Positions 1-40,000 of a stretch of DNA of 40,000 bases are shown one piece after another. The notes under the pieces were generated by a model. That model was not told the DNA's origin, ran no database searches, and saw nothing but the letters and a program-made list of their open reading frames with translations. How positions within the stretch are numbered: position 1 is the first letter of the stretch; each line of letters opens with the position of its first letter. Source of the stretch: Bacillota bacterium (GTDB lineage Bacteria; Bacillota; Clostridia; TANB77; CAG-465); contig JAEWPS010000011.1 in the NCBI GenBank assembly GCA_023460515.1, positions 8,023-48,022 of the forward strand, given 5' to 3'. The position numbers and the translations under genes are program-made.

Positions 1-683
1 CTTACTATACCATCACCAGAACATTTTTCACAAGGAGTAGGATTAAATTTACCTGTTCCATTACATTTATCGCATGTTTTAACCTGAGAAAAAGAACCCA
101 TTATAGTATTTTGAACTGTTTGTACTTTACCTTTTCCACCACATCTATCACATGTTACTGAAGATGTACCTGGTCTTGCTCCACTTCCTGAGCAATTATC
201 ACATGTTTCACTTCTTGTAACATTTATTTCTTTACTTGTACCAAAAACTGCTTCCTCAAAAGTTATATGCATGTTATATCTTAAATCTGCACCTTTTGAT
301 GGTCTATCTGCTTTACTAGATGAAAATCCACCACCAAAAATACCGCCTAAAATATCTTCAAGATCTATATCCATACCACCACTAAATCCAGAAAAATCGA
401 AGCCACCAAATCCGCCGCCATAACCTCCAGCTCCTCCACCAAAACCTGCATTTTCAAAATTAGACCCAAATTGATCATATTGTGCACGTTTTTGTTTATC
501 TGAAAGTACTGAATAAGCTTCACTTATTTGTTTAAACTTCTCTTCAGCTGCTTTTTTATCTTCACCATCATGAGAATCCGGATGATATTTCTTTGCTAGT
601 TGTCTATATGCCTTTTTTAGTTCTTCATCTGTTGCGGTTTTACTTACTCCAAGCATTTCATAATAGTCTTTAGAACCAGCCAT
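1..683 (-). CDS. dnaJ: Chaperone DnaJ, N-terminal ~227 codons (gene runs off the window start)
   Basis: Absent from the ORF track because it is open at the edge. Reverse translation from ATG at 683..681 gives [36 protein letters not shown] (J domain with HPD). A Gly/Phe-rich stretch follows, then four CxxCxGxG zinc-finger repeats ([32 protein letters not shown]). It lies directly downstream of dnaK. Confidence 0.92.
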
Positions 684-710
684 ATTTTGCCCCCATTTCT
701 AACCTTAAAC

Positions 711-744
711 ATAAGCGGGATTTCATATTTAAATTCCCGCTTAT
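711..744 (-). terminator. Stem-loop between dnaK and dnaJ (possible partial terminator/attenuator)
   Basis: ATAAGCGGGA (711-720) pairs with TCCCGCTTAT (735-744). Only a short T run follows on the minus strand, so termination is likely partial. Confidence 0.4.
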
Positions 745-764
745 ATTTATAGTAATATCTTTAA

Positions 765-2609
765 TTATTTGTTATTTCCTTCATCTTCTACTTTATAGTC
801 TGCATCATGAACAACATTATCTGTACCTTCAGCAGTAGTTTTAGCATCAGTTGCATTTGGATCTACATTTGCACCAGCTGCTTGTGAATATAATTTTGAA
901 GATATTTCATAGAATACTTGAGTTAATTTATCGCTAGCTGCTTTTATAGCTTCAGTATCTGTAGTTTCAAGTGCTTTTTTTACACTTTCAAGTTCAACTT
1001 CAACTTTAGCTTTTTCTTCAGCAGATATTTTACCTTCTAATTCTTTTAATGTTTTTTCAGTATTATATACTAATGAATCTGCATTATTTCTTGCTTCAAC
1101 TTCATCTTTTTTCTTTTTATCTTCATTACTATGTGATTCAGCCTCTTTAACAGCTTGTTTTATTTCGTCTTCTGTTAAATTTGTACTTGCTGTTATAGAT
1201 ATTTTTTGTTCATTATTTGTTGCCATATCTTTAGCTAAAACATGAACTATACCATTAGCATCTATATCAAATGTAACTTCAACTTGAGGTACTCCTCTAG
1301 GAGCTGGAGGTATTCCAGTTAAACTAAATCTACCTAAAGTTTTGTTATATGCTGCTATTTCTCTTTCACCTTGTAATACATGTACTTCAACTGATGTTTG
1401 ACCATCTGCAGCTGTACTAAATATTTGAGATTTTTTAGTTGGTATTGTTGTATTTCTTTCAATTAATTTTGTGAAAATACCACCATATGTTTCAATACCT
1501 AGTGATAAAGGAGTAACATCAAGAAGTACTAAATCTTTAACTTCTCCTGTTAAAACACCACCTTGAATTGCTGCACCAATTGCAACACATTCATCAGGAT
1601 TAATACCCTTATATGGTTCTTTTCCTGTTATTCTTTTTACTGTTTCTTGTACAACTGGAACTCTTGTAGATCCACCAACAAGTAATATTTTATCTATTTT
1701 ATCAAATGTTAAACCAGAATCTTTCATAGCTTGGTTAACAGGTCCAACTGTTGCTTCAACTAAATCTGAAATTAATTCTTCAAATTTAGATCTAGATAAT
1801 GTAATGTCTAAATGTTTTGGTCCTGAACTATCTGCAGTTATGAATGGAAGATTAATTTGAGCTTGCATAACTCCAGAAAGTTCTATTTTAGCTTTTTCTG
1901 CTGCTTCTCTTAATCTTTGCATTGCCATATTATCTTTAGATAAATCTATTCCATTTTCCTTTTTAAATTCAGATACTAAATGGTCTACTATTCTTTGATC
2001 GAAATCATCTCCACCAAGTCTATTATTTCCTGATGTAGACATAACTTCAAATACACCATCACCAATATCAAGTATAGATACATCAAATGTACCACCACCT
2101 AGGTCATAAACCATTATTTTTTGCTCAGCATCTTTATCAAAACCATGAGCTAAAGCTGCAGCTGTTGGTTCATTTATTATTCTTAAAACATCAAGTCCAG
2201 CTATTCTTCCTGCATCTTTTGTTGCTTGTCTTTGAGAATCACTAAAATATGCTGGTACAGTTATAACTGCTTCTGTTATTTTTTGTCCCAAATAATTTTC
2301 TGCATCTGTTCTTAATTTTTGTAATATCATAGCAGATATTTCTTGAGGTGTATATTCTTTACCTTCAATTTTTACTCTTTTATCTGTTCCCATATCTCTT
2401 TTAATAGATGATATTGTTCTTTCATGATTTGTAACCGCCTGTCTTTTTGCTATTTGACCTACTAATCTTTCACCGTTTTTAGCAAATGCAACTATTGATG
2501 GAGTTGTTCTTCCACCCTCTGCATTTGGTATAACTGTTGCTTCACCATTTTCAATTACAGAAACACATGAGTTTGTTGTTCCTAAATCAATTCCTATTAC
2601 TTTTGACAT
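765..2609 (-). CDS. dnaK: Chaperone DnaK (Hsp70)
   Basis: [16 protein letters not shown]..., [10 protein letters not shown] and the full Hsp70 architecture are present. I place the start at ATG 2609..2607, preceded by GGAGGAATATATT. The ORF-track start at 2669 adds 20 non-conserved residues. Confidence 0.97.
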
Positions 2610-2703
2610 AATATATTCCTCCTTAAAATTCATATTAATTACTACTTTTTCTTTAGTTGTTATATACAATTTTATGATAAATCATAAAATAAATATTCAA
2701 TTT

Positions 2704-3258
2704 TTAGTTAGCTACTTTTACCATTGAATGTCTTATTACTTTATCGCCTATTCTATAGCCTTTTCTAAATACTTCAATAATTTCTTTTTCACTAAACTGT
2801 TCATTTTCTTCATGCATTACAGCTTCATGTAGATTTGGATCAAATGTTGTACCTATATCTGGTACTATTTCTAAACCTTGTTTAGTTAAAGATTCTTTTA
2901 TTTGATTATATATCATTATAATTCCATCTTTATACTTTTCATCTGAACATTCGGTTTCTATAGCCTTTTCAAGGTTATCTAATATCGGTAACAAATCCTC
3001 TATAATATCCGAGGTAACAGATATATAAAGATTATCCTTTTCTTTAGTCATACGTTTTTTAAAATTATCAAACTCTGCCATATTTCTTTTTAAGTGTTCA
3101 AAATATTCATCAGCTTTTTTACGTTGTCCTTCTAAATCATCATTTAACTTTTTTATATAATCTTCTTTATCAATTTCGGCCATATTATTAGCATCTTCTA
3201 GTATTTCTTCATTAATTTCTTTTCTTATTTCTTCTTTAGCTTTTTCGTTATTACTCAC
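2704..3258 (-). CDS. grpE: Nucleotide exchange factor GrpE
   Basis: Acidic coiled-coil N-terminus and a C-terminal GrpE signature (FDPNLHEAV...GYRIGDKVIRHSMVKV). It sits between hrcA and dnaK. Confidence 0.93.
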   Translation of the reverse strand: MSNNEKAKEEIRKEINEEILEDANNMAEIDKEDYIKKLNDDLEGQRKKADEYFEHLKRNMAEFDNFKKRMTKEKDNLYISVTSDIIEDLLPILDNLEKAIETECSDEKYKDGIIMIYNQIKESLTKQGLEIVPDIGTTFDPNLHEAVMHEENEQFSEKEIIEVFRKGYRIGDKVIRHSMVKVAN

Positions 3259-3289
3259 AAAAACACCTCCTTCAAATCTATATCAATTA

Positions 3290-4303
3290 TTATTTATCCT
3301 TTGAAAATATATTTTTAACCTTATCATTTATATATTTTAATGTAGACACTGTTTTAGAATAATCTAATCTTTTTGGACTTACTACAGATATTTTACCAAT
3401 ATATCCATCGTCATTTGCTATATTAAGTGAAATTATACTATAATCTTTAAGCATAATTTCTTCATTTTCTGAACCAATTACAATTCCAAGCTCTTTATTT
3501 TGAATCTTATCTATAACTGTATCAACAGTATTTTTTGTAGACAACATATTAATAAAATTTTTAGCTTTTTCTATATCCGAAAATTCTGGTAAGTTTAATA
3601 TTGATTCTAGATTATTACTACTAATTAATTTATTTTCTCCTGAAATTTCATACTTTATACCTTCACATATTTTCTCCAAAACGCTAGAATATACTTTTAA
3701 CTCTTTAGAAATAATTGAAGATAATGCATTATATAATTTTTCAATTGGAGTACCTTGTAAATTAGTGTTTAGAAGCTTACTGAGCTCTCTTACACTATCA
3801 TCTGGAATAGTATCTGTAAGTTTTGCTATAACATCTTTAATTGTACCATTCTCTGACATTATAATAACAAGTAATATTTTCTCAGATATCTTTAATATTT
3901 TTATACTTTCTAAAACATCTTCGTTTTTCATAGTTAAAATAGTAGGTCTATCTAAGATTTTAGATACTGTATCTGCAACTTGTTCAAATAAGTCTTCTGT
4001 ATTTCCATAACCAGTTATACTATTATTTATATAATTTATATCTAACATAGATAACTTTTTACTTATCATTAAATTATCTACATAATACCTGTAACCTTTA
4101 CTTGAAGGTATTCTTCCAGAAGATACATGAGGTTGTTCCAAATATCCAGATTCTTCTAAAAGTTTCATTTCATTTCTTATGGTAGCAGGACTATATTCTA
4201 AATTATATTTATCTGCTATAGTTTTTGATCCTACAGGTTCTGCTGATGTAATATAGTCTTCAACAACAGAAGCAAGTATCTTTTTTTTTCTATCATCTAA
4301 CAT
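3290..4303 (-). CDS. hrcA: Heat-inducible transcription repressor HrcA
   Basis: N-terminal winged-helix motif (KKILASVVEDYITSAEPVGSKTIA...SPATIRNEM..LEESGYL.QPHVSSGRIPS). It is the first gene of the hrcA-grpE-dnaK-dnaJ order, with CIRCE operators upstream. Confidence 0.93.
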   Translation of the reverse strand: MLDDRKKKILASVVEDYITSAEPVGSKTIADKYNLEYSPATIRNEMKLLEESGYLEQPHVSSGRIPSSKGYRYYVDNLMISKKLSMLDINYINNSITGYGNTEDLFEQVADTVSKILDRPTILTMKNEDVLESIKILKISEKILLVIIMSENGTIKDVIAKLTDTIPDDSVRELSKLLNTNLQGTPIEKLYNALSSIISKELKVYSSVLEKICEGIKYEISGENKLISSNNLESILNLPEFSDIEKAKNFINMLSTKNTVDTVIDKIQNKELGIVIGSENEEIMLKDYSIISLNIANDDGYIGKISVVSPKRLDYSKTVSTLKYINDKVKNIFSKDK

Positions 4304-4318
4304 ATTTAATCACCCTTT

Positions 4319-4345
4319 TTAGCACTCTGTTTGATTGACTGCTAA
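4319..4345 (-). promoter_or_regulatory. CIRCE operator 1 (HrcA binding site)
   Basis: TTAGCACTC-N9-GACTGCTAA versus the consensus TTAGCACTC-N9-GAGTGCTAA (1 mismatch). It lies immediately downstream of the -10 box. Confidence 0.85.
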
Positions 4346-4346
4346 T

Positions 4347-4375
4347 ATTCTACTACTATTATTTTTGTTTGTCAA
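4347..4375 (-). promoter_or_regulatory. Sigma-A type promoter of the hrcA operon
   Basis: On the minus strand: TTGACA (4375-4370), 17-nt spacer, TAGAAT (4352-4347). It is flanked by the two CIRCE elements. Confidence 0.6.
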
Positions 4376-4410
4376 TAGTTTATACAAAAAAAATTATATT
4401 TTTCAAAATT

Positions 4411-4438
4411 TTAGCACTCATATAATTTTTAATGCTAA
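4411..4438 (-). promoter_or_regulatory. CIRCE operator 2 (degenerate)
   Basis: The left half TTAGCACTC is perfect. The right half is TAATGCTAA (2 mismatches) after a 10-nt spacer. Confidence 0.6.
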
Positions 4439-4440
4439 AT

Positions 4441-4486
4441 TAACAGAAAAATAACACTAGAAATTAATTAATTTCCAGTGTTATTT
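4441..4486 (-). terminator. Rho-independent terminator after the 169-aa gene
   Basis: 17-bp stem (4449-4465 / 4470-4486, one mismatch) with a 4-nt loop and a T-rich tail on the minus strand. Confidence 0.6.
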
Positions 4487-4500
4487 TTAAATTTTATTTT

Positions 4501-5010
4501 TTAAACAAAACTTAATTCATTATATTTTGTAATGGAAGCTTTTAATTCCTCTAGCGTCTTATTAATAAAATAATAACCTGAATAATGCGCTCCCCATATC
4601 CAGCAATCATCTGAGAATTCAATAATAAATGATTGAGTAATAGATTTAACTGATGGCAAAGAAGCCCCTAAATATCTTCCGCTATAATCTACACGTTGAT
4701 ATTGAAATCTGATATCCTCAACATCTTGAAAATAAATTTTTTCTTTGATTGTCACATTGTCAAATATATAGGTTCTATTTACTTTATCCAATTCATAAGA
4801 TTCTTCAGTTAACTGAAATTGACTCCTGTTTTTGAATGTAATTAAGGGCATAAGTTCATTTAATACAATATACTTTTCAAAATTACACATTGCATCTTTA
4901 ATTTTTAAATACGTTATTTGAGGTTCAATAGATTTGGTAAATAATATCCGAAGCTTATCTGCATTTCCCGCATCATTTAACCATTTAAATAAATCCACTC
5001 TTTCTTCCAT
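4501..5010 (-). CDS. Hypothetical protein, 169 aa, no family recognised
   Basis: Clean ORF with RBS AAGGAGG 8 nt upstream. It has its own promoter and terminator. No TM segment or signal peptide is evident. Confidence 0.7.
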   Translation of the reverse strand: MEERVDLFKWLNDAGNADKLRILFTKSIEPQITYLKIKDAMCNFEKYIVLNELMPLITFKNRSQFQLTEESYELDKVNRTYIFDNVTIKEKIYFQDVEDIRFQYQRVDYSGRYLGASLPSVKSITQSFIIEFSDDCWIWGAHYSGYYFINKTLEELKASITKYNELSFV

Positions 5011-5059
5011 TTATAATCCTCCTTAAAATTTTAAATAGGTTATTATTAATAATGTATAT

Positions 5060-5088
5060 ATTATATCATAAACATGCTATTTTTTCAA
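5060..5088 (-). promoter_or_regulatory. Putative promoter of the 169-aa gene
   Basis: Minus strand: TTGAAA (5088-5083), 17 nt, TATAAT (5065-5060). Confidence 0.5.
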
Positions 5089-5199
5089 TGCCTAATATGC
5101 ATAATTATGTAAATTAAAATTGAATAATTAAAATGTTTGATCTTATAAACTCGATTAATAACAAATTTGAAACGTTTTTTCTTACTTACGCATTCTCCT

Positions 5200-5844
5200 T
5201 TATTTTTCTAAATTGTATACAAAGTCTACATCATTAGAAATGTTTTGTGAATGAGTAACTATTATAATACATTTGTCATCTTTTTGTGCTAAATCTTTAA
5301 AAATCTGCACAACTTGTTTTTCATTTACAGTATCTAAATTCCCTGTTGGTTCATCTGCAAGTATAACATCAGGATTATATGATAATGTCCTTGCTATAGC
5401 AACCCTTTGCTGTTCTCCACCAGATAGTCTAAGAACTCTTCTATTTGCTTTTTCTTCGTCCAAACCAACTTTAGCTAGCATTTTTAATGCATGTTCTTTT
5501 TTATTAGCTACTTTTACATGAGATATATCCATTGATAGTTCGACATTTTCAAGTGCTGTAAGGTGTGGAAGTAAATTTAAACTTTGAAATACAACTCCTA
5601 TGTTATTACTTCTATATTTATTTTCATTAATTTTAGATATATCTATATCATTATATAATATTTTACCAGACTTTGGCGAATCTAGTCCAGACATAAGTGA
5701 TAACAAAGTTGTTTTACCAGTTCCAGATTTTCCTACTATAGCATATGTTTTTCCTTTTTCAAATTCATAATTTATATTATCTAAAACTAGATTTTTACCA
5801 TTATCATATGAATAGCATAAATTTTCTATTTTAAATACGCTCAT
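5200..5844 (-). CDS. ABC transporter ATP-binding protein (MacB/LolD/FtsE-like)
   Basis: Walker A GKSGTGKTT, signature LSGGEQQRVAIAR, Walker B ILADEPTGNLD and an H-loop (VTHS). Confidence 0.9.
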   Translation of the reverse strand: MSVFKIENLCYSYDNGKNLVLDNINYEFEKGKTYAIVGKSGTGKTTLLSLMSGLDSPKSGKILYNDIDISKINENKYRSNNIGVVFQSLNLLPHLTALENVELSMDISHVKVANKKEHALKMLAKVGLDEEKANRRVLRLSGGEQQRVAIARTLSYNPDVILADEPTGNLDTVNEKQVVQIFKDLAQKDDKCIIIVTHSQNISNDVDFVYNLEK

Positions 5845-5857
5845 TTATTTATCTCCT

Positions 5858-7339
5858 TTACGTTCTATTACTTAATATTTTAAGTGGTGTATATCTTGAT
5901 ATAAATATCATTGAAATACTACTACTTATAATTGTTAAAATAATTCCTATACCTGCTAATTCCAATATTATTTTGAAATCAACAACTGCATTTATTTTAT
6001 CTATATAATCTACATTTGAATTATTTCCAAATATATTCATCATATTATTTCTTACTTTACTTCCATCATTAGTACCTGGACCTCTTCCGAAATTTTCATT
6101 TACTTGTGTTTGTGCACTTTCTTGTGAAGATATCTCACTTTGTAGCATATAATTGGCAACTGGAACTGATGCCACTGACCCTATAGTACTACCAAGTATA
6201 ATTGAAATACTTGTAACCATTAATAACTCTATTACAAACTGAGAAAGTACCATACGTTTTTTCATGCCAATTGCTCTTAAAACACCTATCTCATATTTTC
6301 TTTCACGTATGTTTAACATATTAAGAATAACAAGTATACTACCACCTATTAATAATACAATAATTAGGAATGTAGTAGCAAAAGAAGATAAATTTTTAAG
6401 TGGTGCAATACTTTGATTAAAACTCTCTAAATTTGTTGAAACTGTATAATAATCACTTAACCCTTTTACTTTAAGTTCTGATGTAAAAGCATCTACTACG
6501 TCAGCACTTACCAAATTAAATGTTGCATTAGTTTGAATATTTAATTTACTGCCTTCTACCTCATTAGATTTAGTTGCTATATTATTTAATGTGTTATATG
6601 TAGTTAAAATTTGATTTGCAGAATTACTAAACATACTAAATTCTCCACTTTCAGATGTATCTTCATAAATACCTGTAACAGTGAATGTATAAGTTTCAGC
6701 TTCATTATTTGGGTTATTTAATTTAAATGTGCTTCCAACCTTCAAGTTGTTTTCTTCAGCTAGCTCAGTAGATATAACACAAGAATTAGATGAATCTATA
6801 CCAAAGATTTCTCCGTCTGTTATTTTATAAGTAGAATTTATGAACTGAGTCATAGCATCTAAACTATTATAACCAATTATTCTAAAATTTCCAGACGAAC
6901 TTTCAATAGTACTTACCAATCTACCTGGTATTTGTTTACTATCTGTAGTTGCAGTATCTGTTACTTTTGTTAAATCTGCTGAATTCATATTTGTCTGTAT
7001 AGACATTAGATAACTACTAACATAATCTGAGGTCCCATATTTCATAATATCCTCAGCTGTAATATTTTGTACATTTGACATAAATGCCTTTGGATCAAAG
7101 TTTGCTGGTTTTTCTGTACTTCCTCCTTTAGCATCATTTCTAAGTGCACCTCTGTCTAGTGAGAGCTGCGCTGTTACTTTATATGAATCTAAATAACTTT
7201 TTTCAACTTCATTTGCTGAATTTTTAATAGATAATGCGATGCAACAAGCAATCGCTATAACAGTAATTATTATACCTATTAATACATTTCTTGTTTTTGA
7301 TCTTGTAATACTTTTAAATGCATTTTTTATTATATACAT
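5858..7339 (-). CDS. ABC transporter permease, FtsX/MacB type
   Basis: N-terminal TM helix, a large extracytoplasmic domain, and a C-terminal FtsX-like helix bundle (ERKYEIGVLRAIGMKK...). It lies directly upstream of the ATPase gene. Confidence 0.85.
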   Translation of the reverse strand: MYIIKNAFKSITRSKTRNVLIGIIITVIAIACCIALSIKNSANEVEKSYLDSYKVTAQLSLDRGALRNDAKGGSTEKPANFDPKAFMSNVQNITAEDIMKYGTSDYVSSYLMSIQTNMNSADLTKVTDTATTDSKQIPGRLVSTIESSSGNFRIIGYNSLDAMTQFINSTYKITDGEIFGIDSSNSCVISTELAEENNLKVGSTFKLNNPNNEAETYTFTVTGIYEDTSESGEFSMFSNSANQILTTYNTLNNIATKSNEVEGSKLNIQTNATFNLVSADVVDAFTSELKVKGLSDYYTVSTNLESFNQSIAPLKNLSSFATTFLIIVLLIGGSILVILNMLNIRERKYEIGVLRAIGMKKRMVLSQFVIELLMVTSISIILGSTIGSVASVPVANYMLQSEISSQESAQTQVNENFGRGPGTNDGSKVRNNMMNIFGNNSNVDYIDKINAVVDFKIILELAGIGIILTIISSSISMIFISRYTPLKILSNRT

Positions 7340-7411
7340 AAAAAATCCTCCTTTTCGCTATTATTATAATTGTGTTATGTGAAATTCCAATGTTTAAAAT
7401 GTGAAAATTAG

Positions 7412-7449
7412 ATGAATAAAGAGTCATAAATTTGAATATTTATGACTCC
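7412..7449 (-). terminator. Rho-independent terminator
   Basis: GAGTCATAAAT (7421-7431) pairs with ATTTATGACTC (7438-7448). TTTATTCATC follows on the minus strand. Confidence 0.6.
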
Positions 7450-7477
7450 TTCATTATAATTTTAATTTTTTATGTAA

Positions 7478-7651
7478 TTAACTATTTAATTTTCTTGTTT
7501 TAACGGCTGGTATTATCATAAGTAGTATTGCAATAATTAGTATTGGTATATATATGTAGTCTGCTATTTCCACTATAAATCTATCAATAATTGACGTAAT
7601 TACATAAATTATTATACCTATAGAGGTTAAAACATTTACCTTTTCTTTCAT
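7478..7651 (-). CDS. Small hydrophobic protein, 57 aa (not in ORF track)
   Basis: Own translation: MKEKVNVLTSIGIIIYVITSIIDRFIVEIADYIYIPILIIAILLMIIPAVKTRKLNS, with two predicted TM helices. RBS GAGGGA lies 6 nt upstream. It sits 21 nt after the ABC-F stop and before the terminator at 7412-7449. Confidence 0.4.
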   Translation of the reverse strand: MKEKVNVLTSIGIIIYVITSIIDRFIVEIADYIYIPILIIAILLMIIPAVKTRKLNS

Positions 7652-7672
7652 AAGACTTCCCTCATCTCATTT

Positions 7673-9139
7673 TTACAATTTAACTTTTTTAGTCGCTATT
7701 TTATTTACAAATGTTTCATCATGTTCAACAAATATCATAGTTGGATTATATTTTAATATTACATTTTCTATTTGTACTCTAGATTGTATATCTATAAAAT
7801 TCAATGGTTCATCCCATATATATAAATCTGCAGATTCTGTTATACTTTTAGCTATTAAAACTTTTTTCTTTTGTCCTTCACTAAACTCTTGCATATCCTT
7901 ATCAAACTCACTATTTGAAACTCCTAGTTTAAAAAGCATAGACTTAAATATACCTTCATCTATTTTCGTTTCTTTAGCTAAATCCCTTAAAGTACCTTTC
8001 AAGTTTTCTGTTGTTTGTGATACATATGATATTTTTATATTTGTTCCCATATCAAACGTCCCAGTATAATTAATTTGTTCTCCATTTATTAATTTTAGTA
8101 TAGTTGATTTACCACTTCCATTTTTACCTATTAAACTGATTCTATCTCCTCTTTTAAGTTCAAATCTTATATCTTTACAAACAATTTTTTCTTTATAACT
8201 TATTGATAAATCTTTAATCCATAATAGAAGTTCTTTTTCATACTCGAGAGGTTTCATAGTTAAATCATCTACTCTATCAATGTTTTTTAGTAAACTAGAT
8301 TTTTCTTTTATTGCTTTTTCTTTTCTCTTTTCAATTGCCTTTGATCTTTGCATCATTTTAGCTGCTTGATGACCTATATATCCTTTATCCAAGAAACCTT
8401 CACCTATCTTGCTAGCTTCAACTTTATCTGACCAATCTGATGTATTTTTTACTGCTGTTTCTAATCTAATTATCTCTGATTTCAATTTTTTATTTTGAGA
8501 TATTTCAAAATTATCCTGATTTTCTTTATTCTCTTTCCAAGTAGAAAAATTACCTTTTTGTATTTCAATATTAGAATTGTTTATTGCAAGTATATGATCT
8601 ACCGTATTATCTAAAAGTTCTCTATCATGAGATACTAATATAAATCCTTTTTTACTATTTAGGTACTCCTGTATATTGTTTCTGGATTCATTATCTAAGT
8701 GATTTGTAGGCTCATCTATTAACAAAAAATTATTTTCTTTTAAAAATAGACTTGCAAGTAATACTTTTACTTGTTCACCTCCACTTAAAGTATTGAAATT
8801 TCTATACAAAATTTCTGGATTTGCTTTTAGTATGTTCAGTTCTTTTATAATCTGCCAATCTTCTAGAAAAGGTACTATTTCAAATATAATATCTAATGTT
8901 AATCTACTTTTATCTTTTACCTCAAAAGGGAAATAATCAAAATCTACTGTTTTAATAATAGAACCATTATATTCATATTTACCTAATAATAAATTTAAAA
9001 ATGTTGTTTTGCCTTTTCCATTTCGACCAATCAATCCAAGTTTCCAATCAGTGTCAATATTTAAAAATACATTTTCAAATACATTTTCTGTTGTTTTTTC
9101 ATAACCAAACGAAAGATTAGTAATTTGTATTTTTGACAT
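7673..9139 (-). CDS. ABC-F family ATPase, Lsa-like (putative ribosomal protection protein)
   Basis: Two ABC cassettes (GRNGKGKTT / LSGGEQVKV / LIDEPTNHLD and GKNGSGKST / FSEGQKKKV / IWDEPLNFID) are joined by a charged linker, with no TM domain. Overall collinear resemblance to Lsa from memory (LGLIGRNG.GKTT, ILVSHDR...VDHILAI, LYIWDEPLN). Start set at ATG 9139..9137 after AGGAGGTG. Confidence 0.8.
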   Translation of the reverse strand: MSKIQITNLSFGYEKTTENVFENVFLNIDTDWKLGLIGRNGKGKTTFLNLLLGKYEYNGSIIKTVDFDYFPFEVKDKSRLTLDIIFEIVPFLEDWQIIKELNILKANPEILYRNFNTLSGGEQVKVLLASLFLKENNFLLIDEPTNHLDNESRNNIQEYLNSKKGFILVSHDRELLDNTVDHILAINNSNIEIQKGNFSTWKENKENQDNFEISQNKKLKSEIIRLETAVKNTSDWSDKVEASKIGEGFLDKGYIGHQAAKMMQRSKAIEKRKEKAIKEKSSLLKNIDRVDDLTMKPLEYEKELLLWIKDLSISYKEKIVCKDIRFELKRGDRISLIGKNGSGKSTILKLINGEQINYTGTFDMGTNIKISYVSQTTENLKGTLRDLAKETKIDEGIFKSMLFKLGVSNSEFDKDMQEFSEGQKKKVLIAKSITESADLYIWDEPLNFIDIQSRVQIENVILKYNPTMIFVEHDETFVNKIATKKVKL

Positions 9140-9176
9140 ATAAAACACCTCCTTTAAAACATCTTAATATAGATTT

Positions 9177-10022
9177 TTACTTTAACTCTACGAATGAACC
9201 CATTGTCGCATAATCTGATGCATTTTCTTTTTTAAATACTCTGTATGAAAAACAAACATCACAATTACAAACCGTACATATATCAGAAAATACTATGTTA
9301 TCTTCTTTAATACCTAAATTTATTAAATCTTTTTTTATAACATAAGCTAAATCTATATAAAATTCATTATTTTCTTTATTTGTAATATATTCATCTTCTT
9401 CTTTCCATATATCAGTAAATTGTTTTTTAAATTCTAAATCTGATGAGCAAAAACAGCATTTACCAATGCTTGGGCCAACGCATATTATTATATCTTTATA
9501 GTCGCAGCCAAACTTACTATTCATCATTTTAATAGTTTTCAAATATATTTGCTTAATAGTACCTTTCCAACCACTGTGAACATTTGCCACTACATTTTTT
9601 ATTGGATCATATATAATAATTGGATTACAATCTGCAGTTGTTATAACAGTTGAAATACCTTTTTCTTTTGTTATGTAGCTATCATATTCTTCATCATTTA
9701 ATTTTTCAATTTCATATTTTTCTTTATTATTATTATCTAATACCAATATATTATCTGTATGTGCTTGAACAGCCTTATATACCTTACCTAAATTTAACTC
9801 TTTTCTTACAATATCTGTGTTTTTAAATACATTTTCTTTAGAGTCATTACCTAACATTCTAAAGTTTAGCGTAGAATATATTCCATTAGAAACTCCACCC
9901 TTTTTTAAAAAGTAGCCATACTTAAGTTTTTCTTGATACTTATTTAATATATTAAATGTAATATACTCTAAGTCACCATTTTTTACGTGAGTAATATCCT
10001 TATTAGTGAAATCTTTACTCAT
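9177..10022 (-). CDS. pgeF: YfiH/PgeF family (laccase-domain / peptidoglycan editing factor)
   Basis: Family motifs HTDN, TADCNPI, HSGWKGT and a C-terminal C...FSYR. Start set at ATG 10022 (AAGGAG 10 nt upstream). It overlaps the addA stop by 8 nt. Confidence 0.85.
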   Translation of the reverse strand: MSKDFTNKDITHVKNGDLEYITFNILNKYQEKLKYGYFLKKGGVSNGIYSTLNFRMLGNDSKENVFKNTDIVRKELNLGKVYKAVQAHTDNILVLDNNNKEKYEIEKLNDEEYDSYITKEKGISTVITTADCNPIIIYDPIKNVVANVHSGWKGTIKQIYLKTIKMMNSKFGCDYKDIIICVGPSIGKCCFCSSDLEFKKQFTDIWKEEDEYITNKENNEFYIDLAYVIKKDLINLGIKEDNIVFSDICTVCNCDVCFSYRVFKKENASDYATMGSFVELK

Positions 10023-13000
10023 ATATTTCAATCTCCTTACCTAGTTTAAACGAATATATATATACTTTACCTACAGTTTTATTTGTTAGCTTTTCTATTG
10101 CCTCTTTATATATGTCTAATTGCAATTTATATCTAGAGACGTATTCTTCTTCATCTAATAGATTATCTGTCTTAAAATCTACCAATGTGTACGTATTATC
10201 CTCGTTTCGATAATACATATCTATAACCCCTTGTATTACACTTTTAGAAAACTTTTCGTCTTTTAAAACAAACTCTGTTTCTCTTTTTACCTGCTTACTT
10301 ATAACAATTTCTTTTCCAATTTTTGAATTTAAAAATCCATATATTTGATTTACATTTATTTGTTTTTTATCATTTAAATTAATAACTTTATTTTCTAACA
10401 GCTTTTCTATATACTCACAGATATCTTCTTTAGTTTTTATATTTGTAAAATCTAAATGCTCAAGTATAAAATGAATTAAAGTACCTTTTCTTGCAGCTGT
10501 ATATTTTAACTCTTTATTTTCTAGACATTCTGGTTTTTTTAAAACTGTCGAATTATTTATAACTTTATCTTCATCATTATTACTTTTTTTAAGTTCGCTA
10601 ACACTTATTCTTTTGTTTGCAATAACGTCATCCATATATTTATAATTGTATTCTATATTATTTTTTAATATATCTGCTTCATTTTCTATCTGCTTTTTTT
10701 GAATTTCATTTTTTAAATCGTATTCACTAGATAAAACACTCACAATATTATTTGAAACTGTTTTTTGACTGTTTATTATATTGTTTATATTTTCTTTACT
10801 TTTAACATCTATTACATTTATATCAAATAAATCTAACTTATCGTCTACATTTCCACTTATCTGAGAATATAGAGCCATTAATATATTATCTATATATGTA
10901 TTATTTTTCTTTATTAAAGCAGTATCTATCTTACCTTCTTTATACATTAAAAACATCGATGAAATTTTTTTAGTATAATCTTTCATAGTAGAAAATATAA
11001 TTAATTTTTCTTTTGCACGAGTTAATGCAACATACAACATTCTAAGTTCCTCAGATTTCATACTTCTAATCATACTAGTTTTTATTCCCTCTTTTATAAC
11101 TGAAGGATATGTTATATTTAAATCTTCGTTAACAACATTTACTCCTATACCCAATTTATGATCTAGAAGTGTAGTAGCAGTTATATCTTTTGTAATATAC
11201 TTAACATTAGTTGCAGCAAGTATAACTATTGGAAATTCTAATCCTTTACTTTTATGTATGGTCATTATTCTTACAACATTTTCATTTTCACCAATTACTT
11301 TTGCAGTCATACTATCACCAGACGATTTATCTTTTAATGATTCTATATATAATATAAAAGAATATATAGAACTATTTTCATCAAACCTGATTGCAACATC
11401 TATTAAACTATCTAAATTTATTTTAGACTCATTTGATTTACTAAAAATTAGTACCTGATTATATAAACTTGTTTCTTTATATACTCTAGCTAATATTTCA
11501 GCTACATTATAAATTTCAGCATATTCTTTAAATTTCTTTATTAGGTATATGAAATTGTTTATTTTATCTAATAATTGGCTATTTTCATCATCTGGAACAT
11601 TATTTAAACAATTGTATATATAGTCTTTATTATTATAATTTTTAATTTTATATATTTCATCAAGCGTAAATTTTCCAACTATACTATACATTAAACTTAC
11701 CATTTCAATATCTTGCAATGGATTATCTACAATCTTTAAAAAAGATAAAACAAGTTTTACTTCATCATTATCAAATAAATTTAAATTACTATCTGAAAAT
11801 GCTTGTATATTATTCTGTTTTAATATTGTGGTTAATATATTACCTTTATCCTTTATATTTCTAAGTAATATAACTATATCTTTATATTTTGCATTTATAA
11901 AAGTTTTAGTTTCCATGTTATATACTTTAAATGGATTTACATTCACTATATTGTTTATTTTTTCTGCTATATATCTTGCCTCTATTTCAAAATTTTTAAG
12001 TTCATTTATATATTCTAAAGTATCGGAATCAGTATTATCTAATTCTTCATTATCCTCTTCATAATCTAAATTCTTATCATCTTCTATGTCTTTTACATCT
12101 AATATATTAATTTCACATTTATAATTGTTTTCGTCGTTTTTTATATATCTATCATTACCAAATTCAAGCATTTCACCATCTGTATAGTTTGAATCGCCTA
12201 GATAACTACTCATTATTTGTGCAAATATGTAATTTATACTATCCAAAACATTTTTTCTACTTCTAAAATTTTTAGCAAGTATTATTTTAACTCCACCACA
12301 GTCATTTGACACATCATCACTCGAAGTAATAGTTGGATATGTTAAATATTTATAATTAAAAATTTCAGGCATAGCTTGTCTAAATTTATATATACTTTGT
12401 TTAATATCTCCTACCATAAATCTATTATTACTATTTGATACAGCATTTAATATTGCTTCTTGCACAAAACTTATATCTTGATATTCATCAGTGTAAACTT
12501 CTAAAAATTTTTCTTTATACTTTTTAGCTTGCTCAGTAGGTATATATTCATATTTTCCATCTATTAGTTCTTTATTTACTAATACTTCTAAAGCTAAATG
12601 TTCAATATCATTAAAATCTATATAATTAGATTCCTTTTTCAAATCTTTATATGTAGCATCACATTTTTCTAAAAAATTATACATATACTCTAAATATTTA
12701 TAGGTGTTTTTTAAATCTTGCAATATATCCTGGCTATTTGCATATATGTTACTTTTTATCTTTTTAACTTCATCTTTTATAACAGTTTGTCTAAATTTTT
12801 TTAATTTTTCCTTTAACTGTTCATCGGCTACTTTGTTGCGTGGAAGCATTGCATACTCAATCATATTAAGATTTTCAAAAAGTGAATTCCACGAATTATT
12901 ACTACACTTAACACATCTATTAATATTTTCTAAATCCATTTCAAGCATTTGAATGTGTTTTATAAAATCTTCATTACCCTTAATTTCGTCTATCATTTTA

Positions 13001-13698
13001 TTTATTTTAAGTGATATAATAGATAATTCAGAAATAACATTATCGTAAATTTCTTTTCCGAAATCTAAACTATATAAATCTGTACTTAAATCTTGTACGT
13101 TATATTTGTTTATTTTATCTTTAAGCCATTCTAACGGATACTCAAAACTATTTATATATGTATAGATTTTAAGCATTTGATCCAAAAATTCATCATCTTT
13201 ATTATTAAATAAAGTAAGTATATTATATAGACCAAAATTACCCTCCTCATAACTTGTATAAGCATTCTCAAGTTCATTGTTAAATGCCTTTATCTTAAGC
13301 AATTTTGAGGTTGCTTCATCACATATTGAAACATTCGGATCAATACCTAAATTATAGAAATTAGAACGTATAACTTCTAAACAAAATGAATGTATTGTAG
13401 TTATAGTTGCTCTATTTAAATAACTTAATTGCTTTTTTAAATTAGAATTATTCTTATCTTCATCTATAGCTTTATATATAGCAACTAATAATTTTTCTTT
13501 TAATTCAACAGCTGATGCATTTGTGAAAGTTACAACTAATATTTCATCAATATTTATTTGTGATGTTATAACCTTAGATATAACTCTCTCAACTAACACA
13601 GCAGTTTTACCACTACCTGCAGAAGCTGAAACCAATATGTTATTTCCATTTACATCAATCGCTAGTTTTTGTTGACTAGTCCACACTTTATCATTCAT
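10015..13698 (-). CDS. addA: ATP-dependent helicase/nuclease AddA (RecB-like)
   Basis: UvrD-type helicase motifs (SASAGSGKTAVLVER, VDEYQD-like TDEYQDIS, TIHKSKGLEFP, LYVALTRAK). C-terminal RecB-family nuclease motif (GVIDMYY...LVDFKTD...Y..QL..Y). Length is 1227 aa. Confidence 0.9.
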   Translation of the reverse strand: MNDKVWTSQQKLAIDVNGNNILVSASAGSGKTAVLVERVISKVITSQINIDEILVVTFTNASAVELKEKLLVAIYKAIDEDKNNSNLKKQLSYLNRATITTIHSFCLEVIRSNFYNLGIDPNVSICDEATSKLLKIKAFNNELENAYTSYEEGNFGLYNILTLFNNKDDEFLDQMLKIYTYINSFEYPLEWLKDKINKYNVQDLSTDLYSLDFGKEIYDNVISELSIISLKINKMIDEIKGNEDFIKHIQMLEMDLENINRCVKCSNNSWNSLFENLNMIEYAMLPRNKVADEQLKEKLKKFRQTVIKDEVKKIKSNIYANSQDILQDLKNTYKYLEYMYNFLEKCDATYKDLKKESNYIDFNDIEHLALEVLVNKELIDGKYEYIPTEQAKKYKEKFLEVYTDEYQDISFVQEAILNAVSNSNNRFMVGDIKQSIYKFRQAMPEIFNYKYLTYPTITSSDDVSNDCGGVKIILAKNFRSRKNVLDSINYIFAQIMSSYLGDSNYTDGEMLEFGNDRYIKNDENNYKCEINILDVKDIEDDKNLDYEEDNEELDNTDSDTLEYINELKNFEIEARYIAEKINNIVNVNPFKVYNMETKTFINAKYKDIVILLRNIKDKGNILTTILKQNNIQAFSDSNLNLFDNDEVKLVLSFLKIVDNPLQDIEMVSLMYSIVGKFTLDEIYKIKNYNNKDYIYNCLNNVPDDENSQLLDKINNFIYLIKKFKEYAEIYNVAEILARVYKETSLYNQVLIFSKSNESKINLDSLIDVAIRFDENSSIYSFILYIESLKDKSSGDSMTAKVIGENENVVRIMTIHKSKGLEFPIVILAATNVKYITKDITATTLLDHKLGIGVNVVNEDLNITYPSVIKEGIKTSMIRSMKSEELRMLYVALTRAKEKLIIFSTMKDYTKKISSMFLMYKEGKIDTALIKKNNTYIDNILMALYSQISGNVDDKLDLFDINVIDVKSKENINNIINSQKTVSNNIVSVLSSEYDLKNEIQKKQIENEADILKNNIEYNYKYMDDVIANKRISVSELKKSNNDEDKVINNSTVLKKPECLENKELKYTAARKGTLIHFILEHLDFTNIKTKEDICEYIEKLLENKVINLNDKKQINVNQIYGFLNSKIGKEIVISKQVKRETEFVLKDEKFSKSVIQGVIDMYYRNEDNTYTLVDFKTDNLLDEEEYVSRYKLQLDIYKEAIEKLTNKTVGKVYIYSFKLGKEIEIYE

Positions 13699-13760
13699 AA
13701 GTTCACCTCATGCAAATATTATATCATATGTTTTTTAAAATTAAAAGAAATATATTAATT

Positions 13761-13797
13761 AAAAAACAAAAGATACCACTTTTATCAAGAGGTATCT
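13761..13797 (-). terminator. Rho-independent terminator after the 411-aa gene
   Basis: AGATACC/GGTATCT stem followed by TTTGTTTTTT on the minus strand. Confidence 0.7.
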
Positions 13798-13806
13798 CAT
13801 TGTAAA

Positions 13807-15042
13807 TTATAATATATAAAGTGCTACACGAAATGATAGACTACCATTTGCTGAATTATCCGTCCTACCAACACGATAAGACGCTGGATTGGTACTACCT
13901 GAATTGTTATAATAACCACCCCTATCAAAGCAAACTGATATCATATACATTTCATTTGTCCATTCTGTTGTATTTCCCGCTAAATCATATATATTATTTG
14001 CTTTCCAATATTCGCTAAATCCTGTAACTTGTAACGTTCCATTACCTGTAACATTTGCAGGTGATGTTGAATCTTTATAATTTCCCCATGATGAGGAATT
14101 AGTTGATACATTTATGCTAGAATTTTCTAGCCATTTCATGGTTGTATCCCATTGTGTTCCTGTTACAAGTCCACTTTTAACTTCTGCTGTTGTATACATT
14201 GATTCAGCTGCCACTTTTGCATTACTGTAATTTATATTATTCCAAACCGTTGCAAGTTTTTTACTAACTAATATATTAGTATCTTGTTTACCCGCCTCAT
14301 ATCTTGCTATATAGAAACCTCCATATTTAGATATTTGGTCTATTTCACTTATTATTCCCGTTGGTAATGTATCATCTATTGATGGTGTATATGAAAATCC
14401 TTTTGTACACCATTTTAAATAAGTTACATTTGTTCCATCTACTGGTACCCATACAAATTGGTTTCCTTTATCATCTTCTATTACTAATCCTTTATTCCAA
14501 TCTGTTGGCCATATTGCACCATCATTTATTGCTTTAAATCCTTTTGGTATTAATGGGTTATTATATGCCACAACTAACCCGTTTACAGTTGAGTTAACTT
14601 GTGCTATAGTATTTACCCCTAACCCTTGTTGCAATGGAAGAGTTGTACCTTCATTTGATAGTCTCATTTCTTCAAACCAATCTTTTTCTTTTTGAACTGT
14701 TCCAACATAAACTAAAGTACCTTTTTGTATTTCAAATTTTTTTCCATCTTCTAGTGATATACTAGTTATATATTGCTTAATTGTATTGGTCACGTCTCCA
14801 CCATTCCAAATACTTTTGTTAAATGTATTTGGATTAAATGTATTATCTTGTAGATACATATTTGATATAGCAATTGCAAGTTCTGAATTATATTCACTTA
14901 TATTAGACTTAAAAACTGCTATATTTGCTTGTTCTATAGAATTATTATTTATAAAATTTAGCATTACAGCACCTGCTACTATTATTATAACTATTATTGT
15001 TATAACTAATAATATTAATGATATACCTTGATTTCTTTTCAA
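13807..15042 (-). CDS. Prepilin-like-leader protein with C-terminal FGE-sulfatase (SUMF1)-fold domain, 411 aa
   Basis: TTG start with GGAGGA 8 nt upstream. N-terminus is MKRNQG-ISLILLVITIIVIIIVAGA. C-terminal motifs are GNQFVWVPV, GFYIARYEA, GTQWD, NIYDLAGNTTEWTNE, RGGYY and SFRVALY. It is a paralogue of the 815- and 782-aa proteins. Confidence 0.85.
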   Translation of the reverse strand: MKRNQGISLILLVITIIVIIIVAGAVMLNFINNNSIEQANIAVFKSNISEYNSELAIAISNMYLQDNTFNPNTFNKSIWNGGDVTNTIKQYITSISLEDGKKFEIQKGTLVYVGTVQKEKDWFEEMRLSNEGTTLPLQQGLGVNTIAQVNSTVNGLVVAYNNPLIPKGFKAINDGAIWPTDWNKGLVIEDDKGNQFVWVPVDGTNVTYLKWCTKGFSYTPSIDDTLPTGIISEIDQISKYGGFYIARYEAGKQDTNILVSKKLATVWNNINYSNAKVAAESMYTTAEVKSGLVTGTQWDTTMKWLENSSINVSTNSSSWGNYKDSTSPANVTGNGTLQVTGFSEYWKANNIYDLAGNTTEWTNEMYMISVCFDRGGYYNNSGSTNPASYRVGRTDNSANGSLSFRVALYIL

Positions 15043-15109
15043 TTAAAGTTCCTCCAATTCTTCAATTATATGAAAATTATAATATTCATATAATTGAACT
15101 AATTTAAAA

Positions 15110-15138
15110 ATTATATAATATATTTATTTTTTTGTCAA
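15110..15138 (-). promoter_or_regulatory. Putative promoter of the 411-aa gene
   Basis: Minus strand: TTGACA (15138-15133), 17 nt, TATAAT (15115-15110). Confidence 0.55.
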
Positions 15139-15241
15139 CGAATTAATAGAAAGTTTTACATTTTTGTATAATTTTGTAATATTTAGTTGATTATTTAGAT
15201 TAATATAATTTTCACTAAATTTGAAATCTATAATAATTTTA

Positions 15242-15272
15242 TAAAAAAATAGCCCAGATTTTTTCAATCTGA
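15242..15272 (-). terminator. Weak terminator after the 131-aa gene
   Basis: CAGATT/AATCTG stem (15255-15260 / 15266-15271), followed on the minus strand by GGCTATTTTTTT. Confidence 0.4.
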
Positions 15273-15283
15273 ACCATTTAAAA

Positions 15284-15679
15284 TTACATTCCCAGTTTGT
15301 ACTTTTCAATAAACCTCTTTGTGCCCATACCTTTTGCATTTGAACGATCAATTGCATTCCAAATTGCTCTTGATACGCTAAGCTCTGTAACAGAATAAAT
15401 TTCTGCAATTGCAGGATAAACATCCTTAGACAAAGAGTATTTTTCTTTATTCTTCAATTTCTCATATACAATATTAATTGCACTAACAAGGTAATTAAAC
15501 CCACTGCCATTAAGGGAAATTTTGTTATTTAAAAGATATTTTCTTATATCAGGATTATCTAACTTATTCTTTTTAATTTTCCTTTTATTATTTGTTATAA
15601 TATAATCAGCTTCTTTAATGTTAGTTGTTATCCGAATTAATACATCTTCACCAATAAATACATTTACTACTTTTTTCAT
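15284..15679 (-). CDS. Receiver-less Spo0A C-terminal-domain-like protein, 131 aa (divergent)
   Basis: The C-terminal half (GFNYLVSAINIVYE...LSKDVYPAIAEIYSVTELSVSRAIWNAIDRS) is collinear with the Spo0A DNA-binding domain (IKGY.YL..AI......L.....LYP.IA......S.VERAIRHAIE). The N-terminal ~35 aa are shared with the 177-aa and 53-aa neighbours. Confidence 0.7.
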   Translation of the reverse strand: MKKVVNVFIGEDVLIRITTNIKEADYIITNNKRKIKKNKLDNPDIRKYLLNNKISLNGSGFNYLVSAINIVYEKLKNKEKYSLSKDVYPAIAEIYSVTELSVSRAIWNAIDRSNAKGMGTKRFIEKYKLGM

Positions 15680-15736
15680 TAGAATCTTCCTTTCACAAAA
15701 ATTATTTTATGATAATTTCGATTATTCAATGATAAT

Positions 15737-15765
15737 ATTATATATCAATTTACATAAAAAGTCAA
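15737..15765 (-). promoter_or_regulatory. Putative promoter of the 131-aa gene
   Basis: Minus strand: TTGACT (15765-15760), 17 nt, TATAAT (15742-15737). Confidence 0.55.
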
Positions 15766-15781
15766 TCCAAATTTAAAATAT

Positions 15782-15816
15782 ACAGAAAAACAACCTCACA
15801 AATTTGTAAGGTTGTT
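15782..15816 (-). terminator. Rho-independent terminator after the 177-aa gene
   Basis: AACAACCT (15789-15796) pairs with AGGTTGTT (15809-15816). TTTCTGTA follows on the minus strand. Confidence 0.6.
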
Positions 15817-15831
15817 CATGTTTATGTATTT

Positions 15832-16365
15832 TTATTTTTTAAGTCTAAATTCCTCAGCTATGCCAGAAAGAAATTCAGAATTTGTAGACTTCGTTTTACC
15901 GGAAGCAAGCGGCAAGACAAAAAGTCTATTTAACACCTCTTTATTTCCTCTGTTAAATGATATTTCAATACCGTGCCTTATTGCACGCTCTACTTTATTT
16001 GGAGTTGTTTTGAATATTTCTGAGACTTTTGGATAAAGATCTTTAGTAACCGAGTTAATTATATCCGGGTCGTTTATAAGAATTTTTATTGCCTCAATTG
16101 TATATCTATACCCTTTTATGTTCGGCAATATTCCAATGCTTATAAGCAGTTCAGAAATATCAATTTCAAGCTGATTTGATTTTTCTACCTTTGGATTATT
16201 TGAAGACGTAGTCTCCAGTTTTTTAACAGTTTCTTTAAAAGCAGATGTTGAGGTTATTGTACCATCACCATTTATTATAAAATCAGCCTTTGTCGGATCA
16301 GTTGTTATCCGAACAGCTACCTCTTCGCTTTCAAAATATACACTAATAGTTTTAATTTTTTCCAT
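15832..16365 (-). CDS. Receiver-less Spo0A C-terminal-domain protein, 177 aa
   Basis: Residues ~65-177 (IGILPNIKGYRYTIEAIKILINDPDIINSVTKDLYPKVSEIFKTTPNKVERAIRHGIEISFNRGN...KTKSTNSEFLSGIAEEFRL) match the Spo0A C-terminal DNA-binding domain nearly motif for motif, including ERAIRH and PTNSEFI-like. The N-terminus is only ~40 aa, not a CheY-like receiver. Confidence 0.87.
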   Translation of the reverse strand: MEKIKTISVYFESEEVAVRITTDPTKADFIINGDGTITSTSAFKETVKKLETTSSNNPKVEKSNQLEIDISELLISIGILPNIKGYRYTIEAIKILINDPDIINSVTKDLYPKVSEIFKTTPNKVERAIRHGIEISFNRGNKEVLNRLFVLPLASGKTKSTNSEFLSGIAEEFRLKK

Positions 16366-16419
16366 AATTTTTCTCTCCTTTTAAATTTTTAATTAGAAAT
16401 AAAATAATATACAAATAAT

Positions 16420-16448
16420 ATTATACTATAACACAGCAAAAAAGTCAA
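16420..16448 (-). promoter_or_regulatory. Putative promoter of the 177-aa gene
   Basis: Minus strand: TTGACT (16448-16443), 17 nt, TATAAT (16425-16420). Confidence 0.6.
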
Positions 16449-16461
16449 TACTTATGTAAAT
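16441..16461 (-). repeat. 21-nt exact direct repeat, copy 1 (covers the -35 box and upstream flank)
   Basis: AAAGTCAATACTTATGTAAAT is identical to 16742-16762. Confidence 0.9.
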
Positions 16462-16501
16462 CTAAGTGTTTTTATAACCTATTTTAGCTGTATCTCACCA
16501 T

Positions 16502-16663
16502 TCATTTTGCAAATATATAATAATCTGTTGGATCATTTGGAAAAATTGCCATTATAGTTCCATTGCCTTTTATTATTATGTCCGCCTTTTCTAAATTATT
16601 TCCTATTTTAATACTTAGATTATCACTTTCAAAATATACTTCTACTAATTTACATTTTTTCAT
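16502..16663 (-). CDS. 53-aa protein made only of the N-terminal module of the Spo0A_C-like paralogues (not in ORF track)
   Basis: Own translation: MKKCKLVEVYFESDNLSIKIGNNLEKADIIIKGNGTIMAIFPNDPTDYYIFAK. It aligns with MEKIKTISVYFESEEVAVRITTDPTKADFIINGDGTITS of the 177-aa protein. It has RBS AAGGAGAG and its own promoter. Confidence 0.55.
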   Translation of the reverse strand: MKKCKLVEVYFESDNLSIKIGNNLEKADIIIKGNGTIMAIFPNDPTDYYIFAK

Positions 16664-16720
16664 AATCTATATCTCTCCTTTTTAAATTATTACATAAGGA
16701 TTAATTTTGTTTAGACGTTA

Positions 16721-16749
16721 ATTATATATTAATTTATTACTAAAGTCAA
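16721..16749 (-). promoter_or_regulatory. Putative promoter of the 53-aa ORF
   Basis: Minus strand: TTGACT (16749-16744), 17 nt, TATAAT (16726-16721). Confidence 0.55.
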
Positions 16750-16762
16750 TACTTATGTAAAT
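16742..16762 (-). repeat. 21-nt exact direct repeat, copy 2
   Basis: AAAGTCAATACTTATGTAAAT is identical to 16441-16461. Confidence 0.9.
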
Positions 16763-16780
16763 TAAAATGTGCATGAGCTA

Positions 16781-16820
16781 TTAAAAAATAAAAGGTATGT
16801 TAAAAAACTAACATACCTTT
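16781..16820 (-). terminator. Rho-independent terminator after the HIT gene
   Basis: AAAGGTATGTT (16791-16801) pairs with AACATACCTTT (16810-16820). TATTTTTTAA follows on the minus strand. Confidence 0.7.
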
Positions 16821-16842
16821 TATTATTATATTTCTATATAAA

Positions 16843-17193
16843 CTATTCGTGAACTATTTTTTCACCAAGATGTCTACCACCTAATAAGTGAAAATGTATA
16901 TGATTAACTACTTGACCACCATCTTCACCGCAATTGCAAATAACTCTATATCCAGATTTATCTACACCAGATAATTTTGCAACTTCTTTTATAGCAAGAT
17001 ATACTTGTTTTATATATTCACTATTATCTACAGTTACATCATTCATACATGAAATATGTAACTTAGGAATTACTAAAACATGAACTGGAGCTACTGGATG
17101 TATATCTTTAAAAGCTAAAACATATTCATTTTCATATACTTTTTCAGAACCTACTTCACCCTTTATTATTTTACAAAACAAACAATTATCCAT
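16843..17193 (-). CDS. HIT family nucleotide hydrolase (HinT-like)
   Basis: N-terminal CLFCKII and the histidine triad NHIHFHLLGG. It lies 8 nt downstream of alaS. Confidence 0.9.
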   Translation of the reverse strand: MDNCLFCKIIKGEVGSEKVYENEYVLAFKDIHPVAPVHVLVIPKLHISCMNDVTVDNSEYIKQVYLAIKEVAKLSGVDKSGYRVICNCGEDGGQVVNHIHFHLLGGRHLGEKIVHE

Positions 17194-17201
17194 GATTCCT
17201 C

Positions 17202-18962
17202 CTATTTAACAAATACTGCTTTTATTCTTCTTACACCTGATGATACTGCTTCTTCTTTTAAAATTTTAATATGCTCTAGTTTAGAAGTATTATCTACATG
17301 TGGTCCACCACATATTTCTTTTGAGAAACCTTCTATTGTATATACTTTTACACTCTCACCATATTTACTATCGAATACGCCTTTTGCACCATATTTTCTA
17401 GCTTCATCAAGTAACATCTCTTGAAAACTCACTGGTAATTTCTTATCTATTTGTTCATTAACCATGTTTTCTACTTGATCTAAAATTTCTCTAGTTACTT
17501 TTTCAGGATGTGAAAAATCAAATCTAATTCTCTCTGCAGTTATATTTGAACCTTTTTGTGATACATGATCTCCTAGTATTCTTTGTAATGATTCAAGTAT
17601 TAAATGAGCAGCTGTGTGGTATTTTGTAGTTTCTTCACTATGATCAGCAAGACCACCTTTAAATATTCCTTCTGCTCCTTCACGTGATTTTGCTTGATGT
17701 TCTTCATAACATATTTTAAATCCATCCATATCAATAGAAAAACCATTTTCTTTAGCAAGCTCAGCAGTTACTTCTGGTGGAAATCCATATGTATCATATA
17801 ATCTAAATACCGCAGTACCTTCAATTAAGTTTGTATTTTCATCTTTTAATTTATTTGTCAATTTAGTAAATTCTTTTTCACCACTTAATAATGTGTTCAT
17901 AAATCTATTTTTTTCTTTTATTATTTCTTCTAATATAACATCTTTATTTGTTACTAATTCTGGATACATATCTTTTAAACTACTTATAAGAGTTTCAATA
18001 ACCTCATTTATTTTATCTGGATTAACACCAATTTTTCTCATATGCCTTATTGTTCTACGTATTAATCTTCTTAAGATATAACCTTGACCAATATTACTTG
18101 GAGTCACAAAGTCACATATAAGTAGTGCTGAAGCTCTTAAATGGTCCGCAATTATTCTAAGTGAAGCATCTTCTGGATTTTCACTAATTTCTCTTACCTT
18201 AGATATTATTGGCATAAACAATTCAGTTTCAAAAATATGATTTTTTCCTTGCATTAAAAATGTAATTCTTTCAAGACCCATTCCTGTATCAACATTTTTT
18301 TGAGATAATGGAACGAAACTTCCATCTTCTTTTTTGTTATATTCCATAAAAACGTTATTCCAAATTTCAATATATTTTCCACAATCACATGAAGGATTAC
18401 AATCATCTGAGCATTTTGGAACACCAGTATCTAAAAATATTTCTGTATCTGGTCCACATGGCCCAGTTTGACCTGCTGGTCCCCACCAATTATCTTTTTT
18501 TCCAAAAAAGTATATTCTAGATTTATCTATTCCACACTCTTCCCAAATTTTTGCAGACACATCATCTTTAGGAGCATCATTATCTCCAGCAAAACATGTA
18601 ACAGATATTTTGTAAGCAGGAATATTTAATTCTTTTGTTAAAAATTCAAAACTATATTTTATTGAATCTTCTTTAAAGTAATCTCCAAGTGACCAATTTC
18701 CTAACATTTCAAAAAATGTTAAATGTCTATTGTCACCTACTTCATCTATATCATCAGTTCTTAAACATTTTTGAAAATCTACAAGTCTTTTACCCTCAGG
18801 ATGTGACTCACCCACAAGATATGGAACAAGAGGATGCATACCAGCTGTTGTAAATAAAACAGTTGGATCGTTTTCTGGCACTAGCTTTGCTCCAGATATT
18901 ACCTTGTGATTTTTGCTTTCAAAAAATTTCAAATATTTATTTCTTATTTCTATTGCTTTCAT
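17202..18962 (-). CDS. alaS: Alanine--tRNA ligase, short form (586 aa, ends after the editing domain)
   Basis: Class II AlaRS N-terminus (IRNKYLKFFESKNH...LFTTAGM...FFEMLGNWSLGDYFK). Editing-domain motifs HTAAHLI and CGGPHV. The protein ends at ...SSGVRRIKAVFVK, with no C-Ala extension. Confidence 0.85.
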   Translation of the reverse strand: MKAIEIRNKYLKFFESKNHKVISGAKLVPENDPTVLFTTAGMHPLVPYLVGESHPEGKRLVDFQKCLRTDDIDEVGDNRHLTFFEMLGNWSLGDYFKEDSIKYSFEFLTKELNIPAYKISVTCFAGDNDAPKDDVSAKIWEECGIDKSRIYFFGKKDNWWGPAGQTGPCGPDTEIFLDTGVPKCSDDCNPSCDCGKYIEIWNNVFMEYNKKEDGSFVPLSQKNVDTGMGLERITFLMQGKNHIFETELFMPIISKVREISENPEDASLRIIADHLRASALLICDFVTPSNIGQGYILRRLIRRTIRHMRKIGVNPDKINEVIETLISSLKDMYPELVTNKDVILEEIIKEKNRFMNTLLSGEKEFTKLTNKLKDENTNLIEGTAVFRLYDTYGFPPEVTAELAKENGFSIDMDGFKICYEEHQAKSREGAEGIFKGGLADHSEETTKYHTAAHLILESLQRILGDHVSQKGSNITAERIRFDFSHPEKVTREILDQVENMVNEQIDKKLPVSFQEMLLDEARKYGAKGVFDSKYGESVKVYTIEGFSKEICGGPHVDNTSKLEHIKILKEEAVSSGVRRIKAVFVK

Positions 18963-18983
18963 AAAATTCTCCCTAATTATTTT

Positions 18984-20576
18984 CTAATTCATCTCATTAA
19001 ATATTTTTGTTCCCCATTTTTTTAGTATAGTATATTGTATCATAATAATAAATAAAAGTAAAGTAAAAATAAGTAAAACGTATATGTCAATAGATATCTT
19101 TAAAGCCATATACAATGCACCAAGTCCAAAAAAGAAAACTAATGGTACCATTATACCTAAAAAACTGCTAAGGCTTTGTTTTACAACTTGTGTATATGAA
19201 ACAAAGTCTAATCTAGGATATTTTAAATTGATAATTATACCAAACATAGAACATGTAATATTAGAAAATACAGCTAATAATATGACTATTAACGTTTGTA
19301 AAATTGTCATTTTAAAAGATATACCAAACAATATTATAGATAAAATCATTACTGGTAAAACAATTAACATATTTACAACTATTTTACTTAAAAATATATC
19401 TTTAACTTTAATCGGCATTGTTTTTAATATCCAGAAATTTTTACCTTCTATAGATATACTACATGCGGCTGTATTTGACATTGCTATACTAAAAGCAACT
19501 ACTGGGATAAGTAAAAGATAAATAGGCATCATACCCACATCAATTTCCATCATTTTAAATAAAACATCTTTATCATAAAACATTGTTGCTATACTTGCAA
19601 AAAATATAAGTACAACTCCAAAAGATGTATTTAATATGTATATAGGTATAGAAAAATACATTTTCAATTCTTTTAAAATCAAAGTAGTCAATACACCTTT
19701 TTGAGTATGTTCTTTTTCTATATAATTGCTTTTTGCATTTTCAACTTTTAAATTTTGAACAATTTTAACATATGAATTCTTAAATATAAACACAAATAAC
19801 CACGCAGACGCAACGTTTGCAATTATATAAATGAATAAATCTTTTATACTACCATTGGATATAACCTCCATAAAACTGTTAATTATAAATCCAATCGAAC
19901 TTAATATTTTATTTACAAGTTCTACATTATTTACGAATTTCAAAGCTAAGCTTTGTATATTAAATGATACATACATAATTAGTAGCACAGCTAGGTACGT
20001 TAAAATAGTTTCAAATATTTTTTTACTTTTAACCTTTGATGTTAAGTATCCTATTATATATCCAAATATACAACCTAGAATTGTTGGTAAAAGTGGCATA
20101 AATAAATAAGATACAAAAGCAAGTAAATAATATGTAATACCTAGTTTAAGTGTAACTCCATATGTTATAAAAGCGGGTACAAATATTATTGTAGTTACAA
20201 TATAACTTATTAATGTAAGAACTATAATTCTACTTGTCAGTATAGTACTAGGTTTTATAGGCATAGCAAATATATTATCTTCCGAATTAAATAAGTACGA
20301 TTTTGCCCTATAAATAGTACTATAGAATATGCTAAAACTACATACAAAATATACTAATGGTAGTACATATTTTTCAAGTCCATATTTAACTAAAAAATTA
20401 ACTCCCATATACGTATACATTCCAACAGAAGTAAATAGCGAACTAATAAGAAATACAAAAACAATTATCATTCCTATATTTTTAAATACATTTTTACTTC
20501 CTTTAATTTTATTTAAAGATAATGTTCTTACTAAATCAACTTTTAGAAGTAATAATAGTTTTGACATATTATTCAT
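18984..20576 (-). CDS. Polytopic membrane protein, putative ABC-2-type exporter permease
   Basis: 530 aa, hydrophobic throughout (about 12 helices by eye). Its start overlaps the stop of the upstream ABC ATPase by 8 nt. Confidence 0.7.
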   Translation of the reverse strand: MNNMSKLLLLLKVDLVRTLSLNKIKGSKNVFKNIGMIIVFVFLISSLFTSVGMYTYMGVNFLVKYGLEKYVLPLVYFVCSFSIFYSTIYRAKSYLFNSEDNIFAMPIKPSTILTSRIIVLTLISYIVTTIIFVPAFITYGVTLKLGITYYLLAFVSYLFMPLLPTILGCIFGYIIGYLTSKVKSKKIFETILTYLAVLLIMYVSFNIQSLALKFVNNVELVNKILSSIGFIINSFMEVISNGSIKDLFIYIIANVASAWLFVFIFKNSYVKIVQNLKVENAKSNYIEKEHTQKGVLTTLILKELKMYFSIPIYILNTSFGVVLIFFASIATMFYDKDVLFKMMEIDVGMMPIYLLLIPVVAFSIAMSNTAACSISIEGKNFWILKTMPIKVKDIFLSKIVVNMLIVLPVMILSIILFGISFKMTILQTLIVILLAVFSNITCSMFGIIINLKYPRLDFVSYTQVVKQSLSSFLGIMVPLVFFFGLGALYMALKISIDIYVLLIFTLLLFIIMIQYTILKKWGTKIFNEMN

Positions 20577-21279
20577 CTCCTAACGTAGACATAAATACAT
20601 CTTCAAGAGATGCATCTTTTGTTATATCTTCTATATTTCCAATTTTAACAATTTTTCCTTTATTTATAATTGCAATCTTATCACACAGTTTTTGAACAAC
20701 TTCTAAAACATGTGAAGAAAAGAATATACTAACACCTTTACCACATAATTCTTTCATAATTTCTTTTAACTTAAATTGAGCCTTAGGATCAAGTCCTACA
20801 AATGGTTCATCTAAAATTAGTATTTTGGGACTATGTATTAACGCAGATATAATTGCTATTTTTTGTTTCATTCCATGAGAATATGAAGATATCACACTAC
20901 CTAGATTATCATATATTTCAAGTTCTTTTGCATATTTATCTATTAATTCACGTCTAATAGTTTTATCTACACTATAAACATCTCCAACAAAATTTAAATA
21001 CTGAATTCCTGTTAAATTTTCGTAAACATCTGGATTATCTGGTATATATGCCATCATAGATTTACACCTAATTGGATCATCTTTTATATTAAGTCCATCA
21101 ATATAAATATTTCCACTTTCAAAAGATAAAATACCAACTATACACTTTATTGTGGTTGTTTTACCTGCACCATTATGACCAACAAATCCAAATATTTCAC
21201 CTGGATTTACATCAATAGATATATCATCTACAGCAATTTTATCCCCATATTTTTTAGTTAAATTAGTTATTCTTAACAT
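20569..21279 (-). CDS. ABC transporter ATP-binding protein (ABC-2 subfamily type)
   Basis: Walker A GHNGAGKTT, signature YSHGMKQKIAI, Walker B ILILDEPFVGLD. Confidence 0.9.
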   Translation of the reverse strand: MLRITNLTKKYGDKIAVDDISIDVNPGEIFGFVGHNGAGKTTTIKCIVGILSFESGNIYIDGLNIKDDPIRCKSMMAYIPDNPDVYENLTGIQYLNFVGDVYSVDKTIRRELIDKYAKELEIYDNLGSVISSYSHGMKQKIAIISALIHSPKILILDEPFVGLDPKAQFKLKEIMKELCGKGVSIFFSSHVLEVVQKLCDKIAIINKGKIVKIGNIEDITKDASLEDVFMSTLGDE

Positions 21280-21342
21280 TTATATTCCCCCTTCAAAGTT
21301 ATATATAATATTTCAGATCATATATAATCATTATAAATAATA

Positions 21343-22221
21343 TTACCAATTAGCATTTACTTTAGAGTATTTTAAATAATTAATATACTCACTCATAGGC
21401 ATACTTCTATTTGCATAAATTCTTGGTATATTGTATTTACTGTGTACTTTAGAATTATACACCCCTCCAAGCATATTTAACCCATATGAATAATTCTCTT
21501 TTACAATTTCTACTACTTTATTATTATAATCACCAATTGGATAACAAAAAACAGTACTGCTTAAATTAAACAAATCCTTTAATACTCTTTTAGAATCAAT
21601 AATTTCTGTACTTGCTTGGTTAATTGGTATTTTACTCAAATATGGATGACTTAAAGAATGTGATTGTATATCTATAATTCCACTTTCTTTCATCTCTTTT
21701 ATTTGCTCAGTTGTTAAATAATTTGGTCCATTTATATAATTTGTTATAACATATATGCTAGCTTTTAAATTATACTTTTTAAATAATGGAAAAGCATTAT
21801 TGTAAAAATATACAAAACAATCATCAAATGTTAATGCAACTGGTTTGGTATACTTGTATAACTTATCTATATCAGTTATATAAACAGTCTGGTATCCATT
21901 ATCCACTATATATTTTAAATGTGTCTCCAATTTTGAAGGTGAAAAATAATTTTCAGTATCTGTAGCATTTCCGTAATCATCTGTAATAAAATGATACATA
22001 AATATAGGCATAGTAAAACTAAAATTTTTAGGTTTTATTATATCCTCTATAATTTTTTCTTTAGCAACATAAGCATTAATTTCATCTATATCGGTATATA
22101 AATTATTGCTATGTTCTTTTACTAAAACTTTATTAAAGCAAAAAAAGCAAATTAAAATTGTAGCAACAATTAATAAAGTTATAATTATTGAAATATAATT
22201 TGCTTTTTTTATTATTTTCAT
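21343..22221 (-). CDS. Polysaccharide deacetylase (CE4 family), membrane anchored
   Basis: N-terminal TM helix, then CE4 motifs LTFDDCF and HSLSHPYL. Confidence 0.82.
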   Translation of the reverse strand: MKIIKKANYISIIITLLIVATILICFFCFNKVLVKEHSNNLYTDIDEINAYVAKEKIIEDIIKPKNFSFTMPIFMYHFITDDYGNATDTENYFSPSKLETHLKYIVDNGYQTVYITDIDKLYKYTKPVALTFDDCFVYFYNNAFPLFKKYNLKASIYVITNYINGPNYLTTEQIKEMKESGIIDIQSHSLSHPYLSKIPINQASTEIIDSKRVLKDLFNLSSTVFCYPIGDYNNKVVEIVKENYSYGLNMLGGVYNSKVHSKYNIPRIYANRSMPMSEYINYLKYSKVNANW

Positions 22222-22269
22222 AATTCCTCCAAAAAAGGTATTTTATTTTGTATATTTAAATTTTATATA

Positions 22270-24717
22270 CTAAAAAATATATAATGCTGGTCTAAATGAT
22301 ATATTATCTTGAGACGTTGTAGCAGCGTAATTAAGACGATTTGAAGCGCAATATGTTGAAGATACATCAGTATAACTTCCGCCTCTTAACATATAGTAAC
22401 CAGCTGTATACATTTCATTTGTCCATTCCCATGTGTTACCAGCTAAATCATATATATTTTTTGCTTTCCAATAGTCACTAAATCCTGATATTTGCAAAGT
22501 TCCAAATCCAACTATATTAGCTGGTGATATTGAATTTGAATAGTTACCCCAGTTTCCGCTATTTGTTATATTAATTCCTGAATTTTGTATCCATTTCATT
22601 AATGAATCCCATTGTGTTCCAGTTACCAAATTAGTTATAACTTTAGTTGGGTCATACCCGTAATTTGCCGCCATATTTTGTGAATATGTTTTAGAATCTG
22701 CATAATTTATGAAGTTAAATAAATATCCTGTATACGTTGTTCCTCTAACCCAGCTACTAGATATTTTGTTAGCAGATTTTTTACTTGCAACTCTTATATT
22801 TCCACTATTATAATCAAACATTGCTTCATATCTTGCAATATAAAATCCTTTATATTTAGTTATTTGGTTTGCCTCATTAGTTATTGCTGCCGGTAATGTA
22901 TCATTTGATATATTTACATTATTATATGCTACTCCAGTTGTGCACCATTTTGCATATGGAACACTAGTTCCATCAACTGGTACCCAAACAAACTGATTAC
23001 CACTTGTATCTTGAATAACTAATCCATTATTCCAATCTGCTGAAACATTATTCCAATTTGCTTCCGCAGTATTTATGGCTACAAAACCTGCAGGTATTAC
23101 TGGATTATTGTACGTTGGCATTTTACCAGTAATTGTTGAATTTTGAGATAATGCAACTCCTGGATTTGTTTCTGTTCCTGGTGCATTTGCTTTAATATAA
23201 TTTAGGTTAACACTAACTATTCTAGTTTCTGTTATTGTATTATCATAGTTTACTGCAACCATTTTTATAAATGCATTGTCCGCAGTAAAATTTGTAAAAG
23301 GAGTGTTTTGCTTAGTTGTTATTCCATTTGTTGTAGTATTTAATGTATATACTTGTTCATCTGTAAAAGTTACTCCATCTATACTTTTAGAAAAAGTTAC
23401 AGATTTAATACCATTAACGCTATACATTTTTGCGGTTAATTGAACTGATTCTTTTGTAGAATTATCTAATGTATAACCAATATATAATCTTGGAGCTATT
23501 TCTTGATTATATAAGTTAACATTACCAGCTTTATCTATTACAGCTATCTTTATGCTTCTTATATTTTTAGCTGCATTAATTGTTGTTGTTAAATCACTTG
23601 TAACTTTAGCACTTTTTGCTTTACTTAGCATATATGCAGTATCAAAATCAGTAATCCCATTATAATAATTTTCAATTGTTGCGTTATCTGTATATTTAGT
23701 TAAATATTCATATCTAACTTCTTTTATTCCACTTTCTGAACTAGATAAATTTATTTTAACTGTATTGATTGATGAATATGATGAAATCGTTGCACTTGTT
23801 ATTGTTGGAAGAGTTTTACTAAAGTTAGATAAATCTATCCTTACTTTTCCAATTACATCTGAACCTTTGTATTTTAATATGTCTACATACCTGTCAATTA
23901 ATGGTTTTGTACCTAGTTCTATATAGTTTACTTCTGCTAGTGTAAGTGTTGGTACTTTTATTGTTTCACTATCACTTACTATTGATGAAAGTAAGTTAAA
24001 ACCAAATGTATTTTTTCCAACTGTTGTTGTTATTAGTCTATTTGTATCTCCACTTACAGACATATATAAAAGTTCATCTGCAGCCATTTCTGCTTCAATG
24101 CTTACACCCATTTTGTTAGCCCATCCGTTAATTTTAGTTAATTTTATACCACCAGATGTCGTAACAACAGTTGAAGATTTATCTGTTTGCTCTCCATATA
24201 TTTGAACTACATTAGATATTTTTGATGTTATTGAAAAATATATTTGTCCCTTAGCCTGTAATCCATATGGGTAATATGCATGCATAGATGGATACGCAAC
24301 AACAAATATATCTCCTGCACCTAAATCACCGTTTCCATATGGTATTTTAGTAACATTTATTTTAGCAAGATCTATTTTATAAAATTGTGAATTTAAATCA
24401 TTGTTATCGGTAATTTCTTCTAATAATACATCTTGAGATCTTGCAATTGCAAGCAACTCATCTTTAGTAAGTGCAGTAGAGTCTGCTACTAAAGGCATAA
24501 CATTATTTGTTATATAGTAACTTTCTGTAGAATCTTGTATTTCAGCTAAATTCTTAGAGAAAGTTGTTATGTTTGCATCATCTATAGCACTTAAAGTAGA
24601 AACTGTAACAGTTGCAACAAGTATTAATGCGACAATTATAGTTATTATTAAAACTATTAAAGAAATACCTTTCTTATTAGTAGTTTTGTATAAATATTTT
24701 TCATTTCCGTTATTCAT
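22270..24717 (-). CDS. Large prepilin-like-leader protein with beta-rich stalk and C-terminal FGE-sulfatase (SUMF1)-fold domain, 815 aa
   Basis: N-terminus is ...TTNKKG-ISLIVLIITIIVALILVATV. The middle region is alignable with the 782-aa neighbour. C-terminal motifs are GNQFVWVPV, GFYIARYEA, GTQWD, NIYDLAGNTWEWTNE, RGGSY and SFRPALY. RBS AGGTGA is present. Confidence 0.85.
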   Translation of the reverse strand: MNNGNEKYLYKTTNKKGISLIVLIITIIVALILVATVTVSTLSAIDDANITTFSKNLAEIQDSTESYYITNNVMPLVADSTALTKDELLAIARSQDVLLEEITDNNDLNSQFYKIDLAKINVTKIPYGNGDLGAGDIFVVAYPSMHAYYPYGLQAKGQIYFSITSKISNVVQIYGEQTDKSSTVVTTSGGIKLTKINGWANKMGVSIEAEMAADELLYMSVSGDTNRLITTTVGKNTFGFNLLSSIVSDSETIKVPTLTLAEVNYIELGTKPLIDRYVDILKYKGSDVIGKVRIDLSNFSKTLPTITSATISSYSSINTVKINLSSSESGIKEVRYEYLTKYTDNATIENYYNGITDFDTAYMLSKAKSAKVTSDLTTTINAAKNIRSIKIAVIDKAGNVNLYNQEIAPRLYIGYTLDNSTKESVQLTAKMYSVNGIKSVTFSKSIDGVTFTDEQVYTLNTTTNGITTKQNTPFTNFTADNAFIKMVAVNYDNTITETRIVSVNLNYIKANAPGTETNPGVALSQNSTITGKMPTYNNPVIPAGFVAINTAEANWNNVSADWNNGLVIQDTSGNQFVWVPVDGTSVPYAKWCTTGVAYNNVNISNDTLPAAITNEANQITKYKGFYIARYEAMFDYNSGNIRVASKKSANKISSSWVRGTTYTGYLFNFINYADSKTYSQNMAANYGYDPTKVITNLVTGTQWDSLMKWIQNSGINITNSGNWGNYSNSISPANIVGFGTLQISGFSDYWKAKNIYDLAGNTWEWTNEMYTAGYYMLRGGSYTDVSSTYCASNRLNYAATTSQDNISFRPALYIF

Positions 24718-24735
24718 ATTTAATCACCTGTGTAT

Positions 24736-24764
24736 ATTTTACACTGAAATAGATAAAAAATCAA
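24736..24764 (-). promoter_or_regulatory. Putative promoter of the 815-aa gene
   Basis: Minus strand: TTGATT (24764-24759), 17 nt, TAAAAT (24741-24736). The flanks are conserved with the 782-aa gene promoter. Confidence 0.5.
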
Positions 24765-24800
24765 TACTATTTAAATTTATTTTATTTATTTTATAAATCC

Positions 24801-24849
24801 TATAAAAATAGTAACCATTTAAAGTATTTTTTTACTCAAATGATTACTA
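24801..24849 (-). terminator. Putative terminator after the 782-aa gene
   Basis: 12-bp stem with one mismatch (24809-24820 / 24838-24849), a 17-nt loop, then TTTTTATA on the minus strand. Confidence 0.45.
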
Positions 24850-24853
24850 TTAT

Positions 24854-27202
24854 TTATTTTAAATATAAAGCACATCTAAAACCTAGATTAGCATTTTTTG
24901 TACCTATTGACGTCGATCTACGATATGAAGAAGGATAATTTTTTCCAGTACTGCCATAAGAACCACCACGATTTATATAATTATTATTTAATGCTTCCAT
25001 TGTCCATTCATATTCGTTACCTGCCATATCATAAATATTGTTAAATTTATATGATGAATTTGATCCTGTTAATTCTAGTTTATTGCTATAGTTACCATAT
25101 CCAGTAGAGTTTATAACATATGTACTATTTACCTCTTTTATAAACTCAAGCGCTGCATCCCATTGTACACCATATATAAGATTTGATGATATATCCGTTG
25201 TATTATACATACTTCTTGCAACTTTAACAGCCCCATCTCCTGGATTTGTTATCTCTTTTGTTTCACCCCATCTTATATAATTCCATGTTCCACGTCCTGC
25301 TTTAGATACTGGTTTTATAGAACCATCTGAGATTGTTTTATGATCATTTTTTGTAGGAACAGTTATACTATCTATGCCAGCTTCATATCTAGCAATATAA
25401 AATCCTCCATTATCTCTTACGCTCTTATATATCTTATCTAATTCCGTTGCATTTGATAAACCATCCCAACTAGCTTCTACACACGTAGATATTTTTGAGC
25501 CTTTATTGTATTCAACTCTTACAAATTTACTAAAATCTTTTACTGGTATCCACACAAATTCATTTTTACTAATATTATCTACTATTACTAATCCTGTACT
25601 TACCTCTTGCTCTCCAATTAAAGTTGATTTACTAAATCCATATGGAATCTTTGGACTATACCACGTTGATGCTGGTTTATAATCTTCTAAGCTAGTGTTT
25701 ATTATTCTTGTCTCTGTCAAAGAACCGTCATAATTTACTGCTGAAATTTTTATATATGCAAAATTTTGAGATATATTTTTATATGGTAAACATTGTATAT
25801 ATGTTGTACCATTTATCGTTGTATTCAATGTATATATTTGCTCGTCAGTAAAATTTATTCCATCTAAACTCTTAGAAAAGCTTATAGTTTTAACACCATT
25901 AGCACTAAATACCTTTGCTGTTAATTGTAATGATTCTTTTATGTAACTGTCTATACTATATCCTATATATAATTTAGGAGCTATTTCTTGATTATATAAA
26001 TTAACATTATTTGCTTTATCTATTAATGCTACTTTTATACTTTGCACATTTTTTGGCACTTTAATTATAGTCGCTGCATTGTTAGTAATATTAGATTTTT
26101 TTCCATTACTTATCATATAATTTGAATCAAAATCTGTAACATTATCATAATACCTTTCTATTGTTCCATTATTTGTGTATTTTGTTAAATATTCATATCT
26201 TACTTCTCTAATACCGCCATCAGTGATATTTAAAGATAAATCCACTTGGTTTGATGAAGAATTCGATGAAATAGTAGCTTTTTTTATGCTTGGAGGAATT
26301 TTATTGAAATTGGACAAATCTATTCTTGTTTTATCTACAATGTCATTATTCTTATATTTCAATATATCTACGTATCTTTCAGAAACTGGCTTAGTACCAA
26401 GATCTATATAGTTGGCTTCATTCAAAGTAAGATCTGGAATTTTTATATTCTCTACTCCGCCAACTATTGAAGAAAGAGAATTAAATTTAAATGTATTTTT
26501 ACCTATACTTGTTTCAATAAGTCTATTGGTAGATCCACTCACTGACATAAATAAGGTTTCATTTTGGTCCATGTTTACTTCTATATTTACATCCATTTTG
26601 TTTACCCAACCACTTGCTTGAGTAACATTTATCTTTTCTAACAAAGGTAAACCATCTACCGGATTAGATAGTTCCTCTTGATTCAATTTTGTAACGCTTG
26701 TTATCTTATCTGTTATTGAAAAATATGTATTATTATTTGTACTAAATCCATATGGATAATATACATTCATAGAAGGATATGAAATAACAAATATATCATT
26801 TTCACCATACTTTTTTAATCCATATGGCGTGTTTGTAATATTTATTTTGTTAAGATCTATAGTATAAAACTGTGAGTTTAAATCATTGTTTTTTGTAATT
26901 TCTTCTACTAATATATCTGAAAATCTTGAGATAGATAAAAACTCATCTTTATTCATTAACTCTGAACCATTTAATGAAGGTATTACGTTATTACTTATAT
27001 AATAACTCTCAATAGAATCTTGTACTTTATTTAAATCTTTTGCAAATGTGGTTAATTTTGCAGTATCTATAGCGTTAGAAGCTGAAACAAATATAGTTGT
27101 TGCTAATATTGACAAAACAACCATAGATACTATCAAAATAACTAGTGATATTCCACTTTTTAAATTAATCATGTGCAAATTATCTTTAACCTTATTAATC
27201 AT
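24854..27202 (-). CDS. Large prepilin-like-leader protein with beta-rich stalk and divergent C-terminal FGE-sulfatase-fold domain, 782 aa
   Basis: N-terminus is ...INLKSG-ISLVILIVSMVVLSILATT. C-terminal motifs are NEFVWIPV, GGFYIARYEAG, GVQWD, NIYDMAGNEYEWT, RGGSY and LGFRCALY. It is a tandem paralogue of the 815-aa gene. Confidence 0.85.
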   Translation of the reverse strand: MINKVKDNLHMINLKSGISLVILIVSMVVLSILATTIFVSASNAIDTAKLTTFAKDLNKVQDSIESYYISNNVIPSLNGSELMNKDEFLSISRFSDILVEEITKNNDLNSQFYTIDLNKINITNTPYGLKKYGENDIFVISYPSMNVYYPYGFSTNNNTYFSITDKITSVTKLNQEELSNPVDGLPLLEKINVTQASGWVNKMDVNIEVNMDQNETLFMSVSGSTNRLIETSIGKNTFKFNSLSSIVGGVENIKIPDLTLNEANYIDLGTKPVSERYVDILKYKNNDIVDKTRIDLSNFNKIPPSIKKATISSNSSSNQVDLSLNITDGGIREVRYEYLTKYTNNGTIERYYDNVTDFDSNYMISNGKKSNITNNAATIIKVPKNVQSIKVALIDKANNVNLYNQEIAPKLYIGYSIDSYIKESLQLTAKVFSANGVKTISFSKSLDGINFTDEQIYTLNTTINGTTYIQCLPYKNISQNFAYIKISAVNYDGSLTETRIINTSLEDYKPASTWYSPKIPYGFSKSTLIGEQEVSTGLVIVDNISKNEFVWIPVKDFSKFVRVEYNKGSKISTCVEASWDGLSNATELDKIYKSVRDNGGFYIARYEAGIDSITVPTKNDHKTISDGSIKPVSKAGRGTWNYIRWGETKEITNPGDGAVKVARSMYNTTDISSNLIYGVQWDAALEFIKEVNSTYVINSTGYGNYSNKLELTGSNSSYKFNNIYDMAGNEYEWTMEALNNNYINRGGSYGSTGKNYPSSYRRSTSIGTKNANLGFRCALYLK

Positions 27203-27222
27203 AATGTTTACCGCCTATTAAT

Positions 27223-27250
27223 ATTCTACACTAAATTATAAAAAAATCAA
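27223..27250 (-). promoter_or_regulatory. Putative promoter of the 782-aa gene
   Basis: Minus strand: TTGATT (27250-27245), 16 nt, TAGAAT (27228-27223). Confidence 0.5.
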
Positions 27251-27342
27251 TACTATTTATGTAATTCACTTTCTTTATAATAACAATTCATTTAATATTT
27301 TTCTTTCTTTTAAAACTTTTTATACTTGTTTAACCTTATTGC

Positions 27343-27371
27343 TTGAATTTACAAGACATTTTTGATATAAT
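27343..27371 (+). promoter_or_regulatory. Putative promoter of tsaE-tsaB-rimI
   Basis: TTGAAT (27343-27348), 17 nt, TATAAT (27366-27371). Confidence 0.55.
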
Positions 27372-27394
27372 TAGTATATCGAACGGAGAAAAAT

Positions 27395-27859
27395 ATGGAA
27401 AAATATAATCTTGATAAATTTTTAAATGGAGAAATAAATCAAATAAATTATGTATCAAATAGTTTAGATGACACAATAAATTTTTCTTATGAATTTGCCA
27501 AATATCTAAAGAAAACAGATGTAATAGTTTTAGATGGTGAACTTGGAAGTGGGAAAACTGTTTTCATGCACGGAATTGCTAAATTTTTTGGCTTAGAAGA
27601 TGAAGTATCTAGTCCTACATTTACTATTGTAAACGAGTATACAGCTAAAAATATAAATCTTTACCATTTTGATGTATATAGAATAGATGATGAATATCAA
27701 TTTATAGATACAATAGGAACTGAATATTTTGAAAATGGAATTTGCATTATTGAATGGGGAAATATAATAAAAAATATATTGCCTAAAAATACAATATATA
27801 TAGAAATAGTTAAAATAGATGACACATCAAGAAACATACTAATAAGGAGGAATATATGA
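27395..27859 (+). CDS. tsaE: tRNA t6A37 biosynthesis ATPase TsaE (YjeE)
   Basis: LDGELGSGKTVF P-loop, SPTFTIVNEY and HFDVYRI motifs. The stop overlaps the tsaB start. Confidence 0.9.
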   Translation: MEKYNLDKFLNGEINQINYVSNSLDDTINFSYEFAKYLKKTDVIVLDGELGSGKTVFMHGIAKFFGLEDEVSSPTFTIVNEYTAKNINLYHFDVYRIDDEYQFIDTIGTEYFENGICIIEWGNIIKNILPKNTIYIEIVKIDDTSRNILIRRNI

Positions 27860-28590
27860 ATATTTTAGGAATAGATACAACATCTAAAAACGCTAGTGTT
27901 GTAGTCAAATATCTAGGCAATACACATATAAATAATGATGTAAATAATATTACCCATTCCGAAAAATTGCTTCCACTTATACATAAAACACTTGAGGAAA
28001 GTAATTCAAACTTTAAAGATATAGAATTACTTGCTACAACAAACGGACCTGGATCATTTACAGGTTGTAGAATCGGCGTTGCAACTATTAAAGCATTATC
28101 TCATCCAAGAAAAATAGATATATTTGTAATATCTTCATTAGAACTTATAGCTTTTGAAGCATATTTAAGTTTAAAAGAAAACACTGAAAAATATATCTGC
28201 TCAATACTTGATGCAAGAAACAATAGAATATATTATTCCATTTATAAAATATCTTTTGAGAATGAAAAGTTTAACATTGAAAATGTATATGAAATTTCTA
28301 ATGATGATTTATTTATTGCTTTAAATAATATATCTAGCTTCAATTCATGCTTATTTGCAGGTGATTGTACAAATAAATTTAATGAGGATATATTAAATTA
28401 TGCTAAAAATAAAAATTTGAATTATACTTGTTTAGATTATGAATTAAATCCAGAAGCAAAATATTTAATTGACTATTATGAAAACGTAACAGATGCTATA
28501 ATATCTAAAAAAATGTATAACACATATAATTTAGATGTAGTATATGCTAGGGTATCTCAAGCTGAAAGGATACAAAATGAGCAGCAATAA
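27856..28590 (+). CDS. tsaB: tRNA t6A37 biosynthesis protein TsaB (YeaZ)
   Basis: MNILGIDTTS... and TNGPGSFTGCRIGVATIKAL. Confidence 0.88.
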   Translation: MNILGIDTTSKNASVVVKYLGNTHINNDVNNITHSEKLLPLIHKTLEESNSNFKDIELLATTNGPGSFTGCRIGVATIKALSHPRKIDIFVISSLELIAFEAYLSLKENTEKYICSILDARNNRIYYSIYKISFENEKFNIENVYEISNDDLFIALNNISSFNSCLFAGDCTNKFNEDILNYAKNKNLNYTCLDYELNPEAKYLIDYYENVTDAIISKKMYNTYNLDVVYARVSQAERIQNEQQ

Positions 28591-29026
28591 TTTTAATATA
28601 TATAAAATGGAATTTAACGAAATTGATGAAGTAATTAACTTACAAATAGCTAACAATAAAAATATATTATCTAAAACTTCCGTTATAGAAGATTTTAATA
28701 ATAATACTACTATTTATTTTGTTTATAAATTAAATAATAAAATTATTGGTTATATTGCAGCCTCATTATTATATGATCATGTTGATATATTAAGTGTTTT
28801 GGTTGATGAAGGCTCAACTAGAAATGGTATTGCTTCTACTTTACTTTATACACTTTTAGATGAAGTTAAAAAACTTCAAATATCTGATGTTTTTTTAGAA
28901 GTTAGGGTAACAAATATACCCGCTCAAAAATTATACGAAAAATTTGGATTTGAAAAAATAAATATACGAAAAAAATACTATACAGATAATCAAGAAGATG
29001 CTTTAATTTACAAATTATCTATTTAA
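28577..29026 (+). CDS. rimI: Ribosomal-protein-alanine N-acetyltransferase RimI (GNAT)
   Basis: GNAT acetyl-CoA motif (VDEGSTRNGIASTLL...LEVRVTNIPAQKLYEKFGF). Start chosen at ATG 28577 (GAAAGGA upstream); 28544 and 28607 are alternatives. No tsaD follows. Confidence 0.78.
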   Translation: MSSNNFNIYKMEFNEIDEVINLQIANNKNILSKTSVIEDFNNNTTIYFVYKLNNKIIGYIAASLLYDHVDILSVLVDEGSTRNGIASTLLYTLLDEVKKLQISDVFLEVRVTNIPAQKLYEKFGFEKINIRKKYYTDNQEDALIYKLSI

Positions 29027-29063
29027 TTATATATAATATAATAAATTGAATAAGTAAAAACAA

Positions 29064-29098
29064 AAAGGACTTAGATAAACAAATATCTAGGTCCTTTT
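29064..29098. terminator. Bidirectional terminator between convergent rimI and the 142-aa gene
   Basis: AAAAGGACTTAGATA pairs with TATCTAGGTCCTTTT, with A/T runs on both sides. Confidence 0.7.
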
Positions 29099-29117
29099 AA
29101 TACATTAATTACTTAAT

Positions 29118-29546
29118 TTATTGTGCTTTTTCAACTTTTACTTCATATGAATAAGATTTAGAAAAATCTCCTGTTATAGAAGACGAAAAACCTTTTTTCT
29201 CTCCAGCTGCTAAATTTTCTATTAATCCTTTAGCTGTTGATAAAGCAACCTTATCTTTATCATAGAATATTACACTAATATCTACCATAGAATAAGTAAT
29301 ACTAGAATTATTTGTTACTTGTGCAGTAACATTAGTCATAGTACCATCACTTGTAATGCTAACTTCTGAAACGTCTACATCACCTTGTTTTGATTCAGTA
29401 ATATTTTTAGCCGTTGTTCCATTTGCATTGTTATCAACATTTTGCTGACTACCATTATTGTTTTTGTTTAAATTTGTAACTACTAAAACTATTACTAATA
29501 TGGCTACTATTAATAATAATATAGGCATTATCCCTTTTGATTTCAT
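29118..29546 (-). CDS. Membrane-anchored small protein, possibly FxLYD-domain-like
   Basis: Start set at ATG 29546 (GGAGGA 8 nt upstream), giving MKSKGIMPILLLIVAILVIVLVV. The C-terminal beta-rich part contains VIFYDKDKV...LAAGEKKGF, reminiscent of the FxLYD family (from memory). Confidence 0.6.
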   Translation of the reverse strand: MKSKGIMPILLLIVAILVIVLVVTNLNKNNNGSQQNVDNNANGTTAKNITESKQGDVDVSEVSITSDGTMTNVTAQVTNNSSITYSMVDISVIFYDKDKVALSTAKGLIENLAAGEKKGFSSSITGDFSKSYSYEVKVEKAQ

Positions 29547-29798
29547 CCTTGTAATCCTCCCCTCAAAACTTATAATATATAAGTACATTTTTAATTTTAG
29601 CATATTTTTATAAATTATGCAAGTAATAATTAATTACTTTTTTATTTTTTTATTTTATGTTATAAATTTGTAATTTTATAGTAACAAAAAATAGCAAAAA
29701 TATAATTTTTACTGTTTTTTTATGTTTTTCAACATTTAACTTGAAAAAAAAATAATTATATAATAAAATATACTTATATTATATTTATGGAGGTAAAT

Positions 29799-32210
29799 AT
29801 GAAAAATACAAAAGAATTAACCGTAAATGAACTAACAAGTAAAGTAAATTTCCAAATGGATTTTAAAAGTACAAAAGATTTAGAACCATTTTGTGGAATT
29901 ATTGGTCAAGAGCGTGCTTTAAAATCAATAACATCCGCAATGAAAATAAAAAATACAGGATTTAATCTATATGTTTGTGGTAGTCTAGGAATAGGAAAAA
30001 CATCTTATGTTTTGTCTGTAATCAATAAATTAGCAGAACAAGAACCAGTTCCAAATGATTATTGCTATATACATAATTTTGAAAAACCTAGTGAACCATT
30101 ATATATATCATTAGAACCAGGAATGGGTTATGAACTTAAAACTGATATGAATCAATTCATAACTAAACTTCTTATTACTTTTGCAAATAAATTATCTGGT
30201 GATTCTTATGAAAAAGAGAAAAAAGATATATTAAATAGATTTGATAAAATGAAGAAAAAAATATTAGATGATTTTGATAAATTTACTTTCAGTGAAGGAT
30301 TTAAAATAAAATATGACAAAGATGGTATCTCCTTCTCTCCAGTATTTAAAGGTAATGTAATTGACGAGAAAGAATTTAATAATTTAGATGAAATTGATAA
30401 GAAATATTTTAAAGAAAAAAGTCCAGATATTCAACAAGAAACTATGAAAATCTTAAAAGAATTAGATGAATTAGATACCAAAGCTGAAATCAGCATAAAA
30501 GAATGGGAAACTAATTTAGCTACATTCCTTTCTACACAATGTATAAAAGATTTAAAGGTTAAATATAAAAACAATTTAAAATTACAAAATTTCTTCTATT
30601 CTATACAAAGTGATATTGTTAATAACTTAGAATTTTTCAAACAATATCATTTGTATGTGAAAAACAATAACTCTATGGCAAATAAGCAATTAGATGGAAA
30701 TAAACAAGTAAATAAAATTAATTTTCCTTTCGATAATTATAGAATAAATGTAATAATAGACAATGATTCTTTATCCACTGCTCCTGTAGTTTTATGTAAG
30801 AATCCTAATTATTATGATTTATTTGGTAAATTGGAATTTGAAAATACTAATCAAGGTGTTAAAACTGACTATTCAATGTTAAAACCTGGTTTAATACATA
30901 AAGCCAATGGTGGTTATATAATAATAAATGTTAAAGATATACTTAACTCAGTTCCAACATGGGAAGCTTTAAAAAGAACTATTCGTAACTCAGAAATTGC
31001 TATTGATAGTTCAAGAGATATAAATCAACCTGTTACTATAACTACACTAAAACCTGAACCTATCCCAATAAATATAGAATTTATACTTATTGGTAGTGAA
31101 ATGAATTATGTACAACTTAGTAAATTAGATCCAGATTTTAAGAAACTATTTAAAATAAAAGCAGAATTCGAAGATACATTTGAAAAAAGTGAAGATAATA
31201 TTAATAAGCTCGCTAGATATATTGCGTTTATTTGTAAATCATATAACCTATTACCTTTCAATCATGATGCTGTATTAAAAGTAATTGATTACAGTTCAAA
31301 ATTAGCTGGTGATCAAAACAAATTAACTAGTAATTTATTAGATATCTTAGATTTATTAATTGAAACTAATTATAATGCTACAGAAAATGGTAAAAGAATA
31401 ATTACACATAAAGAAGTTATCGCTGCAATTAAAGATAAGAAAAATAGATATTCACTTTATGATGACAACTTAAGTGCACTAATTTCTGAAGGAAGTGTTA
31501 TTATTTCAACTGATGGTGCAAAAGTTGGACAAATAAATGGTTTAACTATTGTAAATACTGGAGATTTTATGTTCGGAAAACCAGTTAGAATAACAGCCAA
31601 TACATTTGTTGGTGATAGTGGTATAGTAAATATAGAAAGGGAAGTTTTAATGAGTGGAACAACTCATTCAAAAGGTGTATATATTTTATCTGCATATATT
31701 GGAGAAAAGTATGCACAAGATTTCCCACTATCTCTTACTGCAAGTATTTGTTTTGAACAATTATATAACGGTGTTGATGGTGATAGTGCTTCTTCTACTG
31801 AACTTTATGCTATACTTTCAAGTTTATCATCAGTACCTATAAAACAAAACTTTGCTGTTACTGGATCTGTTAATCAAAAAGGTGAAATACAACCTATTGG
31901 TGGAGTTAGCGAAAAAATTGATGGCTTCTTCAATGTTTGTAAAGATAGAGGTTTAGATGGAAGTCATTCTGTACTTATCCCTTACCAAAATGTTAGAAAC
32001 TTAAGCTTAAGTGATGAAATATTAAAAGCTATTGAAGATGGTAAATTCCATATCTACCCTATTTCAAATATAGACGAAGGTATTGAATTACTTACAGGTG
32101 TAAAATTTGGAAAACTATTAAGTGACGGAAGTTATGAAAAAGGAAGTATAAATTATTTAGTTTATAATAAATTAAAAAAATATGCTGAAAATAGTAAAGT
32201 CTCTAAATAA
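29799..32210 (+). CDS. Lon-related protease (AAA-like N-terminal region with long helical insertion plus S16 Lon protease domain)
   Basis: Walker A GSLGIGKTS, then a long K/E-rich insertion. The Lon proteolytic domain has DGDSASSTELYAILSSL (catalytic Ser context) and GGVSEKIDGFF. Start set at ATG 29799 after GGAGG. Confidence 0.85.
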   Translation: MKNTKELTVNELTSKVNFQMDFKSTKDLEPFCGIIGQERALKSITSAMKIKNTGFNLYVCGSLGIGKTSYVLSVINKLAEQEPVPNDYCYIHNFEKPSEPLYISLEPGMGYELKTDMNQFITKLLITFANKLSGDSYEKEKKDILNRFDKMKKKILDDFDKFTFSEGFKIKYDKDGISFSPVFKGNVIDEKEFNNLDEIDKKYFKEKSPDIQQETMKILKELDELDTKAEISIKEWETNLATFLSTQCIKDLKVKYKNNLKLQNFFYSIQSDIVNNLEFFKQYHLYVKNNNSMANKQLDGNKQVNKINFPFDNYRINVIIDNDSLSTAPVVLCKNPNYYDLFGKLEFENTNQGVKTDYSMLKPGLIHKANGGYIIINVKDILNSVPTWEALKRTIRNSEIAIDSSRDINQPVTITTLKPEPIPINIEFILIGSEMNYVQLSKLDPDFKKLFKIKAEFEDTFEKSEDNINKLARYIAFICKSYNLLPFNHDAVLKVIDYSSKLAGDQNKLTSNLLDILDLLIETNYNATENGKRIITHKEVIAAIKDKKNRYSLYDDNLSALISEGSVIISTDGAKVGQINGLTIVNTGDFMFGKPVRITANTFVGDSGIVNIEREVLMSGTTHSKGVYILSAYIGEKYAQDFPLSLTASICFEQLYNGVDGDSASSTELYAILSSLSSVPIKQNFAVTGSVNQKGEIQPIGGVSEKIDGFFNVCKDRGLDGSHSVLIPYQNVRNLSLSDEILKAIEDGKFHIYPISNIDEGIELLTGVKFGKLLSDGSYEKGSINYLVYNKLKKYAENSKVSK

Positions 32211-32235
32211 TGACCTAGTAAAATAATAAACAAAA

Positions 32236-32266
32236 AACAAGAAAACTTAAATCAAGTTTTCTTGTT
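32236..32266. terminator. Bidirectional terminator shared by the Lon-related gene and the GGDEF gene
   Basis: AACAAGAAAACTT pairs with AAGTTTTCTTGTT, with A/T runs on both sides. It overlaps the last codons of the GGDEF gene. Confidence 0.7.
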
Positions 32267-32923
32267 TTTATACATTCTAGAGTCTGCTTTTTTTAGAAGT
32301 TCGTCTGCTGTTGATACAAAATCATTTTCTACAACTCCCATTGCAAATGATATCTTTGCAGAATTATGAAGAGTTACTTTTACATCTTCCTCGGTAGTAT
32401 TCCAAATACTTTGAATAGCACTTTCAACATTACTTTGTCTGTTTATAATGATAACAAATTCATCTCCGCCAATCCGGTACCCAGTAATTTTTTCGCATTT
32501 TAGTGAACAAATTCTTTTTGAAAATTCCCTTAAAAGATTATCACCTGCCCTATGCCCATAATTATCATTGATATGCTTGAAGTCATTGAAATCTATGTAG
32601 CAAACTGTAAATAACACCTTTTTGTTTATTAATTCATTCAAATCGACAAATAATTTCCTTCTACTACAAAGACCCGTCATATAATCATAATTAACTTCCT
32701 TGTTGAAAAGAGAAACTATTAATCTAAATGCTGCAATGAATGAAATAACTAGAAGAACCATTTTTAGTAGCATTGGTGCACAAACACACGCGAAATCCTT
32801 TGTTATTCTACTCAACATACTTAATTCATAAATGTTGATAAGGATAACAAAAATCATTGATACTGAAAAAATAGCAGTAATTAGCCGTAAGACTTTTTTC
32901 TTGTTATCGCACATCTTCATCAT
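32252..32923 (-). CDS. Membrane-bound diguanylate cyclase (GGDEF domain)
   Basis: Two N-terminal TM helices and GGDEF-domain motifs (FVDLNELI...DFNDFKHINDNYGH.AGD...GYRIGGDEFVII). No RxxD I-site 5 residues before GGDEF. The start may be the third ATG (32914), which is 9 nt after AGGAGG. Confidence 0.88.
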   Translation of the reverse strand: MMKMCDNKKKVLRLITAIFSVSMIFVILINIYELSMLSRITKDFACVCAPMLLKMVLLVISFIAAFRLIVSLFNKEVNYDYMTGLCSRRKLFVDLNELINKKVLFTVCYIDFNDFKHINDNYGHRAGDNLLREFSKRICSLKCEKITGYRIGGDEFVIIINRQSNVESAIQSIWNTTEEDVKVTLHNSAKISFAMGVVENDFVSTADELLKKADSRMYKNKKT

Positions 32924-32986
32924 CCTCCTATATTAATAGTTTTTTGATACAACATTTAATTAAATATTGATTTTATAATTTGGTAA

Positions 32987-33014
32987 TGGTAGTACCCACA
33001 GGATTTGAACCTGT
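32987..33014 (-). pseudogene. tRNA 3' fragment / tRNA-like element (T-arm, 3' acceptor strand, encoded CCA)
   Basis: Minus strand reads ACAGG-TTCAAAT-CCTGT GGGTACT A CCA. That is a canonical T stem-loop, a 7-nt acceptor strand, a discriminator and CCA. No matching 5' acceptor strand (AGTACCC) or D-arm lies upstream. Confidence 0.6.
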
Positions 33015-33124
33015 AAAATATTTTAAAATATGCCTATCCAATAGGCAAAAGCACTATATTTAATAATATTATATTATTTCCAAAAAAATACATTACAAGT
33101 TTTTACATTTTATGTATTTTTTTT

Positions 33125-33153
33125 ATTATATCATAGCATATGTAGAGTGTCAA
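33125..33153 (-). promoter_or_regulatory. Consensus sigma-A promoter reading toward the tRNA-like element and the GGDEF gene
   Basis: Minus strand: TTGACA (33153-33148), 17 nt, TATAAT (33130-33125). Confidence 0.5.
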
Positions 33154-33191
33154 TATATTTTTATTTTTTTTTGCTTTATCGACCTAATAAG

Positions 33192-33235
33192 ACAAAATAA
33201 AAGAATGAAATACTCCTAAAACGTATTTCATTCTT
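33192..33235 (-). terminator. Rho-independent terminator after carD
   Basis: 13-bp stem AAGAATGAAATAC (33201-33213) / GTATTTCATTCTT (33223-33235), followed by TTATTTTG on the minus strand. Confidence 0.78.
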
Positions 33236-33239
33236 AATT

Positions 33240-33755
33240 TTATAAATTAGATTCTGTCCATTTATCAAAAGAACATTTCACAATCGATTCTATTTTTCCA
33301 TCTAAAACCTCATGACTTTCTTCTTCTGATAGTACAAGTTCACTTAAAAGTATATTTTTAGATGTTGTAAGCATCTTTTTTTCTCCTAAAGATAAACCTT
33401 TCTCCATATGTCTATGAGACAATTCTTTGAAAACTTCAGTTACTTCTTTTAGAGACCCGGATTTTATTTTGTCTATATTTGCACTATATCTTTTGTTCCA
33501 ATTAGAATCACATGAAAGTTCTTCCATTGGCCTTTCTAACATTGAATAAACTTTATTAGCTTCTTCCTTATTAGCAATATCTCGTACTCCAATATTTTTA
33601 GCTTTTTTAGTAGGAACCATAACTTTAACGCCGTCTATTGGCATTTTTATTATATAATAATCTTCAGTTTGTCCAAGCACTTCTTTTTCCTCTATTGCTT
33701 CTATTGTTCCAGCGCCATGCATTGGATATACAACCTTGTCACCTATATTAAACAT
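33240..33755 (-). CDS. carD: CarD family transcriptional regulator (RNAP-binding, CdnL/TRCF-RID type)
   Basis: MFNIGDKVVYPMHGAGTIEAIEEKEVLG..EDYYIIKMP matches the CarD_CdnL_TRCF N-domain. Start set at ATG 33755 (AGGGAGGA upstream); the ORF-track extension is unlikely. Confidence 0.88.
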   Translation of the reverse strand: MFNIGDKVVYPMHGAGTIEAIEEKEVLGQTEDYYIIKMPIDGVKVMVPTKKAKNIGVRDIANKEEANKVYSMLERPMEELSCDSNWNKRYSANIDKIKSGSLKEVTEVFKELSHRHMEKGLSLGEKKMLTTSKNILLSELVLSEEESHEVLDGKIESIVKCSFDKWTESNL

Positions 33756-33864
33756 ATTAGTGTCCTCCCTCTCTATGAATATTATAACCACATATATATT
33801 ATACCACATTTTGGTCCAAAAGTAAAGGAAAAACCGTTATTACTCGGTTTAAAAATGAAATAAA

Positions 33865-34935
33865 CTATATATTATAGCCTTTTAGAATATATTGTTCTTG
33901 TAGTCTTTTTAAAGATTGATATATCATTTTTGCTCTTATTTCACCTATTCCATCTACGTCATCTAATTCATCTATTGTAGCTGAACATACTCCTTGTAAA
34001 TTTAAGAATGTATTAACTAATTTTTCTATTATACTAGATGGCATCTTAGGTACTTTAGAAAGTATTCTATACCCCTTTGGAGATACATTTAAATCTAGTA
34101 TATCTACTCCTATATCATATCCCAATATTTTTATTATTTTTTCTAAATTAACCAATTCTTTTTTATCTATTTTTCTTATTTCTTTTAGTAAAGACTCTGG
34201 GTTTCGAAGACTTCTTTTTTTAACATACATATAGTCTTGTATTATCTTTTTCTCTTCTTGCTCAACATTAGCTATTAATTCTTCAAGCTGCATATTAACA
34301 AGTCTACCCTCATCACCAAGTTCAACAATATTTCTAGTAACTTCTGTTTCCATCCTCATAATTATTTCACTGCGATAAATTGTGTTTGCCACTGTTTCAA
34401 GTGATACTATATCATCAAATTCATGTTCACTTAATATATTTAGCATATTATCAAAAACAGCTTTATATTTTTCTAAAGCTTCTAAAGTTTGATTTGCTCT
34501 CATTATTACAGATGAGGTGTCATTTATAACATATCTTATATCACCTTTAAATATTGTTATTATACCTCTTCTTTCAGATATACATATAACAAGTTCATTA
34601 GTTTGTTTGGCAACTCTTTCTGCTGTTCTATGTCTTGTACCAGTTTCTTTGGTTTTTATTTTATGATCAGGAACAAGTTGTACATTCGCTTTTAATATTT
34701 TTTTACAATCACGTGTTATAATTATAGCTCCATCCATTTTAGCAAGTTCATATATATTTGATGGATTAAACTCTTCATTAATTGCAAACCCACCATCTGC
34801 TATTTTTGAAACTTCTTCGCTTTCACTCATAACAATAAGTGCACCCGTTTTAGCTTTAAGAATATTATCTAGTCCATTTCTAAGCATTGTACCTGGAGCT
34901 AATATTCTAAGTATATCTAACATTTCTTCTGACAT
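33865..34935 (-). CDS. disA: DNA integrity scanning protein DisA (diadenylate cyclase)
   Basis: DAC domain motifs (LAPGT.LR.G...I..A.TGALIV, DGAIII, GTRHRTAERVAKQT) and a C-terminal HhH (IDELDDVDGIGEIRAKMI). Start set at ATG 34935; the track start is a GTG 9 nt upstream. Confidence 0.92.
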   Translation of the reverse strand: MSEEMLDILRILAPGTMLRNGLDNILKAKTGALIVMSESEEVSKIADGGFAINEEFNPSNIYELAKMDGAIIITRDCKKILKANVQLVPDHKIKTKETGTRHRTAERVAKQTNELVICISERRGIITIFKGDIRYVINDTSSVIMRANQTLEALEKYKAVFDNMLNILSEHEFDDIVSLETVANTIYRSEIIMRMETEVTRNIVELGDEGRLVNMQLEELIANVEQEEKKIIQDYMYVKKRSLRNPESLLKEIRKIDKKELVNLEKIIKILGYDIGVDILDLNVSPKGYRILSKVPKMPSSIIEKLVNTFLNLQGVCSATIDELDDVDGIGEIRAKMIYQSLKRLQEQYILKGYNI

Positions 34936-34945
34936 AATTTTCACC

Positions 34946-35068
34946 TTACCCTATTACTATATTTATTACTTCTTCTATACTATTTACACCCACTAATTCT
35001 ATTTTATAATCTGACTTTTTTAATTTTTCAAATTGTTTTTTACTACCAAATACTTTTTTATATCCGAA
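34946..35068 (-). pseudogene. radA: Out-of-frame 3' end of radA (conserved last 40 codons in the +1 frame)
   Basis: Own translation of this frame: FGYKKVFGSKKQFEKLKKSDYKIELVGVNSIEEVINIVIG*. It is collinear with the canonical RadA C-terminus after KLGF. Its stop sits in the disA RBS region, as expected for a radA-disA operon. Confidence 0.75.
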
Positions 35069-36302
35069 GTTTTTCAATTTCCTTAACACGTTTCTCTATA
35101 TTATTTATACTCCTAACTTCTCCAGTTAGACCAATTTCAGCTATGAAAACGTATGAAGGAGGTATTACAATATTCTTATAACTTGATACTATTGAAATTG
35201 CTAGTGCTAAATCTACAGCAGGTTCATCAATTTTTATACCACCTATTACATTTACATAAATATCATTCATTCCAAGTGATATATTACACCTTTTTTCTAA
35301 AACTGCAATTACCATATTAAATCTATTAAAATCTACTCCATTGGCTACTCTTCTAGGCATATTATAATATGAATGTGACGTTAATGCTTGTACCTCTAAA
35401 AGTATTGTAGAATTGCCCTCTAAAGTTCCTGTTATTGCTGTTCCAGGTAACATATTTTCATTATTAGATAAAAACACATCAGATATATTTGTAACTTCTT
35501 TAAGTCCACTATCACACATTTCAAATATACCAATCTCATTGGTAGATCCAAATCTATTTTTAACACTTCTAACTATTCTATTTGAGAAAAATCTTTCTCC
35601 TTCAATATATATTACTGTATCTACCATATGTTCAAGTACCCTAGGGCCTGCAATAGTTCCATCTTTAGTAACATGTCCTATCACAATTGTCGTAACTAGT
35701 TTTCTTTTTGCCAAATACATTAGTCTAGCAGTTACTTCTTTTACTTGCGATACGCTGCCAGCACCAGATGGAATATCTGAATCATACATAGTTTGAATAG
35801 AATCTATAATACAAAATTTAGGGTCTACAGATTCTATTTTGTTTTCTATTTCTGCTATATTAGTTTCATTTAAAAATAAAATATTTGGAGAAGAAATTGC
35901 TAATCTATCACATCTTAATTTTACTTGTGTCTCAGATTCTTCACCAGATATATATAAAACTTTCCCATGCTTAGCTAGATTATTACAAATTTGCATAATT
36001 AAAGTTGATTTACCTATTCCAGGTTCTCCACCAACAAGTGAAATTGAACCTTCAACTACTCCACCACCGAAAACTCTATTTAATTCTTCATAACCAGTAT
36101 CTATTCTTATAGTATCTGAAATTTTAATATCTTCTAATTTTTTAACTTCAGATTTACTATTAAAAGTCCTATTTTGCTTTTTATCCTTAATTATCTTTTC
36201 TTCCACAAAAGAGTTCCAATTATCACAACTAGGACATTTTCCAAGCCATTTACTGCTTTCATATCCACATTCTTTACAAAAGAATACTGTAGTTTGCGCC
36301 AT
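35058..36302 (-). CDS. radA: DNA repair protein RadA/Sms (as encoded: truncated by a frameshift near the 3' end)
   Basis: N-terminal zinc finger CKECGYESSKWLGKCPSCDNWNS, Walker A GGEPGIGKST, KNRFG motif and a Lon-like C-domain. The annotated frame ends at ...VKEIEKLRI*, about 40 aa short. Confidence 0.9.
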   Translation of the reverse strand: MAQTTVFFCKECGYESSKWLGKCPSCDNWNSFVEEKIIKDKKQNRTFNSKSEVKKLEDIKISDTIRIDTGYEELNRVFGGGVVEGSISLVGGEPGIGKSTLIMQICNNLAKHGKVLYISGEESETQVKLRCDRLAISSPNILFLNETNIAEIENKIESVDPKFCIIDSIQTMYDSDIPSGAGSVSQVKEVTARLMYLAKRKLVTTIVIGHVTKDGTIAGPRVLEHMVDTVIYIEGERFFSNRIVRSVKNRFGSTNEIGIFEMCDSGLKEVTNISDVFLSNNENMLPGTAITGTLEGNSTILLEVQALTSHSYYNMPRRVANGVDFNRFNMVIAVLEKRCNISLGMNDIYVNVIGGIKIDEPAVDLALAISIVSSYKNIVIPPSYVFIAEIGLTGEVRSINNIEKRVKEIEKLRI

Positions 36303-36321
36303 ATTATCCCCCTTTTTATTA

Positions 36322-36954
36322 TTAATTTTTATTTAACTTATTTTTAGATGCAATTCTATTTTTATAAAATAATATACAACCAATTGCAAATACAATGCAT
36401 ATAACGATTAAAGTAACTTTAGAATATGAATTAATATATCCTGCTATTTTATCCCAAGATGCACCAAAAGCAACACCTAAAAATACAAGAATTGTATTCC
36501 AAATTGCTGTTCCCAAAGTAGTTAAAACTAAAAATATTCCAAGTTTCATTTTAGTCATACCAGCTGGTATTGATATTAAACTACGGATAATAGGAATAAA
36601 TCTACAGAAAAACACTGTTAAATTACCACGTTTTATAAACCATTCTTCAGACTTTCTAACATCATCTTTTTTAAAGCCAAGTAAATTACCTATCTTTCCA
36701 TCTAATATTTTTTCTAATCTTTCTTTTGTAAGTAAACGTCCTATTCCGTATAATACTAATGCACCAGCAACAGAACCAATAGTAGAAAATATTATTACAC
36801 CTAATATTTTCATACTACTATATGTAGTCATAAATCCACCAAAAGTAAGTATTACTTCAGATGGAATCGGTGGAAATATATTTTCTATAGCAATTAATAA
36901 AGCTATTCCTAAATAACCAAATTGGTCCATTATTTTTATAATTAAATCTTGCAT
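36322..36954 (-). CDS. DedA family membrane protein
   Basis: YLGIALLIAIENIFPPIPSEVILTFGGF and FFCRFIPIIRSLISIPAGM are typical DedA/SNARE-associated motifs. Confidence 0.85.
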   Translation of the reverse strand: MQDLIIKIMDQFGYLGIALLIAIENIFPPIPSEVILTFGGFMTTYSSMKILGVIIFSTIGSVAGALVLYGIGRLLTKERLEKILDGKIGNLLGFKKDDVRKSEEWFIKRGNLTVFFCRFIPIIRSLISIPAGMTKMKLGIFLVLTTLGTAIWNTILVFLGVAFGASWDKIAGYINSYSKVTLIVICIVFAIGCILFYKNRIASKNKLNKN

Positions 36955-37005
36955 TTTTACCCCTTATATTTGTTTTTAAATAATTTAATACTTTAATTAA
37001 AATTA

Positions 37006-37364
37006 TGGTGGAGACGGCGAGAGTTGAACTCGCGTCCGAAAATTCGTTCATATAGACTTCTCCGAGTGCAGTATGCATTTAATTTAAAACTTAATATACT
37101 CTAACACATACATAAAACATATATTAGTTTAGTTACATATTATACCCATCGATCAGCAACTAGAATCGATTTTGTTATTCCAGAATCAATGATGCTTATA
37201 CAAAACCTCTGGCAAGTTCCGTATAAACAAGCTTCTTATTAACTAAGCAGCAAATGCAAATTCTTTATCTGCGTTTATATTTTTCTCTCGTTTTTATAGT
37301 GGCCCACGAGAATCCACTACTCGCTATCCATACTTCAAAATATTCGTCGATACCTTTCGTCCCC
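37006..37364 (-). ncRNA. ssrA: tmRNA (SsrA), 359 nt including encoded CCA
   Basis: 5' end GGGGACGAAAGGTATCGACG. 3' end GGACGCGAGTTCAACTCTCGCCGTCTCCACCA (T-arm plus acceptor). The acceptor stem has a G3:U70 pair. Tag ORF at 37272..37243 is GCA GAT AAA GAA TTT GCA TTT GCT GCT TAG = ADKEFAFAA*. Confidence 0.93.
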
Positions 37365-37426
37365 ATTTATAAAGTATACATATATATTATAACATATTTT
37401 TGTATAAAATACTATACTTTCAAATG

Positions 37427-37462
37427 ATAAAAAAAAAATAATGGTAATTTTATACCATTATT
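37427..37462 (-). terminator. Rho-independent terminator after the DUF421/DUF4363 pair
   Basis: AATAATGGTA (37437-37446) pairs with TACCATTATT (37453-37462), followed by a T10 run on the minus strand. Confidence 0.8.
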
Positions 37463-37473
37463 TCATTATATTA

Positions 37474-37854
37474 CTAAAATACATTTTCAATTGTTATTTT
37501 TTGCCTTTTAGATATGTGTCCTAAATTTTGTTTAAGTAATTCAGAATATACTAGTGATTCTTCTTTGTTCTTTAATTTTATGTATGTTTTAAAATTTACT
37601 AATGCAGTTTCAATATCATCTATTTCGTCATGCATTATAAAAATACTCCAGATATTCCTCATATTTCCCCAAGTCTTTTCAAGTTCAATTATATGAGTAT
37701 TTGCACCATCAAAATTATTATTTTGCACCAAATTCATAATATACTCAACATCAGACATTGCATATATTGAGGTTTCTTCTATATATTTAATTTGCCAGTA
37801 CCCCGCAATAAATAAAATTAAAATTGCAATTGTAAAAATAATAGCATTCCTCAT
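37474..37854 (-). CDS. Small membrane-anchored protein (DUF4363-like)
   Basis: N-terminal TM helix plus a helical domain. It overlaps the upstream DUF421 gene by 4 nt, a pairing I recall as typical for DUF421/DUF4363. The family call is from memory. Confidence 0.6.
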   Translation of the reverse strand: MRNAIIFTIAILILFIAGYWQIKYIEETSIYAMSDVEYIMNLVQNNNFDGANTHIIELEKTWGNMRNIWSIFIMHDEIDDIETALVNFKTYIKLKNKEESLVYSELLKQNLGHISKRQKITIENVF

Positions 37855-38489
37855 TTTTCCACCTCTTTTAATTGGTATATAAACTTTGAATTTTTATCTA
37901 TAGTACCAATTAATACATCCTCTAATTTAATTTTTTCTTTATCTAGCAATTTATTTACTTTCTCAACGTCATATCCTAGAATTTCTATGTTATTATCACT
38001 AAGCTTTCCATCTTCTATTATATTTAAAGGAATTTGCTGAACATTTTCATCCATTTTTATTACATTCAAGTCTCCATTTGTCTCAATTATTGCATACTTA
38101 ACATCTTGAATCATAAATATATCTTTTTGCCTTAATTGTGACATAAGGTCAGATATTGTATATTGCTGTTTTTTTAATTCATCTTCTAGTACTTTTCCAT
38201 TTTCAATTATTACTGATACTTTACCACATACAACCTCTTGAACTTTATTACTAGATTGTATTAAAAATGTAAATATTATGTATGTTATTAATAATGTTAC
38301 CATTGGTACAATACCATCAAATATTGATATACCTTGTGAAGCCATTGGACCAGAAGCTAAATCTGCAATAAGTATAATAATTGCAAGTTCAAATGGCTGT
38401 ACTTTAGAAAGTTCTCTCTTCCCCATTAATCTAATAACCAAAAACACAACTACATACAATATTAAAGATCTAAAAAAAATTACTAACAT
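37851..38489 (-). CDS. DUF421 (YetF-like) membrane protein
   Basis: N-terminus RSLILYVVVFLVIRLMGKRELSKVQPFELAIIILIADLA is characteristic of the YetF/DUF421 family. Confidence 0.78.
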   Translation of the reverse strand: MLVIFFRSLILYVVVFLVIRLMGKRELSKVQPFELAIIILIADLASGPMASQGISIFDGIVPMVTLLITYIIFTFLIQSSNKVQEVVCGKVSVIIENGKVLEDELKKQQYTISDLMSQLRQKDIFMIQDVKYAIIETNGDLNVIKMDENVQQIPLNIIEDGKLSDNNIEILGYDVEKVNKLLDKEKIKLEDVLIGTIDKNSKFIYQLKEVEK

Positions 38490-38567
38490 TCATATCACCT
38501 AAATTTATTTTTTGCATATTTTTACTTTTTATACAAACAATATATTTAAATGACTATGGAGGTATTT

Positions 38568-38933
38568 ATGGAAAAAACATCACGTTTAAAAAAATTTGAT
38601 TTACTAAGAATAAAACAAATGATTATTAGATTTATAACTTCACTTTCAATATTCGCAGTCACAGTGTTTTTTACACCTAACTTTAATATTTCATCTTTTC
38701 CAATATTAATTTTAAGTGCAATATGTATTATTATATTTGATTATTTAATTTCAGTTATATCTGGAATACATGATCTACCACTTGGAAGAGGTATTGTAGG
38801 ATTTGTAGCAGCTGCAATTATTATATATTCTACTCAATACTTTGTTGATGGATATTATATAAGTGTTGTGAGTAGTCTAATTGCAGCAGCAATATATGGT
38901 GTTATTAACAGTATGCTACCAAATAAAGTATAA
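38568..38933 (+). CDS. Small integral membrane protein (4 TM; possibly DUF2512/YndM-like)
   Basis: Start set at ATG 38568 after GGAGG. Hydrophobic throughout. The family assignment is tentative. Confidence 0.55.
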   Translation: MEKTSRLKKFDLLRIKQMIIRFITSLSIFAVTVFFTPNFNISSFPILILSAICIIIFDYLISVISGIHDLPLGRGIVGFVAAAIIIYSTQYFVDGYYISVVSSLIAAAIYGVINSMLPNKV

Positions 38934-38936
38934 ATA

Positions 38937-38971
38937 AAAAGTAAAGGTTATCAAAAAATATCCTTTACTTT
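38937..38971. terminator. Bidirectional terminator between convergent genes
   Basis: AAAGTAAAGG pairs with CCTTTACTTT across a 14-nt loop, with A/T runs on both sides. Confidence 0.6.
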
Positions 38972-38980
38972 AATTTTTTA

Positions 38981-39637
38981 TTATTCTACAATTGTTCCAT
39001 TATATATGATTTTTGATTTATCATTTGCTGTTACTATAATTTTTATATCTTTAATAAAATCTGGCACATCATTTATAACTATTTTTTCGCCAGTATAATC
39101 TCTATTTAAAGCACTATTTAATAAATCTCTTTCTTTTAAAACTCTCAGTATACTACCATCATATGCTTCATTATATTCAAATATTATTCTAGTAGAAACT
39201 TGATTCGCCTCTTTATCCTCTACATACTTAACTATAACATTTTTATCTGATATGTTAGTTATATTAACTTTATTTTCAAAACTCATGTTATATTCTTCGT
39301 TAGTCAAATAATATATTATATCTGATTTTATTTCCTTATTATATAAAACCTTATTTACACCATAATTAAATATACTAAACATCATACCTAAAAATAACAC
39401 TACAAATATTGTTATGATTCCTAATATATCATATTTAAGTTCTACTTCTTTTTTATACGAATAATATAATGTCTCAATACCAAGTAATATAAATACAATT
39501 GGCCATAAAGACAGTGTAAATTTAAAAAGTTCTACATTAGTTATTGTTTGAAGAAATATGTTTATACCAATAAGTATCATCATTACACCAAATGTTAGTG
39601 AACCTATCCTTCTTATCCTTTTCTTTTCATTGTCCAT
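38981..39637 (-). CDS. Membrane protein with N-terminal multi-TM region and soluble C-terminal domain (LiaF-TM-like?)
   Basis: 218 aa with four hydrophobic helices in the first ~95 aa. No motif was confidently recognised. Confidence 0.6.
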   Translation of the reverse strand: MDNEKKRIRRIGSLTFGVMMILIGINIFLQTITNVELFKFTLSLWPIVFILLGIETLYYSYKKEVELKYDILGIITIFVVLFLGMMFSIFNYGVNKVLYNKEIKSDIIYYLTNEEYNMSFENKVNITNISDKNVIVKYVEDKEANQVSTRIIFEYNEAYDGSILRVLKERDLLNSALNRDYTGEKIVINDVPDFIKDIKIIVTANDKSKIIYNGTIVE

Positions 39638-39651
39638 TATAACAATACCTC

Positions 39652-39984
39652 CTACTGCTCTTTATTACTTATAAACTTAATACCAATAGCTATTGATATT
39701 AAAGATACTATTAAAGAAGGTAAATAGCTTCTAATACTTCTTACAACATCAATTAACCATTCAATATTAGTTTCATATATTAAACTTCCTATTACATTAT
39801 TAAATAGTAAATATGCACCTATAAGTATAAGCGAAAATCCAAGAAATGAATTTTTCTTGTACTTTTCAAAACTACCCCCAAATATATCTATACCTGCCAT
39901 CTTCCATATATATTCATCTTCAACTCTATTTTCTTTGTCTATATTATTTCTAATATTATATGTATCAAAGAAGCTATATATCAT
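39652..39984 (-). CDS. Small membrane protein, hypothetical
   Basis: 110 aa with two hydrophobic segments, 14 nt upstream of the next gene. The start is uncertain, being close to the window end. Confidence 0.5.
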   Translation of the reverse strand: MIYSFFDTYNIRNNIDKENRVEDEYIWKMAGIDIFGGSFEKYKKNSFLGFSLILIGAYLLFNNVIGSLIYETNIEWLIDVVRSIRSYLPSLIVSLISIAIGIKFISNKEQ

Positions 39985-40000
39985 AATTATTGGTATTGGT

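Follow-up and report, generated by a model that had tools for sequence, protein, structure and literature searches.

In the textbook view of Spo0A, a phospho-receiver keeps the effector domain inactive until phosphorylation. To our knowledge, bare Spo0A effector domains are known only from phages, in which they are thought to hijack sporulation. In Bacillus subtilis, the DNA-binding regulator SinR is paired with SinI, a small protein that has only the interaction domain of SinR. Receiver-less Spo0A homologues of gut phages have already been published (Schwartz et al., mBio 2023, PMC10294663); thus, the absence of a receiver is not new in itself, and the novelty implied by the initial annotation of the locus described here had to be narrowed in this respect. 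As cited in that study, earlier work indicates that phosphorylation is not needed for DNA binding and transcriptional activation by the isolated C-domain of Spo0A (Grimsley 1994, Ireton 1993, via PMC10294663).

The locus consists of three consecutive genes in the window, i.e. the whole 40,000-nt stretch of DNA that was analysed. We give an even chance to the reading that they belong to a Spo0A-effector family in which the receiver of ~120 aa has been replaced by a beta-rich module of ~40 aa and a flexible linker, and that they form an autoregulated set composed of a long form, a short form, and a titrator. Canonical Spo0A contains a receiver with a phospho-acceptor Asp, both of which are absent from these proteins, and two to three paralogues plus a module-only gene are present here instead. 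The phage-encoded truncated spo0A genes (phrog_24603) likewise specify a receiver-less effector domain that is predicted to be phosphorelay-independent, but the phage versions identified in this analysis are bare C-domains of ~105-140 aa without an N-terminal module (N-module) or long linker, whereas the present genes are chromosomal, syntenic, lineage-specific, and module-bearing.

Gene organization and chromosomal context

The three minus-strand ORFs of 53, 177, and 131 aa were confirmed at positions 16502-16663, 15832-16365, and 15284-15679, respectively. The modules originally quoted for them had been mismatched with the gene order: MEKIKTISVYFES... is the start of the 177-aa protein and MKKCKLVEVYFES... 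that of the 53-aa protein. The 53-aa gene encodes only the N-module, and its product has a conserved C-terminal tail (YYIFAK). The 177-aa protein, referred to here as the long form, comprises the N-module (residues 1-40; 16246-16365, minus strand), a linker modelled with low confidence (residues 41-66), and a complete Spo0A_C domain (residues 67-177), and the 131-aa protein, the short form, contains a shortened N-module, a basic linker, and a derived Spo0A_C domain. Relative to the closest genome (L007), the dN/dS values of the 53-, 177-, and 131-aa genes are 0.11, 0.11, and 0.29, respectively. These values indicate purifying selection on all three genes, each of which also has its own sigma-70-type promoter (11/12) and ribosome-binding site; the genes are real. 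An orthologue of the 53-aa gene is located at the equivalent position in L006 and L007. Genes of the present family are currently annotated as 'spo0A'; under this label, they could be misread as evidence for sporulation in metagenome-assembled genomes (MAGs), and the sporulation capacity of such genomes could thus be miscounted.

The cluster had been regarded as an insertion islet separating addA from hit/alaS, but eight related lineages share the arrangement alaS-hit-[Spo0A_C cluster]-addA, indicating that the cluster is a stable chromosomal feature of the clade. The GC content is uniform, the surrounding genes in the window have chromosomal housekeeping functions with no phage genes among them, and no mobility genes were found in the window. 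The pair of long and short forms is syntenic in seven lineages, and only the long form was found near addA in the eighth (L020/L021). When 185,579 GTDB species were scanned with a pattern based on the short-form alignment, one locus was confirmed, and the corresponding scan of metagenomes identified one contig. A single uncultured clade of low-GC Clostridia accounts for the whole family. The usual chromosomal neighbour of spo0A is spoIVB, whereas the cluster is located between hit and addA, and not beside spoIVB, in all eight lineages. In the contig samples of another lineage, tandem full-length spo0A genes were seen beside a Peptidase_S55 (spoIVB) gene.

These data bear on whether the genes are mere relics, i.e. 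decaying spo0A duplicates or truncated spo0A genes of a domesticated or remnant prophage that have no present host function. Phages do carry receiver-less Spo0A_C genes (PMC10294663), and part of the domain is missing from the short form. However, the low dN/dS values, the consensus promoter, ribosome-binding site, and conserved upstream element found at each gene, the constant chromosomal position across eight lineages, and the lack of phage genes in the window all argue against such an origin. In addition, the module was found neither in 12 Spo0A_C loci of IMG/VR nor in 13 phage matches from GenBank. We therefore consider this reading, which is already largely refuted, to be very improbable.

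The Spo0A_C domain and the N-module

The Pfam Spo0A_C model (PF08769; gathering threshold, 25 bits) matched the 177-aa protein at model positions 1-103 of 104 (E = 4.3e-33, 113.9 bits) and the 131-aa protein at positions 3-70 of 104 only (E = 1.2e-9, 38.5 bits), in agreement with the original assignment of a Spo0A_C domain to the former and a divergent version of it to the latter. In the same type of search, the 53-aa protein had no match to Spo0A_C, and none of the three proteins matched the receiver model PF00072. TIGR02875 scored 128.1 bits on the 177-aa protein, aligning at model positions 127-258 only, and 30.3 bits on the 131-aa protein, both of which are below its curated equivalog cutoff of 200 bits. 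For the 177-aa protein, the AF2 model (pLDDT 81) was superposed on the known C-domain structures 1LQ1 and 1FC3 with an E value of 2e-8, TM scores (target) of 0.86-0.92 (about 0.9), and rmsd values of 1.6-2.6 Å; in this model, the C-domain has the six-helix fold of the Spo0A C-domain. It is homologous over its full length to canonical C-domains, with about 41-54% identity. The Pfam, TIGR02875, and structural results together uphold the view that these proteins lack a receiver but have a genuine Spo0A effector domain.

The motif VERAIRH, which we take to be the recognition helix, is invariant in 24 canonical Spo0A sequences, and the 177-aa protein reads N-K-V-E-R-A-I-R-H where canonical Spo0A has S-R-V-E-R-A-I-R-H. 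This motif is kept in most long forms (with single substitutions in some) and altered in all short forms, in which it reads V-(S/D/E/A)-R-A-(I/M)-(W/C)-N (VSRAIWN in the 131-aa protein). The canonical KPTNSEF motif is also kept in most long forms, appearing as KSTNSEF in the 177-aa protein, and the aromatic and GYT positions of the canonical EVAW...GYT segment are changed in these proteins. All short forms have a deletion of ~21 aa at the region corresponding to canonical RGNxDxLNxLFGYT..., a segment that is presumably the counterpart of the sigma-A-activating helix, and the 131-aa protein contains a 2-aa insertion in Spo0A_C. In a C-domain tree (custom NJ), the short forms constitute an orthologous group with a bootstrap value of 100/100, and the family as a whole is unsupported (6/100). 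Most of the other receiver-less Spo0A matches that were inspected look like fragments of canonical proteins, e.g. P0016, which begins inside the receiver. Two further matches, P0093 and P0046, are apparently genuinely different stand-alone Spo0A_C forms.

As initially proposed, a homologous module, of ~40 aa, opens all three proteins. BLASTP aligned the 53-aa protein with the long form over residues 1-39 (E = 3e-11) and the 131-aa protein with the long form from within the module onwards (E = 5e-13); the 53- and 131-aa proteins did not align directly and are linked only via the long forms and the profile. A module HMM applied to six-frame translations of 10 loci matched all family genes and nothing besides, and it also recovered short forms left out of its building. 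The module contains invariant A-D and D-G positions, and its last (fourth) strand (G-D-G-T-I) is missing from the 131-aa protein, which has a basic stretch instead. The AF2 confidence for the module is pLDDT 66-89 (81.6 for the 53-aa protein as a whole), and DSSP assigns few strands; because of this moderate confidence and the few strands, dimerization through the module is only a guess.

No known domain was matched by the module in searches of Pfam, NCBIfam, PDB sequence profiles, and Foldseek against PDB and BFVD (no Foldseek match at E < 1), consistent with its original description as novel. An exhaustive profile search of 1.84 billion representative proteins identified ~20 clusters in which the module either starts at residue 1 of Spo0A_C proteins of 137-206 aa or stands alone, and it was found in no other context. 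As judged from these sequence comparisons, the module is previously undescribed. Two candidate identities were rejected. A degraded receiver is not consistent with an hhalign probability of 0.3% against 24 canonical Spo0A sequences or with the fact that TIGR02875 is unaligned in this region, and a swapped hairpin of the AbrB/SpoVT/MazE type (PF04014), the N-domain of which the module in our view resembles in its beta-beta-turn-beta-beta order, yielded no match in Pfam (E <= 1), PDB profiles, or Foldseek (E < 1). Giant multi-repeat proteins (e.g. P0146) with 5-15 matching stretches each at profile positions 14-38 were judged to reflect a generic strand-turn-strand pattern and not homology. Some BLAST alignments of module proteins reach the YF..KP region of the receiver.

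Since the receiver is absent and the module is unlike any known domain, phosphorelay control via a CheY-like receiver is impossible, as had been stated at the outset. The module could instead act as a sensor or gate that binds a ligand or partner and holds Spo0A_C inactive until release, in which case the proteins would be one-component regulators and the 53-aa protein a decoy. The invariant A-D and D-G positions and the flexible linker to the C-domain, which recalls the attachment of the inhibitory receiver in Spo0A, are compatible with such a role. Moreover, stand-alone phage Spo0A_C forms work as an architecture without any N-terminal module, which implies that DNA binding as such needs no module. 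However, ~40 residues of beta-meander would be very small for a ligand pocket, and the module matches no known sensor domain in Pfam, PDB profiles, or Foldseek. We regard a sensory function as rather unlikely.

Promoter architecture and a proposed circuit

The promoter of the 53-aa gene (16721-16765, minus strand) consists of the element TTAATTTACATAA (16753-16765), a -35 box (TTGACT) directly after it, a 17-nt spacer, and a -10 box (TATAAT). That of the 177-aa gene (16420-16461, minus strand) has the same -35 box, spacer length, and -10 box preceded by ATTTACATAA (16452-16461). In the promoter of the 131-aa gene (15737-15765, minus strand), the element is inverted (TTATGTAAAT) and lies within the spacer between TTGACT and TATAAT; on the plus strand it reads ATTTACATAA (15748-15757). 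A terminator with a palindromic stem (CCTTACAAATTTGT.AGG) that is kept across lineages follows the 177-aa gene (15788-15817, minus strand), and another follows the 131-aa gene (15247-15279, minus strand); none was detected 3' of the 53-aa gene. As each gene has its own promoter and the 177- and 131-aa genes have their own terminators, the sequence indicates that the three genes are separate transcription units. An Rfam scan of positions 15000-17000 returned nothing credible.

The promoter element TTTACATAA occurs in 18 copies in 107 kb, 16 of which are located within promoters of the family at fixed offsets. All 11 long or 53-aa genes have it in the forward orientation against the -35 box, and all five short genes with their own promoter have it inverted within the spacer; the spacer columns flanking it are not conserved. 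An extra copy of TTAATTTACATAA was found at 5105-5117 (minus strand), 103 nt upstream of a 169-aa gene with no function assigned (4501-5010, minus strand), which makes this gene a possible additional target of whatever protein binds the element. The 0A box reads TGTCGAA, and the conserved element has only 4/7 positions in common with it, although the helix motif of the long forms is the canonical one. No perfect 0A box is present within the cluster, and the two in the window both lie within coding sequences and are no more than expected by chance.

The three genes probably constitute a small regulatory circuit that is independent of the sporulation phosphorelay. Since its Spo0A_C fold is complete and its VERAIRH motif intact, the long form can probably bind DNA and contact RNA polymerase without phosphorylation, and its N-module may take the part that the phosphorylated receiver plays in the self-association of Spo0A. 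The short form, with its VSRAIWN motif and without the activating segment, for these reasons probably binds without activating or pairs with the long form via the common module. The 53-aa protein may titrate the long or short form in the manner in which SinI acts on SinR. This is a resemblance of architecture, i.e. a DNA-binding protein and an adjacent module-only protein, rather than one of homology: the folds and sequences are unrelated, and the module here is common to three proteins, namely the long, short, and module-only forms.

Since TTAATTTACATAA faces forward at the -35 box in the long and 53-aa genes but is inverted within the spacer in the short genes, it suggests that one factor activates the former and represses the latter. 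The most economical candidate for this factor would be a member of the family, in which case the circuit would be autoregulatory; from the sequence, the binder could also be a different protein. A more far-reaching version, in which a new interaction module has replaced the phosphorylation switch and a kinase-free circuit of activator, antagonist, and titrator operating on TTAATTTACATAA has, in this clade, assumed control of some or even all of the Spo0A regulon, the pilin-leader genes discussed below among them, is in our judgement a doubtful one. The family is chromosomal and vertically inherited; in it, a receiver was exchanged for an undescribed module, and duplication then gave rise to three forms. 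Should pairing be mediated by the module, the family would exemplify how a two-component output can be rewired naturally as a partner-switch circuit, and it would provide a compact new interaction domain together with a defined operator.

The pilin-leader/FGE-like neighbour

In the window, the cluster is followed by a 411-aa pilin-leader/FGE-like gene (13807-15042, minus strand), which has its own promoter (12/12; 15110-15138). The co-occurrence envisaged in the initial annotation holds in part: four lineages (the window/L007, L005, L008, and L020) have a pilin-leader gene after the cluster, but the short form is directly adjoined by addA in three others (L004, L006, and L019). The 411-aa gene is thus a variable neighbour rather than a constant component of the cluster.

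The proposal that the three genes are regulators of this surface-protein family fared similarly: the neighbourhood and the 0A boxes in L005 and L008 speak for it, and the absence from three lineages and the wider distribution of the surface-protein family weaken it. We consider it improbable that they are dedicated to the adjacent pilin-leader/FGE-fold genes. The pilin/FGE family has 5,682 matches at E <= 1e-5, with >20 paralogues in one MAG, compared with the ~20 clusters of the module family and the single GTDB locus of the short form. Furthermore, conservation of the 0A-like boxes does not extend to the region upstream of the 411-aa gene of the window, and canonical Spo0A could use the 0A boxes of pilin promoters equally well. 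In favour of the proposal, the sole perfect 0A box in the intergenic regions of 112 kb precedes the -35 box of the L005 pilin gene by 6 nt, and in L008, tandem near-0A boxes (TGTCGTG/AGTCGAA) adjoin the -35 box of the pilin operon. A sequence similar to the element found in the promoters of the family, AATTACATAAATAGTATTGAT, is present in the promoter of a 782-aa FGE-like gene of the window.

The gene cluster and its N-terminal module

The window carries minus-strand ORFs for proteins of 53 aa (module-only, 16502-16663), 177 aa (long form, 15832-16365), and 131 aa (short form, 15284-15679), exactly as the initial annotation had placed them; in the source, an uncultured Clostridia MAG, the cluster genes are annotated as 'spo0A'. 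The 177-aa protein matches the whole Pfam Spo0A_C model (E = 4.3e-33), as had been expected of it, the match of the 131-aa protein is restricted to model positions 3-70 (E = 1.2e-9), and the 53-aa protein has no domain match in the Pfam search. Because the alignment of the 177-aa protein with NCBIfam TIGR02875 (Spo0A) begins only at model position 127 and its score, 128 bits, falls short of the 200-bit cutoff, this protein is an effector domain without a receiver, in agreement with the initial annotation. In its AlphaFold2 model (pLDDT 81), the N-module is of moderate confidence, the linker (residues 43-61) is of low confidence, and the C-domain can be superposed on 1LQ1 and 1FC3, two crystal structures of the Spo0A C-domain (TM about 0.9). 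This domain architecture is firmly established.

All three genes are functional. Relative to L007, which is the closest genome and represents a GTDB species (MAG 'Clostridia bacterium L_E1_T20_A_bin.143'), the dN/dS values of the 53-, 177-, and 131-aa genes are 0.11, 0.11, and 0.29, respectively, and selection on these genes is well established. Each gene has a sigma-70-type promoter scoring 11/12 and a strong RBS, and terminators are present 3' of hit and of the 177- and 131-aa genes.

The N-module, an N-terminal segment of ~40 aa, is by sequence comparison a real common feature of the three proteins, as had been claimed: the 53- and 177-aa proteins align over residues 1-39 (E = 3e-11), and the alignment between the 131- and 177-aa proteins starts inside the module (E = 5e-13), the 53- and 131-aa proteins being connected via the long form only. 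An N-module HMM recovered all family genes, and no others, from six-frame translations of ten loci, and also detected short forms left out of its training set. The order in which the modules were originally listed requires correction, i.e. MEKIKTISV... starts the 177-aa protein and MKKCKLVEV... the 53-aa protein. The sequence pattern comprises four short beta-strands, an A-D that is invariant, and a D-G turn that is nearly so; in the short forms, the last strand (GDGTI) is absent and a basic stretch takes its place. In AF2 models of the module (pLDDT 66-89), few strands were assigned by DSSP, which, as a guess, would fit strands that pair in an oligomer only. Pairing mediated by the N-module may be envisaged, with antagonist and titrator roles for the short and 53-aa forms.

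The proposed novelty of the module withstood profile-profile and structure checks, since no match was found in Pfam, in NCBIfam, in a PDB sequence-profile search, or by Foldseek at E < 1 in PDB and BFVD. A receiver remnant was also considered and rejected, as none was recognisable by hhalign against 24 canonical Spo0A proteins (probability 0.3%). An exhaustive HMMER search among 1.84 billion representatives yielded 35 matches. In all but two of the single-stretch matches, the N-module lies at the N-terminus or within 10 residues of it and is followed by Spo0A_C (137-206-aa proteins) or stands alone (53-aa protein); the two exceptions are internal to large proteins and have lower-ranking E-values. 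The other matches are multi-stretch, repeat-containing proteins, most of them giant and two of them small low-complexity repeats, and probably reflect a generic strand-turn-strand resemblance. Among these, the matches P0132-P0134 and P0146 (up to 3,007 aa) contain 5-15 repeated stretches corresponding to profile positions 14-38, with a repeat of the type ...VRLQVIVTVND...DNPTVADIAVNETGVIWYD... in P0146. Because the matches are otherwise confined to Spo0A_C proteins or stand-alone modules, exclusivity of the N-module to the Spo0A_C family described here is, at the level of sequence searches, firmly established. The family, with about 20 clusters when grouped at 50% identity, is rare, and a scan for short forms gave one confirmed locus among 185,579 GTDB species.

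C-domains and relation to known Spo0A proteins

The motifs VERAIRH, which we take from 1LQ1 to lie within the recognition helix, and KPTNSEF are invariant in 24 canonical Spo0A proteins. Most long forms retain both and a few have single substitutions; the 177-aa protein has KSTNSEF at the KPTNSEF position. All short forms contain the motif V-(S/D/E/A)-R-A-(I/M)-(W/C)-N and a 2-aa insertion, and are missing about 21 residues corresponding to RGNxDxLNxLFGYT..., presumably the sigma-A-activating region according to B. subtilis genetics. The C-domain tree places the short forms in one clade (100/100) within the long forms, and does not resolve the entire family from canonical Spo0A (6/100). Two additional paralogues are present in the related locus L002 (8708-9782), namely a 179-aa protein with a short extension preceding the N-module and a 142-aa protein with Spo0A_C, no N-module, and a helix motif changed to VEREIRK.

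Receiver-less Spo0A homologues have been published from human-gut phages and were proposed to act without host signals (PMC10294663). We found Spo0A_C in 13 phage records from GenBank and in 12 loci from IMG/VR; the products of 11 of the latter are bare C-domains (about 105-140 aa) and that of the exception, L022, is a full-length Spo0A with a receiver. No N-module was found in any of these. Surveys of Firmicutes Spo0A counted full-length paralogues only (10.1101/2022.02.25.481979; PMC6136694), and our literature search found no account of a family of chromosomally encoded Spo0A_C proteins in which another module occupies the N-terminus. Receiver-less Spo0A is thus already known from phages, and the chromosomal, N-module-bearing family is a new variant. 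In another Clostridia lineage (L009-L018; e.g. L009 6001-7760), tandem full-length spo0A genes (277 and 271 aa, both REC+Spo0A_C) were observed, in L009 with a Peptidase_S55 (spoIVB-like) gene a few kb upstream of them.

A conserved promoter element

Cross-lineage promoter alignments, between lineages with a coding identity of only 45-65%, revealed invariant blocks within otherwise diverged intergenic DNA. The element TTAATTTACATAA(G) abuts the -35 box in 11/11 long or 53-aa genes, 77-98 nt before the ATG, and its inverted form, TTATGTAAAT, lies between the -35 and -10 boxes in all five short-form genes with their own promoter. In 107 kb, TTTACATAA occurs 18 times (8.3 ± 2.7 expected), and 16 of these copies occupy those family-promoter positions. 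The element itself is firmly established; the arrangement of its sites suggests activation from the forward site at the -35 box and repression from the spacer site by one factor, and the cluster may be autoregulated. The likeness of the element to the 0A box, TGTCGAA, is limited to TGT..A, and no perfect 0A box is present within the cluster.

A further copy, TTTTAATTTACATAA (5105-5117, minus strand), is located in the promoter region of a 169-aa gene (4501-5010, minus strand), whose product has no Pfam, NCBIfam, or PHROG match. Two oppositely oriented TTACATAA copies (7470 and 7600) were found in the 333-nt intergenic region (7340-7672) that separates the genes for an ABC ATPase and an FtsX-type permease. 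The stem of the terminator 3' of the long-form gene (15788-15817) is a near-perfect palindrome, CCTTACAAATTTGTAAGG, which is kept at equivalent sites of L004, L005, L006, and L019, more than a terminator needs. Just 5' of the start codons of all long and 53-aa genes in L002-L020, there is a conserved block TAATAATTTAAAAGGAGAG (about 16668-16690 and 16370-16390 in the window), replaced by AAAATAATTTTT in short-form genes; this 5' UTR block may serve as another operator or act at the level of translation.

Chromosomal setting and the neighbouring pilin-leader genes

The description of the cluster as an islet inserted between addA and hit/alaS was not sustained. The window has uniform GC and represents housekeeping chromosome, with dnaK-grpE-hrcA, addA, alaS, hit, tsaE/B, disA, radA, and carD, and the order alaS-hit-[53]-long-short-...-addA was found again in L002/L003, L004, L005, L006, L007, L008, and L019, with the long form only, near addA, in L020/L021. 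This firmly established synteny indicates that the cluster is an inherited feature of the clade. The alanyl-tRNA synthetase of the window (17202-18962, minus strand), at 586 aa, belongs to the short type (NCBIfam NF002436, 894 bits) and is missing the C-terminal part present in the usual enzyme of ~870 aa.

The sole variable gene slot lies between the short form and addA. The initial annotation proposed the cluster proteins as candidate regulators of the pilin-leader/FGE-like family, a member of which (411 aa) fills this slot in the window. The adjacency held in four of seven scorable lineages (window/L007, L005, L008, and L020), but in L004, L006, and L019 the gene is missing and addA directly follows the short form; L002 was left out of this scoring, as its contig ends there. 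Within 112 kb, a perfect 0A box occurs in intergenic DNA only once, 6 nt upstream of the -35 box of the pilin gene in L005; in L008, tandem near-0A boxes adjoin the -35 box of the pilin operon, and the promoter of the window's 782-aa paralogue has a related AATTACATAA...TATTGAT; however, the 411-aa gene of the window itself has no conserved 0A-like boxes upstream. Moreover, with 5,682 proteins (E <= 1e-5), the family is enormous in uncultured Clostridia, and a single NCBI MAG (locus tags PHD15_) has >20 paralogues. Control of these adjacent surface-protein genes by the cluster may be regarded as a lead, not a finding.

Three such pilin-leader/FGE-sulfatase-like paralogues (13807-15042, 22270-24717, and 24854-27202, all minus strand) lie within 13 kb of one another in the window, and some family members are labelled PilE or PulG by JGI. 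In the L020/L021 lineage (L020 860-1621, L021 1129-2444), an IS3-family transposase adjoins the long-form gene, and a pilin-leader protein of 522 aa, whose C-terminal part differs, is encoded between this gene and addA.

Follow-up and report, generated by a model that had tools for sequence, protein, structure and literature searches.

Three genes in the window, that is, the whole stretch of 40,000 nucleotides analysed here, encode proteins which may well be N-terminally anchored, pilin-derived display proteins with variable lectin-like binding modules. We regard this as the best explanation of the data while granting it somewhat less than an even chance. The first-pass annotation offered two alternatives, modular pilins or adhesins anchored in the membrane, and this is still the right pair. 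The three genes, called A, B and C here, with the architectures predicted for their products, are:

22270..24717, minus strand: gene A, 815 aa; pilin-like head lacking Glu5, three beta-sandwich domains and an A-subtype C-terminal module (ORF, Pfam, AF2)
24854..27202, minus strand: gene B, 782 aa; pilin-like head lacking Glu5, three beta-sandwich domains and a B-subtype FGE/CLec-like module (ORF, Pfam)
13807..15042, minus strand: gene C, 411 aa; short pilin-like head and FGE/CLec-like module (motif scan)

A and B had been described as a tandem pair of minus-strand ORFs of 815 and 782 aa. Both are present and adjacent, all ten of the motifs quoted from them occur in A and in B, and the 23-nt DNA identity at 23492 and 25977 is exact. 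The pair is not alone, however: C is a third member within the window and the genes are part of a very large multigene family. The similarity between A and B is likewise more extensive than the first 500 or so residues originally indicated, since BLASTP covers their whole length with 46% identity (56% in the head, 60% in the stalk and 33% in the C-terminal module, or C-module). Judged by this alignment, A and B are paralogues. C, which starts with TTG and has a GGAGG sequence 8 nt upstream, is 51% identical to the C-module of A (BLASTP). The upstream regions of A and B have a 19-nt element in common; the promoter-like site of A lies within it, and that of B occurs with it:

24736..24773, minus strand: promoter-like site of gene A, TTGATT-17-TAAAAT; a consensus match only
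27223..27259, minus strand: promoter-like site of gene B, TTGATT-16-TAGAAT; a consensus match only

No terminator was found between A and the CE4 and ABC genes which follow it. This had been observed before, but says little because the scan found only one terminator in 9 kb where 1.6 were expected.

The N-terminal part of the proteins carries most of the argument. In A, it is composed of three segments:

24667..24717, minus strand: leader, residues 1–17, MNNGNEKYLYKTTNKKG, ending in the invariant G17 (alignments)
24505..24666, minus strand: alpha-1, residues 18–71, within an AF2-predicted helix at residues 16–71 and matching pilins in register
24214..24504, minus strand: globular head, residues 72–168, with two short helices and four beta-strands in the AF2 model (pLDDT about 80–93)

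A, B and C each start with a leader that is short and basic, followed by an invariant Gly, the residues I-S-L-I-V-L and about 28 uncharged residues. The junction between G and ISLIV in A is a putative prepilin-peptidase site; the corresponding Gly of C is Gly6. In alignments with homologues down to about 31% identity, G-1, L+3 and L+6 are invariant and I+1 is almost so. The leader has a median length of 9 residues (range 4–37) and, as in type IV pilins, is short and basic with a Gly preceding the hydrophobic segment. The uncharged run after the Gly, first estimated at about 20 hydrophobic residues, has a median of 28 residues (range 21–38), which is long enough for a stable membrane anchor. 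Alpha-1 of A includes a hydrophobic alpha-1N with Val at +5 and then an amphipathic alpha-1C ending in YY..NN..P. As a sequence pattern, this N-terminus is real and far beyond chance.

The hallmark Glu at +5 is indeed missing, as noticed at the outset. Position +5 is of the V/A type in 62/62 close homologues and is V, I, A, S, T, M, Y or L in the wider family, where the census includes the representatives with a parsable N-terminus (n = 133); it is never E or D. To our knowledge, Glu5 is held to be necessary for every type IV pilin subunit except the filament cap. The pilin-like character of the region was nevertheless borne out by profile comparison. A profile of residues 1–170 searched against the PDB retrieved only pilins at E < 0.1 (Geobacter PilA-N, 3.3e-5; S. 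sanguinis PilE1, 0.009; GspG, 0.023), aligned with G-1 on G-1 and in register through alpha-1C, the pilin Glu5 being opposite Val. The GspG model TIGR01710 gave weak matches in 18 of 19 family members (with B in the alignment), the best of which, at 6.8e-6, is far below the cut-off. From these profiles, alpha-1 is homologous to type IV pilin alpha-1. Neither A, B nor any of the 19 members matched Pfam N_methyl (PF07963) or TIGR02532, and the family fails the PilFind rule ([GAS]-x4-[DE], <350 aa) both at +5 and in length. The head of A is conserved in 145 clusters at E ≤ 1e-30.

Downstream of the head, A and B carry a stalk and all three proteins end in a C-module:

23203..24171, minus strand: stalk of A, residues 183–505, three beta-sandwich (FN3/Ig-like) domains (AF2, Foldseek)
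22273..23157, minus strand: C-module of A, residues 521–815, FGE/C-type-lectin fold (AF2 pTM 0.82)
24857..25654, minus strand: C-module of B, residues 517–782, 33% identical to the A module (BLASTP; Pfam)
13810..14595, minus strand: C-module of C, residues 150–411 (BLASTP; Pfam FGE-sulfatase E 0.011)
22303..22362, minus strand: most variable ungapped stretch by column entropy, A residues 786–805, from RGGSY to SFR; candidate ligand-binding loop

The stalk of A is matched by Foldseek to RbmA, to fibronectin FN3 and to complement MG domains. For the C-module, Pfam FGE-sulfatase scores 24.6 bits on A, just above the gathering score of 23.3, and 20.5 bits on B (residues 712–778), below it. Since these matches span only the final 60–70 residues of A and B, the fold of the whole module comes from structure prediction. 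Foldseek matches of the A module are PvdO, CarF, pFGE, TvpA, FGE, PorK and Mtd, with a probability of 1.0 for PvdO, pFGE and FGE at low TM-scores of 0.3–0.4; the TM-scores of the module's fold matches are low overall (0.3–0.45). A PDB profile search also matches FGE-fold structures, as expected of an FGE-sulfatase fold. Pfam on A, the PDB profile and AF2 with Foldseek are in agreement on the FGE/C-type-lectin fold proposed initially. The best fold matches are to members other than FGE itself, to DGR variable proteins and to the tips of phage tail fibres; with the latter, the resemblance is at the level of the fold only.

To call the module cysteine-less, as was done at first, is loose wording, since A has two Cys and B has three, but the catalytic pair is absent. 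None of the Cys columns is invariant or nearly so, the best being shared by 5/17 sequences, and the region of the FGE Cys pair contains a single Cys in A and none before GFRC in B. With no conserved Cys pair, the C-module is therefore not an FGly-forming enzyme, and the window ORFs scanned contain no sulfatase domain. The variable stretch at residues 786–805 probably occupies the position of the FGE Cys pair.

The fold of the C-module is also that of pFGE (SUMF2), T. denticola TvpA, Bordetella phage Mtd, PorK/GldK, PvdO and tail-fibre tips, all of which are without the catalytic Cys pair. In TvpA, Mtd and tail fibres it forms a distal, variable ligand-binding module. Unlike TvpA and Mtd, the present family shows no template repeat, reverse transcriptase (RT) or adenine-biased mismatches and no phage context, and it varies by paralogy and module swapping. 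A DGR variable protein was rejected on the same grounds: the 3′ ends are without a template repeat and the window is without an RT domain. The only repeat of the 3′ ends, a 98-nt, 86% match between A and C, represents ordinary paralogy, with mismatches on all four bases. A phage or prophage receptor-binding protein was also rejected, there being no relative in IMG/VR, no tblastn match in 50,697 phage records and no meaningful PHROG. An anti-phage defence system was discarded with no PADLOC match. C-terminal modules are swapped between family members. Some members have a ConA-like, Listeria-Bacteroides repeat, Ice_binding or CBM2 module instead, all of them building blocks typical of adhesins or lectins.

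The family is very large, lineage-restricted and uncharacterised, and is found in uncultured Clostridia. MAGs with family genes include GCA_028684095.1 (JAQUGQ01), JAQSXK01, GCA_036681025.1 and GCA_028692955.1. A comparison by DnaK gave only MAGs labelled "Clostridia bacterium", at 80–89% identity. It includes 922 clusters at E ≤ 1e-10, and gene C has 5,682 relatives of the short type at E ≤ 1e-5. There are at least 27 paralogues in the MAG PHD15, where they represent about 2% of the genes. A single-protein scan of genome contigs with a family query gave only five loci. Complete head-only ORFs of about 160 aa also exist, although they are a minority among the representatives. PGAP labels several paralogues "SUMF1/EgtB/PvdO family nonheme iron enzyme". 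In the literature, we found no paper on a pilin-FGE protein or on a Glu5-less family in Firmicutes beyond the catalogue entry discussed below.

Family genes occur in tandem arrays amid housekeeping genes and, as a conserved set of two or three, between tsaE and addA. Gene C is the positional counterpart of the third gene in this tsaE-addA trio; one of the head-only ORFs also occurs as the third gene of the trio. In the window, C is separated from A by an insert:

15284..22221, minus strand: CE4 deacetylase, ABC ATPase, 12-TM permease, AlaRS-like, HIT and two Spo0A_C genes (Pfam)

At three other loci from more distant relatives (L004, L008 and L018; synteny compared with L001, L002 and L013), the family genes directly abut addA without the CE4-ABC block, which is therefore a lineage-specific insertion. 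The suggestion that A forms a cell-envelope module with the CE4 and ABC genes does not survive this comparison, and a role of the block as a conserved functional partner is rejected. By contrast, the statement that the window lacks a pilus ATPase, a platform protein and a prepilin peptidase holds: in Pfam scans, neither the window ORFs nor the 10 kb around each locus inspected contained T2SSE, T2SSF or Peptidase_A24. The 314 kb of DNA examined contained no canonical GxxxxE pilin either.

Modular pilins, where a pilin module at the N-terminus is combined with a binding module, have been described in S. sanguinis as PilB and PilC (Raynaud et al. 2021, Shahin et al. 2023). The combination of a pilin motif with an FGE fold, thought to be new in the first-pass annotation, had already been catalogued as IPR012902-IPR005532, with 8 proteins (Raynaud et al. 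2021, Dataset S1). The Glu5-less family could not have been listed there, since its members fail IPR012902-type models: the extra domains of a modular pilin (FGE-like, beta-sandwich) are present, while the IPR012902-type N-terminal signature is unmatched. Like PilB and PilC, the proteins start with a pilin-type module, continue with a linker or Ig-like domain and end in a binding module, with the same logic of swappable modules; in PilC too, a lectin comes after an Ig-like domain. In PilB and PilC, however, the class III signal peptide is canonical and comes with Glu5, and their genes are part of the pil operon, whereas members of this family lack Glu5 throughout, have their own conserved head and a three-domain stalk, are present in dozens of copies per genome and are unlinked to machinery at the loci seen. 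A second resemblance is with GspK/PilK ("K") and S. sanguinis PilA, whose alpha-1 is pilin-like and without Glu5, GspK having an extra domain. These differ from the family in that there is one per system, encoded with Glu5-bearing partners in machinery operons, and no sequence similarity to GspK or PilA was found beyond alpha-1.

In the explanation that we prefer, the proteins would insert into the membrane in a prepilin-like manner, N-in/C-out, and a prepilin peptidase of the A24 type would probably cut off the leader behind the Gly. Without Glu5, they could not be built normally into the body of a type IV filament, and alpha-1N would consequently hold each protein in the membrane, either singly or in a small oligomer, for example the trio of the locus. 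The stalk would push the lectin-like module outward through the wall, and the module would bind a ligand, most likely a glycan or surface polymer, via its hypervariable C-terminal loops. Paralogues and swapped modules could then provide a repertoire of specificities. [quoted passage not shown] In the available part of the source (PMC3047682), class III signal peptides on non-filament archaeal surface proteins provide a precedent, and the Sulfolobus sugar-binding proteins have, as here, a Glu5-less prepilin-type N-terminus on many diverse surface binders. The likeness would be functional only; the bindosome is archaeal and dependent on PibD and the Bas system, and its passenger domains are not homologous. 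Several observations count against surface display of this kind. The tsaE-addA trio resembles minor-pilin tip complexes (PilABC, GspIJK), and most Firmicutes encode type IV filament machinery (PMC3244431). The globular head, kept even in the head-only proteins, exceeds what an anchor needs and hints at subunit–subunit assembly. The low TM-scores of the fold matches for the C-module weigh on the same side.

The main rival is that these are true modular minor pilins, cleaved by a prepilin peptidase, which prime or cap a type IV filament of the pil or com type encoded elsewhere; we consider it unlikely, though a serious contender. The absence of Glu5 would then mark the top subunit and the paralogues would be different adhesive tips, joining the PilB/PilC idea to a GspK- or PilA-like cap. 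The in-register homology to pilins and GspG would fit, as would the pilin-like head that is predicted to be retained and an invariant G-1 with conserved positions +1 to +7, as for a shared peptidase or assembly partner. Literature precedents are the capping K subunit and PilA without Glu5, modular pilins predicted at tips and the catalogued pilin-FGE architecture. The conserved trio recalls tip complexes, and it is common for pilin genes to stand as orphans away from the biogenesis operons. Known systems, however, have a single Glu5-less subunit per tip, while here Glu5 is missing in all members, including the whole trio, the paralogues of PHD15 and head-only proteins. In addition, the genes are never beside filament machinery at inspected loci, canonical pilins are missing from the DNA examined and all members fail the N_methyl, TIGR02532 and PilFind criteria. 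A Glu5-independent, archaeal-style filament of their own, with head-only proteins as bulk subunits, the giants as decorated subunits and machinery not linked so far, appears improbable. It would account for complete head-only ORFs, one of them the third gene of the trio, and for the conservation of alpha-1N, which is higher than in other parts of the protein; archaeal pilins and archaellins do polymerise without Glu5. Against it are the lack of an ATPase or platform gene linked at any locus, the lack of a known bacterial precedent and the small number of head-only genes among representatives.

Two further explanations concern the N-terminus and the C-terminal domain. That the N-terminus is a conventional Sec signal peptide or a signal anchor left uncleaved, making these secreted or anchored lectins with no tie to pilins, has a marginally smaller probability than such a filament. 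No curated pilin model is reached and small residues follow the hydrophobic run (in B, S-N-A before I). But an invariant Gly precedes this run even in homologues at about 30% identity, some 28 uncharged residues are long for a Sec h-region, the predicted helix is continuous from 16 to 71 and the pilin profile alignment runs on through alpha-1C. For the C-terminal domain, enzymatic activity of the FGE/SUMF1 or EgtB type, which is what the PGAP label of several paralogues implies, is very improbable. The Pfam FGE-sulfatase match agrees with that name, but the module has no conserved Cys column, the window has no sulfatase or ergothioneine genes, the domain would be extracellular and distal in a massively paralogous family, and the best structural matches include the non-catalytic pFGE, TvpA and PorK.

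Tentatively, an uncultured clade of low-GC Clostridia might use the Glu5-less class-III-type N-terminus as a general display device, with dozens of copies per genome and interchangeable lectin-like and adhesin modules, either as membrane-held "pseudopilin stubs" or by a Glu5-independent assembly route. It is equally doubtful, but conceivable, that such a device with a core three-gene tsaE/addA locus would be the counterpart in bacteria of the bindosome-type use that archaea make of prepilin signals. Members of the family are missed or mis-annotated in MAG catalogues because N_methyl, TIGR02532 and PilFind are blind to them and some are misnamed SUMF1/EgtB/PvdO. Hundreds of clusters with a prepilin signature minus Glu5 imply either a huge pool of alternative caps or a prepilin pathway used for anchoring without polymerisation, which has so far been described mainly in archaea. 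Either outcome would widen the view of how monoderm bacteria display adhesins. The size of the family and its modular lectin-like heads suggest that it plays a role when these uncultured Clostridia of guts and digesters attach to a substrate, a host or a partner.

The family examined here joins a pilin-like head without the hallmark residue Glu5 to a variable C-terminal module, in the window one of predicted FGE/C-type-lectin fold. The family is represented in the window by three genes, two of which (A and B) also include a three-domain beta-sandwich stalk between head and module:

22270-24717, minus strand: gene A, ORF of 815 aa
24854-27202, minus strand: gene B, ORF of 782 aa
13807-15042, minus strand: gene C, 411 aa, TTG start with GGAGG 8 nt upstream

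Both giant ORFs lie on the minus strand where the first-pass annotation had placed them, and all the motifs it quoted, together with a 23-nt identical stretch, are present in A and B. Aligned end to end, the two proteins show 46% identity (head 56%, stalk 60%, C-terminal module 33%). Each gene has its own upstream promoter-like site (TTGATT-16/17-TA[AG]AAT), lying within a 19-nt element common to both. Scanning all six translated frames of the window for motifs revealed gene C. It has the same N-terminus as A and B, (M)KRNQG followed by ISLILLVITIIV, and a short head which leads directly into a module 51% identical to that of A.

The family N-terminus is pilin-derived yet lacks the pilin hallmark Glu5. 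In 62/62 close homologues the basic leader, whose length varies, has Gly as its last residue and is followed by [IVM]-[ST]-L-[IVLMAT]-[VA]-L; G-1 (the leader Gly), L+3 and L+6 are invariant in homologues down to ~31% overall identity, and the uncharged run following the Gly has a median length of 28 residues. With a profile of residues 1-170, type IV pilins were the sole matches at E<0.1 among all PDB sequences (Geobacter PilA-N, 3.3e-5; S. sanguinis PilE1, 0.009; GspG, 0.023), and below GspG ranked more pilins (TcpA, Thermus PilA4/PilA5) mixed with short Vpu membrane peptides. The pilin alignments are in register, G-1 over G-1 and Val over Glu5, and extend through the amphipathic half of alpha-1. 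A GspG model gives weak matches, far under the cut-off, in 18 of 19 family members, and Pfam N_methyl matches none of the 19. The AF2 model (pLDDT 82) predicts a single helix over residues 16-71 and a head of two short helices and four strands, followed by a disordered linker and beta-sandwich domains (183-295, 305-406 and 411-504) that match FN3/Ig-like repeats. The derivation from pilins is based on the in-register matches, the weak GspG matches and this predicted helix and head. Among 133 representatives the +5 residue is V (69), I (22), A (12), S (11), T (8), M (5), Y (4) or L (2), and neither Glu nor Asp occurs there in any homologue with a parsable N-terminus. The prepilin-like pattern minus Glu+5 described in the annotation is therefore borne out.

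Pfam FGE-sulfatase covers just the final 60-70 residues of the C-terminal module, slightly over the gathering score in A and under it in B. The family profile for the module matches PorK/GldK, pFGE, TvpA and FGE in the PDB. Its AF2 model (pTM 0.82) matches PvdO, CarF, pFGE, TvpA, FGE, EgtB/OvoA, PorK and phage Mtd with probability 1.0, at TM-scores of only 0.3-0.4; matching viral models are distal tail-fibre domains, one named as a sulfatase-modifying-factor-like domain. Since the family alignment contains no conserved Cys column, an FGly-forming enzyme is ruled out, in agreement with the initial view of an FGE-type domain without the catalytic Cys pair, and we give almost no credence to an active FGE-type enzyme. 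The most variable ungapped stretch of the module, residues 786-805, lies between RGGSY and SFR, which we take to be where FGE has its Cys pair and DGR variable proteins their variable region. No DGR is present, and no phage or defence-system connection was found. Two or three tandem modules of this type can occur on one stalk (family protein P0002, 1,347 aa; 12966-16280 in related locus L018).

At 50% identity the head-module family comprises 145 representative clusters at E<=1e-30, 922 at E<=1e-10 and 6,153 at E<=1e-3, with lengths from ~130 to 2,315 aa. The C-terminal modules are swapped and include FGE-like (1-3 copies), Ice_binding, CBM2, ConA-like Laminin_G_3 and unknown domains, as well as Listeria-Bacteroides repeats and InlB B-repeats. 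Complete genes of ~160 aa encoding the head alone also occur. The short type, that of gene C, has 5,682 relatives at E<=1e-5 and forms tandem arrays of two to four genes set among housekeeping genes. One MAG (locus tag PHD15_) carries at least 24 short-type and 3 long members among at least ~1,500 genes. Family members all come from uncultured MAGs labelled 'Clostridia', 'Bacilli' or 'Tissierellia'. PGAP names some PHD15 members (P0243, P0249, P0258, P0260 and P0285) 'SUMF1/EgtB/PvdO family nonheme iron enzyme', probably a misnomer for short-type paralogues, given the pilin-like N-terminus and the lack of a conserved Cys pair.

In lineages whose family proteins are only ~30% identical, the site flanked by tsaE-tsaB-rimI-LonC and addA holds two or three family genes (812/750/159 aa in L008, 936/1104/521 aa in L018 and 421/897 aa in L004). 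A ~7-kb block (CE4, ABC transporter, AlaRS-like gene, HIT and two Spo0A_C genes) separates the giant genes from the third in the window and in the closely related loci L001, L002 and L013. As the block is absent from L004, L008 and L018, CE4 and ABC are not conserved partners, and the cell-envelope link initially proposed from them is not upheld. The terminator scan found nothing between A and CE4, as had been noted, but this carries little weight because it picked up a single terminator in 9 kb of this DNA (26% GC). Other features of the window are:

765-2669, minus strand: DnaK mechanical ORF, TTG start ~25 codons upstream of the homologues' start
15284-15679, minus strand: Spo0A C-terminal DNA-binding domain only, no receiver domain, 131 aa
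15832-16365, minus strand: Spo0A C-terminal DNA-binding domain only, no receiver domain, 177 aa
17202-18962, minus strand: alanyl-tRNA-synthetase-like protein, 586 aa (tRNA-synt_2c + tRNA_SAD)
29118-29603, minus strand: 161-aa protein, single TM segment, Asn-rich region, no family assignment
37006-37364, minus strand: tmRNA, tag peptide ADKEFAFAA (ARAGORN and Rfam agree)

L001 and L013 also keep the Spo0A_C-only pair next to the locus. The AlaRS-like protein, far shorter than canonical AlaRS (~870 aa), is kept in related loci, and the 161-aa protein, encoded between rimI and the LonC-type protease, is also found in L013. The position of the TTG indicates that the true DnaK start probably lies downstream; the best DnaK relatives are all from Clostridia MAGs (80-89% identity). 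L003 (10001-12166 and 14793-15131), at another genomic site, has a member carrying an Ice_binding (PF11999) C-terminal module in the neighbourhood of genes for A_ENA (endospore appendage) and Amidase_3. In L011, head-only genes (5858-6382 and 12034-12504; 174 and 156 aa) adjoin ABC exporter genes (a DrrA-like ATPase; ABC2_membrane_3 fused to an Rce1-like domain) and are near bofA-sleB-ypeB spore genes. ABC genes thus accompany family members in two unrelated contexts, by chance or otherwise.

Prepilin peptidase cleavage requires the Gly, not Glu5. The window (as first reported) and the DNA up to 10 kb away from each inspected locus yielded no A24 peptidase, platform protein or type IV filament ATPase, and the 314 kb of DNA examined contained no canonical GxxxxE pilin. 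In filaments, the N-terminal amine of a subunit is neutralised by Glu5 of its neighbour, and only the cap (K, PilA) has no such residue (PMC10191384, PMC9934059). The main alternative, that the members are filament-capping modular pilins, draws on the conservation of the head and the grouping of genes in trios; we consider it rather unlikely, as Glu5 is absent from all members, entire trios and dozens of paralogues among them, and the genes lie scattered with no machinery nearby. These observations favour membrane-held display proteins whose stalk carries a variable lectin-like module, a reading we hold tentatively, at somewhat short of even chances. A Glu5-independent autonomous filament is improbable, and an ordinary Sec signal or signal anchor, to be set against the in-register pilin matches, marginally more so. 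As display proteins, the members would be inserted into the membrane as prepilins are, probably with leader cleavage; alpha-1N would hold the protein in the membrane and the stalk would present the module. Archaeal class III-signal surface proteins are analogous to this arrangement.

The pilin and FGE-sulfatase combination, initially thought undescribed, is not itself new: the IPR012902-IPR005532 architecture is already catalogued for 8 proteins (Raynaud et al. 2021, Dataset S1). The novelty lies in a distinct and very large family from uncultured Clostridia that is Glu5-less and is missed by standard pilin detectors; it combines a head and stalk of its own with massive paralogy, swapping of modules and a conserved core locus.
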